A stretch of DNA of 59,042 nt, filler included. It is 7 parts of 7 records of this genome, joined end to end, with 100 filler letters (N's around TTAATTAATTAA, not from the genome) between each part and the next. Parts side by side here need not be neighbours in the genome. Positions count along the whole stretch, not along the records: positions 31,151 to 37,662 come from SRR31156797_41810; 6 more parts are not named here. One strand, 5' to 3'. The notes under the pieces were generated by a model. That model had not been told where the DNA came from. It did no database searches and worked only from the letters and a program-made list of their open reading frames with translations. Positions within the stretch are counted from its first letter, which is position 1. Each line of letters begins with the position of its first letter. Shown here piece by piece: positions 1 to 59,042 of this stretch. The translations under genes were made by a program, and so were the position numbers.

Positions 1-1299
1 GATTCGTTTAACTGGGATAATGCATTGCCAATAAAAGATGTTAACACCCCGGATAATGAAGGGGCACAAACCTTATCTGCCGATGCAAAAATTATGTTTT
101 TTACAGCATGTAACCGTCAGGATGGTTTGGGAAGCTGCGACATTTATTTTTCGAGGCTGGTTGAGGGGAAATGGACCGAACCCCGAAATGCCGGAGAACC
201 ATTAAATACATCGTCATGGGAAGGCCAACCGTCTTTTTCATCAGATAATAAATGGTTGTATTTTTCGAGTAACCGCGGCGGTGGAAAAGGGAAAAAAGAT
301 ATTTGGCGTATAAAATTTGATGGTTTCTCTGAAGGAGGAGAACCTAGCTGGGGAACACTGGAAAACCTAAAGGTTTTAAACACCTCTGGTAACGAAATTT
401 CGCCTTTTATACATGCTAATAATCAAAATCTGTATTTTGCATCTGATACACATATTGGTATGGGAGGGCTGGATTTGTTTTCAGCAATTATTTCGGAAAC
501 AGGAGAAATTAAAGACCTGAAAAATATGGGATACCCGATAAATACGGTTAAGGATGATATGGGGTTGACGATAAGTTCAATAGGAGATGTCGCTTATTTT
601 TCATCGGCACGAGAAGCTGAAAAGGGATTGGATATCTTTTCCTTTAATTTAGACAGGGGATTACGACCACGTCCGGTTACCTATATAAAAGCTACTATCA
701 GAAATAAACGAACTGCTCGTCCGGTGTTGGCTAAAATTGAGTTGATAAATTTAAACAGTACAAATGCTGAACCACGAACTGAGGAAGCTGACGAAACAGG
801 ACAAGTTATGCTGGCTTTACCGGTGGGACGCGATTATGCTTTTAATGTTTCGGAAGAAGGATTCTTGTTTTATTCGCATTCCATGAGATTGGCCGACGAA
901 AATTCATTAACCGATCCTTTTATTCTCGATATTGAGCTCGAACCAATTGAAGTGGGAGCCGAGATGGATTTGTACAATATTTATTATGAAACCGACTCGT
1001 TTGCAATTCTGCCTGAATCGGAGCCTGAACTTCAAAAACTGGTAGCTTTCTTACAAAATAACAGTAGGCTTAAAGTAGAGATTCAGGGGCATACGGATAG
1101 CTCCGGTAATCCGGAAAGTAACCTCGAGCTTTCAAAACTTAGGGCAAAATCGGTGGTGGATTACCTGGTTGAAAATGGAATAGGAATAAATCGTTTACAG
1201 TCGGAAGGATATGGCGATACCATATCGGTTGCAACAAACGAAACGGTAGAAGGTCGTAGGTTAAACCGTAGAACAACCATAAAAATCATTGAGAAGTAA
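1..1299 (+). CDS. PorE-like OmpA-family protein (PD40/WD40-like repeats + OmpA C-terminal domain), 5'-partial
   Basis: Frame is open from base 1. PD40-like repeats (LYFSSNRGGGKG, LYFASDTHIGMGGLD) and OmpA motifs (IQGHTDSSG...NLELSKLRAKSV, NRRT). Confidence 0.85.
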   Translation, partial: DSFNWDNALPIKDVNTPDNEGAQTLSADAKIMFFTACNRQDGLGSCDIYFSRLVEGKWTEPRNAGEPLNTSSWEGQPSFSSDNKWLYFSSNRGGGKGKKDIWRIKFDGFSEGGEPSWGTLENLKVLNTSGNEISPFIHANNQNLYFASDTHIGMGGLDLFSAIISETGEIKDLKNMGYPINTVKDDMGLTISSIGDVAYFSSAREAEKGLDIFSFNLDRGLRPRPVTYIKATIRNKRTARPVLAKIELINLNSTNAEPRTEEADETGQVMLALPVGRDYAFNVSEEGFLFYSHSMRLADENSLTDPFILDIELEPIEVGAEMDLYNIYYETDSFAILPESEPELQKLVAFLQNNSRLKVEIQGHTDSSGNPESNLELSKLRAKSVVDYLVENGIGINRLQSEGYGDTISVATNETVEGRRLNRRTTIKIIEK

Positions 1300-1367
1300 A
1301 ACTGCATTGTTTCATTATAGGATATGCAAATTGCTTATCTTTAATGCATAATCAAATAATCTAAAAG

Positions 1368-2717
1368 ATGAAACAACTGCTAAGCTTTATTATTCTGTTT
1401 GTCTTTTCATTATCTTCTTTTTCGCAGGGAGATTATATGGAACAATGGCCATCTTTTCGCGGCCCCTTCGCCAAGGGGTATCTTAAAAATGCCAAAATTG
1501 TTTCAGAATGGAACCTGGAGTCCGGGGAAAATATTCTTTGGCAAACTCCAATACCCGGTTTGGGGCATTCTTGTCCGGTAATCTGGAATAACAAAATATT
1601 CATTACAACAGCTATTAGTGGCAGTGGAGATGACGAGGTGAAAATAGGATTGTATGGCGACGGAGACGCTGTTCAGGATGAGTCGGTTCACCAATTTAAA
1701 GTTATTTGTCTGGATAAAAACACCGGAGAGGTTTTATGGGATAAACTGGCAGTAGAATGTGTTCCGGTAGTAAAACGACATACAAAAGCCTCTCATGCCG
1801 ATTGTACACCCGCCACAGATGGGAAGCATATTGTTGCCTTTTTTGGTTCGCAGGGGCTTTATTGTTACGATTTTAATGGAATCCTGCTTTGGAAAAAGGC
1901 TTTTGGTAAAATGAATGCAGGACCATATAACGCACCGGAACTGGAATGGGGATTCTCCAGTTCGCCTATTCTTCATAAAGGGAAAGTAATTGTTCAATGC
2001 GACTTTCTGGGCGATTGCTTTTTAGCTGCTTACGATGTTGAAAACGGGAAACAACTTTGGCTAACACCCAGAGATGAAGTTTCAACATGGAGTTCGCCAA
2101 CCGTTTTTGAAAAGAACGGTAAAACCCAGATCGTGGTAAATGGCTGGAAGCACATGGGAGGTTATGATTTTGAAACCGGGAAAGAAATATGGAAAATGAG
2201 TGGAGGCGGGGATGTCCCTACTCCAACTCCGGTTATTGAGCACGATTTAATCTTTATAAATAATGCCCACGGAAGGTATGCACCTATTTATGCGGTAAAA
2301 ACCAATGCCGTTGGTAATATTACTCTTGGTGAAAAAGAAACTGCAAATGAACATATTGTTTGGAGCATTAAAAGAGGAGGTGCTTATATGCAATCGCCAT
2401 TAATTTATGGCGACTATTTGTACAACCTGCGAGGGAATGGCACTTTAAGTGTTTTTAAAGCTGCTACGGGTGAATTAATGTACAAAGAAAGTCTGGGATC
2501 TGTTGGTGGATTTACAGCCTCTGGAATTGCTGCCAATGATAAGGTTTATTTTTGTTCCGAACGTGGAGATGTTTTTGTTGTAAAAGCTGGTCCTGATTTT
2601 GAAATTCTTGCCCATAATCAAATGAATGATATTTTAATGGCTACTCCTGCCATATCAAATGATGTGGTATATTTTAGAGCAGGGAAATCAATTATTGCGG
2701 TTGGAAAGAAACAGTAG
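1368..2717 (+). CDS. Secreted PQQ-like beta-propeller (BamB-like) repeat protein
   Basis: Signal peptide, WPSFRGP N-terminal motif, repeated S(S/T)P...G...W blades. Confidence 0.8.
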   Translation: MKQLLSFIILFVFSLSSFSQGDYMEQWPSFRGPFAKGYLKNAKIVSEWNLESGENILWQTPIPGLGHSCPVIWNNKIFITTAISGSGDDEVKIGLYGDGDAVQDESVHQFKVICLDKNTGEVLWDKLAVECVPVVKRHTKASHADCTPATDGKHIVAFFGSQGLYCYDFNGILLWKKAFGKMNAGPYNAPELEWGFSSSPILHKGKVIVQCDFLGDCFLAAYDVENGKQLWLTPRDEVSTWSSPTVFEKNGKTQIVVNGWKHMGGYDFETGKEIWKMSGGGDVPTPTPVIEHDLIFINNAHGRYAPIYAVKTNAVGNITLGEKETANEHIVWSIKRGGAYMQSPLIYGDYLYNLRGNGTLSVFKAATGELMYKESLGSVGGFTASGIAANDKVYFCSERGDVFVVKAGPDFEILAHNQMNDILMATPAISNDVVYFRAGKSIIAVGKKQ

Positions 2718-2787
2718 AAAGCTTCGGTGTTTGATTCTGTTTTTCTTTTCGTGAATATTTTTGGAGATACTCTTTTAAACCGGTAGT

Positions 2788-4881
2788 TTATTCTTTCCCG
2801 GTCAGACCAATCAGTAATGAAAGATAATAATTTCTGGGATTCCCCGGGTAATAATAGCGGGGAGGATTGCCTCCAAACGAAGGGGCATTAACGGCCAGCA
2901 TAGAAACATAGTGAACATCGAAAATATTTTGAATGCCTCCTTTTATTTCGAGTATTAATTTCCCTTTGTTGTTTTTGTATTTTACTTCAGTATTGGTAAT
3001 TCCAAACGAATCAGAAAAATGTGTATTGCCATCGTTAACAGGCATTTCTCCGTTATAGCGATACCAGGCGTTAACTGAAAGGTTGTTAAACGGTTTTAGT
3101 ACTGCTCCCAGCGAAAACGCTTCCTTGCTTGTTCCCGGAAGTTGTTTTCCTGAGTAATTCACTCCAAGATCAACAAAATCAGTAAACTGATAATCCGATC
3201 GTGTTACCGAACCTGTCATGGTTAACAGCGGATTTTTATTGTGTGTTATGGTTACCCAGGTAAATTCGAGCTCAAAACCCGGATGAAGCGATTGTCCGGC
3301 ATTTAAGCCAATATATTCATCTTCGCCTGTACGACGTGCTACCAATAGGTTGTTTATGTAAATCCGGTAATAACTTGCAGACAGTTTGAAACGGTTGGAG
3401 AATTGTGCACGAAAACCGGTTTCGAAACTCCAGCCTGACTCTGGTTTTATTTCTGTGTTTAGCTCACCATCGGGCATAAGGGTTTCTTCAAAAGTGGGGG
3501 TTGAAAAGCCATGACTTATATTGGCAAAAACTGAAAACTCCTTATTTAGTAAGACATTAAATCCAAATCGTGGAGAAAGAATTGGTTTATAATTATGCTT
3601 CCCCGATTGATCCCCGTTGGCCAGGAAATGATCGGTGTATTTAAAATGAGTAAGATTACCGTTTAAACCGGCCGAAATAAATAGTCTATTATTAAAACTT
3701 GATTCCAGTTGGACAAATAGGTTTTCATACTGTCTTTTTTCGTTATTGTCAGACAATAAATTCGAATCTTCGTTGTCAAATGTCGACCAGTCGTAATTCT
3801 CTCTAAACATCTCAATCCCGGAAGTTATTACGCATCTTGTTTTGGCCGAGGAGATAACCTTTTGCAGGTAAGCTCTCCAGCCAAGGTAATCTGAATTTTC
3901 CTCCAAACGGTTAAACGGTCTTAATTCGTCTAGCTTTCTGATGCTTCCAAAAGCTCCAACCGATATCTTTCCATCTTTTATACTAAACCGGTTGAATGAA
4001 AGTCCAAACTGGGCGTTAGTGTATTCTTCAAAACCTCGAATGGCTTGCCAGTTGGGTGCAGCACTCGACGGATTATTTTGATAGGTTTCCAAATCGAGGG
4101 AGCTTGGAATAAAGGCTTTCATATCGGTTGCCTTCACCAATAATTGCAAATTTGTACGTTCGGATAAGGCATATACCGAATTCATAAGAATATTTTTCCT
4201 GTCGGTTTTGTTATTATCCCGGTAGCCATCGCTCGATAGGATTGATCCCAGGACAAAAACCTTTAATTTGGAATTATGGATTCCAGCTGTTAAAATGTTC
4301 TTTACAGTACCAAAAGAAGCAACCGTGGTGTTGTTTTGGGCAAAATCTTTTAAAACGGTTTTTGGATGAAAAAGCAAAACCCCGGCTAATCCTGCACCAT
4401 AAAGACTTGATGAAGGTCCCTTGAGAACCTCAATTCGCTGAATAGAAGTGTTTTCCAGATCTTCCAAAATTGTTTCTCCATCACCGGTAGTTAGTGGGAT
4501 TTCACCAAAGTAGGCTTTTATCTTATTGGTTCCATATGGCGTTCGTGAGCCTATTCCTCGAATGGTTAGCCGGTTGGTATTAAAAGTACCATGATGCATT
4601 AAAACACCAGGAATTCTGTTCAGCGCATCAATTGGGGTAAAGGCATCTCCTGTTTCGAGTTGAAGGGGTAATACCAGATTAATAGGGGCAGGGGTATTAA
4701 AAATATTATAAGGCGACCGGAAGGCTGTTACCGTTATTTCTTCAATTTCATCGCTAACAAGAGTGGTATCCTGATTCGAAAAAGGGAGTTGAGCTAACAG
4801 AACATTAGAAAAAGACATTAAATAAACAATTACTAAAATGAAGCGTTTATTTAGGTTCGTTTTCATGGCACTGTTTATCAT
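2788..4881 (-). CDS. TonB-dependent receptor
   Basis: Plug motifs (IRGIG, IQRIEVLKGPSSSLYG), KPESG and NIFD...Y...PRNY barrel motifs. Confidence 0.9.
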   Translation of the reverse strand: MINSAMKTNLNKRFILVIVYLMSFSNVLLAQLPFSNQDTTLVSDEIEEITVTAFRSPYNIFNTPAPINLVLPLQLETGDAFTPIDALNRIPGVLMHHGTFNTNRLTIRGIGSRTPYGTNKIKAYFGEIPLTTGDGETILEDLENTSIQRIEVLKGPSSSLYGAGLAGVLLFHPKTVLKDFAQNNTTVASFGTVKNILTAGIHNSKLKVFVLGSILSSDGYRDNNKTDRKNILMNSVYALSERTNLQLLVKATDMKAFIPSSLDLETYQNNPSSAAPNWQAIRGFEEYTNAQFGLSFNRFSIKDGKISVGAFGSIRKLDELRPFNRLEENSDYLGWRAYLQKVISSAKTRCVITSGIEMFRENYDWSTFDNEDSNLLSDNNEKRQYENLFVQLESSFNNRLFISAGLNGNLTHFKYTDHFLANGDQSGKHNYKPILSPRFGFNVLLNKEFSVFANISHGFSTPTFEETLMPDGELNTEIKPESGWSFETGFRAQFSNRFKLSASYYRIYINNLLVARRTGEDEYIGLNAGQSLHPGFELEFTWVTITHNKNPLLTMTGSVTRSDYQFTDFVDLGVNYSGKQLPGTSKEAFSLGAVLKPFNNLSVNAWYRYNGEMPVNDGNTHFSDSFGITNTEVKYKNNKGKLILEIKGGIQNIFDVHYVSMLAVNAPSFGGNPPRYYYPGNPRNYYLSLLIGLTGKE

Positions 4882-5134
4882 TGTCTAACCCAAAGTTATG
4901 GAAAAGCATTTATATAGCTGTCGGTTTATTAAAATAACGACAACGAAAATCTTTTAGTTTCGATTATTACTCTGCTTTTTTCCGGAATGCCCTTAAACCA
5001 GCAGCATTTTACTGTTGTATAACCTCATTTTTTAAAAATTATGCAAGCTGGTATGCCCCAAATACATTCAAATTAAAATTAGAATACGAGGGAGAATTAT
5101 ATCGTTAACGATAAATTTATAAAGCAGTTTTTAG

Positions 5135-6244
5135 CTAAATCTCTGTCTTTTTTAAGTTCTTAAGGTAATAATCGTCTATTGAAGCCCCAATTCCTGCAGT
5201 TTCCGGAATGCTTATCTCACCTTTTTCATTGTATTGAATACCACCGGAAACCTGATCCTGATCCATCATTAATGGGGTGTCAAAATCGAAATAGACAATA
5301 TTCTCCTTCGCCAAAGAGAAATGGGCTGAGGCTGTAAATCCTAATCGCGATTCAAGGAATCCTCCAACCTGGATTTTCATATTTGCCGATTTGGCGTAAT
5401 CAGCGATTTTTAATGCTTTAAAAATACCTCCTGACTTGCTGAGTTTAATATTGATCAAATCGCAGGCATCAAGTTTTATTAATCGCTTAGCATCGTGGTG
5501 ATCGCAACAGGTTTCGTCGGCCATAATTGGGATTGGGCTGTATTTCCTTATTTCTGCCAATTCCATAAAATCCCATCTGGGTATTGGTTCTTCGCAGTGC
5601 TGAATTTTGTACGGTTCAAGGGCTTTTAGTATGCCAAGTGCTTCCTCTGCAGTCCATCCCTGGTTTGCATCAAGCCGTATAGGGATTTGGTAGCCAACTT
5701 TTTCCCGAATTAACCGAATGCTCTCAATGTCCTGATCTTTCGAATGCCCCAGTTTTACTTTAATGATTTCAAAACCATTGTTTACAATTTTTACAGCATC
5801 TGCTGCCATTTTTGTGGGGTTTGATAAACTTACAGTATAATCAGTTTGGATAGTTTTATTGTTTTTACCGTCGAGGAACTTAAACAATGGCGTACCTGCT
5901 GCCTGTGCGGCTATATCATACAAGGCCATGTCGAAAGCGCTTTTAATACTCGAGTTGCCATATATCGTTTGATCCATAACCTGAGTACAGTTGGCAATAT
6001 CAATAGGATTTTTACCCTTTAAAACCTTTGCGAGGTATTGAGCCACTACAAAACAGGTTTCCATACTTTCTCCGTTAATTGTCATAAACGGACTACATTC
6101 GCCAAATCCAGTTAAGCCCTCGTTTGTATTTATTTTTACAACAACATTTTGTGCATATTCCATTGGTCCCAACGAAATAACAAAAGGTTCTTTAAGTTTT
6201 ATTGGATTTTGGAATATCTCGACAGAAGTAATAACTAAATTCAT
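5135..6244 (-). CDS. Dipeptide (L-Ala-D/L-Glu) epimerase, enolase superfamily
   Basis: G.GEC.P, KVK catalytic motif, DANQGW, EEP, ADE, NIKLSK, DFD. Start taken at MNLVIT (6244). Confidence 0.85.
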   Translation of the reverse strand: MNLVITSVEIFQNPIKLKEPFVISLGPMEYAQNVVVKINTNEGLTGFGECSPFMTINGESMETCFVVAQYLAKVLKGKNPIDIANCTQVMDQTIYGNSSIKSAFDMALYDIAAQAAGTPLFKFLDGKNNKTIQTDYTVSLSNPTKMAADAVKIVNNGFEIIKVKLGHSKDQDIESIRLIREKVGYQIPIRLDANQGWTAEEALGILKALEPYKIQHCEEPIPRWDFMELAEIRKYSPIPIMADETCCDHHDAKRLIKLDACDLINIKLSKSGGIFKALKIADYAKSANMKIQVGGFLESRLGFTASAHFSLAKENIVYFDFDTPLMMDQDQVSGGIQYNEKGEISIPETAGIGASIDDYYLKNLKKTEI

Positions 6245-6456
6245 GTTAGTAAAATATTTTAACTGCAATATGATAAATATTTTACTGCAAATTTGTATGA
6301 CAAGTGACAAATTGTGTCAAATATTTCTATTATTTAACGTGAGTATATGGTTAAATAATTTAAGAACTATTCCAATGTAAAAGGGAAAGTTAGGTGGATT
6401 GAAAAACGACATGAAGTTTATTATTCAATTGTTGAAAAATAGATTCTAATTCTTAA

Positions 6457-6855
6457 TTAAGAATTCAAAATATTATCCAATCGAAGTAATAATAATTTTG
6501 AATTGATGGGTTTATTCAGGTATTCCGCGGCTCCCATTTCCAAAACTTTTAATTCAGCCTCATTTCCGGCATGACCCGACATAAATACAACCGGTATATT
6601 GATATCGCTTTTTTGCATGTATTCAAGTAATTGATACCCATCAAGGTTGGGCATTGAAATATCGGTAAGAATCAGATCGAAATCTTCTTTGTTGATTTTT
6701 TCCAAGGCTACATTTCCATCGGATGCAATTTCAACTTCATATCCCGACATTTTCAGGATTTGTGATACAACACGTTGAACAAGTATATCGTCATCAACAA
6801 TTAGTATTTGTTTCTTAATTTTACCGGAGCCCTCTTTATTTATCGTATTTTCCAT
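6457..6855 (-). CDS. Stand-alone response regulator receiver protein
   Basis: ILIVDDD, DLILTDISMP, YLNKP; no output domain. Confidence 0.85.
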   Translation of the reverse strand: MENTINKEGSGKIKKQILIVDDDILVQRVVSQILKMSGYEVEIASDGNVALEKINKEDFDLILTDISMPNLDGYQLLEYMQKSDINIPVVFMSGHAGNEAELKVLEMGAAEYLNKPINSKLLLLRLDNILNS

Positions 6856-7097
6856 TTATTGCTATTTAGCCAGAGTTTGATTCTCAGCATCTTTGGAAAG
6901 GGAAAAACTCTGTTTGGTTCAGCTTAAATTGTTTACAGTGAATGAACTATTGGTTCTGTCTGATTTTGCAATTTTTTATAAATATATGAAAATAGCCTGG
7001 CTTAATATAGAGGATGTTTTGAGAAAAAGAATTTTGGGCTAATGTTCTGGAAAAAATTCAGAACGGGAATACCAGATATACACTAAAGTGCAAAACG

Positions 7098-7132
7098 AAA
7101 AAAGGCCCATCTGATTGTACAGACAGGCCTTT
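7098..7132 (-). terminator. Intrinsic terminator after ilvN
   Basis: Minus strand reads AGGCCTGTCTG-loop-CAGATGGGCCT followed by a T-run. Confidence 0.75.
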
Positions 7133-7157
7133 GAAAGATATTTTTGATTGCTTTTAA

Positions 7158-7700
7158 TTAATCTAAACTATTTAAAAAAGCATCACGTTCTTTTAAAAAC
7201 TCCGATAGACGTTCAATCGGGTCGCGTGTAATTGCAACGCGTCCTGAGCGGATAAACTGCATTACCTGAAACTGATTTAATTTTTCAAATAGTGCCTGTG
7301 TGTCTTCTTTGTGCCCGGTTTTTTCGATCACAACGTAATCTTTGGTAATTTCAAGAATACGTGCACCTGCTTTTCGAACAATATTTTCAATGGTATCGCT
7401 TTGGTAGATCGGTGCTATTGGAACCTTATACAATGCAATTTCCTGAAAAATCATTTCGTCGTTGGTGTGGTAAAATGCTTTTAGAACATCAATTTGCTTT
7501 TCAATCTGGCCAACAACTTTAACGGCCATTTCTTTTGTACAGTGAATAACGATTGTGAATTTGTAAATACCCTGAAGGGCTGATTCGGAAACCGTTAAAC
7601 TGTCAATATTTATTTTTCGGCGCGTAAATACATTGGTAATTCTTGTTAGCATACCAATGTGATTCTCGGTAAAAACGCTTAATATAAATTCTTGTTTCAT
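7158..7700 (-). CDS. ilvN: Acetolactate synthase small subunit
   Basis: ACT domain (ENHIGMLTRITNVFTRRKINIDSL), C-terminal RSGRVA, directly downstream of ilvB. Confidence 0.92.
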   Translation of the reverse strand: MKQEFILSVFTENHIGMLTRITNVFTRRKINIDSLTVSESALQGIYKFTIVIHCTKEMAVKVVGQIEKQIDVLKAFYHTNDEMIFQEIALYKVPIAPIYQSDTIENIVRKAGARILEITKDYVVIEKTGHKEDTQALFEKLNQFQVMQFIRSGRVAITRDPIERLSEFLKERDAFLNSLD

Positions 7701-7734
7701 TTTTGTTCTCTTTAATAATTAACTGAACACTTTG

Positions 7735-9089
7735 TTATGCTTCTAAAATAACATCGGATACAGAAGCCCCGGTTGGTACCATTGGGAACACATTATCTTC
7801 TTTTTCAATTTTTACTTCAAGAAGGTACGGTCCGTCATGGTCGATCATTTTTTGGATACTTGCTTCAAGATCTTCTCGTTTATCCACCGTATGACCTTCA
7901 ATTCCAAAACCTTTTCCGATCATAATAAAATCGGGGTTATGTAATTCGGTAAAAGAATAGCGTCTTTCAAAGAATAGTTCTTGCCACTGACGAACCATTC
8001 CCAGGAAATTGTTGTTCAGTAATATAATCTTTACAGGTAATTTATTTTGTGCAATAGTTCCTAATTCCTGGATCGTCATTTGAAAACCACCATCACCCGC
8101 CATTGCAATAACAGTTCTGTCGGGAGCACCAATTTGGGCACCCATTGCAGCAGGTAAACCAAATCCCATTGTACCCAATCCTCCAGATGTAACATTGCTA
8201 CGCGAATTTTTAAATTTGAAATAGCGTTGTGCAATCATTTGGTGTTGACCTACATCGGTAACCAATACTGCTTCATGGTTGGTTTTTTCCGACGCAATAC
8301 GTACAACCTCTCCCATGGTTAAGCCCGGTTTTGTTGGGTAGAGATCTTTTTTCCAGACTTTCTCATTTTCAACCTCATTGCATTTTTTAAATTCCTCTAC
8401 CCATTTTTCGTGTTTATTTGCTTTAACATTATCGGTAAGCATTTTTAGTGCTTTTTTTGAATCACCCAAAACACTTACATCTGTTTCAATAATTTTGTCG
8501 ATCTCTGCCGGATCTATTTCTATATGAATGATTTTTGCATGTTTAGCATATTGGCTTACTTTACCGGTTACACGGTCGTCGAAACGCATACCAATTGCAA
8601 GAATCAAATCGGTTTCGTTGGTTAGTTTGTTCGGACCATAGTTACCATGCATACCCAGCATGCCCACATTAAGTGGATGTTCACTAGGTAGTGCCGATAA
8701 TCCCATTAAAGTCCATGCAGCCGGAATACCTGTTTTTTCAATAAATGCCTTTAATTCCTCCTCAGCACGTCCGATGATAATTCCATGACCAAACAACAAC
8801 AACGGTTTTTTTGCCGAATCAATTAATTCAGCAGCAGCTTTTACCTGGTGCGGATCAACATGAGTTTCCGGAACATAACTTCTGATTTTTGTGCATTTCT
8901 CATATTTAAACTCCAGCTCTCCAAACTGTGCATCCTTTGTTATGTCGATAAGAACCGGACCAGGACGACCAGTTGTAGCAATATAGAAGGCTTGTGCTAT
9001 TGCTTCAGGAATTTCTTCGGGTGAAGTAACCTGGTAATTCCATTTAGTTACCGGAATTGACATGCCAACCACATCAGATTCCTGAAATG
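7735..9089 (-). CDS. ilvB: Acetolactate synthase large subunit, 5'-truncated by contig edge
   Basis: AFQESD at the edge, GRPGPVLID, GMLGMHG, RFDDRVTG, DVGQHQM, GDGGFQM, LGMVRQWQ. Confidence 0.95.
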
Positions 9090-9189
9090 NNNNNNNNNNN
9101 NNNNNNNNNNNNNNNNNNNNNNNNNNNNNNNNNTTAATTAATTAANNNNNNNNNNNNNNNNNNNNNNNNNNNNNNNNNNNNNNNNNNNN
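9090..9189. other. Artificial contig spacer
   Basis: N-run / TTAATTAATTAA (stops in all six frames) / N-run; gene content changes across it. Confidence 0.97.
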
Positions 9190-9906
9190 AGAAACTCCAG
9201 AAGGAGCAACTTGATTCTAAGGCAAGAAAGGTCATGAGGCAATTGCAGGAAGCAAGAGCCATACAGGACTCGATTGACAGGAACAAGAAGTTGCCTAAAA
9301 GGTTCAGAATCAACAATGTTCTTGTTGATGTGACATATTCCTTACAAACAAAATTGATGGAACTTGATGAAAAGGATGCCATCAAACTGCTGGAAGAAAA
9401 GCTAGTCACGGGCAGGGAAGGATTTTTCTGCTTAAAGTCGAGTGAGAATTTGACACTAAAACAAGCTCTTCATAGGTATCGAAAAAGGACAGCATCGAAA
9501 AGATCATCAATTCATTGAAGAATGAGATCGAGATAAAACCATTACGTGTGTGGACAGATGGTAGCATTTATGGTGCCGTTATTATTGGGTTCATTGCACA
9601 ACTTTTCATATCGCTGATGCGATATGAGTTCAATGAACTCAAGCATAAGTCTACAAAGTTCATCAAAAAAAGCTTATTGAATTTGACAGTGACCGTGGAT
9701 TTCAAGGGAAATAGGTCAAAAAAGTACATTTACGCCAACTTCGATGGCATAAATTCACTGATATTAGGGGAAAAGTGGGTAAAATCGTAGTAGTTTACTT
9801 GAAATTGTTTGAACTGTCAAATAGGTTTTCCTGATAAAAAAATGAAAATTTGGGTTGAAAGAGAAGACATTCACTTCAGGAAAGAGTGAAAACTGTCAAA
9901 CTTGGG
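9190..9906 (+). mobile_element. IS1634-like element, 3' part (frameshifted transposase 9190-9790 plus right end)
   Basis: ORFs 9234-9518 and 9515-9790 join across a 1-nt frameshift to give YRKKDSIEKIINSLKNEIEIKPLRVW (YREK-type DDE motif). Candidate terminal repeat CTGTCAAACTTGGG ends at 9906. Confidence 0.75.
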
Positions 9907-10120
9907 TAATAACAATGAGCTTTGCAGTATCAACAAGGATACTTGTTTTCAGGAAAGATCTTCGTTTCTTTTCTGTCCTCCATGAATAATAGTAGCTACA
10001 ATGACCACTGATGAACCCACTTGAATCAATAGTGTCAATTTCTATTTATTCTCCATGAGAATAAAATAGTTTTATTGTTTGGTGCAATAATACACTGAAG
10101 TACGTCGATTTTAGTCTTGT
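9907..10120 (-). pseudogene. Archaeal IS5-family transposase remnant
   Basis: Hand translation: RLKSTYFSVLLHQTIKLFYSHGE*IEIDTIDSSGFISGHCSYYYSWRTEKKRRSFLKTSILVDT. This has the first DDE Asp motif (IDSSGF) and an internal stop; not in the ORF track. Confidence 0.65.
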
Positions 10121-10302
10121 TAACCTGCAATTTTACCGTTCTTTTTGTAGCTGGAACTTTTACATCTCAGACATTTCATACACAATAATAAGTTTCATGG
10201 CGCATGGTGTGTTTAATTACAATACCTTATTTTTTAAGGTATGAGATGTCAAAACTAACATGAACAATAAAGTATATATGTCTATTATCACTATGTGTAA
10301 AT

Positions 10303-10962
10303 ATGTTTATTCAAAAAATTAAAAAGCTATTGAATGGTAGTAGTTCAAAAGAGCTAGAAAAAGCAAAAGCTGCTCAAACTGACTTATCTGAGCGAGGTAA
10401 GACTAGTCAATTATCTGAAGATGATCAGAAAAAAAACACAGAAGACCTTATAAAAAGTTATCATGATTTGTGGAACCTAAGGCTAGTTAAAGAAGGCAAA
10501 TGTCTTGATGTTGGTGCATATCATGGTTATATGTGGGATTTTTCTCCTGATAACTTTGAGATATATGGACTTAATATTGTAGATGAGGACCATCAGATTG
10601 CATTAGATAGAGTTAAACAGTTCTCTCATGTAAAAGAAACGGAAATTGGGTCAATGGAAGATATACCCTATGCAGATAATTTTTTTGATATTGTGTACTG
10701 CAAGCAGACTTTAGAGCACAGCTATGATCTTGGATTGGCATTAAGGGAAATGAAAAGAGTCCTGAAACCTGGTGGTAACTTATTGATAGAGGTTCCAATT
10801 AACTTGGGATTTGATCCAGCGCATACTGCTGATATTGAGGGTACCCCTGACGAAAAGGAAGAGTATTGGATAGCAAACATATCGGAGTATTTTACAGTAG
10901 GAGTTGCAAAAAGGGAGGAATATTTTTTCTGTATGGCACTTCAAGTACTAGCTACAAAGTGA
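10303..10962 (+). CDS. Class I SAM-dependent methyltransferase (type 11-like)
   Basis: CLDVGAYHG, IPYADNFFD, LEH, EMKRVLKPGG. Confidence 0.85.
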   Translation: MFIQKIKKLLNGSSSKELEKAKAAQTDLSERGKTSQLSEDDQKKNTEDLIKSYHDLWNLRLVKEGKCLDVGAYHGYMWDFSPDNFEIYGLNIVDEDHQIALDRVKQFSHVKETEIGSMEDIPYADNFFDIVYCKQTLEHSYDLGLALREMKRVLKPGGNLLIEVPINLGFDPAHTADIEGTPDEKEEYWIANISEYFTVGVAKREEYFFCMALQVLATK

Positions 10963-11539
10963 ATAATTTTTAGTTTTATGTATAATGTATCCGTATGGGC
11001 ACTAAAAACGTTAGATCTATTTTGTATCTGTAGATTTCCTCATTTTAACGATAAGTATAAACTTGGCGTACATGTTAAGGTTATGCACTAGTAGCTTGAA
11101 TTAAATATATGGCTTTGATAATTAAACATAGTTCTCTACTATGATTGTTCATTTCTATACATGAATTGTTCAAAGTGTAAGAGTTCTATACTCAATCAAA
11201 AGCAGAAACATATACAGTTGAAAGATACAACAGTATGATTAAGCATTTCCTGACAAGACTGAGGTGAAAGTCAAAGTGTTATAAAAAAAGTTTTGAAGTG
11301 CAAAAATCTCCATTTTGCTTTTGATGAAATATAGGAATAAAGAACTAGCTATATTTAGTTAAAAATACCAGATATTCATTCAACAAAACCAATGTCAACA
11401 GGGTTCTTAGATGTACGTTTTTATGATTATATGTTTATAATTTTCACATGATAATCTCCCTATAAAGCTCAATACATTTTCACTCAAGTCTCACCAGATT
11501 AATCAATAATGAGTCCCCATTTTTAACCGGGGAATCTTA

Positions 11540-12556
11540 ATGATAAAGGAAGCTATGCTTTACGATAAACTGGATGAAGGCAAAGTCCGGTGCAAACTTT
11601 GCAGCCACAGGTGTAGAATATCTCCTGGAAAAAGAGGTTTTTGTGCAGTAAGGAAGAACAGGGATGGAGTTCTTTACACTCTTAATTATGCAGTTGTTTC
11701 CAGTGAGGCACTGGATCCTATAGAAAAAAAGCCGCTTTTTCATTTTTATCCGGGAACTCTTGCTTATTCCCTTGGAACTATCGGATGTAATTTCAGGTGC
11801 AAGCATTGTCAGAACTGGACGATTTCCCAGATAGATATTGATGAAGCCAATGCCATTGAGATGAGCCCTGAGATGGCTGTCGAAAGGGCTGTAGCTTCAG
11901 GAGCCAGGTCCATTGCCTGGACATACAATGAACCTACCATATGGTTTGAATATACCTATGATTGTGCTAAACTGGCAAAGGAGGCCGGATTGGCAACTGC
12001 ATATATCACTAATGGATATATCACAAAGGAAGGGTTGGAGACTATAGCCCCGTACCTTGATGCTTTCAGGGTTGATATCAAGGGATTTACCGATGAGTTT
12101 TACAGGAAGATTGTCAATGCAAAATTAACTCCTGTTCTTGAGTCTGCAAAACTTGCAAAGGAGCTGGGGATGCACGTGGAAGTCGTAAACCTTATTATAC
12201 CAACTCTCAATGATTCATCTGACGAGATAAGAGAAATGTCGGTTTGGATCCGCAAGAACCTGGGTTCTGACACTCCGCTACATTTTACGCGTTTCCATCC
12301 GTATTATAAGCTACAGAATATTTCGTCCACTCCGCTGGCAACTCTAGAGAATGCATATTCCATTGCCAGGGAAGAAGGTATGAAGTATGTGTATCTGGGA
12401 AATGTTCCCGGAAATAAACATGAAAATACTTTTTGTCCGCAATGCGGTGAATTGCTTATTAAAAGGGGAATGTTCAGTACAGAGCTGAATAAGCTGACAT
12501 CTGAACACACGTGCCCGCGCTGTAGGGAGCGCATTAGTGTAATTTCCGGGCAATAG
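11540..12556 (+). CDS. amrS: AmmeMemoRadiSam system radical SAM enzyme
   Basis: CKLCSHRC...GFC, DPIEKKPLFHF, GCNFRCKHCQNW (CxxxCxxC), YNEP, C-terminal CPQC/CPRC. Confidence 0.9.
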   Translation: MIKEAMLYDKLDEGKVRCKLCSHRCRISPGKRGFCAVRKNRDGVLYTLNYAVVSSEALDPIEKKPLFHFYPGTLAYSLGTIGCNFRCKHCQNWTISQIDIDEANAIEMSPEMAVERAVASGARSIAWTYNEPTIWFEYTYDCAKLAKEAGLATAYITNGYITKEGLETIAPYLDAFRVDIKGFTDEFYRKIVNAKLTPVLESAKLAKELGMHVEVVNLIIPTLNDSSDEIREMSVWIRKNLGSDTPLHFTRFHPYYKLQNISSTPLATLENAYSIAREEGMKYVYLGNVPGNKHENTFCPQCGELLIKRGMFSTELNKLTSEHTCPRCRERISVISGQ

Positions 12557-12779
12557 GCTAAGACGCCCGGAAATTTATACTTCCATTATTATTTAAAATT
12601 TTCATATGTAACAGCTAAACGTTACGTTTAAGTACAGATTGTGCGTTTCTACCCCTCTGTTTCTACTGGAACATATACATCAAACAATATATTATAATCA
12701 TCATTATGATGAATCCTTGAAAGTGTCTGAAAAATCCCCTGAAAATGCAGTAAAGGATCAGGAAAAAGTCGATGCAATC

Positions 12780-12793
12780 AAAAGGTTTAAAAG
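12780..12793 (+). promoter_or_regulatory. Archaeal BRE/TATA promoter for the tRNA pair
   Basis: CAAAGGTTTAAAAG about 50 nt upstream of tRNA-Asn. Confidence 0.5.
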
Positions 12794-12838
12794 CAATAAC
12801 TGCATTAGATGGATTCGCGCCTAAGCGCCTTGCTGAGA

Positions 12839-12911
12839 GCCGCAATAACTCAGTTGGTAGAGTGTCTGGCTGTTAACCAGAATGTCACAGGTTCGAGCCC
12901 TGTTTGCGGCG
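12839..12911 (+). tRNA. tRNA-Asn(GTT)
   Basis: Acceptor GCCGCAA/TTGCGGC, anticodon arm TCTGG-CTGTTAA-CCAGA, T-loop GGTTCGAG; CCA not encoded. Confidence 0.95.
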
Positions 12912-12932
12912 CTTCAAAACTTTTTTCGCATT

Positions 12933-13007
12933 GGGCCTGTAGCTTAGCCAGGTTAGAGCGCTCGGCTCATAACCGAGCGGCCACCGGTTCGAATCCGGTT
13001 AGGCCCA
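12933..13007 (+). tRNA. tRNA with CAT anticodon, most likely tRNA-Ile2 (agmatidine-modified)
   Basis: Acceptor GGGCCTG/TAGGCCC, arm CTCGG-CTCATAA-CCGAG, GGTTCGAATCC. Lacks initiator features (no A1-U72, no three G-C pairs in the anticodon stem). Confidence 0.85.
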
Positions 13008-13144
13008 TTTAAAAACATTTTTTATTTATTGTTCTGACTAGCATTTTTGTAAATCATCCGATAGAGATCTACGCAATCTTTTCTGTTTTAAGCACCTTAA
13101 ATGAATATTCTCGAAAAATGAACTTTTATCAGTAATAAATCGCT

Positions 13145-13882
13145 TTAATCTGTGATATCAAGTGCATGGATTATCTTTTCAGTGTTTTTAGTGTTATGGA
13201 GTATGAGACGGACATTTCCATTTTTAAAATAGTAGAGTCTCATTTTTTCATCTATATGTGATTGGCCGGGATAGATGTCAATTCCTTTTGCTTTAGATGG
13301 AGCTGTGCTGTTCAGAGTTATATCAACAAGTTTCCCCAGACTTTCAAGGCAATTGAGAGATTGTTCAGGGTTCTTTAGTGCTTTTAATTTAATAACTGTC
13401 GTATCTATCTTTTCAGTGGTTTCTGAGAATGAAACATGATCTACAGGAATCAGGCGTCTGCAATCGCTTTTAATCCTTTTTAAAATATGATCATCGTTTT
13501 GGAAATACTCGCTTTTGATATGTTCGGCAACCTTAAAGGCATCATAGGTCCCAAGATCCTCAATGAATTCCAAAACGCTATCATAGTCTATGGAAATTTT
13601 GAGATTATTATTACTTTCTATCTGGATTATTTGATTCAGGAAGATTTCCTTGATGGTGTTTATGGGTAAACTAAGATTCACAGAATCCGTGAAAGGAAAC
13701 AGATAAAGGGACTGCCGACTGCTGGAAGGGATAATGTTTCCAAGATGGGAATTAATCTCCCTGACAGTGACTTCTGTTTCTTTCTGAGCATTGCACAATA
13801 GTTCGATCGTCTCGTTCTGCAAGGAGTAAATCATTGTTCTGTGATCGTCATTGTTTTCGGCCATCAGGCGTCCTCTTAGCAT
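13145..13882 (-). CDS. Hypothetical protein, C-terminus DUF4942-like
   Basis: 245-aa ORF (likely start MAENN) ending in RLYYFKNGNVRLIL. Confidence 0.55.
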   Translation of the reverse strand: MLRGRLMAENNDDHRTMIYSLQNETIELLCNAQKETEVTVREINSHLGNIIPSSSRQSLYLFPFTDSVNLSLPINTIKEIFLNQIIQIESNNNLKISIDYDSVLEFIEDLGTYDAFKVAEHIKSEYFQNDDHILKRIKSDCRRLIPVDHVSFSETTEKIDTTVIKLKALKNPEQSLNCLESLGKLVDITLNSTAPSKAKGIDIYPGQSHIDEKMRLYYFKNGNVRLILHNTKNTEKIIHALDITD

Positions 13883-13983
13883 TTAAATTATATATATTTT
13901 CACCGGGAAAATTAAAAGCAAGCTACTTTTTCTAAACAAGATTCTAATATACCAACATACTTTATTCTGTAAGAGGTTATTCA

Positions 13984-15812
13984 ATGGAAAGAATATACAA
14001 ATATTATCCTGAAGATTTTGGAGAATTAACTGTCAAAGTTATGCACATGGACCTTCTTTTCGATATCTTTGATGATCATACAAAGGTAACATCTGATCTG
14101 AAATTGAAAACCCTCGACAAAGCAATTAATGAACTGGAACTGAATAGCAAGAAACTTGAGATCCTGTCTTTAAGTTGCAGCGAGTATGAGATTGATCATG
14201 AATACAGGGAAAAGGACGGCATCCTGTTGATAAGGTTCGGAAAGCCGGTACCTGAGAATACCGAGCTTGTGATCAGTACTCAGACTATCTGCAGACCTAC
14301 AAATAACATACTGGAAGGTCTCTATTATGATGAAACACCTGCCGACGCTCCGCCTCAGCAGATTACCCAGTGCCAGCAATGGGGATTCCAGAGGATCGTG
14401 CCATGTATCGATGACATGACCGCAAAATGCACTTACACTACAAGCATCATTGCCGATGAGAGATATACGAATCTGATCACCAACGGTGATATCATAAAGG
14501 AAAGACATTCTCTTGGCAACGGCAGGGATATGATAGTCTATGACAACTCGGTCACACCCATGGCAACCTATCTTTTCTTCCTTGGCGTGGGAACATATGA
14601 TACATTCATAAAGGAGTTTGAATACCCGGATGGGCATACCTTTGACCTTGAACTACTGGTCCCTCCGGGCTCGGACCCTGTAATAGCTCAGAGATCCCTT
14701 GATGTTCTTTACGATTCCATTATGTGGATATATCTTTTCACAGGTCCTGAACAATATGACAAGCTTGAACTGCGTGGAAAAATCATGGATATGATAAGGG
14801 AAAGGGACCTTCTTAAAGCTGAAGACAAAAGTGCCAATGAGAAACTGGCACAGATGAGGGATAAGCTGAAAAAAGAAGTGGATTCCATACAGACGGGATA
14901 TAGGTACACAGGTACCGTCTATAGGGAGATTGGCATGCAGAACTCCAATTTCGGCGGTATGGAGAATGTAGGAAACACTACTATCAGCACCAATCGCATA
15001 ATGCCTTTCCCTCAGATGACAGACAATGCATTTGAGTATCTGATGAGGGTCAAGGTGCATGAGTTCTATCACAACCTTAATGGCTCAGAGGTAACAGGTA
15101 AAAGTCCTTTTGAGATCTGGCTTAACGAGGCTGTTACCGTTCACATTGAAAGGATGTACCATGCTTATCACTTCGGTGAGAATTACAGCCGTCTCAGTGA
15201 GGTACTTGACCTTCTGGCTCCGGGTTCCGGAACCTTCGCTCTTGACAGGGGAGCAGCATCCATGCCCATCATCCCGGATGGATTCAATGATCCTGATGAT
15301 CTCATATCTGCAGTGACCTATGTAAAGGCCCCTGAATTTGTAATGATGGTAGAGAAACTGATGGGGAAAGAGACCTTTGCAAAGGCGCTGGATGTTTACC
15401 ATTCAAGGTATAAACACTCGAACGCCTCAACCCGGGATTGGATCGGGGTGATGGAAGAGGTTTCAGGAAAGAAATTCAACGATATGGCAATGACATGGTT
15501 GAAACAAACACAGTTCCCGACGGTTCATGTAAGTTCCTCCTATGATGAAAATGCAAGGACTTACACAATGTTACTGAAACAGGAAGTCCCGGCTGGAGCT
15601 GAGTTCTGGGAGTTGCCATTCAGTGTGGCTCTTGTAGATAAGGAAGGAAATGATCTTGCTGAAATTACAGAGTCGATAAAGGGCAAGGAAAAGAAGATAG
15701 TCATCTCTGATGTGAACAGACCTGCCTTTACTTCCATGAACCGCGGATATTCTTTCTTTGGAAAAGTGATTCATACTGTGGATAAGGATGAACTGGTCCT
15801 GCAGACTAAAAT
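13984..15812 (+). CDS. M1 family aminopeptidase N, 3'-truncated
   Basis: GGMEN exopeptidase motif, HEFYH-x18-E (WLNEA) zinc motif, VTYVKA. Confidence 0.92.
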
Positions 15813-15912
15813 NNNNNNNNNNNNNNNNNNNNNNNNNNNNNNNNNNNNNNNNNNNNTTAATTAATTAANNNNNNNNNNNNNNNNNNNNNNNNNNNNNNNN
15901 NNNNNNNNNNNN
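15813..15912. other. Artificial contig spacer
   Basis: N/TTAATTAATTAA/N. Confidence 0.97.
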
Positions 15913-16410
15913 ACCCATTGAGAGGCCACCAATTGCCCGGTGTCCTTTGTCGGCAATAACACGGTAATGCGACTCAATAAAAGGAATCAGTTCCTGGAAA
16001 AAATAGTCTTCATATTTCCAATTCTCCCGGTTAAAATATCCCATAGTTCCTTCAGTTGCATTGGGGCAAACCATAATTACTTCAGCAGCCATCCCGTCGG
16101 CTGTCGACCTTGCAATAACTTCATTTACCATTGGAGTTGGTATATTGGCCCATTCCCAGTCGTTTTCGTTGGCACCATGCAACATATAAACCACAGGGTA
16201 CTTGCGAAGTGTATCGGTGCTATAACTTTTAGGAAGGTAAACTGTAAAGTTTTTATCATACTGAAGTATTTCGCTGTGGAAATATAAATGTTCTACAGGA
16301 ATTGGGAATACCCTGGTTTCGTGATTTGCAGGATCCTGTTCAAAAACCTGCTGTGCTCTCATATTCAATGAAAATACTATTATGATAACAATAAAAATTA
16401 CTTTTTTCAT
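15913..16410 (-). CDS. Secreted CE1-like esterase, 3'-truncated
   Basis: Signal peptide, VYLP..Y, YPVVYMLHG, ELIPFIE, RAIGGLSMG (GxSxG). Confidence 0.85.
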
Positions 16411-16449
16411 CTCTTTTTAAAATTTAAATATTTATGTTTAACTCAAAAA

Positions 16450-17289
16450 TTATCTTACAACTTCAAAAGAATTTTGCAATACAGATTCAATGAATGAAGT
16501 AATCTCTTTGAATCCTTTATTTTTACTAATAAATCCTATTACACAAATGTGTTCGTTTCCACTCATCCCATGAGTACGATACCTGCCATCTATTCCTTCC
16601 CGACCAAAACTGTACAAATCCATGTTGTGTTGACCTTCTTCAAATTGCCGGTGATTTTCATTGGGAGCATCATCATTGGGAGTTTTTGCCATAAAAAGAA
16701 AATCGTTTGCAGTTTCATCGCCAACCAAGAACCACTCGGGTGTAAAATCATCAAATTCTCCTTCAACAACCGGAATATGTTTTTTACCCTCGGCGGTGAT
16801 AAAAAAGTCTGATAAATCAGCACTTCCGCCTGGTATGCCTTCATATAAAAAACAATAATCGCCTTTTGACTGCAGCACTTTTATTGAAATATGTGTTGGG
16901 AAAAACCAATATTGATATTTAAAATCATTGTTCCACGATTCTAATACCACACACTCACCCTCAGTTTTGCCATCGACTATAATTGTTGTTGAATAGCTGT
17001 TTCTGCCTGCATGACCAAAATTTCCGGGACTATTTGGAAATCCGCGATATTCTCCATGAGGACCAGGTGGCAAATAGGAAGCAATCCAGTCGTTGCCTTC
17101 ATTGTCAACCAAACTTTTAAATCCTGAAACTCCGTTGTCTTTTTCAAAATAAACAGTTCCCATCTGAGTTTCAATTTTGTAACAACCAACATCTTTCCAT
17201 ATCGTTTCGGTCACATTTACCTGCGCCACAAGAACCTGATTAAAAAACAAGAGGAATACAATGGCAGTCAATATTTTTAGTCTGTTCAT
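16450..17289 (-). CDS. Secreted hypothetical protein in SusC/D locus
   Basis: 279-aa ORF with signal peptide, co-oriented with susCD. Confidence 0.7.
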   Translation of the reverse strand: MNRLKILTAIVFLLFFNQVLVAQVNVTETIWKDVGCYKIETQMGTVYFEKDNGVSGFKSLVDNEGNDWIASYLPPGPHGEYRGFPNSPGNFGHAGRNSYSTTIIVDGKTEGECVVLESWNNDFKYQYWFFPTHISIKVLQSKGDYCFLYEGIPGGSADLSDFFITAEGKKHIPVVEGEFDDFTPEWFLVGDETANDFLFMAKTPNDDAPNENHRQFEEGQHNMDLYSFGREGIDGRYRTHGMSGNEHICVIGFISKNKGFKEITSFIESVLQNSFEVVR

Positions 17290-17361
17290 ATTTATATTTT
17301 TAGTTCGAATTTATTACTATTATTCTGATTTTAAATCAGTATATTAAAACAAAACTATTTC

Positions 17362-18852
17362 TTAATAGCCAATTTCTTCTTTGTAGATTTTTTTGACAAA
17401 CACTGCCCATTGGTCTTTATCGGGTGTATTAATCTGAATGGTTTGCGACCAGCTTTTCAGGATTTCTGTTTCTACTTTCCAAAGTGATGAACGAATATGT
17501 AACCAATGCAATTCATAGGTTCCACGGTTTGGAGTTTGCAATTTCACACTCCCCTCTCCGGGAAAATAAATGGCATACTGGTATGTACTCGGCACAGTTG
17601 ATGCCAGACAAAATGCTTCGTTTGGTTCCCTTTCAAGTAAAAGATTATTCGCGGGAACATTGTTAAAAATATCTATAGAATCGGTAAACATTCTCAGGCT
17701 TTTTATTTGTGGTTCAGCAAAAACTGTATTTCCAAGCCCCATGTTTTGGCGATGAAACCTCACCGAGGCATGACCCGCAAAAATATCGCGCCAAAACCGC
17801 TCTTCACCGTCTTTGAAAGAACCCGACCAATCTTCAAAACCCGGCCCATCAGCAGTTCCACCATAAACTTTATCATTATTTATGGGTCGGATAATACCTG
17901 TTTTTTCAATCCAGTTTCGCACGTAAACTGCGGCCATATAATGCGCTTCACCATTATTGGCATTGGTATTCGAAATATCCACATAATCATACAATTCAGG
18001 ATTATTAATTGTGTTTGCAGCTTTCGACCTGTTTAAAAAGGGATGAGTCAGCTCATCCTGTTGCCTTACTCCTTCTACAGCACCATCGGTAGGATCCCAG
18101 TTGTCCCACATTTCGGTTACGAATATTTTTTTATTCTCTTTTTGAGCTTTTTCTTTAATGTAAGTTGCCCAGTATTCTCCCCATTCAGGAGCAGCATTTG
18201 TTTCGTTATCGATACAATAAAGAATATTATCGTATTTAAAACTGTATGATAAAAGTACATCCACAAATTTTTGCTGATATTTTAATACCAGTTCATCGTT
18301 GTTTAAAGCAGGAACAGTTTCAAAAAAGGGATTGATTTTCATTTGGGCATTATGGTCAATAACTTCTGTTAATCTGGTATTTCCAGCAGTGTAAGACGAA
18401 TTGTTAGCCGGATTCCAAACATTACCATTCCAACCAAAATTATAGAAATTATAAGTTGCCCACAGTTCAATCTGAGAAATTATTCCCCTATTATGAGCCA
18501 TTTTCAGGTAGAGATCAAATTTATTTTCCCAGTAATCAGGATTTGGTTTGTCCAGGTTGTATTTTCCATTTTCGAGAATAAAAGGTCGCGGGTCATCTCC
18601 ACGTCCCCCACTCATGGTTACTCTAGAATAATTACCACCTATGGAAGTTAGCCAGTCGAGTTGCAGTTTCAGTTCTTCGTCTTCCAAAAGAAAAATGGCA
18701 TTTGTTGAAGTTCCACCAATCAAAAGACTGGGTTCGCCATTATATTCCCAGTAAAAGGGATTTTCAGAATATATTTTTATTGACTGTGCAAACGAATTGG
18801 CATTGAATGCAAAAACAACAGTAAGAATATAAACAACAATTTTCTTTTGCAT
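17362..18852 (-). CDS. Secreted putative glycoside hydrolase (clan-A-like TIM barrel + C-terminal beta domain)
   Basis: Signal peptide, NPFYWEYNG, GGNYSR, IDNE (possible acid/base), C-terminal YAIYFP...LHW...W domain. Confidence 0.55.
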   Translation of the reverse strand: MQKKIVVYILTVVFAFNANSFAQSIKIYSENPFYWEYNGEPSLLIGGTSTNAIFLLEDEELKLQLDWLTSIGGNYSRVTMSGGRGDDPRPFILENGKYNLDKPNPDYWENKFDLYLKMAHNRGIISQIELWATYNFYNFGWNGNVWNPANNSSYTAGNTRLTEVIDHNAQMKINPFFETVPALNNDELVLKYQQKFVDVLLSYSFKYDNILYCIDNETNAAPEWGEYWATYIKEKAQKENKKIFVTEMWDNWDPTDGAVEGVRQQDELTHPFLNRSKAANTINNPELYDYVDISNTNANNGEAHYMAAVYVRNWIEKTGIIRPINNDKVYGGTADGPGFEDWSGSFKDGEERFWRDIFAGHASVRFHRQNMGLGNTVFAEPQIKSLRMFTDSIDIFNNVPANNLLLEREPNEAFCLASTVPSTYQYAIYFPGEGSVKLQTPNRGTYELHWLHIRSSLWKVETEILKSWSQTIQINTPDKDQWAVFVKKIYKEEIGY

Positions 18853-18923
18853 AATTCTCTTATTTGGTTAGTTAATAAGGTTTCATAAACCCACCAAAAC
18901 TGATGGGTTTATGAATTTACCGA

Positions 18924-20456
18924 TTAATTATAATTTGGATTCTGAACCAGTTCAGTGTTATAAGTTTCAGTAATTGGAATAGGAATAATTTCATGAGTTC
19001 CTGATGTAAAACCTTTAAATCCCAATACTGTTGGAGCATCACCCCAACGCACCAAATCGAACCAGCGTGCACCTTCAAATGCCAATTCGTATTTACGTTC
19101 TTTTTTGATATTTTCCATGGTAGCTTCCACCGGAGGCAATCCAACCCTATTGCGGACAGCATTTAAATAAGACGCTGCTTTGTTCAAATCACCACCGCTT
19201 CTAACCAGTGCTTCTGCTTCCAGCAGGTAAGTATCTGCCAAACGAATAACAGGTTGGTTATGTGGAAATCTCAGGCCATACCAACCACCTGAGGTAGTCT
19301 GAAACTCAGTGGTGGCAGCCCATTTTTCAATAAAATAACCCGTATTTTGGTATCCCGGAGTATAGCTTGCGCCCGGAATTGAAGCAACAAGGTCATCAAC
19401 ATTAAAAATACAGTATTCGTATCTTGGATCACCTTTCATATCTTCAGCAAACGCTACTTCAACAGGTGTTGCTCCCCAGCCACCGGCATATTTTGTACCG
19501 GCACCGGCATCGCTAAAACCTCTTGGTCCTGAAGAAACTACCCACATGTTTCCATACATTCCGGTAACTTCGTTCCAGAAACTACTTACATCCTGATTGG
19601 TATGTACAATATCGAAGATGCTTTCGCTGTGAAATTTATTGTTAGGGCTAAATACATCGGGGTAATTTTGCTGCAGTGCATAGCCGTAAATATTATCTGG
19701 TTTATTCACTTCTTCAAACAAAGAAATAACTTCACCCAATCTTGAATCATCATTCTGATATAAAATTGCTTTAGCCAAAAATGCTTTGCAGGCTCCTTGT
19801 GTTGCCCTTCCTCCTTCTGTTTCGGCCGGAACAGTTACAGGCAAATCGAGCATTGCTTCGGTTAAATCTTTTTCAATTTGTGCCCAAACCAGAGCAGGAT
19901 CAGCCTGTGTTTGACTCCAGGCATCTTCCAGACTTACCGGTTCAAGGTAAAATACTATATTCTTAAAGAGAGTAACTAATTCGAAATAATAAAAAGCACG
20001 TAAGAATTTTGCTTCGGCAATGTACCTGGCTTTTGTATCATCATCTAAATCAGGGATTTCTTCGGCAATTTTAGCCAGAAAAATATTTGCCCTTGCCACA
20101 CCCAGGTAATTTTTATACCAGAATGCACGAGAAGGCCCCTGACTAGCAGTCAATGAAAAGTTATCCCAGCGCCAAATAAAATCAAAGTCGCCTTCACCAC
20201 CACCGCCACCAAGACATTCGTCAGCAGCACCAGCAGTACTCATAGGTAAAATACTCCAATCGTTGGCATGCCATGTTAAAGTAATCGGGCTGTAAACTGC
20301 CACCAGTGCCGACCAAATCTGATCTGCAGTTTTAAAATAACTGATTTCAAGAGCCCTTCCTTTTGGTTCAACTTCCAAAAACTCTTCAGTACACGAATTA
20401 AAGCCGATAACTGCCAAAAGGGTAAATACAATATATTTTGATATTTTCTTTTTCAT
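18924..20456 (-). CDS. RagB/SusD-family lipoprotein
   Basis: Lipobox FNSC, EAKFLRAFYYF, IRLADTYLLEAEA, ERKYELAFEG.RWFDLVRW, QNPNY. Confidence 0.93.
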   Translation of the reverse strand: MKKKISKYIVFTLLAVIGFNSCTEEFLEVEPKGRALEISYFKTADQIWSALVAVYSPITLTWHANDWSILPMSTAGAADECLGGGGGEGDFDFIWRWDNFSLTASQGPSRAFWYKNYLGVARANIFLAKIAEEIPDLDDDTKARYIAEAKFLRAFYYFELVTLFKNIVFYLEPVSLEDAWSQTQADPALVWAQIEKDLTEAMLDLPVTVPAETEGGRATQGACKAFLAKAILYQNDDSRLGEVISLFEEVNKPDNIYGYALQQNYPDVFSPNNKFHSESIFDIVHTNQDVSSFWNEVTGMYGNMWVVSSGPRGFSDAGAGTKYAGGWGATPVEVAFAEDMKGDPRYEYCIFNVDDLVASIPGASYTPGYQNTGYFIEKWAATTEFQTTSGGWYGLRFPHNQPVIRLADTYLLEAEALVRSGGDLNKAASYLNAVRNRVGLPPVEATMENIKKERKYELAFEGARWFDLVRWGDAPTVLGFKGFTSGTHEIIPIPITETYNTELVQNPNYN

Positions 20457-20466
20457 TGTTTATAAT

Positions 20467-23222
20467 TTAAAAGTTAAGATTTAAACCTAACATGAATGAT
20501 CTTGCCTGAGGATAAGTACCCCTGTCCATACCAATATCAGCAGCAGATCCGCCAATTTCAGGATCCCATCCCCAGTATTTGGTGAAAGTGAACAAGTTGT
20601 TTGTACCTACATAAACACGTATTTTCTGGGCTCCTATTTTTGAAGAAACATATTCAGGAAATGTATACCCCAATTGAACTGTTTTTACCCTAAAATATGA
20701 AGCATCGTAAAGCAAATTAGCATGTGGGCGCTCATAGTTCCCATTGGTATCACCAATAGTCACGCGGCTATGTGTATTTGAAGTTCCTTCTCCATGCCAT
20801 CTGTCAAGAATATTTATAGGGTAGTTTCCGGTCGGGTAATCTACTCTGCGAACTGCATTGAACACTTTGTTTCCACCAGAACCCTGGCCAAAAACATACA
20901 AATCAAAGCCTTTGTAATCGAGCGAAGCAGTAAAACCATAAGTCCAGGTAGGCATGGAATTGGCAATAAATGTACGGTCCTGTTCAGTTATTGCACCATC
21001 ACTGTCTAAATCTACCCATTTGTAATCGCCGGGCTGTGCAGTTGGTTGCAACATATCGCCTGAATTATTTGTATAAGCCGCAACTTCTGCTTCATTTTGA
21101 AAAATACCATCGGTAACAAATCCATAGAATGAATTAAAAGGATTTCCCACCGAGCTTCTGGTAATTTCATAGGCACCTGCAAAAATAGAAGCCCCCTGAA
21201 TAAATTCAGTTTCACCCAAATCGGTTACTTCGTTCTTCACGTAAGAGGCATTTGCGCTAACATCGATATTTAGCTGTCCTAAACGGTTTTGGTATCCCAA
21301 TTCAAATTCAATTCCACGATTGAACATACTGGCAATATTACCTGTAGCCCGTTGGATTAATCCCATGTACTCTGGTGTTTGAATCGGCAACAACATTCCG
21401 GTTGTTTTTTTATCAAACCAGTCGAAAGTAAAACGGAAATCATTCAAAATAGTCGTTTCAATACCAAAATTCAACTGAGAAGTTTCTTCCCATTTTAAAT
21501 CGGGGTTAGCTGGCGCATCGGTATTGTTTCCAATATGATAACCATTGTATCCAAACGGATAATTCCTTCCGCTACTTACTGTAGAAACATATTTAAAATC
21601 GTCAATCTGGTCGGTTCCGGTTACCCCGTAAGAACCCCTGATTTTCATAAAATTGACAACTTCATTTTCGGGCCAGAAATCTTCCTGAGAAGGCACCCAT
21701 CCTAATGAGAATGATGGAAATACACCATACTTATTATTTGTACCAAAGCGTGAAGAACCATCACGGCGAAGAATTGCTGTTAACAGGTATTTTTCTTTAA
21801 AATTGTAAATAATACGGCCATATACCGAATTCAATTTATGTTCTATCCGTTCCGATCCTGTTCCAATTCTGTTGGTAGCAGCTACTGAAAAATTCATTGA
21901 AGCTTCGTCAAATGATGTTGCGGGAATATCGGAATAGGTTACTGAAATTTGATTACCAATATTATACACATAATTACCTGTACCAACCATGGCAGTTAAA
22001 TTGTGGTCGCCAAAACTTTTGATATATGAAACTATATTTTCCCAATTCCAGTTAAATACTGAACCATTGTTTCGCGAATAACTGGTAATATCATTTCTGC
22101 TTTGTGCGTTCAAATAATATATAGGAGTAAAACTTTCACTTCCGGTGAATTCCATGGTTGCCCCGAATGAAGAACGGATGGTCAGATCCTTTACAGGCTT
22201 TAATTCCAGGAAGAAATTAGATACAATATTATGCTGATAATTAAAATTCCCCAGGCTATTTTGAACAGAAGCAACCGGGTTAGCAAAAGCAATATATTCA
22301 GAAATTCCGTATGGATTTCCGTTGGCATCGCGAACAACATTAAAAGCACTGTATGGAGGAGCATTAGCCTCAGCAGGATCGGTTACCACCACAGGAATTA
22401 ATGGATCTATATTCGCTGCAGTATTTAATAATCCACCCGAACCAGCCAAATTCCTGATGTATGAATAACTTATTGATTCTCCTGCTTTAATCCAGTCGGC
22501 AATATTAAAGTCGGAGTTAATTCTGAAATTGAATCGTTTGTATTTGCTTATTTCAGATGCAACAATACCTTCCTGTTCGAAATAACCAAATGAAGTAAAG
22601 TAGGTATTCTTTTCACTACCACCAATAAGACTAAATTCATGATTTTGAACCATTGCACTGTTATTAAACAAAGCATTCTGCCAGTCGGTTCCTTTTCCAT
22701 ATGAACCTGAAGGAATTAATGGATCGAGCCCGCTGTTCGCTCTGGCTTCATTAATAATTGTGGTATATTGATCGGCATTTAACAAGTCTACCTTATTCCA
22801 TGGTGCCTGCACACCATAGTAGCCGTTGTAATTTACATTTAATGTACCCGACTTACCTCTTTTTGTTGTTACCAGAATAACACCTGCCGCAGCACGTGCA
22901 CCATAAATAGCAGCCGATGCCGCATCTTTTAATACCTCAATCGATTCTATATCACTTGGATTAATATAGTCGATGTTTGAATTTGAAACTTCAACCGGAA
23001 CACCATCTATAACATAAAGCGGGTCGCTATTGTTAATTGAAGTAGTACCTCTGATTCTCATAGTAGATGTAGCACCGGGTTCTCCTGAAGATGACATAAC
23101 AGTTAATCCAGATGTTCTTCCTTGAAGAGCTTGTTCAACCTTATAAACCGGCTTGTTTTCCAGTTCTTCTGCATTTGTTCCACTAATTGCACCGGTTACC
23201 ACACTTTTTTTCTGAACACCAT
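20467..23222 (-). CDS. SusC/RagA TonB-dependent transporter, 5'-truncated
   Basis: GVQKKSVVTGAIS at the edge, DIESIEVLKDAASAAIYG, RRDGSSRF, NPDLKWE, YPQAR. Confidence 0.95.
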
Positions 23223-23322
23223 NNNNNNNNNNNNNNNNNNNNNNNNNNNNNNNNNNNNNNNNNNNNTTAATTAATTAANNNNNNNNNNNNNNNNNNNNNN
23301 NNNNNNNNNNNNNNNNNNNNNN
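23223..23322. other. Artificial contig spacer
   Basis: N/TTAATTAATTAA/N. Confidence 0.97.
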
Positions 23323-23422
23323 AAAATCCCTCATTTCTGGACAGACACTATCGAGGAGTAAATTCCCCCGGATTCATCCCCCCTGCTTTTTTTACTGTTC
23401 CCTTATAAAAAACTTGGCGCCG

Positions 23423-23450
23423 CTTCACAAAAATGTCATACATTTGTCAC
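23423..23450 (+). promoter_or_regulatory. Pho-box-like (PhoB/OmpR) direct repeats
   Basis: CTTCAC(23423), TGTCAT(23434), TGTCAC(23445) at exact 11-bp period, about 50 nt before the binding-protein start. Confidence 0.55.
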
Positions 23451-23502
23451 AGACTTGCAACACTTTAACCAGCCCCGCCAAGGAGGCTACTGGAGGTGAA
23501 AG

Positions 23503-24501
23503 ATGAAGAAATTTCTTGTAGTTTTAATGGTTTTATTAACAGCCTCTTTTGCTTACGCCGCTGATAAGGATTTGGCCGCCAAGGCGAAACAGGAAGGCAA
23601 GGCGACTTTTTACGCCAACATCACCGGCGTTAAGCCCATTATGGAAGACTTCAACAAAACCTATGGCCTGGAAGGGCAATATACCAGGATTTCCACCTCC
23701 AAATTCCTGGCCACGGTGCTTACGGAATTTCAGGCCGGGAAGTTAATGGCCGACGTTCTTCAGGCGCCCTTGCCGATCATGCAGCTTTTAAAGGAGAAAG
23801 GCGTTTTCACGCCATACAGCGCTCCCGGCGCCGCCGCATACCCCGAATGGACCCGCCAGGACGACCAGATTCAAGTATTCGGCATCGAATATGTCGCCCT
23901 GATCTACAACAAGGAACTTGTCAAGGCTGAGGACGTCCCCAAGCGTTATGAAGATCTGACCGATCCCAAATGGAAAGGTAAGATCGTCATGGCCAATCCT
24001 GCATCCCACGCTACCACCATTTCCTGGCTGGTGGGTCTTAAGGAAAAGGTATTCAAATCAGAAGAAGCATGGATGAAATTCCTCAAAGGGCTGGCGGCCA
24101 ATGACCCCATGTTCGTCCGCTCCTTCGGCCCCACGCCCGCGCCCATTGCCAGCGGTGAAAAGGCTATCGGCATATCCATGCCCAAATACATCATCACCAA
24201 GGCTCCGGCGCCCCTGGATTGGGCCCGGGTGGAACAACCTTTACTGGGCACTCCCAGGGGCATCGCCATCAGCGCCAAGGCGCCCAACCCGGCCGCGGCC
24301 AAATTATTCGTGGATTACTGGCTCGGGAAACAGGCCATGCAGAACCTGTGCAACAAAGTCGGCGAATACGTTCTTCACCCCGGCGTGTACCCGCCCATTG
24401 ACGGCATAGACAAAGCCGAAGTCCTGCCCGTCCGGATTCTGTCCGATACAGAAATCCGCCAGTACGGCGACAAGTTTAAAACCATTTTCGAATCAAAGTA
24501 A
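23503..24501 (+). CDS. ABC substrate-binding protein (FbpA/AfuA/PhnS-like)
   Basis: Signal peptide, YNKELV...P..YEDLTDPKWKGKI, APNPAAAKLFVDY. Confidence 0.85.
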   Translation: MKKFLVVLMVLLTASFAYAADKDLAAKAKQEGKATFYANITGVKPIMEDFNKTYGLEGQYTRISTSKFLATVLTEFQAGKLMADVLQAPLPIMQLLKEKGVFTPYSAPGAAAYPEWTRQDDQIQVFGIEYVALIYNKELVKAEDVPKRYEDLTDPKWKGKIVMANPASHATTISWLVGLKEKVFKSEEAWMKFLKGLAANDPMFVRSFGPTPAPIASGEKAIGISMPKYIITKAPAPLDWARVEQPLLGTPRGIAISAKAPNPAAAKLFVDYWLGKQAMQNLCNKVGEYVLHPGVYPPIDGIDKAEVLPVRILSDTEIRQYGDKFKTIFESK

Positions 24502-24691
24502 GCGCATCGGCGCCCATGAACATAAAAGCTTCCGGCGATTTGCCGGGAGCCGTCATGGGCGGCCGGCATAAAACCGGATTTGTTCGACTAACACCAAAGG
24601 GAACCGCGGCGCGGAGTTTTTTTCCAGCCGAGGAAAAAAATCTCCCCGCTGTTCCATGGATATTCAGTTTCAGTGTATTGGAAAACCGAGC

Positions 24692-25780
24692 ATGGAAATC
24701 AGGATAAAAGGCCTTTGTAAATATTACTATTCGGAGGGCCGTCGCATCGAGGCCCTTTCGAATGTGGACCTCGTCATACCCGCGAACAAGATATTCACTC
24801 TTCTGGGGCCGAGCGGCTGCGGTAAAACCACTCTGCTTCGTTGCATCGTGGGGCTTGAAACGCCGGATGCCGGAGAGATAATCATCGGCGATGAAGTAGT
24901 GTGGTCTTTGGAAAAAGACGTTTACATCCCCACTGAAAAACGGGGCTTGAGCATGGTCTTCCAGACCTACGCCATCTGGCCGCATATGACGGTGTTCGAC
25001 AATGTGGCCTACCCTCTCCAGACAAGAGGACTTCCCAAGAACGAGATCGCGAAAAAAGTGGAAAAGACTCTGAGGTTCGTTCAACTGGAAGGTTTTGGGA
25101 AGCGGCCTGCCACCAAGCTGAGCGGCGGTCAGCAACAGCGGGTGGCCCTGGCCCGCGCCCTGGCGCCCGAACCCAAGGTCATCCTTTTCGACGAACCGCT
25201 CAGCAACCTGGACGCCAAGTTGAGGGAGGAGACCCGCAAGGAGCTTCGCACCTTTCTGACCGATCTCCGGATTACGGCTGTATATGTGACCCACGACCGC
25301 TTGGAGGCGCTATCTCTTTCAGATACCGTTGCGGTTATGAAAGACGGCCAGGTTGTGGAGAAAGGAGCGCCAAGGGAGATCTATTTCGATTCCGATCACC
25401 GGTTTGTAGCCGATTTTATTGGAAGGGCGAACCTGATCAAAGGGGCGACTACAGCCGCCGAGGGAGAATTCACCCGGGTAGACTCCGAAATAGGCATAAT
25501 TCATTGCCGCCGCCGGGACGACCTGGCGCCCGGCGAGACTGTGCGCGTGTGCGTCCGCCCGGAATTCATCACCGTGACCGGATATGATCCGGAAACGGGT
25601 CCGAACGCCTTTAGCGGCATTTTGGAATCAATGGTTTTTGTCGGGGATGCGTACGAGGCGGAAGTTCGCGTTGGGGATGCTTCCATGATCACCAGGGTAG
25701 AGCCTGATTCGAGCTTGACTGAAGGCGACCAGGTCTATTTGCATTTCAAACCCGAACACTGCACGGCGATGCTGAAATGA
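24692..25780 (+). CDS. ABC ATPase (FbpC/PotA-like, TOBE domain)
   Basis: GPSGCGKTT, LSGGQQQR, LFDEPLSNLD. Start taken at MEIRIK. Confidence 0.92.
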   Translation: MEIRIKGLCKYYYSEGRRIEALSNVDLVIPANKIFTLLGPSGCGKTTLLRCIVGLETPDAGEIIIGDEVVWSLEKDVYIPTEKRGLSMVFQTYAIWPHMTVFDNVAYPLQTRGLPKNEIAKKVEKTLRFVQLEGFGKRPATKLSGGQQQRVALARALAPEPKVILFDEPLSNLDAKLREETRKELRTFLTDLRITAVYVTHDRLEALSLSDTVAVMKDGQVVEKGAPREIYFDSDHRFVADFIGRANLIKGATTAAEGEFTRVDSEIGIIHCRRRDDLAPGETVRVCVRPEFITVTGYDPETGPNAFSGILESMVFVGDAYEAEVRVGDASMITRVEPDSSLTEGDQVYLHFKPEHCTAMLK

Positions 25781-27465
25781 AATCGGGAAAAGCGCTCACC
25801 CCATCATTGATTGTAATTGTCGGCTTCCTGACCGTCTGTCCGGTGGTCATGTTGATTATCGGCAGTTTTTCCGAGGGCCTTAGCACATTCGGTAGTTTCA
25901 CCGTTGCAAAATACGTCACGGCCTATACCGATCCAGCCTTGCTGGGCATCATATACAACACGGCGGTATTTACGGTCGGTTCGGCTCTTCTGGCCACCAG
26001 CCTGGCCCTGTTTCTCGCTTATTTGAACACCCGGACGAATATTCCTTTTAAATCCATATTCAGGATCATTTCCATCATTCCGATGATGATCCCCCATATC
26101 CTTTTTTCCGTCAGTTGGGTGCTGCTGCTCAACCCGTCCAACGGCATTATCAACCGCTTTCTGCAGCAAACATTCGCCCTGGACGGTGCGCTGTTCAACA
26201 TCTACACGCTGCAGGGCATGATACTGGTGGAGGCGCTGCTGGATCTGCCGATCGCCTATCTGATCATTGCTCCGGCCATGTCCGCCTTTGACGTGTCACT
26301 GGAGGAGTCCTCCCGCGTCTGCGGCGCATCGAACTTCAGGACTTTAACCCGCGTCACGCTCCCGGTGCTGAGGCCGGCGATTCTGGCTTCAGTCATCCTG
26401 GTTGTAGTTCGCAGCCTGGCCTCATTCGCTGTTCCATCCGTGATCGGCATGCCCGGCCGGATTTATGTTCTGGCCACCCATATCTACCGGATAATCGCCA
26501 CCGGTTTTGCCGCGGATTTTGGCATGGCGGCCGCCGTGGGCATGAGCGTTTTAGCCACATCCATCGTCCTGATCTTTGTTTATCGCCGCCTGACATCGGA
26601 AAGCGAAAAGTTTGTTACTATCTCCAGCCGGGGATACAAACCCACGGTCATCGACTTGAAAAAAGCCAAATATCCTCTGTTGACCGTGGTCGCGGCCATC
26701 TCTTTCGTGCTGATCATCCTGCCGGTGGCGGTCTTGTTTTACACTTCCCTTCTACCCTACATCATGGTTCCCGGGGCCAAGGCTTTTTCCATGTTAACCT
26801 GGAATAACTGGGCCGAGGTCCTGAACGATCCAATTTCTTTGTTGTCACTTAAAAACAGCGTCATTCTCGGCGTGGGCGGGGCCACCCTGGGGATTATTCT
26901 GTCAATATTCGTTTCTTACGTCATTGTTAAAATCCGCACCGCCGGCTCAGGGGTGTTGGAGTCCCTGAGCTTCCTCTCCTTCTCATTTCCGGGAATCGTG
27001 GTCGGCGTAGGCTTCATGTGGTTTTTCGTCCAGACGCCTCTATATGCAACGATCTGGTCCCTTCTAATCGGGTATATCGCCACGTACCTCCCGTACGGCA
27101 TTCGCCCTTTGTCCAGTGCTTTCGTGCAGATTCACAGCCACCTGGAGGAGTCGTCCAGGGTCTGTGGAGCGGGATTGTTATATACGCTCAGACGCATAGT
27201 CATCCCCCTGCTCATACCGGGAGTGGTTTCCGGCTGGATCCTGATGGCCACCATGTTCGTTAGAGAGCTGACCCTGTCGGTGGTGCTTTCCAGGCCGGGC
27301 ACGGAAGTCCTGGCGGTGCAGATTTTCCGCTTTGCGGAAGACGGCATGTGGGGGCAGCTTTCAGCCCTGGGGATAATCATGATTTTTATCTCTACAACCC
27401 TGGTGATTATCGCTTCCGCCGTGGGGAAATGGTTTACCAAAATGGAAAAAATAAACGGGGCTTAA
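25777..27465 (+). CDS. ABC permease (FbpB-like, two fused TM modules)
   Basis: Two EAA-like loops LEESSRVCGA; hydrophobic throughout. Confidence 0.9.
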   Translation: MKSGKALTPSLIVIVGFLTVCPVVMLIIGSFSEGLSTFGSFTVAKYVTAYTDPALLGIIYNTAVFTVGSALLATSLALFLAYLNTRTNIPFKSIFRIISIIPMMIPHILFSVSWVLLLNPSNGIINRFLQQTFALDGALFNIYTLQGMILVEALLDLPIAYLIIAPAMSAFDVSLEESSRVCGASNFRTLTRVTLPVLRPAILASVILVVVRSLASFAVPSVIGMPGRIYVLATHIYRIIATGFAADFGMAAAVGMSVLATSIVLIFVYRRLTSESEKFVTISSRGYKPTVIDLKKAKYPLLTVVAAISFVLIILPVAVLFYTSLLPYIMVPGAKAFSMLTWNNWAEVLNDPISLLSLKNSVILGVGGATLGIILSIFVSYVIVKIRTAGSGVLESLSFLSFSFPGIVVGVGFMWFFVQTPLYATIWSLLIGYIATYLPYGIRPLSSAFVQIHSHLEESSRVCGAGLLYTLRRIVIPLLIPGVVSGWILMATMFVRELTLSVVLSRPGTEVLAVQIFRFAEDGMWGQLSALGIIMIFISTTLVIIASAVGKWFTKMEKINGA

Positions 27466-27532
27466 AAAGGGGGCAGGAGCCTAAAAAAACAATTGAATCC
27501 GGATAGCACGGCCGTCAGGCGGAAAGTGAGAG

Positions 27533-27561
27533 TTGACAACCCGAATCCATGGACCTACACT
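27533..27561 (+). promoter_or_regulatory. sigma70-type promoter upstream of the ThuA cluster
   Basis: TTGACA-N17-TACACT. Confidence 0.55.
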
Positions 27562-27645
27562 GGACTTCAAATTCTATGAATGGTACGGAAAATCCGTTTT
27601 TCATCAAGCCGATCTTAAATTTGAGCCTGAATTCATGGAAACGGT

Positions 27646-28284
27646 ATGCCGGAAAATCACCTTAATATTCTGGAAATATCAACCGGACTGATTCATCCAA
27701 GTTTACCGGCGCGGATGATTCTGCACAGGATTCTCGACATCCTGCCTGCCGCCAACATTACCCGGTCGTCCAGTATCGAAGCTGCCCGACAACTGTCCCT
27801 CGATCGGTTTCATTCGGTTGTGATCTATCTTCACCGCAAAAAAATCTCCGCATCGGCGCTTCGGGCGCTCGACAGGTTTGTGGCTGAAGGTGGAGGCCTT
27901 TTGGCAATACACTCGGCCACTGCCTCCTTTAAAACATCAGACAAGTATTTCGATTTATTAGGCGGCAGATTCGTTGGCCACGACCCGGTGATGGAATTTG
28001 AAATCATTCCCCGAAATCTGCCGGAATCCCCCTTTTCCACAGGGTCGCCCTTTACGGTAAGGGATGAACTATATATTCATGAAATAAAAAACGACATAAC
28101 AGTCCACCATCATTCCGTGTTCAAGGGAAATAAAGAGCCCGTGGTTTGGACCAGGCGGCATCACCAGGGACGGGTCTGTTACCTGGAGCCGGGGCACTGC
28201 GCCTCATCCTTGAAACACCCGGAAATGGTAAAGCTGGTGAAAGAAGGACTGGCTTGGGTAAGTAAACCCGGAGAAGAAAAATGA
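27646..28284 (+). CDS. ThuA-like domain protein
   Basis: FVAEGGGLLAIHSA, GGRFVGH, DELY, PVVWTR..GRVCY..PGH. Confidence 0.85.
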   Translation: MPENHLNILEISTGLIHPSLPARMILHRILDILPAANITRSSSIEAARQLSLDRFHSVVIYLHRKKISASALRALDRFVAEGGGLLAIHSATASFKTSDKYFDLLGGRFVGHDPVMEFEIIPRNLPESPFSTGSPFTVRDELYIHEIKNDITVHHHSVFKGNKEPVVWTRRHHQGRVCYLEPGHCASSLKHPEMVKLVKEGLAWVSKPGEEK

Positions 28285-29315
28285 CCGCCGATGCGCGCCT
28301 TCGCTTCGGTATCGTCGGTTGCGGCGATATAGCCAGGTTTATGGCGTTTGCAGGATGGTTGAACCGGGGAATAAAAATCGAGGCATGCGTCGATCTCGAC
28401 GGAGGTCGGGCGGCTTCATTTGCCAGGCGTTTTCGAATTCCAGCCCATTTTACTGATTACCAACGAATGCTGGAGACTGTTCCTCTTGATGCTGTCTATC
28501 TGGCCGTGCCGCACCACTTGCATCATCCAATGATTCTTCAAGCTCTTGACCGGGGTAACCATGTTTTTTGCGAGAAGCCGGTCACCATCAACCTTGACCA
28601 GGCCCTTGATATCTGTAGAAAGGTCAAGGAGACCTGTTTAAAAGTCGGGGTCAATTATCAGTATCGGTATGATTCCGGCTGTCATGCCCTGGCCCGGGCG
28701 TCGCTAAAAGGAGAGCTTGGCCGGGTTTACTATAGCCGGTGCAATGTTTCGTGGCGCCGAACCGATGAATATTTCACTTCGTGCACCTGGCACGCCGAGC
28801 GGGAAAAAGCCGGGGGCGGAACTCTGATAACCCAGGCCAGCCATGCCCTGGACATCCTTCTTTGGGCCTCGCCGGCCCAACCTGCATCGGTCTTTGGAAT
28901 TGTAGATCAATGCAAGTTCACTGACGTCGAAGTGGAAGACCTTTGCCTGGCCATAGTCGAGATGTCTGACGGCAGCAAGGTTCAATTGGCCGGTTCCATG
29001 TCAGCCGCCCATGAACTCCCGGTTACGTTGGAAGTGTACGGCAGCCGGGCCACCGGATTATATAAAGGGCCCATGTGGCCGCGGGTTAAATTCAAAGGCG
29101 CCAAAGTTAAAAAATCAAGACCGCCGATCAAAGGAGTACATGCACTCACACGCAGCCTCGAAGGCTTCCGGCGCTGGGTGGTTGACGGCCTGCCGTACCT
29201 GACGCCGGTTGAAGAATCAATGCCTGTTCTGGCCGTGGTGGAAGCCGCCTATAAGTCAGCCGCAACCGGCTGCAAGGAGGAGGTAGACGACCGTTTTATC
29301 GAATTTCTTGAATAG
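28281..29315 (+). CDS. Gfo/Idh/MocA NAD(P)-dependent oxidoreductase
   Basis: GIVGCGDIA, HVFCEKP, GGGTLITQASHALD. Confidence 0.88.
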   Translation: MTADARLRFGIVGCGDIARFMAFAGWLNRGIKIEACVDLDGGRAASFARRFRIPAHFTDYQRMLETVPLDAVYLAVPHHLHHPMILQALDRGNHVFCEKPVTINLDQALDICRKVKETCLKVGVNYQYRYDSGCHALARASLKGELGRVYYSRCNVSWRRTDEYFTSCTWHAEREKAGGGTLITQASHALDILLWASPAQPASVFGIVDQCKFTDVEVEDLCLAIVEMSDGSKVQLAGSMSAAHELPVTLEVYGSRATGLYKGPMWPRVKFKGAKVKKSRPPIKGVHALTRSLEGFRRWVVDGLPYLTPVEESMPVLAVVEAAYKSAATGCKEEVDDRFIEFLE

Positions 29316-29341
29316 TGTATGTTCGGGGAAATGGAGGTATA

Positions 29342-30805
29342 ATGACTGAAACCATACAAGGCGAAAGTAAACTGCCTCTTAAAACAAAACTGGGCTTTGG
29401 CGCAGGCGATATTTTCGGAGGCGGCGCCTTGGTGGTTGTGGGATTCTATTACCTCTACTTCCTCACAGACGTCATACGCATCAATCCGGCTCTGGCCGGC
29501 ATTGTTTTTCTGGTCAGCAAGGCCTGGGACGCAGTGAGCGACCCGCTCATGGGTATAATATCCGATCGAACCCGGACGCGCTGGGGACGTCGGCGTCCTT
29601 ATTTTCTTATCGGTGTGATCCTGGTTTTTATATCCTTTTTCCTTATGTGGCGGCCGGTAAATTACGATCGTGAAATTTATAGATTCGCCTATGCCTTGTT
29701 CGCCTATATATTTTATTCCACGGTTTATACGCTGGTATGGATTCCATATAACGCATTGTCGTCCGAACTGACCCTTGATTATGACGAGCGAACCTCCCTT
29801 TCTTCTTACCGCATTTTCTTTTCCACTCTGTCCAGCATAGTCTGCGCTGTGGCCCCCCTGGAAATCGTTAAAATATTCAATGACAAAACAACGGGATATA
29901 CGGCGATGGGCCTTATTTTGGGCGTATTTTTCGCCCTCCCCTACCTGGCCGTGTTTTTTACCACAAAAGAGAGGGTGGAATTCAGGCCGGTCAGTGAAAA
30001 ACCCTCCCTTAAGACATTTACAGCCCCCTTCAAAATCAAGGCTTTCCGTCGGGTCCTGGGCATGTATCTTTTCGCTTTCGTGGCCATGGATACTCTAATG
30101 ACCATCGTCATATATTTCATGACCTATTACATCCTTCAAGGCGATCAGACCAATTACGTTTTAGGGACCATGCTGGTGGTGCAAATTATATCAATTCCCT
30201 TCTATTATAAGCTCAGCAAAAGAACCAGTAAGAAGGCCGGGTACATGACAGCCGCCTGCATCTGGTGCATCGCCATGCTGTTCAGCCTTTTCCTCGGCCC
30301 CGGGCTGCCGGTGTTCCTGGTCTATTTATTCTCCGCCTTTATCGGCTCCGGCACTGGAGGGATTATTGTGATGATCTTTTCCATCCTGCCCGACATACCC
30401 GACATAGATGAACTAAACACGTCCCAGCGTCAGGAAGGCGTGTATTCCGGACTGTTCACCTTCATGAGAAAATTAAGCTCGGCCCTGGCCATTTTCATTA
30501 TTTCAAACGCTATCATGCTGGCCGGTTATAAAGCGCCCATCGAACAGACTGTTGAAGGCGTCACACAGGTTGTTAAGCAGACTCAATCAGACGAATTCAT
30601 CCTGGTCCTGCGCCTGGTCTTCGCCTTTCTGCCCTTTACTTTTTTGATTATCGGGCTGATGTTCGCCAGGCGCTACCCGTTGAGCCATGAAGTCCACGCC
30701 CGCCTGCGAGGATATTTGGAAAAAAAGCGGGCCGGAATCGAACCGGATGAAGAGATGATAAAAGACGAAGCTGATTTGAAGTCCATATTAATCGGCCAAC
30801 CTTGA
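29342..30805 (+). CDS. GPH-family (MelB-like) MFS sugar:cation symporter
   Basis: WDAVSDPLMGIISDRTRTRWGRRRPY, PY.ALSSELT.DYDERT, EGVYSG...RK; GGAGG RBS before ATG 29342. Confidence 0.9.
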   Translation: MTETIQGESKLPLKTKLGFGAGDIFGGGALVVVGFYYLYFLTDVIRINPALAGIVFLVSKAWDAVSDPLMGIISDRTRTRWGRRRPYFLIGVILVFISFFLMWRPVNYDREIYRFAYALFAYIFYSTVYTLVWIPYNALSSELTLDYDERTSLSSYRIFFSTLSSIVCAVAPLEIVKIFNDKTTGYTAMGLILGVFFALPYLAVFFTTKERVEFRPVSEKPSLKTFTAPFKIKAFRRVLGMYLFAFVAMDTLMTIVIYFMTYYILQGDQTNYVLGTMLVVQIISIPFYYKLSKRTSKKAGYMTAACIWCIAMLFSLFLGPGLPVFLVYLFSAFIGSGTGGIIVMIFSILPDIPDIDELNTSQRQEGVYSGLFTFMRKLSSALAIFIISNAIMLAGYKAPIEQTVEGVTQVVKQTQSDEFILVLRLVFAFLPFTFLIIGLMFARRYPLSHEVHARLRGYLEKKRAGIEPDEEMIKDEADLKSILIGQP

Positions 30806-31050
30806 TGTAAAATAAAGCAAGCCTTCGCTAAATATGGCATTTGGGTAATATATCCGTGGGCAGCCGGTTTACCAAAATGAAAAAAATAGAGGCTGACTTC
30901 CCAATTGTATAACAGAGCAAGGCTCCATGGTCTCCGCGTTTTTGGACTGGCTCTCATATTTCAGCTTGAAGGCCTTTTGCTGATTGTAGCAGTTATAGTG
31001 GTTCTCAAAAGTATTGCCCTATTAACCAGGGCATAAGAAGGGCACGGCGC

Positions 31051-31150
31051 NNNNNNNNNNNNNNNNNNNNNNNNNNNNNNNNNNNNNNNNNNNNTTAATT
31101 AATTAANNNNNNNNNNNNNNNNNNNNNNNNNNNNNNNNNNNNNNNNNNNN
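31051..31150. other. Artificial contig spacer
   Basis: N/TTAATTAATTAA/N. Confidence 0.97.
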
Positions 31151-31365
31151 CCTTAAACCCTTTCGGATGAGGTTTCACACCCTGCAACATGATCAATAAA
31201 CTTTCTACCATAATTCACAGGTCCTGTAAATAATAAATACAATATGATGTGATAGAAAAATTTTTAATGCCAAGATGTAGTGCAGTTTCTTTTCATTTTG
31301 GAATGATGTTGACATATTCCCGGCAAAATCCCTATTATCGGGTACCAACATAATGGAGTGATACC

Positions 31366-32019
31366 ATGATGGATCTTACGGAAGCGATGAAAAAAAGAAG
31401 GAGCACCCGTGCTTTTCTGGAAAAACCGGTGGCCCGGGAGAGGCTGGAACAGCTTGTTCATCTGGCCACACAGGCGCCCTCGGCCATTAACCTTCAGCCA
31501 TGGGAGTTGACCGTTGTGTCCGGAGAAGAGAAAAAGCGATTGAGCCGGTTGCTGGTCAAGCGCATGAAGGAAAGAAACATCTCCTGTGCACCGGGAGCGA
31601 AGAAGCCTCTATCAGAATCGTATGTGGAGAGACAGCGGGGACTTTTGAATACCATTCAACCCCACCTGCCGGAAAATACCGTGTTTCAGGAATTCATTAA
31701 TGAGGGGAGTTGCAACTTTTATGGAGCGCCCACAGCCATCATCATCAGCATGGACCAGGTTTTTTCAAGTGCCAGGCTCACGGACATCGGCGTTCTGGTG
31801 GGTTATCTGGTTCTGGCTGCCCATGGGTTGGGGCTGAGCACCTGTCCCATCGGCCTGATCACGGCATTTGATGAAGAAATTAAAGAGGAACTGAACCTTT
31901 CGGACGAAAAACAGGTGGTCATCGGCGTTGCCGTGGGATACGGCGATCCCGACGCTCCCATCAATGGCGGCCGATCGGAACGGGTTCCCCTTCAGGATGT
32001 TGTGAAATGGCGGCTTTAG
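31366..32019 (+). CDS. Nitroreductase family protein
   Basis: RRSTRAF, APSAINLQPW, LAAHGLGLSTC, VAVGY. Confidence 0.9.
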   Translation: MMDLTEAMKKRRSTRAFLEKPVARERLEQLVHLATQAPSAINLQPWELTVVSGEEKKRLSRLLVKRMKERNISCAPGAKKPLSESYVERQRGLLNTIQPHLPENTVFQEFINEGSCNFYGAPTAIIISMDQVFSSARLTDIGVLVGYLVLAAHGLGLSTCPIGLITAFDEEIKEELNLSDEKQVVIGVAVGYGDPDAPINGGRSERVPLQDVVKWRL

Positions 32020-32876
32020 ACCAAAGCCTTCCGCCATCCCGGAACGGTTACGGCCGGGTGGGGGTGGCTTTTTCCTCCGGCTTTTTCGGTTTTTTTGCAC
32101 ATGCCGGATTTCTGGCGGCCCTTCGGGAAATGAAGATTGTCCCTGTCGCCTTTGCCGGGGCCAGTTCAGGTGCCATTGTGGCGGCCATGGCCGCTACGGA
32201 AATGCCCAGTGAAGACATCCGTGACCTTTTGTTCAACGTTCAAAAAGCCGATTTCTGGGATCCCGATCCCTTCCCCGAGTTTCTGAAAAGCGCCTTGCGG
32301 CTGTTCCGGGGATATGCCGGTTATCTCAGGGGAAATGGTTTTGCACGGCTACTGAAAAAGTTGCCGGCGAAAGGATTTGAGGCATGCCGGTACCCCCTGG
32401 CCATTTCAGCCGTTGATGTAACCCACAGAAGAGAAAAAATCTTTACAAAAGGCGATCTCGTCAAGGCCATTCAGGCCTCGGGGTCGGTCCCCATGCTCTT
32501 TAAGCCCGCTAAAATTGGCGGCGCTCTCTACCTGGATGGCGGCATCAGCGGCAAGGCGCCGGTGGAAGCCCTGGTGGATCTTTGTGATCTGGACAGAATC
32601 CTGATCCATTTCATCCCTTCCGAGAACGTGAAAAAACCGGGCAACGGTTTCATGAAAAAAAAATTCACCCCCTGGCGGATGCAGCACATCGCCATCAATA
32701 CGGCCCGGATGGAAAATTATGAAAGGCAGAAAAGGATCGTGGCATTGCGGGGGGTGGAGGTCATTGAAATCAACTCCGGCGCACCATCCATGGGCCCCAA
32801 CGGCCTGGATAAGGGGCCGGTCGTTTACCAAGCCGCAAAAACCTCGACTTTAAGGCAACTGGAGAAGGTGCTTTAG
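32007..32876 (+). CDS. Patatin-like phospholipase
   Basis: AH.G, GASSG nucleophile, YLDGG. Confidence 0.88.
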   Translation: MAALDQSLPPSRNGYGRVGVAFSSGFFGFFAHAGFLAALREMKIVPVAFAGASSGAIVAAMAATEMPSEDIRDLLFNVQKADFWDPDPFPEFLKSALRLFRGYAGYLRGNGFARLLKKLPAKGFEACRYPLAISAVDVTHRREKIFTKGDLVKAIQASGSVPMLFKPAKIGGALYLDGGISGKAPVEALVDLCDLDRILIHFIPSENVKKPGNGFMKKKFTPWRMQHIAINTARMENYERQKRIVALRGVEVIEINSGAPSMGPNGLDKGPVVYQAAKTSTLRQLEKVL

Positions 32877-32929
32877 GGGATTGCGGACCATTTTTCGATC
32901 TCGAAAAGGAAATTCTTATCACTCCGACG

Positions 32930-33991
32930 ATGACATCCGCTGAACGAGTTCAAGCCGCTGTTTTGCTTAAGGAGCCGGACCGTGTACCTGTTTTCACATT
33001 CCCATTCTCAATTTCGCATCGAGTTTACGGATGTACCTTGGGAGAGTGGATTCAAGATGGCGAATTGGCTGGAAAGAGCGCCGTCCAGTACCAAAAACTG
33101 ATCGGCGACGATATTGTGCTGGGTGGTCTTGACGCCATGACAGAAGCCCGCGGTTTTGGCCAGGAGATTATTTTCCCTAAAGATGCAACCTCTTACCCTA
33201 ACTTTGACAACCCGCTTGTAAAGACCCCGGACGACTACTTCAAATTGGAACGTTACGACCCTACTAAAGCGCCTCGAACGAAGGAGTTGATCAGGCAGGT
33301 TGATGTTATTGCGAACGAACTTGGTTCGACTGTGGCAGTCGCGGCCTGTATAATCGGGCCTTTGGAAACTCTCATTAATATGCGGCCGGCCGAGAAGATG
33401 CTGAGAGACTGCCTGAAATTCAAAGAAGGCGTTATCCATGCCGTGGAGATCATCACCGACGTGGAGCAAGACCTTGTCAAAGCGTTGGTCAAAGCCGGTG
33501 CATCTATTTTTTATAATTGCGTCTCTCTCGGCTCTAATACGATCATGAGCGAGAAGCTCTGGCTGGAGATCGAAGGACCCATTATGGCTCGTTGGGCGGA
33601 AACCGTGCGGGGATGTGGTGCAAAACTTGCGCTTCACAACTGTGCCAACGGCCCCTATGTCCAGGCGCAAATAAATAGCTGCAACCCGGATGTATATCAC
33701 ATCTCCCACCTCCCCCTTGACTGCAAGGACTGGAGGGAAGTCAAAAAGAAATATGGCGGAAAAGTTTGCCTCCAGGGATACGTGGATGCGACCTATCATG
33801 GCGTTTTTGGCAACCCGGAGGAAATAAAAGAAGAGTGCAGGAAGCAGATTCAAGAACTCGGGAAGGGCGGCGGATACATCCTGGGATCCGGATGCGAATA
33901 CCCGTCTAACGCTTCCTTGCTAAATGCCAAGGCAATGGTGGAAGCGGCGGTGCTTTACGGCCCAGATGGGAATCAGGGACCTTTTTCTTAA
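32930..33991 (+). CDS. UroD/MtaA-CmuA family (methylcobamide methyltransferase-like) protein
   Basis: ERV...EPDRVP, EARGFG, LHNC (HxC zinc motif), GGYILGSGCE. Confidence 0.8.
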   Translation: MTSAERVQAAVLLKEPDRVPVFTFPFSISHRVYGCTLGEWIQDGELAGKSAVQYQKLIGDDIVLGGLDAMTEARGFGQEIIFPKDATSYPNFDNPLVKTPDDYFKLERYDPTKAPRTKELIRQVDVIANELGSTVAVAACIIGPLETLINMRPAEKMLRDCLKFKEGVIHAVEIITDVEQDLVKALVKAGASIFYNCVSLGSNTIMSEKLWLEIEGPIMARWAETVRGCGAKLALHNCANGPYVQAQINSCNPDVYHISHLPLDCKDWREVKKKYGGKVCLQGYVDATYHGVFGNPEEIKEECRKQIQELGKGGGYILGSGCEYPSNASLLNAKAMVEAAVLYGPDGNQGPFS

Positions 33992-34012
33992 TGTTTTGTG
34001 GAATAGAGGACA

Positions 34013-35032
34013 ATGACCATCAACTCCTTACGAAATGCCGAAGACATCAACCGAATCGCATTCGGATACATGGCATCCAAGGCCTTGTTCAGCGCATTGG
34101 AGTTCAATGTCTTCTCCATCCTTGCGGAAAATCCACGCACCCTTCGTGCCATCGCCGAGAAGACCGGGATTACCGAGAATCGTGCCGAGATTCTACTGAC
34201 GGCCCTGGTGAGCGTTGGACTGGTGGTGAGGGAAAGTGGGAAGTACTGCAATTCTTCTGCCAGTGATAATTATCTTGTTCCGGGTCGGAAGAACTTTTTC
34301 GGCGATTATCTTCGCATGCAGATTGCTCGACAGATGTACCCATCCATGCAGCGATTGGATTCGGTTTTATCGTCTGGAGAAGACGCCTCACACCTTTGCA
34401 GCTACTCCGATTGGATGAGTGATCCGGAGCAAGCTGAGATTTTCAGCCGTTCGCAGCATATCGGTTCACTGGGCCCCGCTGCGGTTTTCGGCAAACGGGT
34501 GGATCTGACGGGGTGCAAACGTTTGCTCGATGTGGGGGGTGGAACCGGAGCATTCTGCATCGCACTATGCCGCCAATATCCTGAACTCCAGGCCACGATA
34601 ATTGATTTTCCCAACGTTACCAAGGTGGGGTCCGAATTTGTCGCCAGGGCGGGTCTGAGTGACCGCATTGTCTTTCTGGATGCTGATGTGCTTGATACTC
34701 CCTGGCCCGACAATCACGAAGCCGTACTGATGTCATATTTTGTTAGCGCCATTCCCGCCAAACAAATTGGCAAAATATTTAAAATGGCAAGACAAGTGTT
34801 AACACAAGAGGGTTTGCTCCTCATTCATGACTTTATGGTAAACGACGATTTTACCGGGCCGATGCTTTCCGCCCTCTGGACACTTCAACATCTATTATTT
34901 TCACCGGAGACAATGTCTTTAAGCCCTGGAAGGTTGAATAAAAAGCTTGATGAAGCCGGCTTCTCAGTGCTCGATGGGGGTACTTTGATTCCGGGAATGA
35001 CACGTTTCCTGGTTGCAAAGAAAAGAGCTTGA
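34013..35032 (+). CDS. dsyB: DsyB-like SAM-dependent S-methyltransferase (MTHB methyltransferase family)
   Basis: IAFGYMASKALF, FGDYLRMQ..RQMY, SQHIGSLGPA, LDVGGGTGAF, DFPNV, LMSY, IHDFMV...GP..ALWTLQH..F.P, IPGMT; 339 aa. Recognised from recalled DsyB/DSYB motifs, not from a search. Confidence 0.75.
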   Translation: MTINSLRNAEDINRIAFGYMASKALFSALEFNVFSILAENPRTLRAIAEKTGITENRAEILLTALVSVGLVVRESGKYCNSSASDNYLVPGRKNFFGDYLRMQIARQMYPSMQRLDSVLSSGEDASHLCSYSDWMSDPEQAEIFSRSQHIGSLGPAAVFGKRVDLTGCKRLLDVGGGTGAFCIALCRQYPELQATIIDFPNVTKVGSEFVARAGLSDRIVFLDADVLDTPWPDNHEAVLMSYFVSAIPAKQIGKIFKMARQVLTQEGLLLIHDFMVNDDFTGPMLSALWTLQHLLFSPETMSLSPGRLNKKLDEAGFSVLDGGTLIPGMTRFLVAKKRA

Positions 35033-35139
35033 ATCGGGTTGAACGAGATGGAACAACGGGATTTCAATTTCTTCCACACAATCCGCGTACACTATGGCCT
35101 GATTATTTCAGAGGGTCTGAATATGAAATGTTTGCTGGA

Positions 35140-35346
35140 TCACTGGAGATACGGTTCTTCAATCAGTTTGAGCCTGTAGATGGCAACATGCTCAAATCCC
35201 CGGTTCTGAAGTTTTTTGATGTGCCCCCGGACGACATCGATTTTTTCAAGGGGAAATACGCTCGCCTTGTCAAGACCCACAAAGAGATAGGTATCCTCTT
35301 TGACCCGTATATATTCGGTTTTGTTTTTCATGATCAGGAGTTCCAT
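35140..35346 (-). CDS. Small hypothetical protein
   Basis: ORF of about 63-68 aa directly downstream of, and co-oriented with, the hydrolase. Confidence 0.5.
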   Translation of the reverse strand: MELLIMKNKTEYIRVKEDTYLFVGLDKASVFPLEKIDVVRGHIKKLQNRGFEHVAIYRLKLIEEPYLQ

Positions 35347-35352
35347 TGTTTC

Positions 35353-36228
35353 CTACCCCTTGCGGGCTGAATTGTGATCCGTTGAAACATCCACCCTTTC
35401 CAGGTGCCGTGATACAAAGGATTTGATGGCATCCGGATACCGGGGGTCCAGACTGGAGTTGCTGTGGTTGGACCCTGTGGCCACAAATAATTCCGCCCCT
35501 CCCCCGGGGAAACCGTCCCGCAGGCGCCAGGCGTGGTGAAGGGGAAAGCTCCGGTCCTTTTCGCCGTGGATGATCAGCACCGGTACATGAATGCGTTGAG
35601 CCAGTCGCTCGGGGCTTATGCCATCCATTTGAAACCCATAGTAAATATCCATCCACAAAACGATCATGGGTCCAAAAAACCAACCGAAAACAAGGTTAAC
35701 GCTCCTGTAAAGGTTGCGCAGGCCTTCTTTCGTCCTCGCATAACACCCTTCCAGAAACAGCAGCCTGATACGATCCGGATACCGGGAGGCTGCCAGAATG
35801 GCGCCGGCAGCTCCCGCGGAATGCCCATACAGAAGGACCGGTTCGTCCAGCCGGTTCAGGATTGCTTCAATATCTTCGGCAAAACGGAAGGCGTTCATGG
35901 ACCGGTTGGGGCTGGAATTGCCATGGTCCCTGGCACTGTGGAAGACCGTTTTAAACCCCAGTTTGCCGAGAATTCTGGCCCGAGCCGTCATTCGATCCCG
36001 GTTTCGACTCCACCCATGGGCCAGCAGAACGGTCCCCCTTGAGGGACTTTCCGGTTCCACAATCCATGTTTCCAGCATTCCTCCGTCCACGGTGGGGATT
36101 TGAATATCTTCAACGTGACCCCAGTCGGGTTTATCCTGAACCGGCCTGCGGGGAATTTGATGGAGGAGATATGTCAGAAAGAGCGTCAATAGCAGATAAA
36201 CCGCTGCCGCAACAATGAGGAACCCCAT
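35353..36228 (-). CDS. Membrane-anchored alpha/beta hydrolase
   Basis: N-terminal TM, HGW, GHSAG, IIHGEKD, H of the triad. Confidence 0.88.
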   Translation of the reverse strand: MGFLIVAAAVYLLLTLFLTYLLHQIPRRPVQDKPDWGHVEDIQIPTVDGGMLETWIVEPESPSRGTVLLAHGWSRNRDRMTARARILGKLGFKTVFHSARDHGNSSPNRSMNAFRFAEDIEAILNRLDEPVLLYGHSAGAAGAILAASRYPDRIRLLFLEGCYARTKEGLRNLYRSVNLVFGWFFGPMIVLWMDIYYGFQMDGISPERLAQRIHVPVLIIHGEKDRSFPLHHAWRLRDGFPGGGAELFVATGSNHSNSSLDPRYPDAIKSFVSRHLERVDVSTDHNSARKG

Positions 36229-36254
36229 GAATAATCGGCCACTCCTTATGTTTG

Positions 36255-36683
36255 TTAACCGTTATTGAGGATGTCTGAGATATTTTCAGCTGTTGCTTTG
36301 ATCTCATCCATATCCCCGGGTACGATTTCCCATTTTGAAACCGGAAGGTCGGGCCCCCCCGGAATTTTTGGGATCAGGTGAAGGTGGTAGTGCATGACCA
36401 CCTGATTGACGCCTCTTCCGTTGAGCTGAACGCAGGCCACGCCCGATGCCTTCAATGCCTTGTCGATTCCCGCCATCACTTTTTTGGATGCCCTGTGCAC
36501 GGCGGCGAGATCTTCATCGGAAATTTCCTTGAGATTTTCCGCATGGTTTTTGGGAATAATCAGGGTGTGTCCCGGAGATATGGGATTAATGTCCAAAAAC
36601 GCCAGAACCCGGTCATCCTCATACACCTTGAAACTTGGAATTTCCCCTTTAATGATTTTACAAAAGATGCAGTCTTCCATCAT
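36255..36683 (-). CDS. HIT family protein
   Basis: CIFCKI, FLDINP..PGHTL, HYHLH. Confidence 0.93.
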   Translation of the reverse strand: MMEDCIFCKIIKGEIPSFKVYEDDRVLAFLDINPISPGHTLIIPKNHAENLKEISDEDLAAVHRASKKVMAGIDKALKASGVACVQLNGRGVNQVVMHYHLHLIPKIPGGPDLPVSKWEIVPGDMDEIKATAENISDILNNG

Positions 36684-36690
36684 CGACCTC

Positions 36691-36999
36691 CTAGTCCGCC
36701 AATCCGTTTTTTTGGATAATGCCTTGAATCAACAACTTTTTTTCTTCAGCCATATCAGACGCCTTTTTAATGTTCATGGACCGCATGACGTCATAGGACC
36801 CATCTTCAAAGACCACCGGCACCTGGGTGATGTAATCCGGATGGTGGCAACAACCCGGTGCAAAATAGCGACCTGCTCTTCCTCCCTCGCGAAGGGTTTT
36901 TTGCGCCCTGTCATACATGTCCTGGTTCATAACCATACCGACCTGCCCATTGAAAGCGGCGACCGTTTGCCCTGGATCAAAAAGTCTTTTTTTTTCCAC
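36691..36999 (-). CDS. Hypothetical protein
   Basis: 102-aa ORF with GGAGG RBS, in operon position; YFAPGCCHHPDY motif. Confidence 0.7.
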   Translation of the reverse strand: MEKKRLFDPGQTVAAFNGQVGMVMNQDMYDRAQKTLREGGRAGRYFAPGCCHHPDYITQVPVVFEDGSYDVMRSMNIKKASDMAEEKKLLIQGIIQKNGLAD

Positions 37000-37023
37000 C
37001 GTTGTTTTTTCCTCCGTCCCTGT

Positions 37024-37662
37024 CTACTGATTATCCGGAAGGTTTATGGACGAAACAAGCTGTTTAAGGGGTTTAAGGCCGTGGTCCCCCGCTTGATCAA
37101 TGAGTGAAATAAGGGTTTTGAGAGCTCTGGGAATATGAGTCTCAAAATGGGTTTTTTTCATGATCTTTGACAGGAATGAAAAGGCCCCCAGGATCTGAAG
37201 GTTCCGTTGTATGGCCAGATAGGGATAGTCCCGCTTAAATGGGGCGACCCATGCGGGATTGCGGTTTGCGATCAGGGCTACATAGAGGTCGTAGATTTCC
37301 TGCTTCTGGAAATCTGATAACCGCACATAGGGGTCAATCAGAAGCGACGAGAGATCATAGGCCAGGGGGCCCAGCCGCCCGCCCTGCCAGTCGATGATGC
37401 CGATTCTTTCACCCTTCACCATAATGTTTCTGGATTGAAAATCCCGATGCATGAAGAACCGTCCATCCGCCCGAGACGCCTTTTCCGCCAGTTGATCAAA
37501 GGCGGTTTCAAGACCTAGGCCTACCTTTTCATACCCCAGAAAACCTTTCAGAAAGGCATCCCTGAAATAGTGGGCTTCATATTTCCGCATTACGGTTCGA
37601 TCATAACGCTCGGTTTGACAGCACCATGCGGGGTCAAATCCTTCTCCTCCCTGAACCTGTAA
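37024..37662 (-). CDS. Aminoglycoside-phosphotransferase-like kinase (AmgK-like), 5'-truncated
   Basis: HRDFQSRNIM, IDWQG.R.GP..YDL.SLL.D, QRNLQILGAF; frame open to the contig edge. Confidence 0.85.
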   Translation of the reverse strand, partial: LQVQGGEGFDPAWCCQTERYDRTVMRKYEAHYFRDAFLKGFLGYEKVGLGLETAFDQLAEKASRADGRFFMHRDFQSRNIMVKGERIGIIDWQGGRLGPLAYDLSSLLIDPYVRLSDFQKQEIYDLYVALIANRNPAWVAPFKRDYPYLAIQRNLQILGAFSFLSKIMKKTHFETHIPRALKTLISLIDQAGDHGLKPLKQLVSSINLPDNQ

Positions 37663-37762
37663 NNNNNNNNNNNNNNNNNNNNNNNNNNNNNNNNNNNNNN
37701 NNNNNNTTAATTAATTAANNNNNNNNNNNNNNNNNNNNNNNNNNNNNNNNNNNNNNNNNNNN
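37663..37762. other. Artificial contig spacer
   Basis: N/TTAATTAATTAA/N. Confidence 0.97.
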
Positions 37763-37884
37763 AAACCTGATAATAGCCATATTAACAGTGTTTCATCTCT
37801 TCTTCGGCCCGGACCTTGCCTGTCCGGGCCGAAACCGTTTACGCCTATTTAGCAGCTTTTTAAAAAACTTACTGATTTTGGATC

Positions 37885-37914
37885 TTGACAAAAAGTATAA
37901 CATTGTTATACTTT
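37885..37914 (+). promoter_or_regulatory. sigma70 promoter overlapped by a perfect palindrome (probable TetR operator)
   Basis: TTGACA-N16-TATACT; AAAGTATAACA-T-TGTTATACTTT at 37892-37914. Confidence 0.7.
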
Positions 37915-37950
37915 ATTGGAAGTTATTGATAAAATTCTTCCAAGGATGTC

Positions 37951-38616
37951 ATGTCCTCATTAAGAGCCCAAAATATAGAGAAAAACAAGCAGCGCATCCT
38001 GGCGGCCGCCCGCGATATTATCCTGGAAAAAGGCATTGATGCTCTTTCCATAAGGAAGCTGGCCGACGCTTCGAAACTGGCCCTCAGGACGATCTATAAC
38101 CTTTACGGCGCCAAGGAAAATGTCATCATTGCGGTTTTAGAACAGGGAACCAAGGGCATTGAAGAGGCGATTACGGAACTGGAAAACTCCATGGCCCGGG
38201 GGCCTTGGAAGACGGAATATTATATGGACTGGATAAGTTCGGTTGAACGCGTCTTTCTTGACAACAAAGAACTTCTTAAGCCTGCCATGCTGGCCGGTGA
38301 GACACTGAGTCAACTTGGTTCAGGCGACGCTTCCGCCATGCACGGGAGACGTATACGGAAATTTAGAAATGTCCTGCAAATGGCCGCGGATAGCAACTTG
38401 ATTTGGAATGACCTGGACATGGAAGTAGTTACCCATCTCATGTACCGCAACTACATGAGCGTGGCCGTGCAATGGGCACAAGGGGAAATAGACGACCGGG
38501 AACTGGTGGTTCATGGCCGGTATAATATCCTTTCAATGCTGCACACCCTGATTAATGAAGCTCCGCGGCGTGAGAGAACCCTGGAACTTCTGAGAGAATT
38601 AAAGGATTTTACATAA
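37951..38616 (+). CDS. TetR/AcrR transcriptional regulator
   Basis: ILAAARDII.EKG....SIRKLA.......TIYNLYGAKE helix-turn-helix. Confidence 0.9.
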   Translation: MSSLRAQNIEKNKQRILAAARDIILEKGIDALSIRKLADASKLALRTIYNLYGAKENVIIAVLEQGTKGIEEAITELENSMARGPWKTEYYMDWISSVERVFLDNKELLKPAMLAGETLSQLGSGDASAMHGRRIRKFRNVLQMAADSNLIWNDLDMEVVTHLMYRNYMSVAVQWAQGEIDDRELVVHGRYNILSMLHTLINEAPRRERTLELLRELKDFT

Positions 38617-38713
38617 ATTAATAAATGCCCTTTTGAATGAGAATTAAGTTGGTCTTGATAAAAACAGGAAAAACATCTGTTTGAAGAAAATCAACAATCA
38701 GGGAGAACATCCT

Positions 38714-41119
38714 ATGAAGCTGCTAAAAATCATACTGATTATTGTGCTGGTCCTTACTGCATCGGCTTTTGCCGCTTTTCATTTCTTTTTTAAACTGCCT
38801 GTTCCTGAATATTCCGGGACCATACAGATTGCCGGCCTGACCGATCAGGTAACTGTAAAAACCGACCAGTATGGAATACCTCATGTTTTTGCTGAAAATG
38901 AAAAAGATCTGTTTTTTGCTCAAGGCTATATTACAGCCAGGGAAAGGCTGTTTCAAATGGACATGACTCGGATGGCGGGTCGCGGAGAATTATCCTCAAT
39001 TTTTGGCGAAAGAACTATTGATAAGGATCGTTTCTTGAAAACTGTCGGTTTTTATCGCCAATCGAAAAAGAACTACCAGATTCTGTCGGAGGAAAGTAAA
39101 GAAATCCTCAAGGCATATGCCGACGGCGTGAATGCCTATATTAGAACCTGCAAGAATTTGCCAAGGGAATATGTGTTCCTGGGGGCCAAGCCGGAACCTT
39201 GGGTTCCAGAAGATTCCATGGTCATAACCATGCTCATGTCTTACAGCCTGACCCGTTCCAAGAAAGTCGACCTGATTTTAAACAAAATAAGGGAGCAAAA
39301 AGGCGACGAGATTATAAAAAGCATTTCTCCTTCTTTTCCTGATTTTGCGCCTACATTGACAAAGAGTCGAAACCCAGTGACTTCGGAAGTATTTAAAACC
39401 CCGGGCGGCATTAATACAGGCGTTACCAAGGCGCTTGTGGAAGACGATGATGTTTTTCCCTTTTCATTCGATATTGCAGCCTCCAACTGGATGATTTTTT
39501 CTCCTCAATTGACAAGCACAGGCAAGGCTCTTTTTGCCGGAAGCCCGGATCTGTCGCCGACTCTGCCTGCTATGTTCTATATCATACATTTAAAAACAGA
39601 AGAGATTGACATCATCGGCGGCGCCATTCCGGGCGTGCCGGGTTTAGGTCCATTAGGGTTTAACGGCACATTTGCCTGGAGTGCGGTGAACGGACGAGGG
39701 GACGAACTGGACTATTTTATAGAAAAAATAAATCCGGAAAATCCGAACCAATACCTGACTGAAAATGGTTATAAAGACTTTGAGCTTATTGAGGAAACCC
39801 TCAGAATCAAGGGTGAAGATGGAATTCGCGAAGAAAAGCTCACGGTCAGGATTTCCCGACACGGGCCGATTATATCCAGTGTTATGCCTGAGGCCCCGGA
39901 AAACTGCTCCATGCAGTGGACAGCCCTTGAGTTGCCGGGCCGGGACATTGACGGGCTCGTTGGTTTACTCGGGGCGAAAAATTTCGAAGAATTCAGGACC
40001 GGCCTAAGCCTGGTCAGGACCATGAATTTGAATATCGGATACGCGGATATAAACGGTAATATCGGGTGGCAATTCACGGCCGGACCTCCCATAAGAAAAA
40101 AAGGCAACGGATCGCTGCCGGTTCCCGGGTGGACTGGCGAGTATGACTGGCAGGGATTTGTTCCTTTTGAAGATTTGCCATATGATTACAACCCGGAAAA
40201 AGGATATGCGGCGTCTTTTAATAATGACCCCGGCAATGTGGACTATTACCTGACCAATTATTATTTGTTTGAAAGGGCTATACGGTTTGAGCAGATAATG
40301 GCTGACCGGGGCGATAAGCCGGTTGATTTTTCCCAATTAAAAGAAATGCAGTTGGACAGGATTTCCGTGGTGGCCCAAAGATGGGTTCCGCTGATATTAG
40401 ATGCCTGTAAGTCTGACAATAACCTCAAGCCTTATACGACCCTTCTTGAAAACTGGGATTTTTCAATCGACATGCAAAGTTCGGCGGCAACGATTTTCAA
40501 CTTCTTTTACTACTTGATGATGAAAAACACTCTCATGGATGAAGTGGGCGAAGAAATGTGGGAAAATGGCCTCGGCAATGAATACCTTTACTATATTCCC
40601 GATTTAGCGCTTACAAAAATTATAAAAGACAATAAGAATAATCTGTATGACGACAAGGCCACCAAGGACATTCAGGAAAGCCGGGACGATATTATTAAAA
40701 AAAGCATGGACCAGACCATTGAATTTCTGTCTGAAACTTTTGGAGAGGATACCGGCAAATGGAAATGGGGCCTGGTCCATAAAATGAGTTTTAATCACCC
40801 GCTGGGGGAAAAGCTCTTCTTTTTAAACCTTGATCCCGTTGCGACCCATGGCTCTCATCACACCATAAACTCGGGGTTCTGGACTCCCAAGAGGCCGCTT
40901 GAAATGACCTCGGGCGGGGTCATTCGGATTATGGTTGATTTTGCCGACATTGAAAAGTCCACCATCATCAGCCCGCCCGGGCAGTCCGGGCATTATAAAA
41001 GCCCATATTATGACGATATGGCTGAAACATGGGCTAAAGGCGACCAGGTTCCCATGAGATACAAATCAGCCATGGACCTGGATAAGACATTAATCCTGAC
41101 GCCTGCTTCCAGTAATTAA
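38714..41119 (+). CDS. Penicillin acylase / S45 Ntn-hydrolase
   Basis: D.YGIPHVFA, FAQGY..A.ERLFQMD..R...GELS, beta-chain SNW, HGP, PGQSG..SPYYDD. Start taken at MKLLK behind a GGAG RBS. Confidence 0.9.
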   Translation: MKLLKIILIIVLVLTASAFAAFHFFFKLPVPEYSGTIQIAGLTDQVTVKTDQYGIPHVFAENEKDLFFAQGYITARERLFQMDMTRMAGRGELSSIFGERTIDKDRFLKTVGFYRQSKKNYQILSEESKEILKAYADGVNAYIRTCKNLPREYVFLGAKPEPWVPEDSMVITMLMSYSLTRSKKVDLILNKIREQKGDEIIKSISPSFPDFAPTLTKSRNPVTSEVFKTPGGINTGVTKALVEDDDVFPFSFDIAASNWMIFSPQLTSTGKALFAGSPDLSPTLPAMFYIIHLKTEEIDIIGGAIPGVPGLGPLGFNGTFAWSAVNGRGDELDYFIEKINPENPNQYLTENGYKDFELIEETLRIKGEDGIREEKLTVRISRHGPIISSVMPEAPENCSMQWTALELPGRDIDGLVGLLGAKNFEEFRTGLSLVRTMNLNIGYADINGNIGWQFTAGPPIRKKGNGSLPVPGWTGEYDWQGFVPFEDLPYDYNPEKGYAASFNNDPGNVDYYLTNYYLFERAIRFEQIMADRGDKPVDFSQLKEMQLDRISVVAQRWVPLILDACKSDNNLKPYTTLLENWDFSIDMQSSAATIFNFFYYLMMKNTLMDEVGEEMWENGLGNEYLYYIPDLALTKIIKDNKNNLYDDKATKDIQESRDDIIKKSMDQTIEFLSETFGEDTGKWKWGLVHKMSFNHPLGEKLFFLNLDPVATHGSHHTINSGFWTPKRPLEMTSGGVIRIMVDFADIEKSTIISPPGQSGHYKSPYYDDMAETWAKGDQVPMRYKSAMDLDKTLILTPASSN

Positions 41120-41168
41120 TATGGATTTGGCTGGTGTAGATTCCCTTTTTATTTAATCTTGCTTATCT

Positions 41169-41213
41169 GGGGCGTCTCACTTATCTGTTAAAGGAAGATA
41201 AGCAAGGCGCCCC
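41169..41213. terminator. Stem-loop between convergent genes
   Basis: GGGGCG..CTTATCT / AGATAAG..CGCCCC imperfect inverted repeat. Confidence 0.5.
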
Positions 41214-41257
41214 CAAAACTCAAGATCTTAGCTGTTTCGATCCGGTAAGCTTGTCGC

Positions 41258-42304
41258 TTATTTCTTTTCAACCCCGGCTTTCATATCCGCTCCCGGAACA
41301 GGAACGTATGCCCTGAGGATGCCGTAAAAAGGCTTGCCTGTAGGGATGCCGTTCAGGCCTTCACCAGTTGGGCTTAGAGTGATGGTGTAGGTTCCATCTT
41401 CGTTCTTTTTGGAGGTATAAGTGGTTCTATCGTAGATTTTCTTATCATTAGGAATAAGGAGTTTGTTATCAACACCGTAAATGGTCACGGAAAAATAACC
41501 GTCATCTTTAACAATATTTGCCGGTACGGTGACAACATACGTGTTCTTGCCGTTGAGCGGCTCCCCGGTGTCGTCTGTGAGGATTCCCCAGTATCGCACT
41601 GTATCAGGGGGCGTGCCGAGTTGCCCCAATCGCACGCCGGCTGCAAGGCTTAGCTCTCCAACATCTCCGGATTTCTTTCCAAAAGAGTCGTCCGGATTAG
41701 CAACAGTTGTCATGGCGTCAATGACCGTCAAGGCGTTTTTTTCAATCTCTGGAGAAAAACGTTGCACATTTCTCACCATGGCGCCCTTGCCGCCTTCCAT
41801 GGTGATTGCCTTGCTCAACCGGCGCACTTCATCCATATTGTCGACAACCACCATCCTGGTAAGCACAAGCCCCTGGTCTGTTTCCATCTCTACTATAATA
41901 AAATCTCCCTTTGGCTTCTTTTGCCCGGGGCGCTTAAGCAGAATCGGTTTTTCCGGATTTGTAATAACCGCTGGAATGTTGTGCTTCATGTCGAAGATGG
42001 ATACCGAGAAAAACTTATCATAGGTCGGAGTTCTCACGACGGCCGGCCCATCGGATAGTGAAAACCAGTTATATCCGTAATCAACGGTTGCTTGCGGTGT
42101 GACGACCGTGGCATCGGTCGGGTCGACTAATCCTGTAAAATGAAAAGCGCCTTTTTCATGTTTTTCGAGCCAGGCATTCATCATCTTAACTTGTTCCTGG
42201 TGAGGATATTCTCGAATATACTCTTCAATAGTGTCTAAAGCGAAAGCTGCTGTGGAAAAAGAAATGAGAAAAAACACTGCAATAATAGCAAAAATACGTT
42301 TCAT
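41258..42304 (-). CDS. Secreted DUF1254/DUF1214 protein
   Basis: Signal peptide from MKRIF, VVTP...D..Y, D..GEPLNG...Y, YFSVTIY, YGILRAYVP. Confidence 0.8.
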   Translation of the reverse strand: MKRIFAIIAVFFLISFSTAAFALDTIEEYIREYPHQEQVKMMNAWLEKHEKGAFHFTGLVDPTDATVVTPQATVDYGYNWFSLSDGPAVVRTPTYDKFFSVSIFDMKHNIPAVITNPEKPILLKRPGQKKPKGDFIIVEMETDQGLVLTRMVVVDNMDEVRRLSKAITMEGGKGAMVRNVQRFSPEIEKNALTVIDAMTTVANPDDSFGKKSGDVGELSLAAGVRLGQLGTPPDTVRYWGILTDDTGEPLNGKNTYVVTVPANIVKDDGYFSVTIYGVDNKLLIPNDKKIYDRTTYTSKKNEDGTYTITLSPTGEGLNGIPTGKPFYGILRAYVPVPGADMKAGVEKK

Positions 42305-42722
42305 CCAACTTCTCCTGTTTTGAATGTGATTCATATTAACTGATTCACAAATCAATTTCGATAATTTCGTTGATATCCAATAATGACGCATGAATGACTG
42401 GTAAAAATGCCCACAGTCAATTTTTAGATATAGCCAATTCAATGGTAAATTACCAGATTTAATTATCTGTATAGGAAACAGCTGAAAGATCCGGAATATG
42501 AAAGCGAAGCCGCCGGTCCGACATTTTTGCGATCTTACGAATTGCGGCGGCATCCCTTTTGTTAGATTTCCGCTTCGTAGGTAGCTTTAGCGCAGCATAA
42601 TCCAACAACTGAAGCGGATTCCCACACTCCGGCCCCTGGTTCTATCCTCAGGAGCATATTATAGGGCTTTATCTAAATATTCATCTATATAACAGCCGGC
42701 TAACCGTTCTTTGGATTTTTTA

Positions 42723-42770
42723 TTGACACGCATTTCCAGGTTGTATATATAACCATATACATGTAATGGT
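42723..42770 (+). promoter_or_regulatory. hutU promoter with HutC-like operator
   Basis: TTGACA at 42723; near-palindrome GGTTGTATATATAACC (42739-42754) resembling the TGTA-N2-TACA HutC site. Confidence 0.55.
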
Positions 42771-42905
42771 ATTTGATCTGCCAATTTAAAATATCGTCCG
42801 GGTTGTCGGTGAGCGACAACTGCAAACCGATAGACCGCTTTATTTAATCACGCCCCGCATGGGGTTAATCTCAAAAACCTAATAAAACCGGAGGCCGGAA
42901 GCCTT

Positions 42906-44048
42906 ATGGGAACTGCAGCCAAAGAACGATTAATTGAAGAGTTGAAGATAGGCAGCGGCGCGCCGCGTCCTGTCAAGGCCCCAACCGGAACGGACCTGCA
43001 CTGCAAGGGTTGGTATCAGGAAGCCGCCCTGCGCATGCTGTGCAACAACCTGGATCCCCGTAACGGTGAAAGGCCGGATGAGTTGATTGTTTACGGGGGG
43101 TATGGCAAGGCGGCCCGCAACTGGCAGTGTTTTGACGCCATCGTCCTGTCTTTGTTGAACCTGGAAAACGACGAAACCCTGCTAGTGGGGTCGGGCAAGC
43201 CGGTCGGCATCCTCAAGACTTATCCCCACTCGCCCAGGGTTATGATCGCCAATGCCAATATAGTGCCCAAATGGGCCGATTGGGATTATTTTCATGAGTT
43301 GGATAAAAAGGGACTGATTATGTATGGTCAGATGACCGCGGGGTCATGGATCTACATCGGCACCCAGGGCATTTTGCAGGGCACATATGAAACCTTTGCC
43401 GCATTGGGGGAAAAGCATTTTGGCTCATCCCTGGCCGGCAAGATCGTGCTGACCGGCGGTTTGGGAGGCATGGGCGGCGCCCAACCCCTTTCCGTGACCA
43501 TGAACGAAGGCGTGGCCATATGCGTGGAAGTGGATGATAACCGCATTCAAAGGCGGCTGGACACCAAATACCTGAACGTTATGACTTCGGATCCGGATGA
43601 GGCTATTCGGATGGGCAGGGAGGCTGCAGAAGCAAAAAGGCCGCTTTCCATAGGCCTGCTTGGCAATTGCGCCGAGGTTCTGCCTGCCATGATCGAAAAG
43701 GGATTTATTCCTGACGTGGTCACCGATCAGACTTCGGCCCACGATGAATTGAACGGTTACGTACCTCACGGCGTTTCATACTCTGAAGCCCTGGAGCTGC
43801 GAAGAAACGATCCTAAAAAATACACGGATATGGCTGTGGATTCCATGGCTGTGCATTGCCGGGCCATTTTGGAAATGCAACTAAAAGGCGCCGTTGCTTT
43901 TGACTACGGCAACAACCTCCGGGGCCAGGCATTGAAGCGCGGCGTGGACAACGCCCTGGATTATCCCGGATTCGTGCCGGCCTATATACGGGGATTGTTT
44001 TGCGACGGAGAAGGGCCTTTCCGTTGGGCCGCACTGTCCGGCGACCCG
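42906..44048 (+). CDS. hutU: Urocanate hydratase, 3'-truncated
   Basis: [72 protein letters not shown]. Confidence 0.97.
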
Positions 44049-44148
44049 NNNNNNNNNNNNNNNNNNNNNNNNNNNNNNNNNNNNNNNNNNNNTTAATTAA
44101 TTAANNNNNNNNNNNNNNNNNNNNNNNNNNNNNNNNNNNNNNNNNNNN
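44049..44148. other. Artificial contig spacer
   Basis: N/TTAATTAATTAA/N. Confidence 0.97.
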
Positions 44149-45904
44149 GCAGGTTGGTCTGGTCGGCAATATCGCTGACCACAGACATAATCCGCCCGAT
44201 ATCCTCAACCCGTACATTCATATCGTTGAGATTTTCCTTAAGCTGCTCACTCTGTTCCTTTACGCTGAAGATGGAATTGATGGCCTCACCGGTCATGGCC
44301 GCCCCTTTGTTGGCAGTCTCCATGGCTTCCCCGGCGCCGACTACAGCATCGGAGCAACTGCGGGCCACATCCTGAATGGACTGGGTCATCTGGTCGAGGG
44401 CGGAGGTTGATTCAGAGAGACTGCTCTGCTGTTCCCTGGCACGCTGGCTTGAGTCCTCAACATTAATGCTGATGTGCTCAGATGCATTTGAAAGCCCGCT
44501 GACGATCTGCTCAAGATTGCGAACCACATCGAGAACACCCTGCCTGCGCGCATCTTCAGCTTCCTTCTGGGCCTCGCTCAATCCTGCAAGAGCCTCACGT
44601 GCGGACTGGGCCTCACGCTCTGCAACAGCAGTTGCCTCTTCAACCTTTATCTTGTCTTTCTCAATAACATGCATCAGCCCGTTATATGCTCCGGCAAGAT
44701 CCCCCAGTTCACCATTGCCACTCTGTTCAATGCGATGGGTAAGATCCCCTTCTCCTGCGGCGAGGTTACGGCTGGTCATAGAAATCTCACCGATAATCCG
44801 GCGCAGCGGCTTGATAATCATCACCCGACTGAGCAGGATAAGCAGCAAGCCTATCAAAACCACAACTGCGCCCAGTACAGTAACTACATAGACCGCCCTC
44901 TGCTGAAGCAGGTTGTAGCTTTCAACCTGTTCCGCACGGATGGAGGATTCCAGACCCACGAGTTTTTCACGAGCTTCTTCCATGGATTGCATGGATTGCT
45001 TCATCTCAAGGCTGGTATTGTAGTAGGCTTTAAAAACATCGAGATACTCCCCGGTCAAGGCAACTATCTTCTTAAACAGCTTGGCCTCGCGCCCTTTGAC
45101 GAACAGTGGCGCAAACTGAGGGTATGAAGCACCCATACTTGAGTCCGGGTCGATACCCATCAATTTTTCAATATCAACTATCAGTCCCGACCCGCTGGCC
45201 GCATCTTTATAAAGAATAAAGTCTTTGGCCATTTCCTGAAAGCCGAGCGGCTTGTTGAGCAGAATGGTTGCAGCCTGCCGCTTGGCTGTAAGTTCATTCA
45301 GACCGTCGATGGAGGAAGCGAAGTTACGGGCAAGCTCAGCGTTATCCTGCCCAGCCTGCGGGGCAAGGGCCTGTTCCTGAAGAACGGTAATCTTCTTAGC
45401 CTGCTTTCTCGCCGTGCGAGCAATACTTTTCTGCAGTGAGAGAGCCTGTGCAAGAATTTCAACTGAAATTTCACGCAACCTTTTTACATGCCCGACTCCT
45501 TCATTGAACTGCCCCTGGAATTTATTAAACCCGCGATCAAAACTGTTAAACGAACTTTTCAACGCTGCGAGGGACCCGACCATTTGCGCATCGACACCGG
45601 AACTTGCCACAGCATCCAATCTTTCATTCATGCTCCGGGTCATCTTGGCGTAATTTTTCAGGACTTCCGGCTCTACACCATCTTCTTTCATGGAAAGCTC
45701 TTCACGGTGAGTCAACCAGTCAAGTGCTTCAGACTGAGCTTCAACACCTATACTGATTATCTCATCAAGATTATTGCGGGCTTCCATTTTTTCGGTCAAT
45801 TCCCGCAGCGTATAAATGGAAACACCGCCCAGACACAACGCGCAAAGCAGGAAAACCAGCATTCCTGCCACAATTTTATGCGATAACTTGAATGTATATT
45901 TCAT
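44149..45904 (-). CDS. Methyl-accepting chemotaxis protein, 3'-truncated
   Basis: Two TMs flanking a large periplasmic domain, HAMP (PL...GDLT.RI....ELG.L), signalling domain IADQTNL. Confidence 0.93.
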
Positions 45905-45924
45905 TTTCCAGCTCCCATTATTTA

Positions 45925-45943
45925 GAAAATGACTCTCATTTTC
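45925..45943. promoter_or_regulatory. Fur box 1
   Basis: GAAAATGA-CTC-TCATTTTC, 19 bp with perfect 8-3-8 dyad, 21 nt upstream of the MCP start. Confidence 0.7.
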
Positions 45944-45993
45944 ACTCTGTAGATATAATTGACATTGCTAAAAACAGCTTCAGCAGGAATAAT

Positions 45994-46012
45994 GAAAATG
46001 AGAATGCTTTTC
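45994..46012. promoter_or_regulatory. Fur box 2
   Basis: GAAAATGAGAATGCTTTTC. Confidence 0.55.
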
Positions 46013-46055
46013 AACTAAAATCGGGGATTAAAATCAAAATACGGCTATTTTTAAT

Positions 46056-46088
46056 AAAAACCCCTGCAATCTAAAGGATTGAAGGGGT
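46056..46088 (-). terminator. Intrinsic terminator after marR
   Basis: ACCCCT.CAATC-loop-GATTG.AGGGGT followed by TTTT on the minus strand. Confidence 0.65.
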
Positions 46089-46156
46089 CATGATTGCGAA
46101 CAAAAGTTTTCCACAGATGTTCATATAATGTTCGTAACCGGCAAAAAATACAGAAT

Positions 46157-46573
46157 TTAAAAAGTCCCGTTCATTTTTTCAATACAACCGAGCAAAATCA
46201 CTTTTTCCTCTTCAGAAAACTCTGAGGTCAGCTCTTCGATAAGCCGCAAATGAAGACGGTCATGTTCCTCAAACATTTCCTGCCCGGTTTCGGTAAGCTC
46301 AACAATAATTGAACGGCGGTCGGTCTGGTGTGGCTTACGGCAGACAAACTTTTTGTCCTCAAGCCGGTCCACCAACACAGTCAGAGTTCCGGTGGTGATG
46401 CCCATACGCTGGGCCAGCTCCTTCATACGCATGGCTTTATGGATGCCCAGCACCTCAAGAGTATGCATCTGGGGCAGGGTCAGCCCTTTTTCCCGGACCA
46501 CATCATGCTCCCATGAAGAAAGCTTTTCATAAAATTCAATCACCGCATGGTTGAGCTTCTGGAGCACATCCAC
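46157..46573 (-). CDS. MarR-family regulator
   Basis: LT.PQ..., MKELA..MGIT..TLT.LVDRLE, DRRS..VELT..G. Confidence 0.92.
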   Translation of the reverse strand: MDVLQKLNHAVIEFYEKLSSWEHDVVREKGLTLPQMHTLEVLGIHKAMRMKELAQRMGITTGTLTVLVDRLEDKKFVCRKPHQTDRRSIIVELTETGQEMFEEHDRLHLRLIEELTSEFSEEEKVILLGCIEKMNGTF

Positions 46574-46582
46574 CTCGTAAAT

Positions 46583-47290
46583 TTATATAGTTGTATAACT
46601 GTAGAAAGCAAAAGCAATGGTCATCACCCCGGCAGTACGCATGACCATCGGCTCCACCCAATCCTGCTCAAGGGTGCGTACAAATGATGCCGCCCGGTAA
46701 ATGGCATAGATTACCGTCGCAAGGGCAATAGCAGTTCCCACTGCATAGCTGGCAAAAACCGCAGTCCCCTTAAAAACACTGCCGGAATCAAGGGCGTATT
46801 TATACATGATCGCCACTGTGGGGCAAGGCACGACCATATTCACAAACCCAATGGAGAACAGGCCCCAGAAAGTCACACTGCGCAAAGTTGACTTCCCGTA
46901 ACTACATGAACACCCGCAGCTGTGATGAGAATGACTGTGTTCATGGGCGTGGTCATGGGCGTGGTCGTGACTGTGTAGCAATTCCGGTTTAATGATCAGG
47001 ATTGTCCCCAGAATGACCAGAATAACCACAGTTATGATATCCACGATGTATGTCAGCGAGTCCGGGATGGTCAAGGAAATGGACCCCAAGGTCAGCCCAA
47101 TAATCAGACAAGCCAGCGTAGTTCCAAGGATGAATGCGCTGGTCAATGAAAAGACCCGCTTGCCGTTCTTCTCTCCGTAGACAAAGGGAGCCAACACCAG
47201 CCATGAGTGACCGCAGGGGTTAATTCCGTGAATAAGCCCCAGAAATAGGCTGGACTGCATGGCGACCAGAAAGATTGAATCAAAATCCAT
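46583..47290 (-). CDS. His-rich membrane protein (UreH/DsbD_2/NicO-like putative metal transporter)
   Basis: GLIHGINPCGH, loop HSHDHAHDHAHEHSHSHHSCGCSC, VPCP; about 6 TMs. Start MDFD behind GGAG. Confidence 0.75.
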   Translation of the reverse strand: MDFDSIFLVAMQSSLFLGLIHGINPCGHSWLVLAPFVYGEKNGKRVFSLTSAFILGTTLACLIIGLTLGSISLTIPDSLTYIVDIITVVILVILGTILIIKPELLHSHDHAHDHAHEHSHSHHSCGCSCSYGKSTLRSVTFWGLFSIGFVNMVVPCPTVAIMYKYALDSGSVFKGTAVFASYAVGTAIALATVIYAIYRAASFVRTLEQDWVEPMVMRTAGVMTIAFAFYSYTTI

Positions 47291-47303
47291 TTTGAACTCC
47301 ATA

Positions 47304-47370
47304 TAGTTTGAAAATCAAATTAAACTCTTTTCAAACTACCTAGCTCCAAATTAATTTGAGTGTCAAACTA
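47304..47370. promoter_or_regulatory. Two 19-bp palindromic operators (probable MarR sites)
   Basis: TAGTTTGA-AAA-TCAAATTA (47304-47322) and TAATTTGA-GTG-TCAAACTA (47352-47370). Confidence 0.7.
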
Positions 47371-47400
47371 TTTGTGAGGCAAATTAAACACCGTAACGGC

Positions 47401-47437
47401 AAAAAAAAGGCCCGTCCGAATCCAATCAGATGGGCCT
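47401..47437 (-). terminator. Intrinsic terminator after the amidohydrolase
   Basis: AGGCCCATCTGA...TCGGACGGGCC followed by T8 on the minus strand. Confidence 0.7.
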
Positions 47438-47466
47438 ACTGTGGATGTACCGTGTTGTATGGAAGA

Positions 47467-48588
47467 CTATTCTATTGTCACCCCATAAACCTGTTCAGCA
47501 TTTTCATAAGCGATCTTTTCCGCTACCTCGGCGGGCAGCTGGCCCAATACAATCCGGCTTATGAACACATGGGTCGTATAATCCTGCCAGAGCTTCTTCA
47601 TGTGTGCGTCGGTGGCGGCAAGTATACGGTCCTGATGTTTAATCAGTATTTCGCGCCATTCCGGTTTCAAGGACAATCCTACAAGCATAGCCGATCCGGT
47701 CATAGCCAGTTTGCCGGAATCACGGAAGTTGTCCATTTTGACCGCCTTTTTGGACATGGTCATATAAACGTTGTTATGGCGGCTCAAAAATTCGTCCACT
47801 TGCTGTGGCGAACCGAAAGCCATATGCGGGATGATGAATATTTGATCCGGCCAGCGCTCATACAAGGCATGGAAACGATGGAAATCCCTTTGCGGAGCGT
47901 AAACCTCAAAATGGGTCATGAGCGGTATTTTCTTTTCCGCCAAGCGTGACAAGAAGCGGTCCGTACCCGGTAGTGAGGGGTCGGTATAACGTTCCCCGGA
48001 AGCATAGCTGGCACCTGATTTTTTGTCTCCGTGAGTGTAAAGGATCTCGCCCACGAATTTATATCCGTGTTTGTCTATGCCCTTAAACATGGCAGAGGCA
48101 TAATCATCGCCAATGTCTTTTTTATGGCGAAAATATTTAGGTGCGCCGAGAATGATCAGATCTTTATTGTCGGAAGCTATCCGCAACACAGCACGTTCAT
48201 TCTGGCCCAGCTTCTTTCTGCTGCGGGCAAAAAGAGCCAACTTATCCACACCTGCTTCACGCACCCTTTCAATGGCCCTGCCCATAGACACTTTTTCATC
48301 TATCTGGCTCATGGCATCGAAATAGGGCCCCGTGTAGAACCCGACTTCTTCAGGAAGTTTTTCGTTCAATTTGAGCAGACAATGGACGTAATATTTATCG
48401 GCCTTAACGGCTCTGGAACTGTCTCCGGGATCAAGGCCACTCTCAAGTCTTGCAAGAATATCCCGCCCCGTTTTTTGGCTTATGCATTCGCGCATTGCCG
48501 GACTAAGGCCACTGTATGCCGGAAAGGAGTTGGCAAAGACCGGGGAACTAAACAGAATTAACAGTACGCAAAGGACGAATCTTTTCAT
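47467..48588 (-). CDS. Exported amidohydrolase-fold protein
   Basis: Signal peptide from MKRF, VGEI, THFE, PHMAF, DRIL.ATD, AEKIAYENA. Confidence 0.7.
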   Translation of the reverse strand: MKRFVLCVLLILFSSPVFANSFPAYSGLSPAMRECISQKTGRDILARLESGLDPGDSSRAVKADKYYVHCLLKLNEKLPEEVGFYTGPYFDAMSQIDEKVSMGRAIERVREAGVDKLALFARSRKKLGQNERAVLRIASDNKDLIILGAPKYFRHKKDIGDDYASAMFKGIDKHGYKFVGEILYTHGDKKSGASYASGERYTDPSLPGTDRFLSRLAEKKIPLMTHFEVYAPQRDFHRFHALYERWPDQIFIIPHMAFGSPQQVDEFLSRHNNVYMTMSKKAVKMDNFRDSGKLAMTGSAMLVGLSLKPEWREILIKHQDRILAATDAHMKKLWQDYTTHVFISRIVLGQLPAEVAEKIAYENAEQVYGVTIE

Positions 48589-48660
48589 GCTCTCTCCCAT
48601 AGGTTTACTGTATTTAAAATACACTTTCTGCGGGAGGCAGGCCAGATTCTTTTTAAACAG

Positions 48661-49125
48661 TTAGCGTGCTATCTCAGCAAAAAGACCGCGCAGCAAGACA
48701 GCAAGATCCTGCGGACTTAATTCAATATCCAATCCACGCTTACCGCCGCTGACATAAATTGTTTCAAAACTTTCTGCGGATGCATCAATTACGGTAGGTA
48801 ATAACTTTTTCTGGCCCAACGGACTTACCCCGCCTACTACGTATCCGGTGGTGCGTTCCACCAACTTTACGTCAGCCATGGCTATTTTCTTGACCTTAAC
48901 GGCCTTGGCTAATGATTTAAGGTCGAGCATTTTCATTACCGGAACTACTGCTACGAAAAGGTCGCGCCCGCTTCCGGCTACCAGCGTCTTGAAAACACGC
49001 TCCGGGTCAACGCCCAGCTTTTCCGCTGCTTCCTTGCCGTAAGCCTCGGCAGACGGATCATGTTCATATTCGTGAACCTTAAACGTAATTTTCTTTTTTT
49101 TGGCGATATTAATTGCAGGTGTCAT
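48661..49125 (-). CDS. ybaK: Cys-tRNA(Pro) deacylase
   Basis: MTPA, FKTLV, TGYVVGGVSPLGQKK, VSGGKRGL. Confidence 0.93.
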   Translation of the reverse strand: MTPAINIAKKKKITFKVHEYEHDPSAEAYGKEAAEKLGVDPERVFKTLVAGSGRDLFVAVVPVMKMLDLKSLAKAVKVKKIAMADVKLVERTTGYVVGGVSPLGQKKLLPTVIDASAESFETIYVSGGKRGLDIELSPQDLAVLLRGLFAEIAR

Positions 49126-49167
49126 GGGAGCTTTTTACACAAGGAGGGTAAGGCTTGGCAAGACGCC

Positions 49168-49965
49168 TTAAGCCAGCATTTTATCGACGAATCCCTGCGG
49201 GGTTATTTCTTCCAGCTGCAAACCGAAATGGGCACTCAATTGCACAACCTGCGGGGGAAGCAGTCCGCAGCGCCCGAGCAAATCATTATTCATAAACAGG
49301 TCCGCGACCTTGCCGTCAAACTGCTTTGTCCCACTCTCAAGACAAATGGCCCTTGAACAATTTTCAGCCACAAAATCCATATCATGGCTGATAATCACAA
49401 CTGTCCGGCCAGCTTCTTTGAGCTTTGAAATTTCATTCTCAAGCAGACCGATTTCACAGGGATCAAGTCCGGCAGTAGGTTCATCGAAAACCACTATTTC
49501 CGTATCCATTGCCAATACCGATCCCATGACCAAACGCTTACGTTCGCTGAAGCCAAGATCATGGGGATTACAATCCTTCATTTCCAGCAATCCCAGCGAA
49601 GTTAGAAATTTCTCACCCAGCTTTTGGATACGTTCAGGGTCATAGCCAATATTTTTCGGCCCGAAAGTGACTTCATCCCAAACGGTTGCCTTGCAGATCT
49701 GATCATCAGGATTCTGGAAAAGCATGGCAACCATTCCAGCCAGCCGCGAAATTTTCTCATCTGCAGCTGAAAGACCATTCACTTTCACGCTGCCGCTTGT
49801 TGGATGCAGCAGGCCGTTAAAATGACGGACCAATGTACTTTTGCCGGAGCCGTTGTGTCCCAACAGGGCCACGATTTCTCTCTGATTCAAGGTCAGCGAA
49901 ACATCTCTAAGGGCTTCCACACCGGACTCATAACGAAAGGACAGATTCGTTACCTCAATTGTCAT
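49168..49965 (-). CDS. ECF transporter ATPase (A')
   Basis: GHNGSGKST, FQNPDDQI, FDEPTAGLD, ISHDMD; start MTIEV. Confidence 0.9.
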   Translation of the reverse strand: MTIEVTNLSFRYESGVEALRDVSLTLNQREIVALLGHNGSGKSTLVRHFNGLLHPTSGSVKVNGLSAADEKISRLAGMVAMLFQNPDDQICKATVWDEVTFGPKNIGYDPERIQKLGEKFLTSLGLLEMKDCNPHDLGFSERKRLVMGSVLAMDTEIVVFDEPTAGLDPCEIGLLENEISKLKEAGRTVVIISHDMDFVAENCSRAICLESGTKQFDGKVADLFMNNDLLGRCGLLPPQVVQLSAHFGLQLEEITPQGFVDKMLA

Positions 49966-50809
49966 GGCGAACCTCCAGCCCTTCAATCACTTCGCCGAAA
50001 GTAGTAGCCAATGTCCGCCCTCCAGCCCAACGATCACGGTTCCGGGCCAATTCGGAAACCTTGCTGAAACGGGTCCAGTCCAACCCTATTTCCTTGAGCA
50101 ACGGAGAAACAAGGATCTCTGCTGGCGGTCCGTCCAGCAACACTCTTCCTTCATGCAAGGCTATGACCCGGTCAGCATAATAAGCAATGCTCTCCATCCG
50201 CTGTTCTGCGAGCACAATGGTTTTCCCCTTACTACGCAGACCATACAAAATTTCAAAAACCTGCTTCGCAGCCAGCGGATCAAGAAAAGTAGTTGGCTCA
50301 TCAAGGACAAGCACAGGAGTCTCACAGGCCAAAGCCGAAGCAAGAGCCACTTTCTGCAACTGCCCCCCGGAAAGATGATGAGGAGAACGCTTTGCCAAAT
50401 CTAAAATTCCGGTCAAAGCCAATGCATCATCAACCCGCTGTAAAATCTCATCACGTTGCACACCCCGGTTCTCTAGGCTGAAGCCCACTTCCTCGGCAAC
50501 GGTGAAATGGATACCGGAAAGCTGCCGTTCAGGATGCTGCATGACCAAGGCCACAGATTCGGACAATTCTGCCAACGGAACTTCGGCGATATTCTGAGCA
50601 CATACCCGGACACTACCATCCATCGTGCCATGGTAAAGCTGAGGGACTGCCCCGCACAAGGCATTACAAAGCGTAGACCTGCCGCTGTTGTTGGCCCCGA
50701 TCAGAGCCACAAATTCACCGGCTTCAATTTTCAGGTCCAGATTACTCAGAACCGGACGGGATGAAGCAGTATAACTGTATGAAAATTTCTCGATTTCAAT
50801 AAGAGACAT
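49955..50809 (-). CDS. ECF transporter ATPase (A)
   Basis: GANNSGRST (variant Walker A), LSGGQ, LDEPT. Confidence 0.88.
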   Translation of the reverse strand: MSLIEIEKFSYSYTASSRPVLSNLDLKIEAGEFVALIGANNSGRSTLCNALCGAVPQLYHGTMDGSVRVCAQNIAEVPLAELSESVALVMQHPERQLSGIHFTVAEEVGFSLENRGVQRDEILQRVDDALALTGILDLAKRSPHHLSGGQLQKVALASALACETPVLVLDEPTTFLDPLAAKQVFEILYGLRSKGKTIVLAEQRMESIAYYADRVIALHEGRVLLDGPPAEILVSPLLKEIGLDWTRFSKVSELARNRDRWAGGRTLATTFGEVIEGLEVRHDN

Positions 50810-51593
50810 AGCGATATAACAATGTGTTGTAGAGCAGAAGCAGTATGCTGAGCAGCAACATCAGACGTCTGGCAACCCGTTGCGCCGGGGAATCAGCAAC
50901 AACGCGCATGGAAGTCCGCTCCCCTTTTGCGCTGAACCCACGCAGCTCAAGAGCAATGGCCCGTTGTTCAATCTCGGCAAAAGCCCCCAGAACCAGGGGA
51001 AAAATCAATGGGGCAATGGAACGTGCCCTATTCAGGAAACTACCTTCGGAATCAAGTCCCCGCGCTCTTTGCGCATCCTGAATGGTCTTCACCCGCGCCC
51101 GCATGGCCGGAAGCATGAGCAGAGGACTGCCGCAAACATAAGCCAGTGAGGAAGGCAACCCGGACTCAATCAGGGAGGTTATCAGATCAGCCGGATCAGT
51201 TGTAAACACGAAGATCAGGGAGACTGTCAGCACAGTCGCCAATTGCAGCAGAATCGTTGCAGCAAAAAACAACCCTTCCGAATAGATGGATATCCCATGA
51301 TATGAAAAAAGCACGCTGCTGTTACCGGGATAGAGCAACCCATGAATAGGGATCATGAACAGGGCAATGGGCAACAGGGTACGCCAGAGGAATTTCCAGA
51401 CCCGGACCGCAATCCCGGCCATAAGAGCCAGCAGCACATTCAAAAGCAGCAAGACCGCATCCGGCCAAGGGCCGCCCGGAGCACAATATACCGCCACCCC
51501 CGTGAGCAGCACAAACGTCAGCTTGCTCAGGGGGGGGACGGAATGGATACAGGATTTTCCCGCACAAAAAAGGGAAGTGCTTTCAGCCTGCAA
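50796..51593 (-). CDS. ECF transmembrane component T
   Basis: AQRARG and ALELRGF motifs. Confidence 0.9.
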   Translation of the reverse strand: MQAESTSLFCAGKSCIHSVPPLSKLTFVLLTGVAVYCAPGGPWPDAVLLLLNVLLALMAGIAVRVWKFLWRTLLPIALFMIPIHGLLYPGNSSVLFSYHGISIYSEGLFFAATILLQLATVLTVSLIFVFTTDPADLITSLIESGLPSSLAYVCGSPLLMLPAMRARVKTIQDAQRARGLDSEGSFLNRARSIAPLIFPLVLGAFAEIEQRAIALELRGFSAKGERTSMRVVADSPAQRVARRLMLLLSILLLLYNTLLYRYVSY

Positions 51594-51604
51594 AGACCTA
51601 ACCT

Positions 51605-52204
51605 TTATGCCTTTGCCAGTGAAGGAAAGCGTGCGGCAGCCCTTTCAGGGAGACTCTTCACGATACCCCAGACCAGCACAGCAGTTGCGACCTTATCGAT
51701 AACATTAGTAGTGAACACGGTAACTACCACGGAACCAAAAAGATCGCGGCCCAATGCCAGCAGATACGCCATTGCAAAGTCAGCGCCGCTTCCGGTGATA
51801 CCGCCGAACATGTACAGGCGGATAGGCACGGCAACTACAGAATTGAAAACAGTAATGATCAGCCCAGCGAGAATGGCGGTCCACCAGTTCTTGAACATAC
51901 CCATGCGGGCACAAACCCCGGCGATAATACCGATAACCATGGCTACCGGGGCAAAAGCCGCGGCAACCGGGGATGAAATCACACCCCAAATCAGGTTGGT
52001 GATCAGACCGGCAAGTCCACCAGCCCAAGGTCCGGCCAGCACACCCACCATCACTGTGCCGATGGAATCAAGAAAAATAGGCAGCTTAAGCAAAGATACC
52101 AGCTGTCCCACGGCGATATTGATGACGATCGCCACTGCGATCAGAACCCATGTAAATGTTGTAAAATCTTTTTTAATCTGCTCTGTAACACCCATCCCAC
52201 TCAC
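51605..52204 (-). CDS. ECF S component
   Basis: LKLPIFLDSIGT...LAGPWAG; about 6 TMs; in operon with T, A and A'. Confidence 0.85.
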   Translation of the reverse strand: MSGMGVTEQIKKDFTTFTWVLIAVAIVINIAVGQLVSLLKLPIFLDSIGTVMVGVLAGPWAGGLAGLITNLIWGVISSPVAAAFAPVAMVIGIIAGVCARMGMFKNWWTAILAGLIITVFNSVVAVPIRLYMFGGITGSGADFAMAYLLALGRDLFGSVVVTVFTTNVIDKVATAVLVWGIVKSLPERAAARFPSLAKA

Positions 52205-52611
52205 TCCTTGCTGCTGATTTGTGATTTGATTTCCAGTTCCGGATAACCGGTCTGGGGGTCAAAACTTCTCAGAAAGGAGTATTCCGGAAAAACGGCCAAC
52301 ACTATTTCAGCGGTAGTGTAGACCCTGCTTCCTTCCATCATATGCGCACCAATAGTTTTTCCTTCCCCGTCGGATATGGCGATGTGAAAATGGGAACCGT
52401 GCCGGGAAAGCACCCCGGTCAGAGAAACTATCTCAAAATGCCCGTTAAGCTCCGTGGTCTGCCCCTGATTGGCAAAACGCAAAACAGCCTTGGTCAGACT
52501 GCCCACGCAAGTCAGCACACAAGCGGCTTCAATCTCCTGTTCCTGCGCAATACGCTCCAGTTCAAGCAGGATGTCCTGCCCCGGTTTAACCCTGACCGCC
52601 AGAGATTCCAT
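52201..52611 (-). CDS. PPC/DUF296 domain protein
   Basis: R..PGQD, CVGSL..A.LR.A, EIVSLTG, HFHIAISD..G..GAH, TTAE. Confidence 0.9.
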   Translation of the reverse strand: MESLAVRVKPGQDILLELERIAQEQEIEAACVLTCVGSLTKAVLRFANQGQTTELNGHFEIVSLTGVLSRHGSHFHIAISDGEGKTIGAHMMEGSRVYTTAEIVLAVFPEYSFLRSFDPQTGYPELEIKSQISSKE

Positions 52612-52751
52612 GCTATAACTCCATTCCTGATTAAGATTGACCATCCCTTTAAAGGAGTTACAATTACATCACTATTTCAAATACTTCCAATTGGAAAAAG
52701 AAATACAGCAACACAACATGCATTTAATAAAGCTATATCTTCACTAACAAT

Positions 52752-52786
52752 AAAACCCCGCCAGCAATGCTGACGGGGTTCTTTTT
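52752..52786. terminator. Intrinsic (bidirectional) terminator after the APC permease
   Basis: AAAACCCCGCCAGCA-A-TGCTGACGGGGTTCTTTTT. Confidence 0.75.
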
Positions 52787-52823
52787 ATATTAGATATGGC
52801 AGAAAAGCTGCCGGGAATATCAA

Positions 52824-54326
52824 CTATTCAGAAGCAGTCTGGGGCTGACCCTGAGTTGCGCCTTTGTAGAATACCGGAATATCATCACTACCCAAAACAT
52901 TTCTACGCATCTGAGCTTCAGGAAGCTTAGCCCACGCATTTTTGTTGGAGAAGTAGAAGAACACACCCATTGCCACCCATGCAACCATGCACCAGCGTGA
53001 TGCTTCACTGATGTAAGCAGGGGAGCCGGGGATGAGCAGCAGAACGATGCAAAGTACGGAAGCAAGGGTACCCATGCCGCAGCAAAAGAGCTTAAGGGAG
53101 CGCTGGTCAACATCTACAGAACCAAGAATTACCCGGCGCGCAGCAAGGCAGGAAAACAGGTAACCGATACCGGTACCAACAGAACTCATATCAACAATCC
53201 AAACGATAACGGAACGTCCGGCAAAGGGAGTGAGCAGCACGATGGCGATGGTGAACAGGATAGCCTTGTAGGGTGTGCGGTATTTGGGGTGAATTTCACC
53301 GAACCAGGAAGGCATGATGCCGGCACGTGCCATACTCAACAGCAGGCGGGAGGTAGCGATGTAAAAACCGTTAATACCGGTGCAGACCGCGCCCATAACT
53401 GCACAGGCCAGAATTACCGCACCAAGCTTACCGAAAGCCATGGCTGCAACTTCACCAGTTGCCCACGCGGTACCTCCGGCAGCACGCATGGCATCCATAT
53501 TAGCCAGCATTTCAGGAACCGGAATGGCGATACCTACGGCGAGAGTAACCAGAGCATAAAGAACAAATCCGCACAGGATCGCGATGATCATGATGTTACG
53601 GGCATAAGAAGGCTCAAAAGTAAATTCCTCAGCAGCCTGCGGAACAGTATCGAAGCCTGCGAAAAGAAAGGGGGAAATGGCGAAGATGATGAGTACGCAG
53701 GAAAGCATTGAACGGTGCTCAGCGAAAAGCGGAAGCAGGTTACCAACTTCTGCAGTTTCAAGAGAGGCAGAACCGGTAAACAGGGAAACAATACCCAGAG
53801 TCAGCAGGAAGGTCAGCATAACCTGAAACTTACCTGCAAAGCTGTTACCGCGATAGTTCATCCAGCCGAAGAGCACGGTTGCGGCAGTCATCAGAATTAC
53901 CTCGCCAGTGTATACCTGCCATCCGGCAATGGAATACAGAGCCCCGAATTCAAATACTCCCGGGAAGAGAAAACGAAAAATAAGAGCCAGAGCGGCAACA
54001 TCGATGCCGATGATGGCTATGTACCCGAGCACGAGTGCCCACCCGCAGACAAAAGCCGCAGACGGTCCAAAGCCGACATAAGCATATGCAAACGCACCGC
54101 CTGCAACAGGGGCGTACTTAATCATGTAACTGTAGCTGATTGCTACGAAACAAATAAGGAATGCACCGACACCGAAGCCGATCAGGGTACCCAGAATACC
54201 AGCCTGCGGAAGAAACATATCACCGGGGAGAACAAAACACCCCCAACCTACGATTGACCCCAGTGCCAACGCCCAAACCTGTGCGGGCGACATTGATTTT
54301 TCTAATTCAAGTTGTTCTTGTGACAT
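52824..54326 (-). CDS. APC-family amino acid/amine permease
   Basis: GSIVGWG, PVAGG.F.Y, F.GFD..PQAAEE, SRLL.SMAR.G..P..F..IHPKY.TP. Confidence 0.92.
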   Translation of the reverse strand: MSQEQLELEKSMSPAQVWALALGSIVGWGCFVLPGDMFLPQAGILGTLIGFGVGAFLICFVAISYSYMIKYAPVAGGAFAYAYVGFGPSAAFVCGWALVLGYIAIIGIDVAALALIFRFLFPGVFEFGALYSIAGWQVYTGEVILMTAATVLFGWMNYRGNSFAGKFQVMLTFLLTLGIVSLFTGSASLETAEVGNLLPLFAEHRSMLSCVLIIFAISPFLFAGFDTVPQAAEEFTFEPSYARNIMIIAILCGFVLYALVTLAVGIAIPVPEMLANMDAMRAAGGTAWATGEVAAMAFGKLGAVILACAVMGAVCTGINGFYIATSRLLLSMARAGIMPSWFGEIHPKYRTPYKAILFTIAIVLLTPFAGRSVIVWIVDMSSVGTGIGYLFSCLAARRVILGSVDVDQRSLKLFCCGMGTLASVLCIVLLLIPGSPAYISEASRWCMVAWVAMGVFFYFSNKNAWAKLPEAQMRRNVLGSDDIPVFYKGATQGQPQTASE

Positions 54327-54646
54327 CAGATTATCTCTTTGTTTTATGAGTTCACGGCAGACTTCCCCTGAACCTCAAGGTGTCCAAACCCCGGCAGCTG
54401 TTCCTCCTCGAACATTGTTCGGCAACTGCCTGCTGCCGCGTTCCGGTCTTCAAACTAGGATCTCGCCCATCCAATTCATAAATATGAAATGAATTTTTTA
54501 AAGACGACATACTAGACCGGACACACTTCACCATGATTCCGCTTACAGCGACATGGCCTCCTCTCCTTTGCAAAGAGCGAACGATTATCTATACACTTTC
54601 AATCTACCTGGTTCAGCAGCCCTACCAAAAGCCGCTGCTCCATATA

Positions 54647-54663
54647 AGCAAACAGAGTGCCAA
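54647..54663 (-). promoter_or_regulatory. sigma54 (-24/-12) promoter for the APC permease
   Basis: Minus strand TTGGCACTCTGTTTGCT, a match to TGGCAC-N5-TTGC. Confidence 0.8.
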
Positions 54664-54926
54664 TTCGTGAAATTCTTCACCATCGACTTAATATCTAGAA
54701 ATAACTGACTAAAAAATTCTAACCATCACCAATGTCAATATGAGCACTTTAAAACATCTTTCTTTTTCGAAAGTTTTTTTTACTTTCTTGTAAATTTCTT
54801 TACTCCTCACAAACTCCTTCCGAAAGCAGCCGATTACTCACCCGCAACATGCGAATCATTGACTTAAACAATCAAATCAGGAAGATAGCTAAAAATATAC
54901 GATTTTATCATCCAAAATCACAGAAA

Positions 54927-54942
54927 AGGCATCCCCTTTGCA
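54927..54942 (+). promoter_or_regulatory. sigma54 promoter for DUF4125-tauE
   Basis: AGGCATCCCCTTTGCA (GG-N10-GC), 40 nt upstream of the ATG. Confidence 0.7.
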
Positions 54943-54981
54943 ATCTGAAAGATCGTTATTTTTTTCATTAAGGAGGCACCC

Positions 54982-55542
54982 ATGGCCGAAGATAAACGGA
55001 CCCAACTCATTGAGCAGATCATTAAACTGGAACTGGATATGTTCCTTGCAGTTAATAACCGCGGAGGCACCTCACTTTGTCAGGAACGCCCGGAATCTTT
55101 CCGAATAATGCGCAATATGACTCATTCTGTTCTCCCGGACGAATATCTGGAGTCGTATCTCGCCGACCTAGAACAAGCCGCTATCGAAAAGCGCAATCTC
55201 ATGACTGAAAAATACGCACTCATGGAAGGACTCATCCCGGAACAAAACAATTCCCCGGGCATTGCTGAAATTGTGTCCATGGAAAGCGAATGGCGCAAGG
55301 AAGTTGCCACCCAATTCCCGCGTTCAGTGCACCCTGACGGACACCAGTCTTTCTGCATCTATCTCGGCAGCGAGTTGCAGACCTATTCCCAAAAGACCTT
55401 GGATATCTATCTTGAATACGCACAGTCCGTACATAAAAAGCACGGCAACCTCGTGCGCGAAAGATACGAAATCCTCATGCGTATGTTGGGATACGATTCC
55501 CTCGCCCATTGCGAAAAATCAGTAACCAATCCAGCAGAGTAA
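54982..55542 (+). CDS. DUF4125 family protein
   Basis: LE..MF..V.NRGG...CQ..P.SF.IMR, LESY..DL..A....RNLMTEKYA.M, YL..EL.TYS; AAGGAGG RBS. Confidence 0.8.
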   Translation: MAEDKRTQLIEQIIKLELDMFLAVNNRGGTSLCQERPESFRIMRNMTHSVLPDEYLESYLADLEQAAIEKRNLMTEKYALMEGLIPEQNNSPGIAEIVSMESEWRKEVATQFPRSVHPDGHQSFCIYLGSELQTYSQKTLDIYLEYAQSVHKKHGNLVRERYEILMRMLGYDSLAHCEKSVTNPAE

Positions 55543-55548
55543 ATTTCC

Positions 55549-56283
55549 ATGTTTGATTCACCCCACACCCTTGTATTCCTGCTCTGGCTGATCGGCGGAT
55601 TTGTATCCGGGGTCAGCGGTATCGGCGGGGCCATGGTCGCTGTTCCGGCAGCGGCCATGTTCATTCCCATGCAGGAGCTGGTTCCCCTTGCCTGCCTGCT
55701 CAATGTAATCATGGACGGCAGTATCGCGGCCATGCATTTCCGCCATTGCCGATTCTCCGCGCTAAAACCGCTTTTGGTCGGGTCCGTACCCGGAGCCTTT
55801 GCAGGCCTGTACATTTTGACCTTTGTTTCCAGCACCATCCTGCAAGGAGCTGTAGGCGCGCTACTTATTTACTACGTATACTGGCAGCTCACCTTCAAGG
55901 TTGAAAAAACTCACCCGGAATCATGGTCACGGGGCAGTGCCGCCGGATTCGGAGCCAGCCTGCTCGGCACAGCCATATCCTTTGATGGTCCGCCCATTGG
56001 AGCTTACGGCCTCTACGTGGGCTGGCAGCCGCGCGTATTCCTCGGCACCCTCGGCGTATTTTTCGTCATCCGCGCCACCTTCACCTGCATCCTGCAGGCA
56101 GGGGCCGGACTGATCACTCCCACGGTGATCGACTACGCAATCTACGGAGTCCCGGCCACGCTCATCGGGACACTGCTCTCCTTCCCGGTAATTAAGCACA
56201 TCAATCAGGATCTGTTTCGCAAAGTGCTCATGACTGTAATCGCACTGGCCGGAATCGTATGTCTGATCAGATCTTTTTTGTAA
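55549..56283 (+). CDS. TauE/SafE (TSUP) family exporter
   Basis: GFVSGVSGIGG, G..PG...G, GPP; two hydrophobic repeats. Confidence 0.85.
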   Translation: MFDSPHTLVFLLWLIGGFVSGVSGIGGAMVAVPAAAMFIPMQELVPLACLLNVIMDGSIAAMHFRHCRFSALKPLLVGSVPGAFAGLYILTFVSSTILQGAVGALLIYYVYWQLTFKVEKTHPESWSRGSAAGFGASLLGTAISFDGPPIGAYGLYVGWQPRVFLGTLGVFFVIRATFTCILQAGAGLITPTVIDYAIYGVPATLIGTLLSFPVIKHINQDLFRKVLMTVIALAGIVCLIRSFL

Positions 56284-56285
56284 AT

Positions 56286-57785
56286 TTAATAATCGTCTTC
56301 AATTCCAAGCTGCTGAATCTTATAGCGCAAACCGGCTCCAGTTATCTGCATTATCCGGGCGGCCTTGGCGACATTGCCGCCCGTTACTTTAAGCACATTC
56401 CTGATACACTCGGTCTCGTACTGCTGCACACAACTCTTAAGCGGAACCACGCTGTTGCGCTTGATCATATTGTAATCAAAAAAATTCTTACCGAACATGG
56501 AATCATTGACCTGCTGCGGAGCAGCCACTTCCGGACGCGGAGCAGCGGGCATGAAAGCCTTTTCGCAAGCCTCGCGAAAATGACGGGGCAGATTGTCCAC
56601 GCCAATAGAAGTGCGACTGCCCAACAAAGCCAGGCTACCTTCTATAACATGCAATAATTCACGCACGTTACCAGGCCAATCGTAATCAATAAACATCTGC
56701 ACCACATCCGGCTCCACCCCGATCAAACCGGGCGAATTTGTCTGCTCTGAACGGGCAATGAAAGAACGGATAAGCACGGCCAGATCTTCCTTACGTTCCC
56801 GCAGGGGCGGTATGGCCAGACCGACCACAGCCAACCGATAGAAAAGGTCACTACGCAAGAGACCTTCGCTTACGGCATTGAGCGGAGCTTCGTTGAGGAT
56901 GCTGATCACCCGTACATCCACGGGAATTTCTTTTTGTGAACCGAGCCTGCGCACCCGTTTCTCCTGCAACACACGCAAAAGCTTGGCCTGCAAACCCAAA
57001 GGCATGGAGTTAAGTTCATCAAGAAGCAAGGTTCCGCCATTGGCTTCTTCGAATAGACCTGGCTTATCCGGAGCATCGGTATAGGCCCCCTTGGAAGTGC
57101 CGAAAAGGATTGCTTCGAGCAGGTTTTCCGGGATCGCCGCACAGTTTTCGGCAATAAAAGGCTTCTCTCGACGATCACTTTCCATATGGATAGCCTGCGC
57201 AAAAACCTCCTTACCCGTGCCGCTCTCACCCCAAATCATTACATGAGAGGAGGACTTAGCTGCAGTACGGGCCTCGACCAGCACTTCACGCAAAGAGTCA
57301 TCCTCACCCACAAGTGAATCAAATGTGTAATATGAATAGTTTTTATCGCGGGAAGTGGATTTACGGGAACGTTTATTGGAACCGCTCAAAGGAACTGAAC
57401 CGGTCCAAAGAGTGAAAGCAATAACCCCATCCTTATGCCCCTGATCATAGAGCGGAAAGAAGTCGGAAACAGTTCCGGCAAGATAGTTATTGGTAGTCTT
57501 ATAGAGATAGCTCTTGCGCAGGACGGGTTCGCTTCTGCGGAGACATTCAACAGTGGGGATGCAATCCAATTCATGGGGCACATAGAGCTTGGTAATATGC
57601 TGCCCTTCCACGTGTATGCGAGTAAAACCGTCCGCCCTGCGCTGGATGGGGTTCATATATTCGCAGTACCCTTCGGCATCCACCACCGCCACGCCGAGTC
57701 CCAGATCATCCCAGATGGCAATCATCTCTGGAGTCAGCATGCTGCGGCGGCTGACATTAAAAAACTTGTCCTTGCTAAAATACAT
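56286..57785 (-). CDS. RocR-like sigma54 enhancer-binding protein (PAS-AAA+-HTH)
   Basis: PAS-like N-terminus, GESGTGKE, GAYTDA loop, LDELNSM, LNEAP, WPGNVREL, GNVAKAA HTH. Confidence 0.92.
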   Translation of the reverse strand: MYFSKDKFFNVSRRSMLTPEMIAIWDDLGLGVAVVDAEGYCEYMNPIQRRADGFTRIHVEGQHITKLYVPHELDCIPTVECLRRSEPVLRKSYLYKTTNNYLAGTVSDFFPLYDQGHKDGVIAFTLWTGSVPLSGSNKRSRKSTSRDKNYSYYTFDSLVGEDDSLREVLVEARTAAKSSSHVMIWGESGTGKEVFAQAIHMESDRREKPFIAENCAAIPENLLEAILFGTSKGAYTDAPDKPGLFEEANGGTLLLDELNSMPLGLQAKLLRVLQEKRVRRLGSQKEIPVDVRVISILNEAPLNAVSEGLLRSDLFYRLAVVGLAIPPLRERKEDLAVLIRSFIARSEQTNSPGLIGVEPDVVQMFIDYDWPGNVRELLHVIEGSLALLGSRTSIGVDNLPRHFREACEKAFMPAAPRPEVAAPQQVNDSMFGKNFFDYNMIKRNSVVPLKSCVQQYETECIRNVLKVTGGNVAKAARIMQITGAGLRYKIQQLGIEDDY

Positions 57786-58019
57786 TTTTCACAACCTCTC
57801 TCTTTCCCCGGAACGGCCCGAAACAAACTTGGTCCTCCGGCTGCTGATTGGGTCGTTAAGTTAAAAAATATTTTTTAGCAAACCAAAATTTTCTTCTAAA
57901 AAGAAAGATTTCTTTCTTTTTAGCTTCCAACCGCCTCAGTATAAAACCTCCTGCTTGTGCGTATTTAAACACTATTATTTCAGCCAATTAACTATTATTT
58001 TGACCACAGAACGCATCTC

Positions 58020-58035
58020 TGGCACGGCCCGTGCT
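58020..58035 (+). promoter_or_regulatory. sigma54 promoter for the glycyl radical enzyme
   Basis: TGGCACGGCCCGTGCT (GG-N10-GC), divergent from the activator gene. Confidence 0.75.
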
Positions 58036-58118
58036 AGTGACGAAATTAACAAGCGAACGAATAACACTTTCAATCTACCTAAAAGACCAAAACAATAGCA
58101 CAATCACAGGAGATGGAA

Positions 58119-59042
58119 ATGAATACTACTCTGTCTGCAAAAGAAGAGACCCAGACCGCCCAAGGATACGGCATCAACTGGGATACCGCTGAAGAGCGCG
58201 CCAAGGAACTCAAAGATTACCTCATGAACGCTCCTCAGGTCATGGACCCCGAGCGTTTGAAGTTCCTGAATGAAGTATATGAAAAGCATCAGGGTGAACC
58301 TGTAGTATATATCCGCGCCAAAGTTCTCGAGCGCGTACTGACCCAGAAAAAAATATTTCTCGACGGCAACCCCATTGTAGGTACCCTTACAGGTGTCCGC
58401 GCAGGTGTTTACGCATACCCCGAATGGAACGTCTCCTGGATTAAAGAAGAAATGCAGATGGCCAAAATGGCCTCCCTCGGTGAGATGAAAATTCCTGCCG
58501 AAACTCAGGAACTGCTCGAAAAGACCTACAAGCTCTGGAAAGGCCGCACCTGTATTGACCAGAACAACAAGATGTACAAGGAAAAGTACGGTGAAAGCGC
58601 CAAGAAGTACGCCAAAGCCGGCATGTACTACGAAAACGTTTCCGTTGCTTCCGGTTCCGGCATTGCCGACTACGGCATGGTGCTGAACAAAGGTATTCGC
58701 CACCTTATCAATGATGTGCGCACACGCCTCACCGAGACCCAGAACACCCTTGCAAACAGAGATAAAATAGATCTCTACCGCTCCATGCTGATCACCTTTG
58801 AGGCAGTAATCAAACACTCCCACCGCTACGCCGATCTCGCAGAGCAGACCGCAGCGGAAGAGTCCGATCCCAAAGTGAAAGCAGAGCTGCTCGAAATCGC
58901 AGAAATCTGCCGCCGCGTCCCCGAACACCCGGCCCGCAACTTCCGCGAAGCTATCCAGTCCTTCTGGTTCACCCATCTTTGTGTTGCAACCGAGCAGATG
59001 GCTTGCGCTGTCTCCCCCGGTCGTTACGGTCAGTACATGTAC
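58119..59042 (+). CDS. Glycyl radical enzyme (PFL-like family), N-terminal 308 aa, runs off the window
   Basis: Hand translation: MNTTLSAKEE...DPERL...GEPVVYIRAKVL...PIVG...YPEW...DYGMVLNKG...RYADLA...ELLEIAEICRRVPEHPARNFREAIQSFWF...SPGRYGQYMY; AGGAG RBS. Missing from the ORF track because it has no stop in the window. Confidence 0.9.
   Translation, partial: MNTTLSAKEETQTAQGYGINWDTAEERAKELKDYLMNAPQVMDPERLKFLNEVYEKHQGEPVVYIRAKVLERVLTQKKIFLDGNPIVGTLTGVRAGVYAYPEWNVSWIKEEMQMAKMASLGEMKIPAETQELLEKTYKLWKGRTCIDQNNKMYKEKYGESAKKYAKAGMYYENVSVASGSGIADYGMVLNKGIRHLINDVRTRLTETQNTLANRDKIDLYRSMLITFEAVIKHSHRYADLAEQTAAEESDPKVKAELLEIAEICRRVPEHPARNFREAIQSFWFTHLCVATEQMACAVSPGRYGQYMY

Follow-up and report, generated by a model that had tools for sequence, protein, structure and literature searches.

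The open reading frame at positions 34013-35032 (+) of the window, the whole 59,042-nucleotide stretch of DNA that was analysed, encodes a genuine DsyB-family SAM-dependent S-methyltransferase (P0001, 339 aa), its family membership, residue conservation and fold being established by phmmer searches, binding-site residues, a phylogenetic tree and an AF2 model. The host lineage and the pairing with a second gene are likewise established: the carrier is a marine-sediment sulfate-reducing member of the Desulfobacterota, and the gene follows one for a methyltransferase of the MT2 type. On sequence grounds we infer an enzymatic activity, a role for the partner and a final product; P0001 is probably an acquired, functional S-methyltransferase of MTHB (4-methylthio-2-hydroxybutyrate) that makes DMSHB or DMSP in anaerobes.

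Family membership, fold and binding-site residues

The 339-aa reading frame starts with ATG at exactly the position originally predicted, the opposite strand is rich in stop codons, and all eight motifs quoted with that prediction are present in the translation (IAFGYMASKALF, FGDYLRMQ, QMY, SQHIGSLGPA, DFPNV, LMSY, ALWTLQH, and IPGMT). The protein combines an N-terminal dimerisation domain with a class I methyltransferase domain (Pfam Dimerisation, 3e-13; Methyltransf_2, 7e-17). Its best PDB match in phmmer is DsyB from Nisaea denitrificans (PDB ID: 7wdq, E 6.3e-100), aligned without gaps from residue 6 to 333 against chain residues 4-331, and the runner-up family is RedM (4.4e-26). Identity to 7wdq_A amounts to 47-48% over 334-336 columns, and P0001 falls within the working rule for DsyB assignment against the Nisaea enzyme, i.e., at least 40% identity and at least 70% coverage (PMC11306096, PMC7494906). 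The AF2 model (pLDDT 95) superimposes on 7wdq_A with a TM of 0.95 and an rmsd of 1.9 Å; RedM chains rank after it, with query-normalised TM values of 0.79-0.84. NCBIfam yields no family name for P0001, as none of its models reaches the cut-off (the best, BchU, scores 92 bits vs 276). Labels in the homologue listing vary (UbiE, YrrM, hypothetical), and JGI calls two members of the clade MTHB S-methyltransferase.

The phylogenetic position of P0001 was reconstructed from 69 rows under LG+C20+F+G4. DsyB and DSYB are represented in this tree by congeners (Roseibium, Stappia, and others) and by unnamed representatives, the ratified DsyB/DSYB proteins themselves and the known non-functional homologues of the field being absent from its rows. 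The DsyB/DSYB superclade is supported at 100/99; eukaryotic DSYB, bacterial DsyB and the Desulfobacterota clade group together at 95/94, so that the expected clustering of P0001 within the DsyB/DSYB clade was recovered. The Desulfobacterota DsyB clade itself (100/100) branches from within the bacterial DsyB rows with support values of 83-91 and has a long stem of 0.655 changes per site; in the AU test, with a group defined after the first tree, a position outside classical bacterial DsyB was not rejected (p 0.29), and the clade may be either nested in that group or its sister. P0001 shares 68-94% identity with its own clade and at most 53% with the listed bacterial DsyB outside it, the named ones of which are alphaproteobacterial.

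The original prediction had mapped binding residues of Nisaea DsyB onto P0001 at a constant offset of +2. Both the offset and the residues proved right in the single ungapped phmmer stretch: Y99, Q103, Y131, Q148, S152, G175, D198, S241, and H293, with F144 at the site of Y142. The paper on the Nisaea structure also names D223 and A224 as binding residues (PMC10989797); the former is kept in P0001 as D225 and the latter is changed to V226. Ten of the 12 published SAM- or MTHB-binding residues are identical in P0001, the exceptions being Y142F and A224V. The predicted MTHB contacts are Y99, Q103, Y131, F144, Q148, and H293, and the predicted SAM contacts are S152, G175, D198, D225, V226, and S241, five of the six being identical to Nisaea DsyB in either set. 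The MTHB density in the DsyB crystal is poor and lies more than 6 Å from SAH, so the 'binding residues' would mark an initial site; according to the structure authors, they are not essential for catalysis (PMC10989797).

Five of these positions (Y97, Q101, Y129, Q146, and H291 in Nisaea numbering) are retained in all eight rows of the clade. The same columns mostly differ in the 67 outgroup rows, where Met replaces Q146 in 51 and H291 in 52; Met is also the commonest residue at Q101 (13 rows), Y97 is mixed (Tyr in 11), and Y129 corresponds to a gap in 49. Most DsyB/DSYB rows have Tyr at the 142 site. Phe is fixed there in the clade (8/8 rows) and occurs naturally in 8 of the 32 bacterial DsyB-clade rows; the Y142F mutant of Nisaea DsyB retained more than 30% of the activity (PMC10989797). 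At sites conserved in at least 85% of DsyB/DSYB, fixed changes specific to the clade number only two, both conservative (T60I and L243F), vs 69 identical sites.

Host lineage and the two-gene cassette

The window consists of seven joined contigs separated by spacers of 44 N, TTAATTAATTAA and another 44 N. The true contig with the cassette occupies 31151-37662 (6,512 bp, 50.7% GC) between artificial spacers at 31051-31150 and 37663-37762. Contigs 1-3 (1-23222) have 38% GC and SusC/SusD genes; they are Bacteroidota-like and apparently belong to another organism than the cassette contig. A 26,402-bp contig from run X1, a possible source run, is collinear with the whole of 31151-37662 and spans it with no differences, and the gene clade is represented in a Desulfatiglandales MAG with dsrA, on contigs of 2.2 and 3.4 Mb, which argues against the local chimera that the original prediction had allowed for.

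The taxonomic anchor of the contig is a patatin-like phospholipase gene at 32007-32876 (+; Pfam Patatin, 7e-31), directly upstream of the cassette and outside it. All ten organism-named records among the 120 matches listed for this gene are from Deltaproteobacteria/Desulfobacterota, and its relatives include one from delta proteobacterium NaphS2 (72% identity). The earlier view of the flanks as deltaproteobacterial is therefore correct for the true contig; the foreign contigs in the window and the upstream MT2-type gene had been overlooked. The Desulfatiglandales MAG has two copies of the DsyB-clade gene (75% identity) on contigs of 3.39 and 2.22 Mb, the latter shared with dsrA (571 bits vs a cut-off of 393). 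P0001 is also 88% identical to PQP34999.1 from the single-cell genome of Desulfobacteraceae bacterium SEEP-SAG9, a name that occurs in no paper of the CC-licensed PMC/bioRxiv collection searched. Further members of the clade lie on JGI contigs of 37.5 and 47.8 kb. A marine-sediment sulfate-reducing Desulfobacterota as the carrier, with a Desulfatiglans-like host for the true contig, thus holds. The GC3 of the cassette (0.54-0.58) is at or slightly under that of its neighbours (0.56-0.68). The clade is rare, being found in one of 209 genomes of the order and in two of 401 in the phylum sample. The DMSP lyase family PF16867, the one family searched, was not found in the Desulfatiglandales MAG, an incomplete genome. 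The cassette was found in no run listed as RNA, and runs X5-X16 hold small shares only.

The conserved unit is a two-gene cassette of about 2.2 kb (32893-35090, +), with flanks that vary among carriers. Similarity to the MAG in blastn is confined to 32893-35025 of the window, and that to the metagenome contig L001 stops at 35093. Among independent runs, X2 matches 32931-35090, with unlike sequence beyond, and X3 matches 32829-35090; X4 has two matching stretches, 32684-33536 and 33917-35093, and in the first of them 216 unlike letters stand where the window has 32880-32892. The DsyB and partner genes were directly observed side by side in the window, at both of the near-identical loci of the MAG, and in L001, X2, and X3, and four members of the partner subclade lie on contigs equal in size to those of DsyB-clade members. 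The partner stands upstream of the DsyB gene of the clade in every locus observed, a pairing that is new here. The pairing with a URO-D gene appears clade-specific, since a distant homologue in genome G323 (36% identity) is paired with DUF169 instead.

The two genes are separated by a 21-nt spacer (33992-34012, +) containing an AGAGG Shine-Dalgarno-like motif at 34005-34009. A scan lists no terminator-like site between the genes (none from 33502 to 34277); the promoter and terminator scan as a whole is close to shuffled expectation and carries no information. An ORF at 35029-35370, overlapping the stop codon, was considered as a further part of the cassette and rejected: it has no Pfam or NCBIfam match, the DNA of L001, X2, X3, and X4 stops resembling the window at about 35090, and a different gene occupies this place in the MAG. 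A search around the cassette for terminal repeats or signs of a mobile element gave only short, imperfect repeats at chance level, and no transposase is encoded on the 6.5-kb contig.

By Pfam, motif and model, the partner gene (32930-33991, +) encodes a 353-aa protein of the URO-D fold that resembles divergent MtaA/CmuA (MT2)-type methyltransferases. The URO-D domain is full-length (PF01208, 7e-45, residues 2-340); the score against TIGR01463 (mtaA_cmuA) is 96 bits, under the cut-off of 235.4. Its H236-x-C238...C322 motif aligns with the H-x-C and C of MtaA (PDB ID: 4ay7), and among 16 sequences C322 is invariant and H236 and C238 are at least 90% conserved. In MtaA these residues are presumably the zinc ligands that activate the thiol; to our knowledge, they are absent from true uroporphyrinogen decarboxylase. 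The partner model (pLDDT 92.3) has MtaA as its top PDB match (4ay8/4ay7, TM 0.83/0.86), followed by true UROD at about 0.80. Motif and predicted fold place the partner in a divergent bacterial MT2 subfamily outside the curated family.

In the Desulfatiglandales MAG, the gene in the corresponding position has 81% identity to the partner. The partner subclade spans 69-95% identity before a drop to at most 50%, which mirrors the DsyB clade. The MAG contains about nine paralogues of the partner. The 6.5-kb contig encodes no corrinoid protein, and in the MAG none is found among the ORFs annotated up to about 7 kb away on either side; a corrinoid partner in trans is possible, since the MAG has 38 B12-binding matches elsewhere. 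Two paralogue loci in the MAG (L006 and L007) contain several URO-D genes together with DUF1638, DUF2284, and CbiM. Among their 23 ORFs there is no B12-binding protein, and the corrinoid link is thus by family only. MtpA, an enzyme of the MT2 family, uses methylcobalamin to methylate 3-mercaptopropionate, with a Km of 12 µM (bioRxiv 10.1101/548461).

Proposed pathway and alternative readings

By homology to the Nisaea enzyme, P0001 would be a homodimeric class I methyltransferase that binds SAM and MTHB and methylates the thioether sulfur through proximity, needing neither a metal nor a catalytic base. This would yield DMSHB, a sulfonium and the committed intermediate when DMSP is made by transamination. 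Horizontal transfer into Desulfobacterota, most likely from a bacterial DsyB lineage, would have been followed by compositional amelioration; the upstream MT2-type gene may have been recruited from the anaerobe's own paralogue pool, and the 2.2-kb cassette is probably co-transcribed. The partner might methylate the thiol of a mercapto-acid from a methyl-corrinoid and so feed or maintain the thioether substrate, in which case two successive S-methylations would lead from thiol to thioether to sulfonium. The role of compatible solute or stress protectant might then fall to DMSHB or DMSP. Whether an anaerobe would take the pathway as far as DMSP is uncertain, because the conversion of DMSHB to DMSP is oxygen-dependent in algae. 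For DsyB-type producers, the enzyme of this step is described as unknown (PMC11306096). An obligatory MT2-type partner could point to a different pathway context.

The original prediction had weighed DMSP or sulfonium synthesis against an offshoot with a new substrate. These are the right alternatives, and the sequence evidence favours synthesis, because clade-specific changes at strongly conserved sites are so few and conservative. An offshoot would S-methylate another thioether supplied by the partner, e.g., MMPA, giving DMSP directly and without decarboxylation, or some other methylthio-acid; the cassette would in that case form a complete thiol-to-sulfonium pathway of its own, fit for sulfidic sediment. 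Such a shift is consistent with the strict pairing with a specialised MT2-type gene, the long stem of the clade, the fixation of F144 where most DsyB/DSYB have Tyr, and the formation of MMPA from 3-mercaptopropionate by an MT2-family enzyme (bioRxiv 10.1101/548461); moreover, an oxidative decarboxylation of DMSHB would seem to have no obvious route in an anaerobe. The reading is nevertheless unlikely in view of the five diagnostic MTHB-contact residues retained in all eight rows, the natural occurrence of Phe at the 142 site in a quarter of the bacterial DsyB-clade rows, and the two conservative changes. It is more doubtful still that the cassette constitutes an oxygen- and methionine-independent route to a sulfonium osmolyte, the zinc MT2-type enzyme methylating an abundant mercapto-acid (e.g., 3-mercaptopropionate) from a methyl-corrinoid to form the thioether and the DsyB-type enzyme adding a second methyl group from SAM to yield DMSP or DMSHB directly. 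If this were true, the direct route from thiol to sulfonium would bypass the transamination steps and the decarboxylase, and DMSP and DMS would have an overlooked in-situ source in the sulfate reducers of methane seeps and anoxic sediments. Another possibility is methyl catabolism or a methyl shuttle, in which the cassette would move methyl groups between thioethers or sulfoniums and the corrinoid/folate pool and make no osmolyte, the DsyB-like enzyme being regulatory or engaged in salvage. The family of the partner does serve corrinoid-dependent methyl transfer in anaerobes, and the MAG is rich in paralogues and B12-binding matches; this role is nonetheless improbable, since SAM-dependent sulfonium formation is, by established biochemistry, energetically costly and effectively irreversible, a SAM consumer and a methyl-harvesting enzyme would form a futile pairing, and the cassette has no corrinoid protein or activase.

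The two remaining explanations are already contradicted by the data and scarcely credible. The record is demonstrably mixed, since the window joins seven contigs of two GC classes, three of them Bacteroidota-like, and an alphaproteobacterial dsyB might have been mis-binned or mis-assembled into it. Against such an artefact stand the low identity to bacterial DsyB outside the separate clade (at most 53%, compared with 68-94% inside it) and the occurrence of this clade on Mb-scale contigs with dsrA and in a Desulfobacteraceae single-cell genome; the gene also has a deltaproteobacterial neighbour on its contig, the 26.4-kb assembly shows the contig in collinear form, and the GC of the gene fits the host. 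An ordinary family-2 O-methyltransferase of secondary metabolism, DsyB-like in appearance only, would account for the generic Methyltransf_2 and Dimerisation domains, the sub-threshold NCBIfam score and the variable database names, but not for a gap of 74 orders of magnitude between the E-values of DsyB and the next solved family, a diagnostic residue set absent from the 67 outgroup rows, a superclade placement at 100/99, or the two clade members named MTHB S-methyltransferase by JGI.

Relation to known systems and significance

Classical DsyB, including the Nisaea protein and the alphaproteobacterial enzymes of Roseibium/Labrenzia and Stappia, has the same length and two domains as P0001 and brackets it phylogenetically. 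Identity is about 47-53%, however, and P0001 belongs to a separate long-stemmed clade with Phe fixed at the Y142 site; its host is a sulfate-reducing Desulfobacterota with an MT2-type gene upstream, whereas classical DsyB is hosted by aerobic alphaproteobacteria. Eukaryotic DSYB (e.g., the dinoflagellate, foraminifer, and diplonemid rows P0148, P0155, and P0147) share with P0001 the superclade and the five MTHB-contact residues, and Val at the A224 site is common to P0001 and five of the eight DSYB rows. They form a clade of their own (support 99), several have N-terminal extensions, and their identity to P0001 is 35-39%.

The partner and Methanosarcina MtaA have the URO-D fold and the H-x-C...C motif in common at an identity of only 19-20%. 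In contrast to Methanosarcina MtpA and MtaA, the partner is bacterial, has no adjacent corrinoid protein, and is coupled to a gene for a SAM-dependent sulfonium synthase. MtpA provides a precedent, at the family level of likeness, for specific methylation of a mercapto-carboxylate by an MT2 enzyme (bioRxiv 10.1101/548461). DsyGD from Gynuella sunshinyii, a DMSP synthase with two activities, is a further example of a physical link between MTHB S-methylation and another activity of the pathway; DsyG is from an unrelated family of methyltransferases, and DsyD, a decarboxylase resembling ureidoglycolate lyase, acts on the methylated product (PMC11306096). Unlike DsyD, the partner in the cassette is a separate upstream MT2-type gene.

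Few organosulfur compounds in the sea are as abundant as DMSP, from which the climate-active gas DMS is mainly formed. The gene for the key step of DMSP synthesis has so far been associated with oxygen-using bacteria of seawater and with algae. According to a 2026 review, dsyB is found mainly in marine Alphaproteobacteria (PMC13360808), and DMSP synthesis by any obligate anaerobe, together with its route, was described as yet to be established in a 2021 sediment study (PMC8543147). Two candidate prior records of DsyB in Desulfobacterota, Deltaproteobacteria, sulfate reducers, cold seeps or anaerobes, from the CC-licensed PMC/bioRxiv literature, were set aside: a coral-MAG report uses the name dsyB non-specifically for any PF00891 protein, and the 'DsyB' of Oceanidesulfovibrio marinus is a mere label in a proteome figure legend, given without analysis.

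If the enzyme is functional, primers and cut-offs tuned to alphaproteobacterial dsyB may miss the clade, and anoxic sediments may be under-counted, since identity between the clade and the remainder of the family does not exceed 53%; the rarity of the clade (one of 209 and two of 401 genomes) means that the quantitative weight may be small. The invariable MT2-type partner gives a fresh lead on reactions of DsyB-type pathways that are poorly known, those around MTHB and DMSHB, and it hints that corrinoid methyl metabolism and sulfonium synthesis are connected. The intact residue signature of a DsyB gene found on megabase contigs of one Desulfatiglandales genome with dsrA, and in a Desulfobacteraceae single-cell genome, provides a concrete gene and concrete lineages for the question of anaerobic DMSP synthesis, which the presence of this gene and its methyl-transfer neighbour in sulfate reducers now makes testable.

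Gene context and family assignment

Six artificial spacers (9090-9189, 15813-15912, 23223-23322, 31051-31150, 37663-37762, and 44049-44148), each consisting of 44 N, TTAATTAATTAA, and another 44 N, identify the window record as a concatenation of seven contigs. GC content steps from ~38% to ~52% near 23 kb: contigs 1-3 (1-9089, 9190-15812, and 15913-23222) have 38% GC, and contigs 4-7 (23323-31050, 31151-37662, 37763-44048, and 44149-59042) have 47-52%. Tetranucleotide correlation is low between the two groups (0.21-0.75), as against 0.86-0.92 within contigs 1-3. The latter carry a SusC/SusD pair and TonB-dependent receptor genes and, judging from SusC/SusD, look Bacteroidota-like; the record probably mixes such an organism with another in one bin. 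Where an open reading frame runs up to a spacer, the gene is truncated and its stop codon comes from the spacer (e.g., a SusC-like gene at 20467-23202, with a Plug domain from residue 2, and a urocanase gene at 42906-44096).

The true context of the DsyB-like gene is 31151-37662 only (6,512 bp, 50.7% GC). This contig also encodes a nitroreductase (31366-32019), a patatin-like lipase (32007-32876) directly 5' of a URO-D-family gene (32930-33991), and, on the strand opposite to the DsyB-like gene, an alpha/beta hydrolase (35353-36228), a HIT protein (36255-36683), and a truncated APH-family gene (37024-37590).

Translation bears out the predicted ORF at 34013-35032 (plus strand, ATG start, 339 aa; the opposite strand is closed) and contains all eight DsyB/DSYB motifs quoted in the original prediction. 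Pfam recognizes an O-methyltransferase dimerisation domain at residues 10-89 (3e-13), followed by a family-2 methyltransferase domain at residues 159-318 (7e-17); no NCBIfam model scores at or above its own cut-off. Among all PDB chains, the best match is Nisaea denitrificans DsyB (PDB ID: 7wdq, E 6.3e-100), and the next family is RedM (4.4e-26). Query residues 6-333 align with chain residues 4-331 of 7wdq in one piece without gaps, which confirms the +2 offset and every residue mapping of the original prediction. The AF2 model (pLDDT 95) superposes on 7wdq_A with TM 0.95 and rmsd 1.9 A.

In Nisaea DsyB, Y97, Q101, Y129, Y142, Q146, and H291 form the site for 4-methylthio-2-hydroxybutyrate (MTHB), and S150, G173, D196, D223, A224, and S239 the SAM site (PMC10989797). 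Ten of these 12 residues are identical in the window protein, the changes being F144 (Y142) and V226 (A224). In a 129-row alignment (including eight rows of the clade of close relatives, 32 bacterial DsyB-clade rows, eight rows of eukaryotic DSYB, and 67 outgroup rows), Y97, Q101, Y129, Q146, and H291 are kept in all clade and DSYB rows and in 32/32 bacterial rows (H291 in 30/32, with two gaps). The outgroup mostly differs: Q146 is Met in 51 rows and H291 is Met in 52, Q101 is most often Met (13), Y97 is mixed (Tyr in 11), and the Y129 column is a gap in 49. Phe at the Y142 site is also found in 8/32 bacterial rows, and the Y142F mutant of Nisaea DsyB kept more than 30% activity (PMC10989797); Val at the A224 site occurs in 5/8 DSYB rows. 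Each computational test of DsyB/DSYB membership that was run places the window protein in the family, to which it very probably belongs, and the predicted MTHB S-methyltransferase activity is reasonably probable.

Phylogenetic position

An exhaustive search of 1.84 billion representatives gave 208 matches at 1e-30 or better, of which the best 150 were listed. Of these, the 96 rows 300-420 aa long entered the tree (fragments and fusions dropped). They were joined by eight rows of the clade, 13 DsyB rows with organism names, and another 12 taken from the listing of relatives. A fast LG+G4 tree built from all 129 rows has a 59-row DsyB/DSYB superclade (support 100), in which the branching order of the clade (100) and several other lineages is unresolved. 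By cluster names, one of these lineages is eukaryotic DSYB (Prorocentrum, Bolivina, and Sulcionema) and another holds Acidobacteriota and Acidimicrobiia MAG proteins.

A second tree (69 rows, LG+C20+F+G4 by PMSF) left out seven bacterial DsyB-clade rows, two Acidobacteriota-group rows, and 51 of the 67 outgroup rows. Its supports (bootstrap/SH-aLRT) are 100/99 for the superclade, 95/94 for DSYB, bacterial DsyB, and the clade together, 86/85 for bacterial DsyB with the clade, and 100/100 for the clade itself (stem 0.655). The predicted clustering with DsyB/DSYB is thereby upheld, with the clade inside the bracket of two functionally ratified groups, represented here by congeners or representatives of the ratified proteins and not by those proteins themselves. 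The clade is nested within bacterial DsyB rows by nodes with supports of 83/81, 90/89, 83/87, 55/75, and 91/84; holding 25 classical bacterial rows together, a group named after the first tree, is not rejected by the AU test (delta lnL 7.7, p 0.29). On this sequence phylogeny the clade is likely nested among bacterial DsyB, a sister position being also compatible with the AU test.

The Acidobacteriota/Acidimicrobiia lineage (P0124, P0125, P0127-P0129, P0134, P0141, and P0159) has H291 replaced (Tyr, Ser, Cys, or Asn) and Y129 often changed to Phe, whereas the window's clade keeps H291; loss of function or a shift in substrate is possible for this lineage, which identity cut-offs would count as dsyB. 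P0132, from a transcriptome set of the choanoflagellate Diaphanoeca grandis, nests among bacterial DsyB rows and not with eukaryotic DSYB; either the transcriptome contains bacterial contamination or the gene was transferred separately.

A two-gene cassette

The URO-D-family ORF stops 21 nt 5' of the DsyB start, with an AGAGG motif at 34005-34009, and the terminator scan found no terminator-like site between the two genes. At the matching position, a Desulfatiglandales MAG encodes a 353-aa URO-D-family protein 81% identical to the window partner; at the DNA level, the window contig resembles this MAG over 32893-35025 only. A 2.2-kb metagenome contig (L001, 96% protein identity) is similar over 33812-35093. 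Contigs of three independent sequencing runs contain the cassette at about 94-96% identity: that of X2 (marine sediment) covers 32931-35090 and is unlike the window beyond the cassette; that of X3 covers 32829-35090, after which 1,309 other letters replace 35091-35147 and similarity resumes over 35148-35489; that of X4 (marine) covers 32684-33536 and 33917-35093, with 216 unlike letters replacing 32880-32892. The edges in X3, L001, X2, and X4 make the right edge at ~35090 a recurrent breakpoint and, as the remaining neighbours vary between carriers, the unit is a two-gene cassette. Relatives of the partner mirror the DsyB clade, forming a tight group (69-95% identity) followed by matches of at most 50%; four of its members lie on contigs matching those of DsyB-clade members in size (4284, 12188, 47825, and 9610 bp), and these pairs presumably share the same contigs.

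MtaA/CmuA ranks first among NCBIfam models for the partner, below the cut-off (96 bits vs 235). Its sole PDB match by sequence is Methanosarcina mazei MtaA, with whose zinc ligands, H-x-C and Cys, H236-x-C238 and C322 align; across 16 relatives, C322 never varies, and conservation of H236 and C238 is at least 90%. The partner model (pLDDT 92.3) fits MtaA best (TM 0.83/0.86), true uroporphyrinogen decarboxylases fitting narrowly worse (TM about 0.80). The MAG encodes about nine partner paralogues (37-46% identity), some adjoining DUF1638, DUF2284, and CbiM genes. Motif, fold, and paralogues together suggest that one of the anaerobe's own MT2-type methyltransferases was copied and specialised to give the partner. 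B12-binding matches number 38 in the MAG. None lies near the cassette, either on the 6.5-kb window contig or among the annotated ORFs within about 7 kb on each side in the MAG. MtpA, an MT2-family enzyme of Methanosarcina, uses methylcobalamin to methylate 3-mercaptopropionate (Km 12 uM) and does not accept CoM, thiol methylation being the favourable direction (bioRxiv 10.1101/548461). This precedent supports a scheme in which the partner would methylate a thiol to a thioether, which the DsyB-like enzyme would then turn into a sulfonium.

Hosts, transfer, and product

The suspected deltaproteobacterial flank is supported by the patatin gene directly upstream of the cassette: among 120 listed of its 636 relatives (E 1e-20 or better), all ten organism-named matches are deltaproteobacterial by NCBI lineage (e.g., delta proteobacterium NaphS2, 72% identity, and Candidatus Desulfacyla). 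The DsyB-like protein has 2,094 relatives at the same threshold; the closest listed are a small group of metagenome proteins (P0002-P0008, 68-94% identity), outside which identity is at most 53% among the matches listed, the named ones being alphaproteobacterial (Roseibium, Stappia, Breoghania, Ponticoccus, and others).

A pattern scan with the clade alignment over 185,579 species (one genome each) found two loci only, both in the long-read Desulfatiglandales MAG (L002 and L003, contigs of 3.39 and 2.22 Mb, 75% identity to the window protein). Over a stretch exceeding 17 kb that includes the cassette they are 99.5% identical, and they were therefore counted as one locus present twice in this 8.2-Mb MAG, either as strain variants assembled together or as the result of a large, recent duplication. 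The 2.22-Mb contig carries dsrA (571 bits, cut-off 393) alongside one cassette copy. A cluster member, PQP34999.1 from Desulfobacteraceae bacterium SEEP-SAG9, shares 88% identity with the window protein, so the clade is present in a second order of class Desulfobacteria. The gene is rare: the MAG is the one carrier among 209 genomes of its order, and in a phylum sample at 1e-45, 2/401 genomes match, namely the MAG again and G323, whose protein is 36% identical.

The G323 gene (L008, G323:C283, 1447-2469) and the protein cluster of P0151, one member of which is named from a Desulfobacteraceae MAG (MBL7212612.1), represent a second, more distant DsyB-like lineage in Desulfobacterota. Its position is immediately outside the DsyB/DSYB superclade; Y97 and Q146 are conserved in it, H291 is not. 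A DUF169 gene, not a URO-D gene, precedes the gene in G323.

Patchy presence over two orders, the likely nesting among bacterial DsyB, and the anaerobe-type partner point to a probable horizontal acquisition of the gene, then spread of the cassette. Cassette GC (0.50-0.51) and GC3 (0.54-0.58, neighbours 0.56-0.68) lie at or just below the neighbours in both genomes, so any transfer from a GC-rich donor was not recent.

DMSP, rather than DMSHB (S-methylated MTHB) or another sulfonium, is a tentative reading of the in-vivo product; in DsyB-type producers, the DMSHB decarboxylase is described as unidentified in PMC11306096. A substrate-shifted pathway is unlikely: although two positions fixed in the clade depart from the residue that at least 85% of DsyB/DSYB share, both changes (T60I and L243F) are conservative, and 69 positions are identically conserved in the clade and DsyB/DSYB. 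An assembly artefact is scarcely credible even in so composite a record, since a 26,402-bp contig of run X1, a possible source of the window DNA, is collinear with all 6,512 bp at 0 differences, so the DsyB contig is no local chimera. Equally improbable is a generic O-methyltransferase.

The literature places dsyB mainly in Alphaproteobacteria (PMC13360808), with a few homologues in Bacteroidetes and Actinobacteria according to sediment work, which states DMSP synthesis by obligate anaerobes as an open question (PMC8543147). No analysis of DsyB in Desulfobacterota was found in the openly licensed PMC and bioRxiv literature, where the only mentions were an over-call at Pfam level in coral MAGs and one figure-legend label. 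A proteomics heat-map legend in PMC10989961 gives the bare label DsyB to a protein of the cold-seep sulfate reducer Oceanidesulfovibrio marinus CS1. The JGI pipeline labels two clade members MTHB S-methyltransferase; automated annotation has thus already caught the resemblance, without discussion in the literature searched. The enzyme family is known; what we rate as new is the physiology of its host and its fixed gene partnership.

Follow-up and report, generated by a model that had tools for sequence, protein, structure and literature searches.

A probable sigma-54-dependent catabolic module around a glycyl radical enzyme outside the characterised clusters in a marine sulfate-reducing bacterium

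Introduction

Glycyl radical enzymes (GREs) that were newly assigned to a reaction have each opened a new anaerobic pathway (choline, hydroxyproline, isethionate, DHPS), and such pathways often bear on gut chemistry. The regulatory layout considered here has already been described for the "PFL" operon of Desulfovibrio vulgaris Hildenborough (DVU2275 with DVU2272-DVU2269): according to Kazakov 2015 (PMC4641369), the activator is a single-component protein with the rare GAYTDA loop, and the sigma-54 promoter divergent to its gene drives a GRE annotated as PFL together with its activase; the operon includes a transport function, and an AT-rich palindrome was predicted as the activator site. All of these features have their counterparts in the present locus, which differs from the DVU2275 regulon in having three promoters and additional genes for an APC permease and for the DUF4125-TSUP proteins. 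The likeness is one of layout; no D. vulgaris protein was found among the best 120 matches listed of either search.

A second comparable system is that of IslA/IseG (PDB 7KQ3, 5YMR), likewise composed of GRE, activase and transporter with a sigma-54 activator in Desulfovibrionaceae and, like the locus described below, a minimal cluster devoid of downstream enzymes. The GRE eliminases and isomerases (CutC, HypD, HpyG/HpzG, glycerol/propanediol dehydratase, HplG, YbiW/PflD) share the PFL-like and Gly_radical fold. According to PMC13450708, all eliminases and isomerases carry the CXE motif, i.e. a glutamate two residues past the catalytic cysteine that binds the substrate hydroxyl.

Results and Discussion

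Gene content, host and conservation of the locus

The window (the whole stretch of DNA that was analysed, 59,042 nucleotides with filler included) contains at 52752-59042 the genes of an APC permease, of a DUF4125-TauE/TSUP pair and of a sigma-54 activator with PAS-AAA+-HTH architecture, followed by a GRE gene that is included up to residue 310:

52752..52782, minus strand: terminator-like hairpin past the permease stop (14-bp stem, 8 G-C pairs)
52824..54326, minus strand: APC-superfamily permease, 500 aa, presumed importer (Pfam AA_permease 95 bits, AA_permease_2 90 bits)
54327..54636, minus strand: permease leader, about 310 nt from promoter to start codon, moderately structured
54982..55542, plus strand: DUF4125 protein, 186 aa (Pfam 189 bits)
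55549..56283, plus strand: TauE/SafE (TSUP family) membrane transporter, 244 aa (Pfam PF01925)
56286..57785, minus strand: sigma-54 enhancer-binding protein (Sigma54_activat, AAA_lid and HTH_8 domains)
58113..59042, plus strand: GRE N-terminus, 310 aa, cut by the window end (Pfam PFL-like 201 bits)

The genes lie where the earlier note had placed them, with Pfam domains at each position. The strong terminator hairpin (minus strand, from 52782 to 52752) ends the permease unit and forms the left boundary of the module. At the GRE start a Shine-Dalgarno sequence (AGGAG) directly abuts the ATG at 58113 and the relatives lack an ATG at this position; the true start is probably 58119 rather than 58113.

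Over the GRE N-terminus, two Maridesulfovibrio chromosomes come closest with 96% identity, in line with the proposed affiliation to the Desulfovibrionaceae; the host is a marine sulfate-reducing bacterium. Full-length GRE orthologs (loci L001 and L002) comprise 819 aa and are 96% identical to the part present in the window. Among the 30 ortholog loci, defined by a GRE of at least 71% identity, the activator gene is present in 28 (the other two being cut at a contig end) and the activase gene in 27, directly after the GRE in the relatives, followed in frequency by TauE (20/30), permease (18/30) and DUF4125 (8/30); many of the loci without permease or TauE are short contigs. No further gene family is common to the ortholog loci. 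The activase of L001, encoded directly downstream of the GRE, reached 359 bits with TIGR02494 (cut-off 174), and the activase of the relatives is of the two-extra-ferredoxin type. The description of the regulon as self-contained holds only in part, because the activase lies beyond the window.

Sigma-54 promoters and candidate activator sites

Three putative -24/-12 promoters, postulated before for the permease, DUF4125-tauE and the GRE, can be read directly from the window and are retained in relatives:

54647..54662, minus strand: permease promoter TGGCACTCTGTTTGCT (reverse complement; 0 mismatches to TGGCAC-N5-TTGCW)
54927..54942, plus strand: DUF4125-TauE promoter AGGCATCCCCTTTGCA (9 of 11 specified bases)
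58020..58035, plus strand: GRE operon promoter TGGCACGGCCCGTGCT (10 of 11 specified bases)

The number of sigma-54 boxes with at most one mismatch in the window is not above chance (3 observed versus 2.0 expected). The case for the three predicted promoters is instead decided by their conservation, which is well above the random rate: when boxes of the GG-N10-GC type with at least 9/11 matches were sought within 450 nt upstream of each gene, the GRE was preceded by such a box in 34 of 36 loci (of at least 10/11 in 30 of them), the permease by a box of at least 10/11 in 19 of 21 and DUF4125 by one of at least 9/11 in 7 of 10, compared with 8.1% (9/11) and 3.7% (10/11) of 1,110 random 460-nt segments from the same loci. 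The two GRE loci lacking a box are L024, with only 98 nt of upstream sequence, and L028, in which the GRE is interrupted. Sigma-70-like sites were absent from the three promoter regions. The GRE promoter and leader are nearly invariant in five loci assigned to three genera, and rpoN (TIGR02395) scored over cut-off in both relatives searched, the 96%-related Maridesulfovibrio genome and D. piger.

Two sequence elements are candidates for binding of the activator:

57896..57923, no strand: perfect inverted repeat CTAAAAAGAAAGA-TT-TCTTTCTTTTTAG (13+13, AT-rich), 97-124 bp upstream of the GRE -24 box
54757..54769, minus strand: half-site CGAAAAAGAAAGA, 1 mismatch to an arm of the GRE palindrome, between the divergent permease and DUF4125 promoters

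The former is a candidate upstream activating sequence: a palindrome of the AAAGAAAG type occurs at -100 to -135 from the GRE -24 box in 14 of 25 loci. The latter, judged from its position, is a candidate shared activator site. The leader RNA of the permease folds with a z-score of -2.47 (3 of 100 shuffles fold as well) and matched no Rfam family.

The activator

The activator consists of a PAS-like sensor (approximately residues 20-130), an AAA+ domain with a GAYTDA loop and a Fis-type HTH (Sigma54_activat 204 bits, HTH_8 34 bits). Pfam PAS matches remained below threshold (PAS_4, E 0.012); the PAS domain assumed earlier is borne out by the predicted N-terminal model (mean pLDDT 70.6), whose top Foldseek matches were all PAS domains (E approximately 1e-4, TM 0.75 to target), among them those of EcDOS, NifL and DhaR. 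The GAYTDA loop is found in 24 of the 30 activators adjacent to the GRE clade (sister-clade activators: GAFTGA) and is given as compatible with activation by Kazakov 2015 (PMC4641369).

The three conserved cysteines of the PAS domain (C41, C75, C81) are as compatible with redox sensing as with the sensing of a ligand. They recall OrpR, a D. vulgaris sigma-54 activator of the same PAS-AAA+-HTH architecture whose [4Fe-4S] PAS sensor, according to PMC8359166, likewise has three cysteines, in a different spacing (C52, C61, C65); the regulons are unrelated.

The attribute "RocR-like" is appropriate at the level of architecture only: the best NCBIfam match was PrdR, the proline reductase regulator (NF041552, 322 bits versus a cut-off of 795), and no RocR model was present in the NCBIfam output. 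An activator homologue bears the automatic JGI name "arginine utilization regulatory protein".

The PrdR match, although below cut-off, and the activator homologue of the amino-acid-degrading Desulfovibrio aminophilus (61% identical) are among the features that would fit the degradation of an ordinary, sulfur-free amino acid or amine by radical deamination, decarboxylation or thiol-assisted reductive cleavage, the last employing a second active-site cysteine. The APC-family permease, an aspartate of the GRE at the position of IslA R678 together with an extra conserved cysteine, and a C_GCAxxG_C_C redox-type protein encoded after the activase in two Maridesulfovibrio loci point in the same direction. 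However, the latter protein is confined to these 2 of 30 loci, the locus retains no conserved aminotransferase, dehydrogenase or thioredoxin-type partner, and the TSUP pair would be left over; this explanation appears quite improbable.

Transport proteins and DUF4125

The permease reached no NCBIfam subfamily cut-off; among solved structures, plant CAT4 and GkApcT are closest to it (E 1e-16 to 1e-12). TauE scored 104 bits with Pfam PF01925 (gathering score 32.6) and matched no NCBIfam model. DUF4125 is all-helical (AF2 model pLDDT 90.6), had no match in the fold search and is encoded directly before TauE at each of the 8 ortholog loci that possess it.

Class of the glycyl radical enzyme

The full-length ortholog P0006 (PFL-like 535 bits, Gly_radical 106 bits, glycyl radical motif RVAGFSAYF) places the window enzyme in the glycyl radical enzyme superfamily, its C-terminus being judged from this ortholog; as a radical enzyme it is sensitive to oxygen. 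It could be assigned to none of the characterised clusters by NCBIfam models, solved structures or phylogeny, as the earlier note had supposed for a GRE surrounded by one activator and three sigma-54 promoters. All NCBIfam equivalog scores stayed below their cut-offs (HypD 506/1100, IAD 506/1100, HpsG 481/1000, HpfG 406/1000, CutC 441/1050, HPAD 390/1150, PFL (TIGR01255) 74/994), as did that of the PFL2-3 subfamily (515/678). The GRE is close to no solved structure: the eliminases and isomerases gave its best scores (355-424 bits; CutC 424, HypD 417, glycerol dehydratase 401), and IslA/IseG share only approximately 30% identity with it (328-363 bits; IslA 328). In the phylogenetic tree, calculated with FastTree only and containing several long outgroup branches, the 36 rows of the GRE clade form one clade (SH-like support 100) that excludes D. 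piger IseG as well as the CutC-like and GD-like rows, the latter two being assigned by Cys-loop motif only.

The source names of the GRE relatives among the matches listed are generic, some reading "formate C-acetyltransferase". This annotation, and the placement of the DVU2275 regulon under pyruvate metabolism (Kazakov 2015, PMC4641369), would suggest a true pyruvate formate-lyase, or another characterised GRE, serving pyruvate metabolism in line with the annotation of the DVU2272 operon. Such an identity is highly improbable: a true PFL is largely refuted by the TIGR01255 score, by the tree position and by the Cys loop, in which one catalytic cysteine is followed by Val-Ser in place of the adjacent C418/C419 given for PflB in PMC12338860, and the pyruvate assignment finds no support in the active site of the GRE clade; the unreached equivalog cut-offs and the separate position of the clade speak equally against the other characterised enzymes.

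Active site and the organosulfonate alternative

In contrast to the eliminases and isomerases, the CXE motif is absent from the GRE clade: the Cys loop reads GCV followed by Ser, Gly, Thr or Ala in place of the glutamate (CVS 29, CVG 5, CVT 1 and CVA 1 of 36 rows), the GCVG, GCVT and GCVA forms belonging to sister clades. Because the clade lacks the catalytic glutamate of the known eliminases and isomerases, its chemistry is probably different. D. piger and the Maridesulfovibrio relative possess separate IseG-type GRE genes with a GC[TA]E Cys loop, of which only D. piger L086 was checked by comparison with the solved structures of IseG and IslA and found to agree. In a multiple alignment built on this D. 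piger IseG, itself verified against 5YMR and 7KQ3, the sulfonate-anchoring residues of IslA/IseG/HpsG (R189, Q193 and R678 in IslA) are replaced by Val, Ser and Asp in the clade. A cysteine of the clade takes the position of GD His281 and HypD Asp278; the mapping to IslA, GD and HypD is by sequence alignment. Invariant within the clade are the second cysteine in EQMAC, the histidine in SGHTGQ and the Asp, Tyr and His of DAYSLSYHNYF.

These replacements bear directly on an organosulfonate route, according to which an imported amino-sulfonate (taurine-like, N-substituted taurine, homotaurine or similar) would be cleaved by the GRE, the released sulfite would enter dissimilatory sulfite reduction and TauE would handle sulfite or sulfonate. 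The TauE/TSUP gene within the regulon, the sulfate- or sulfite-reducing hosts and the equally minimal transporter, GRE and activase set of D. vulgaris IseG (DVU2822-2825, sigma-54 activator; PMC4641369) are consistent with it, as are sister-clade loci with a binding protein of the SsuA family (72 bits versus a cut-off of 163) and an ABC transporter, or with a TRAP system; the Gly/Ser-rich loop could, moreover, hold an anion by backbone amides. On the other hand, both the anchor and the CXE glutamate are lost, the HpsG and HpfG cut-offs were not reached, and TSUP or PSE transporters occur in many D. vulgaris sigma-54 operons according to PMC4641369. D. piger DSM 749, which equals ATCC 29098 in the protein-database list of PMC6453916 and whose ATCC 29098 record carries the orthologous cluster, is reported there not to grow with taurine as electron acceptor, and CuyA/CuyB already account for cysteate in such bacteria according to PMC11193023. 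Published results speak against taurine and cysteate; the earlier idea is weakened in its sulfonate branch by the missing anchor and by the D. piger result, and the route is regarded as unlikely.

Proposed function

The interpretation preferred here, held to be probable though by no means secure, is that of a conserved and tightly switched sigma-54-dependent catabolic module around a GRE whose functional class is uncharacterised. The signal, be it the substrate or a low redox state, would be received by the PAS domain of the activator; from conservation and family knowledge of bacterial enhancer-binding proteins, we infer that the activator has its binding sites in the AT-rich palindrome ahead of the GRE promoter and in the related half-site, and that its AAA+ domain with the GAYTDA loop opens the RpoN closed complexes at the three promoters. 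The APC permease would bring in a small zwitterionic or cationic nitrogen-containing compound. The glycyl radical in RVAGFSAYF would be installed by the activase, whose downstream position is seen in the relatives. With Ser substituting for the Glu base and a Gly/Ser loop plus Asp for the sulfonate-anchoring Arg/Gln/Arg, the polar steps would have to use other clade-invariant residues, presumably the EQMAC cysteine, the SGHTGQ histidine and the Asp/Tyr/His of DAYSLSYHNYF, and the chemistry is therefore expected to be unlike the known C-O, C-N and C-S eliminations. An anionic substrate or product may cross the membrane via the DUF4125-TSUP pair; since no further enzyme is kept in the locus, the product is expected to feed straight into central or sulfur metabolism.

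More tentatively, the GRE clade is proposed to represent a new functional class without glutamate base that acts on an amino-type, possibly sulfur-containing substrate. The amino-type substrate is suggested by the permease family and one Asp in the alignment. Two options are conceivable: catalysis may begin at the carbon beside an amino group for which the conserved Asp provides the anchor, or the second active-site cysteine may drive thiol-assisted, reductive chemistry. If the proposal is true, the substrate would be a metabolite common in marine sediments and animal guts, and a new source of nutrients or sulfide for Desulfovibrio, Mailhella and relatives. The module comes with a dedicated switch and transporters, so that the substrate could readily be sought by induction screens and reporter assays.

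Distribution of the GRE clade

The GRE belongs to a widespread branch to which no reaction is assigned and is therefore a good lead for enzyme discovery. The clade is conserved in Desulfovibrionaceae of marine and gut habitats, among them D. piger, D. desulfuricans and Mailhella. In a sample of 201 genomes of the family, 12 carried an ortholog and 11 more paralogs only; some of the GRE protein clusters comprise hundreds of metagenomic members.

Gene content and conservation of the module

The right end of the window (52752-59042) comprises the genes for an APC permease, a DUF4125-TauE/TSUP pair, a sigma-54 activator and the N-terminus of a glycyl radical enzyme (GRE), arranged with their control elements as listed below.

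Features of the module and of its promoter regions
52824-54326, minus strand: APC-superfamily permease
Directly after the permease stop: terminator hairpin with a 14-bp stem, closing the unit on the left
54647-54662, minus strand: -24/-12 box of the permease; reverse complement TGGCACTCTGTTTGCT
54927-54942, plus strand: -24/-12 box of DUF4125-TauE; AGGCATCCCCTTTGCA
54982-55542, plus strand: DUF4125 protein
55549-56283, plus strand: TauE/SafE (TSUP) transporter, six bases past DUF4125
56286-57785, minus strand: sigma-54 enhancer-binding protein, convergent with TauE (Sigma54_activat, 204 bits; AAA lid; HTH_8)
57896-57923: perfect inverted repeat CTAAAAAGAAAGA-TT-TCTTTCTTTTTAG, about 100 bp upstream of the GRE box
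58020-58035, plus strand: -24/-12 box of the GRE; TGGCACGGCCCGTGCT
58113-59042, plus strand: PFL-like GRE, first 310 residues, divergent from the activator and cut by the window end

The GRE C-terminus and the downstream genes were read from the loci of relatives: The full-length ortholog, 819 aa long, carries PFL-like and Gly_radical domains (RVAGFSAYF) and is directly followed by a GRE activase (TIGR02494, 359 bits). Two Maridesulfovibrio chromosomes are the closest relatives (96% identity over the GRE N-terminus); the other orthologs, from Pseudodesulfovibrio, Halodesulfovibrio, Desulfobaculum, D. piger ATCC 29098, D. desulfuricans and Mailhella, share 69-82% over the N-terminal 310 residues and 71-86% over the whole enzyme. 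Among the 30 loci of the ortholog set (GRE at least 71% identical), the activator was present in 28 (the remaining two being cut at a contig edge), the activase in 27, TauE in 20, the permease in 18 and DUF4125 in eight, where it immediately precedes TauE in every case. The loci had no further gene family in common; aldehyde dehydrogenase, aminotransferase and microcompartment genes were not shared across them. In a family sample of 201 genomes, orthologs (at least 71% identity) occurred in 12; another 11 had paralogs only (48-62%).

The terminator hairpin forms the divide between the permease unit and a minus-strand operon (49168-52644) for a PCC/DUF296 protein and, after it, an ECF transporter made up of an S component, a CbiQ-type T component and two ABC ATPases. 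Since these neighbors are present in one of the two closest Maridesulfovibrio loci (L002) and absent from the other (L001), they probably do not belong to the sigma-54 regulon. Further left lie an amidohydrolase gene (47467-48624) and one for a YbaK-type tRNA_edit protein (48661-49125). An Rfam search of 52000-59042 gave just two sub-threshold chance matches, over the terminator hairpin.

Predicted sigma-54 promoters and the putative activator site

The earlier note had read the module as a sigma-54 regulon with three -24/-12 promoters, and all three boxes were found in the sequence where it had placed them. Scored against TGGCAC-N5-TTGCW (11 specified bases), the number of boxes in the window alone was no better than chance (3 versus 2.0 expected); conservation across loci was therefore used as the test, a conserved box being defined as GG-N10-GC with at least 9/11 specified bases not more than 450 nt upstream of the gene. 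The GRE box scored at least 9/11 in 34 of 36 loci (window counted) and at least 10/11 in 30; the two misses were L024, with 98 nt of upstream sequence only, and L028, in which the GRE is interrupted. The permease box reached at least 10/11 in 19 of 21 loci and the DUF4125 box at least 9/11 in seven of ten cases, against a background of 8.1% (9/11) and 3.7% (10/11) in 1,110 segments of 460 nt drawn at random from these loci. No sigma-70-like sites were found in the three promoter regions, and both genomes searched for rpoN, those of the 96% relative and D. piger, contained it. The observation as a whole proved real and conserved, and its regulatory reading is well supported.

In 14 of the 25 loci examined, the same AAAGAAAG-type palindrome as in the perfect inverted repeat upstream of the GRE box recurs 100-135 bp ahead of the -24 box; in the window, the stretch separating the divergent permease and DUF4125 promoters contains a half-site with one mismatch (54757-54769).

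The GRE leader (58036-58112, GTGCTAGTGACGAAATTAACAAGCGAACGAA, directly past the -12 box) is almost invariant in five loci from three assigned genera and more conserved than the flanking upstream region; its folding revealed no significant structure (z = -1.16). The exact 17-mer ACACTTTCAATCTACCT occurs on the plus strand of both the permease leader (54593-54609) and the GRE leader (58064-58080), so that the two mRNAs would bear complementary copies. It was seen only twice in the window (0.12 expected); L002 has it in both leaders and L001 in the GRE leader alone.

A sigma-54 layout of this kind is already known from the DVU2275 regulon of D. vulgaris: According to the accessible text of Kazakov et al. 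2015 (PMC4641369), a GAYTDA activator is divergent from the sigma-54 promoter of the "PFL" operon DVU2272-DVU2269, with a predicted AT-rich palindromic site, and the regulon was assigned to pyruvate metabolism and transport. The likeness concerns the described architecture, and the PFL assignment does not fit the active site predicted here from the alignments.

A GRE clade with a predicted non-canonical active site

The GRE, regarded as unassigned in the earlier note, indeed fell below every NCBIfam equivalog cut-off (score/cut-off of the ortholog: HypD 506/1100, IAD 506/1100, HpsG 481/1000, CutC 441/1050, HpfG 406/1000, HPAD 390/1150, PFL 74/994), as well as below the PFL2-3 subfamily cut-off (515/678). 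Compared with all solved structures, the best matches were CutC (424 bits), HypD (417), HpyG (404) and glycerol dehydratase (GD, 401), with the isethionate sulfite-lyase IslA at 328; the names given to the GRE relatives by their sources were all generic. A "1 TGA" inside an ortholog match proved to be the natural stop codon, past which the search had read on, and was rejected as a possible selenocysteine.

Across the whole ortholog group the Cys loop reads GCVSTG(V/I)CGKGS, with the serine of GCVS aligned to the glutamate of GCVE in CutC, HypD, HpyG and glycerol dehydratase. The CXE motif is described, in the available text of a June 2026 review (PMC13450708), as kept in all GRE eliminases and isomerases, its glutamate binding the substrate hydroxyl. 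A FastTree phylogeny was built from 90 GREs of the fetched loci. The rows in which CV is followed by Ser, Gly, Thr or Ala, 36 in all (CVS 29, CVG 5, CVT 1, CVA 1), formed one clade in it (SH-like support 100), apart from the D. piger isethionate sulfite-lyase (IseG) and from CutC-like and GD-like enzymes; of these labels, D. piger IseG alone was checked against solved structures, CutC-like and GD-like denoting the Cys-loop motif only. Judged from these alignments, the GRE belongs to a clade with a predicted non-canonical active site. No published characterization of this clade was found in the open-access literature and June 2026 review sections. In two further sizeable groups of the tree (15 rows), the Cys-loop Glu is replaced by Asp (CLD/CID and CVD); they matched no labeled enzyme in it.

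Substrate class

The earlier note had proposed an amino acid, an amine or an amino-sulfonate as substrate. For the sulfonate version, matches to 5YMR (1151 bits) and 7KQ3, which supplied the residue numbering, served to identify D. piger IseG, and this sequence was then aligned with the clade; the residue mapping is one of sequence alignment, not of structure. IslA R189, Q193 and R678 are replaced by Val, Ser and Asp in the clade, the segment at R189/Q193 being a Gly/Ser-rich loop (SVASG-SGIADY); the position of GD His281/HypD Asp278 is occupied by the clade-invariant Cys in EQMAC, and the remaining invariant blocks are LSGHTGQ and DA(Y/F)SLS(Y/F)HNYF. Taurine as electron acceptor did not support growth of D. 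piger DSM 749 (PMC6453916; the paper also lists the strain as ATCC 29098), and the genome record of ATCC 29098 bears the cluster; taurine is therefore disfavored. Cysteate is dealt with by CuyA/CuyB in such bacteria, as described in the available part of PMC11193023. The replaced IslA anchor residues and the taurine result weaken the sulfonate version. The substrate may be a nitrogen-bearing compound larger than C2-C3, judging from the family of the permease, the Asp aligned with IslA R678 and the small residues of the mapped pocket.

The activator and DUF4125

The activator contains the loop variant GAYTDA, as do 24 of the 30 activators beside this GRE clade; those of the sister clades have a GAFTGA loop. 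Its N-terminal 150 residues gave sub-threshold Pfam PAS matches only, and PAS domains fill the top of the Foldseek list obtained with their AlphaFold model (pLDDT 70.6). Two cysteines of this PAS-like domain, C41 and C81, are invariant, and a third, C75, is nearly so. The PAS domain of OrpR holds a [4Fe-4S] cluster by three cysteines, as stated in the accessible text of PMC8359166; since three PAS cysteines occur in each protein and are conserved in sequence here, the signal of the activator could be the redox state rather than the substrate.

The DUF4125 model is confident and all-helical (pLDDT 90.6), and no fold relatives were recognizable (best Foldseek E 0.46; the VIA wide search reached no more than Z 7.0, over 61 residues of generic helix). 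At two Geobacter loci (L059, 13530-15746; L080), a GD-like GRE and its activase, under a PocR-PAS histidine kinase, stand upstream of genes for a TPR protein, DUF4037 and DUF4125; DUF4125 thus accompanies GREs of two different clades. It also occurs in a limonene-degradation gene cluster, as described in the available part of PMC12583861. L002, the relative with the closest synteny, carries a second, stand-alone copy (413-973, 68% identical) on the far side of the ECF operon; none was noticed in the window.

Sister clades and paralogs

In the sister clades, the divergent sigma-54 activator is retained and the transporter exchanged: L031 and L032 contain an SsuA-family ABC system together with a phosphinothricin/arsinothricin-acetyltransferase-like GNAT, and L030 a TRAP system. 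A paralog group with 48-49% identity (L032, 6981-15551; L092-L095) has Ser for Gly before the catalytic Cys (SCVGTG), its member in L032 standing in tandem with a GCVG enzyme around the SsuA-type ABC transporter. The 48-49% paralogs of four other family genomes were rejected as a GAYTDA group, having the SCVG loop and GAFTGA activators. About 50 kb from its ortholog, D. piger encodes a second superclade member (L090; 54% identity, GCVA loop) accompanied by a separate PAS activator and activase and by a ferredoxin-nitroreductase gene, and without an adjoining transporter.

In a Desulfomicrobium MAG (L028, 9494-13776), a related GRE downstream of a poor sigma-54 box (7/11) appears as two parts of about 430 aa each; inverted copies of a pair of ORFs (296 aa and 129 aa) lie on either side of the first part, and the split looks like an insertion-sequence disruption.

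Follow-up and report, generated by a model that had tools for sequence, protein, structure and literature searches.

Very few cases of direct mRNA-mRNA regulation have been described in bacteria, and the report on Listeria monocytogenes counts one earlier example (PMC8722363). In this organism, which has RNase J, the hly 3' UTR pairs directly with the prsA2 5' UTR at a site that is conserved in related species; the pairing protects from 5'-to-3' decay and couples both expression levels (Ignatov et al. 2020, PMC8722363). A further pair is formed by the irvA 5' UTR and gbpC mRNA of Streptococcus mutans (Liu et al. 2015, as cited in PMC8722363). The glycyl radical enzyme (GRE) clusters of the Desulfovibrionales are described as sigma54 regulons in which an enhancer-binding protein (EBP) gene lies beside a PFL-like operon whose sigma54 promoter is conserved; for a D. 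vulgaris regulator linked to a GRE, an upstream site that is palindromic and AT-rich has been predicted (Kazakov et al. 2015, PMC4641369).

The window, i.e. the whole stretch of DNA that was analysed, comprises 59,042 nt in 7 joined parts, and positions 44,149-59,042 come from SRR31156797_41825. An APC-family amino acid permease gene encoding 500 aa (52824..54326, minus strand; Pfam AA_permease, 5e-27) heads a minus-strand operon. The DUF4125-TauE genes (54982-56283, plus strand) are followed by the gene of a sigma54 EBP with an AAA+ domain and an HTH_8 domain in Pfam (56286..57785, minus strand) and by a GRE gene (58113..59042, plus strand; Pfam PFL-like, 4e-59) that is truncated by the window end and whose full-length orthologue reached no NCBIfam equivalog cut-off. 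This order, permease(-)/DUF4125-TauE(+)/EBP(-)/GRE(+), is common to 19 genomes and 6 metagenome loci, across which the three promoters of the locus are also conserved. The EBP gene lies between two copies of a repeated motif, and the best reading of this repeat, to which we assign a probability of about 0.62, is that the permease and GRE leaders pair with each other independently of Hfq.

Like hly and prsA2, two full-length mRNAs of functionally linked genes are here predicted to pair directly. Unlike that pair, both partners are 5' leaders from one gene cluster under the same sigma54 activator, the complementary sequences occur as direct repeats at a distance of 3.5 kb, downstream of two promoters that diverge, and the interaction is proposed from sequence comparison. 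The irvA-gbpC pair differs in that the irvA target site lies in a coding region, with no leader-to-leader pairing, and in that the genes are not neighbours in one catabolic cluster (PMC8722363). The regulons of Kazakov et al. (2015) resemble this locus in their AT-rich palindromic upstream site and in the presence of transporter and amidohydrolase genes in the same regulon; their enzyme and regulator differ from the orthologues found here, the terms 'antisense' and 'sRNA' occur 0 times in the paper, and its section 9 describes no repeat past the promoters (PMC4641369).

Both motif copies read on the plus strand, copy A as AGCGAACGA-N8-ACACTTTCAATCTACCT at 54576-54609 and copy B as AGCGAACGA-N3-ACACTTTCAATCTACCT at 58052-58080, so that the four blocks and the 8- and 3-nt spacers reported in the first-pass annotation were confirmed exactly in coordinates and sequence. 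On the predicted GRE mRNA, block 1 (AGCGAACGA, 58052..58060, plus strand) spans +7 to +15 and block 2 (ACACUUUCAAUCUACCU, 58064..58080, plus strand) +19 to +35. On the minus strand, anti-block 2 (AGGUAGAUUGAAAGUGU, 54593..54609), complementary to block 2 of the GRE leader, falls at about +28 to +44 of the predicted permease leader and anti-block 1 (UCGUUCGCU, 54576..54584) at about +53 to +61. From the end of the motif to the AGGAG at 58108-58112 there are 27 nt; with a start at 54636, as predicted, the permease transcript would carry the antisense of the GRE 5' UTR, ending about 27 nt before its RBS, as proposed in the first-pass annotation. Allowing up to 3 mismatches, the 17-mer has just these 2 matches in the window (shuffle mean 0.12; at least 2 matches in 1 of 100 shuffles); a repeat search of the window recovered both blocks as families D4 and D17, and in two complete relatives the 17-mer with at most 1 mismatch occurs genome-wide at these two places only. 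In the permease leader the 5' hairpin loop contains an optional third block, UUUUGGU (54624..54630, minus strand), which complements ACCAAAA at 58086-58092 in only some genomes, being paired by RNAduplex in the window, L105, L106, L107 and L109 and left unpaired in L001 and L002.

Each copy lies just downstream of a predicted sigma54 promoter, and these two promoters are opposed. The permease operon has TGGCACtctgtTTGCT (0 mismatches; 54647-54662, minus strand; TGGCAC-N5-TTGC at 54648..54662) and the GRE operon TGGCACggcccGTGCT (1 mismatch; 58020-58035, plus strand); taking the start as 12 nt past the C of the -12 element gives 54636 on the minus and 58046 on the plus strand, the same starts as in the earlier annotation. 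A third, conserved element of the sigma54 type (aGGCAT-N5-TTGC, 54927..54941, plus strand) is predicted to serve DUF4125-TauE, whose leader contains no motif copy. The -24/-12 patterns in the window number 3 against 2.0 expected, which is not above chance, and the reality of the promoters is therefore argued from their conservation at the same place in all related loci. The permease element recurs in place in 7 close relatives, 11 distant loci and the syntenic metagenome loci L154-L157, L159 and L160, a TGGTAC variant being all that turned up in L158, and the GRE promoter is kept in all related loci. With GG at -24, GC at -12, canonical spacing, a nearby activator gene and conservation, all three elements have the predicted make-up of sigma54-dependent promoters. 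No sigma70-like promoter was found in 54200-58200.

The permease 5' leader is predicted to be a structured RNA of about 310 nt (54327..54636, minus strand; RNAalifold), with 228-307 nt in relatives. An RNAalifold model of 8 sequences contains 73 pairs, compensatory changes occur in 7 of these, and many of its G-U pairs would read C-A on the opposite strand. A 5'-terminal hairpin, AGCGGCU/GGCUGCU (54615..54636, minus strand; columns 11-17 with 26-32), begins at the predicted +1, and its pair types include AU:5 GC:2 GU:1 and GU:3 GC:3 AU:2. The covarying helices with their G-U pairs show the leader, as modelled, to be a minus-strand RNA from the predicted +1. A known RNA family or riboswitch was considered and rejected, as Rfam 15 gave no match to the leader at E<=1; at the same threshold, the region 52000-59042 had two weak matches only (52738-52813), far under gathering scores. 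The GRE leader (58046..58112, plus strand), about 67 nt long and A/C-rich, is predicted to lack structure (MFE of -3.0 kcal/mol as a whole and 0.0 for the first 40 nt). Its first 40 nt range from 0 to -4.3 kcal/mol in 10 lineages having the complementarity; in a rearranged metagenome group with no complementarity, the GRE leader has its own GC-rich 5' hairpin (2 loci, -11 and -19 kcal/mol).

The strongest argument for pairing comes from the concerted evolution of the two copies. The 17-mer of the window is not conserved; the same two positions in the leaders carry shared words that are particular to each lineage, and both copies lie within predicted leaders in every lineage, at fixed distances from the conserved sigma54 promoters in the 19 genomes and 6 metagenome loci. 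The block 2 words shared within a genome are ACACTTTCAATCTACCT in the window, TCCTTTTTCAGCA in L142, TATTAATCCGA in L143, TCTTCTGGG in L152, the split words CTTAATCC..TTCAGCAAC in L141 and GCATTCTC..GCCGACAGCAA in L148, and CACTTTCAATCACT in the metagenome lineage L155, which likewise has its own variant in both copies. Within-genome Smith-Waterman scores for 9 distant lineages (25, 26, 22, 23, 12, 30, 26, 21 and 21) sum to 206, against a mean of 124.1 (sd 13.4) over all permutations, and the only permutation to reach 206 is the identity; the opposite-strand control scores 4-14. RNAduplex energies of anti-block 2 with the GRE segment sum to -212 within genomes, against a permuted mean of -133.8 (sd 12.9). 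Co-variation of the two copies in related genomes, which the first-pass annotation had named as a check, was thus found both by similarity (1 of 362,880 permutations) and by duplex energy (0 of 200,000 as low). Leader-leader duplexes of -31 to -47 kcal/mol were reached by 0 of 200 dinucleotide shuffles in 18 of the 19 genomes and by 1 in L152, and in each of 5 further metagenome loci 0 of 200 shuffles reached the real duplex. Extended complementarity between the two separate predicted RNAs exceeds chance, and it has been kept by selection through sequence drift.

Changes among the 8 close genomes are less tidy. The single clear co-change is C to A at position 2 in both copies of L108; a mid-helix U-U in L105 and 1-nt indels in the permease-side copy of L108 and L109 are uncompensated. 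Block 2 complementarity is weak in L145/L146 (score 12). The pairing is dispensable, being absent from two related lineages that have the same enzyme and regulator.

It is proposed that the leaders of two mRNAs form an RNA-RNA duplex and that the repeats are its trace in the DNA, a reading in trans that was already put forward in the earlier annotation and that gains support from the concerted evolution, the positions in predicted leaders and the minus-strand helices of the permease leader. As suggested by the promoters, the sigma54 activator of the locus would fire all three. The permease mRNA would present a protective hairpin first and then 30-45 nt that are reverse-complementary to the first 35-45 nt of the GRE mRNA, and the computed leader-leader duplex is bipartite, with at least 9 + 17 bp and a net gain of about -30 kcal/mol. 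The conserved GCGAAC/GUUCGC is the probable site of nucleation. Block 1 (AACAAGCGAACGA) is retained in the GRE leaders of nearly all lineages, and the core of anti-block 1 reads GUUCGC in 11 of 12 aligned lineages and GUUCAC in one (L145). In local folds outside the group of the window this core is fully looped in 7 of 11 cases, mostly looped in 3 and not looped in 1; in the window's own lineage it is not in a loop. Kissing-loop antisense RNA control, as in plasmid copy-number and type I toxin-antitoxin systems, also relies on recognition motifs presented in loops. The likeness lies in a short conserved GUUCGC, looped in most lineages outside the window's group, that would meet a single-stranded target, and in longer flanking complementarity beyond it. 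Unlike in those systems, the GUUCGC of the window lineage is outside a loop, and the partners are not opposite strands of the same DNA but both leaders of long mRNAs.

The pairing probably needs no Hfq. Among related genomes the Hfq family was detected in 0 of 3, and RNase J and RNase III in 3 of 3 each, above cut-off. Because 6 nt would separate the duplex from the GRE 5' end and 27 nt from the RBS downstream, its effect would most likely be on RNA fate and not on ribosome access. The favoured effect is that the GRE 5' end would be shielded from 5'-end-dependent decay, so that the enzyme would be made well only if the permease operon is also transcribed. Alternatively, the operon ratio would be set through co-cleavage by RNase III. 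The permease leader may also refold reciprocally. Within the probability given to pairing, the largest share goes, tentatively, to 5'-end protection, a clearly smaller one to co-cleavage and the rest to other outcomes. The fuller statement, that the full-length permease mRNA is an Hfq-independent riboregulator of the GRE mRNA and possibly the reverse too, that the interface has co-evolved across a Desulfovibrionaceae clade, and that a built-in 5' hairpin substitutes where the partner is lacking, we would place only somewhat above even odds; in that case the leader-to-leader duplex would be an AND gate between uptake and catabolism.

An unlikely alternative is that a locus-specific protein binds both repeats as DNA operators, acting as a roadblock or repressor, with a specificity that co-evolved with its sites. 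Two identical sites beside co-regulated promoters would suit such a protein, and the near invariance of GCGAAC in block 1 at both sites in almost all lineages is expected of a protein contact. Mismatches between the copies are also in its favour, since the 16 that are G-U-compatible are not enriched over the 19 other transitions (binomial p 0.74), and a strand-specific mark to tell RNA pairing from plain DNA identity is missing. A candidate protein would be DUF4125, which evolves faster than any other protein of the cluster (57-70% identity, against 67-74% for the regulator) and is missing from the rearranged metagenome group that is also without the repeat; however, L158 has DUF4125 and no repeat, and a confident DUF4125 model matches no DNA-binding fold, which is weak evidence. 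Against any operator, the motif has neither dyad nor direct-repeat symmetry, and block spacing is unequal by 5 bp in the two copies of one genome and unequal in other ways in other lineages (N3 against N8; 2-nt and 1-nt gaps elsewhere). Such unequal spacers, variable in sequence while the blocks are kept, fit internal loops of an RNA duplex and not a single protein footprint. Block 2 changes wholesale across lineages, whereas the HTH of the EBP (TGGNVAKAARIxxITGAGLRYK) is nearly invariant over 12 loci, and the repeats thus lack the fixed symmetry and spacing, and the conservation alongside DNA-reading residues, of a transcription-factor operator. A perfect AT-rich 13-bp palindrome upstream, at 57896-57923, recovered by the repeat search of the window, appears the likelier site for the regulator. 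The asymmetric operator used in both orientations that the first-pass annotation offered as its alternative is therefore a poor fit.

The repeat could instead be a functionless remnant of duplication whose copies are kept alike by occasional gene conversion, which we regard as quite improbable. Conversion would yield concerted evolution, the two direct repeats lie just 3.5 kb apart, and a G-U signature is absent, but identity is confined to 2-3 short blocks (6-17 nt) with unlike and unequal spacers instead of one contiguous tract, and the unrelated flanks leave little homology for starting recombination. Conservation of both copies far exceeds that of the adjoining intergenic DNA, about 10 lineages keep them at fixed distances from the start sites, and recombination between them would remove the regulator and both promoters.

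Equally improbable is a role in cis only, whereby the anti-motif folds the permease leader, for example by pairing near its own RBS, and resembles the GRE leader by coincidence. The leader holds a block-1-like sense copy, GUGAAC (54350..54355, minus strand), about 25 nt before the permease start codon, which could pair with anti-block 1 (RNAalifold columns 66-71 with 294-299; one pair GU:6, GC:2); in the close group RNAalifold pairs the anti-motif with the translation-initiation region by 6+3+3+6 bp. A GAAC-like word (GYGAAC) near this start codon is retained in most lineages, and the permease leader of the rearranged metagenome group has a hairpin loop with GUUCGCC although the GRE leader there is without GCGAAC. 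The pairs between anti-motif and initiation region are all invariant, however, and so provide no covariation. Over 10 lineages anti-block 2 fits its own initiation region no better than permuted ones (-60.3 against a mean of -66.6; 171,266 of 200,000 as extreme), the GRE segment is unlike the permease initiation region (188,740 of 200,000), and it is the GRE leader with which block 2 co-evolves. Block 1 by itself could have a role in cis alongside pairing in trans.

That the permease-side copy belongs to a small plus-strand RNA that mimics or sponges the GRE leader instead of being its antisense is highly improbable: a hairpin after the motif and a CCUCCUCUCC tract before it do exist on the plus strand, but many helix G-U pairs exist on the minus strand only, the hairpin starts at the minus-strand predicted +1, the sole upstream plus-strand sigma54-like word has a GG-to-GC spacing 3 nt too long, no sigma70-like promoter was found, and none of the 4 terminator-like sites in 54200-58200 is inside the leader. 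For want of such a site, the short leader-derived sRNA of the first-pass annotation is unsupported as well, and an Hfq-dependent small RNA was rejected on the same ground together with the Hfq count.

The earlier mRNA-mRNA cases come from Firmicutes and were found experimentally; here, in sulfate reducers with sigma54 promoters and an anaerobic radical-enzyme pathway, comparison of sequences by itself yields a clean and statistically strong co-evolution signal for an mRNA-mRNA contact. If pairing of the two leaders is the right reading, co-regulated operons would be cross-wired post-transcriptionally without a dedicated small RNA. A partner RNA that replaces a protective 5' hairpin would then be a directly testable idea, and looking for direct or inverted repeats past the promoters of one regulon would make a simple comparative screen. 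If it is not, a conserved and concerted repeat still wants explaining. On the GRE side, the ATG at 58119 is the likelier start because the SD AGGAG directly abuts the first ATG, and the leader is nearly invariant among the 8 close genomes throughout its length, beyond the blocks, which indicates that additional constraints operate there.

The repeat shared by the two leaders consists of two blocks on the + strand, arranged as AGCGAACGA-N8-ACACTTTCAATCTACCT at 54576-54609 on the permease side and as AGCGAACGA-N3-ACACTTTCAATCTACCT at 58052-58080 on the side of the glycyl radical enzyme (GRE). The 17-mer that forms block 2 occurs nowhere else in the 59 kb when up to three mismatches are allowed; shuffled sequence gives a mean of 0.12 matches, and two or more in 1 of 100 shuffles. 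Both copies are located immediately 3' of sigma54-type -24/-12 elements, TGGCACtctgtTTGCT for the permease (54647-54662, - strand, predicted start 54636) and TGGCACggcccGTGCT for the GRE (58020-58035, + strand, predicted start 58046). Re-examination of the window found the coordinates, sequences, promoters and predicted starts of the first-pass annotation to be correct in all details. A third promoter of this type, aGGCATcccctTTGC (54927-54941, + strand), precedes the DUF4125 and TauE genes, is kept in all syntenic loci and gives rise to a short leader that has no copy of the motif. The three sigma54-type patterns in the window do not exceed chance (2.0 expected); it is their conservation in every related locus that leads us to accept them as promoters. 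Within 54200-58200 no sigma70-like promoter is found, compared with 4.4 (sd 2.0) in shuffles, and none of the four terminator-like sites lies inside the permease leader.

The cluster itself comprises an APC-family amino acid permease (52824-54326, - strand), a DUF4125 protein (54982-55542, + strand) and a TauE/SafE-type exporter (55549-56283, + strand) that share the third promoter, a sigma54 enhancer-binding protein (56286-57785, - strand) and a PFL-like GRE (+ strand), which runs from 58113 to the window end at 59042 and is truncated by that edge. Further left the permease operon continues with a PCC-domain protein, an ECF transporter (S, T and two A components), a YbaK-like protein and an amidohydrolase.

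Relatives assigned to Maridesulfovibrio sp. encode regulators that are 88-93% identical to that of the window. Two relatives with complete genomes have the 17-mer at the same two places and nowhere else at up to one mismatch, and a scan of 401 family genomes at up to two mismatches recovers paired same-strand copies 3.5-3.7 kb apart in five genomes and a single in-locus match in two more, where the second copy carries a 1-nt indel. Across the eight close genomes, including the window, the GRE leader is near-invariant from promoter to start codon, with diverged DNA farther upstream. The blocks are conserved on both sides and the spacers are variable, reading ATA, ACA, TTT, ATC or TTA on the GRE side and TTATCTAT, TTATCTTT, TTACTAAA, TATCTGT or ACATTCAT on the permease side. 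Few changes fall within the blocks, and they are of mixed kinds; some would still be compatible with G-U pairing. The single co-change is a C to A at position 2 in both copies of locus L108; L105 has an uncompensated mismatch in mid-helix, and the permease-side copies of L108 and L109 contain 1-nt indels.

The evidence that decides on co-variation comes from more distant lineages. A search with DUF4125 yielded 14 regions, 11 of them syntenic with regulators 67-74% identical; L140 and L149 were left out as not syntenic, as was L153, which is the left flank of a relative's genome, G001. All 11 distant loci have the three promoters in place and lack the 17-mer, and each genome has its own same-strand words at the equivalent leader positions. 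These are CTTAATCC..TTCAGCAAC in L141, TCCTTTTTCAGCA in L142, TATTAATCCGA in L143, ACCTTTCAATC in L144, TTTCAA..CTTCAGG..AAAA in L147 and L151, GCATTCTC..GCCGACAGCAA in L148, ACTTCA.AAAAAG in L150, TCTTCTGGG in L152 and, weakly, CACCCT with CTTCAG in L145 and L146. When the GRE segment following block 1 is compared with the corresponding permease-side segment in nine distant lineages, the within-genome similarity sums to 206 against a mean of 124.1 (sd 13.4) over all 362,880 possible pairings; the true pairing alone attains 206, and the opposite-strand control scores 4-14 per genome. Duplex energies in ten lineages behave likewise, with a within-genome sum of -212 kcal/mol, a permuted mean of -133.8 (sd 12.9) and none of 200,000 permutations as low as the true pairing; these tests were run on segments, the whole GRE leader against 110 nt of permease leader being too noisy. 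With 200 shuffles of the permease leader per genome, the real duplex is reached by none in 18 of 19 genomes and by one in L152. The check for co-variation of both copies in relatives is positive and lends support to the trans RNA-RNA pairing of the leaders that the first-pass annotation had favoured. We put the probability that the complementarity reflects an RNA-RNA contact under selection at roughly 0.6.

A metagenome scan with the regulator alignment gave 39 loci, seven of which (L154-L160) have the same gene order. In L154-L157 and L159 the real duplex is reached by 0 of 200 shuffles each, and L160 was left out of this test, as its leaders hardly differ from those of L159. Among these, L155 represents a new intermediate lineage with a regulator 79% identical and its own variant, CACTTTCAATCACT, in both copies. 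The pairing system is absent from two related lineages. The first is L158, whose regulator is 64% identical, whose GRE leader is long and GC-rich and whose permease promoter is uncertain. The second is a rearranged group (L161-L175, L183 and L184; regulators 61-62% identical) without DUF4125, in which the permease shares the strand of the GRE, precedes TauE and has its own sigma54 promoter. Complementarity in L158 and the rearranged group does not go beyond shuffles, the real value being reached by 135, 130 and 169 of 200. Five loci of the group (L162, L166, L167, L171 and L184) have a perfect sigma54 promoter at the permease, GUUCGCC in a hairpin loop of its leader and a GRE leader that begins with a GC-rich 5' hairpin and lacks GCGAAC. 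The first 40 nt of the GRE leader fold at -11 and -19 kcal/mol in two loci of the rearranged group and at 0 to -4.3 kcal/mol in ten lineages with a complementary partner, which is suggestive of a GRE leader that would supply its own 5' hairpin where the partner is missing, as judged from two loci of one lineage.

The permease leader (54327-54636, - strand) ranges from 228 to 313 nt across lineages, with several covarying helices flanking a variable insert, and that of the window has about 60 extra nucleotides at 54459-54520. RNAalifold, run on eight leaders in the minus-strand sense, gives 73 pairs, seven of them with compensatory changes, and many of the pairs are G-U and would read C-A on the other strand. 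The first helix, AGCGGCU/GGCUGCU, starts exactly at the predicted +1, and the anti-motif, the complement of the blocks, is placed between the 5' hairpin and the following helices. These G-U-containing covarying helices, beginning at the predicted +1, indicate that the permease leader is a structured minus-strand RNA. On the same G-U pattern, a role of the permease-side copy as a + strand sRNA or mimic was rejected. No Rfam family is found at either leader, and the permease leader may be an undescribed cis-regulatory RNA of its own; over 12 distant permease leaders, whose middle part is unalignable, RNAalifold returns no structure. Block 2 was also considered as a cis anti-RBS, but its complement fits its own permease initiation region no better than those of other genomes. 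Block 1 may form a cis helix with a GYGAAC word that lies some 25 nt before the permease start, and this helix could compete with trans pairing. The leader also contains a purine tract, AAGGAGAGGAGG, followed by an AUG (54545-54573, - strand); this opens a mini-ORF of three codons in the window, L001 and L105 that is longer in L002 and L106, and the AUG sits within the stem of a conserved hairpin, GCCAUG...CAUGGC.

In favour of RNA, the copies lie in the predicted leaders at a constant distance from the starts in all lineages. A shared DNA site, with one protein footprint on both copies, is the rival reading that fares best. Mismatches between copies show no enrichment for G-U-compatible changes (16 versus 19, p 0.74), and therefore the strand-specific signal by which RNA pairing could be formally told apart from DNA identity is absent. 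The uncompensated changes in some close relatives and the absence of the system from two related lineages also speak against RNA pairing. RNA pairing is nevertheless preferred. The block spacers differ in length between the copies, which an RNA duplex accommodates as internal loops and a protein footprint does not, and block 2 varies between lineages whereas the helix-turn-helix of the regulator is nearly invariant in 12 loci. Furthermore, a likelier site for the regulator is present upstream in the form of a perfect AT-rich 13-bp palindrome, CTAAAAAGAAAGA-tt-TCTTTCTTTTTAG (57896-57923), which precedes the GRE promoter by about 100 bp and is likely to be the binding site of the enhancer-binding protein. 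For a GRE-linked regulator of D. vulgaris, an AT-rich palindromic upstream site has been predicted (PMC4641369). A TCTTTCTTTTTT-like half-site word, TCTTTCTTTTT, occurs at 54757-54767, some 95 bp before the permease promoter, a match that is weak alone because the sequence is T-rich. Presentation of the core also argues against a DNA site, as outside the window's group GUUCGC tends to occupy a hairpin loop (fully in 7 of 11 cases, mostly in three and not in one), and the hairpins that present it covary, for example as CAGAGG/CCUCUG or GCGGAGA/UCUCCGC; in the six genomes of the window's own group the core is not in a loop. Gene conversion could also keep the copies alike, but it would homogenise a contiguous tract and need flanking homology, and the short blocks with unrelated flanks found here again fit RNA pairing better. 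A recombination or att-site reading fails, as the 3.5-kb segment holds no recombinase and its deletion would take both promoters and the regulator.

When the two leaders of the window are co-folded, blocks 1 and 2 pair around a 3 x 8 internal loop and the net gain is about -30 kcal/mol; by itself the GRE leader folds at -3.0 kcal/mol. The duplex would begin 6 nt from the GRE 5' end and stop 27 nt short of the ribosome-binding site. All of three relatives' genomes encode both RNase J and RNase III, and Hfq is found in none of the three. In hly-prsA2 and irvA-gbpC, the nearest precedents of the leader pairing proposed here, RNase J is blocked by a trans duplex that forms at the 5' end or close to it (PMC8722363). 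In the proposed mechanism the 5' end of the GRE mRNA is shielded by the permease leader, an arrangement that would make synthesis of the enzyme dependent on co-transcription of the uptake operon. Shielding, for which we infer the sign of the effect, is favoured because of the position of the duplex, the presence of RNase J and RNase III without Hfq, and the hly-prsA2 and irvA-gbpC precedents. The main alternative is co-cleavage by RNase III, which would fix the ratio of both operons. Literature searches found no description of the repeat, nothing on regulation for DUF4125 and glycyl radical enzymes, and nothing combining sigma-54, a glycyl radical enzyme and Desulfovibrio. Riboregulation between mRNAs is a known but rare kind of control, of which the leader pairing would be a new variety.

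The full 819-aa GRE orthologue (L001 3213-5672) reaches no NCBIfam equivalog cut-off. It scores highest, with 514 bits, against the general PFL2/glycerol-dehydratase subfamily, whose cut-off is 678 bits, and it attains only about half the respective cut-offs of the indoleacetate decarboxylase, HypD and HpsG models. Downstream of this gene are an activase and a C_GCAxxG_C_C protein. The AGGAG Shine-Dalgarno of the window GRE touches the first ATG at 58113 (58108-58121), and the ATG at 58119, 6 nt past it, is the likelier start. DUF4125, the least conserved of the cluster's proteins, occurs in 111 of the 401 family genomes. The idea of a hidden nucleic-acid binder gained no usable support: the confident all-helical model (pLDDT 90.9) has no convincing structural relative, the best hits being an E of 0.29 with Foldseek and, with VIA-align, a designed helical protein matched at a Z of 7.1 over 61 residues. 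G001 encodes a further DUF4125 paralogue with 68% identity, situated some 6 kb to the left of the permease (L153 6560-7114), and at the corresponding place the window has a YbaK-like gene on the opposite strand.
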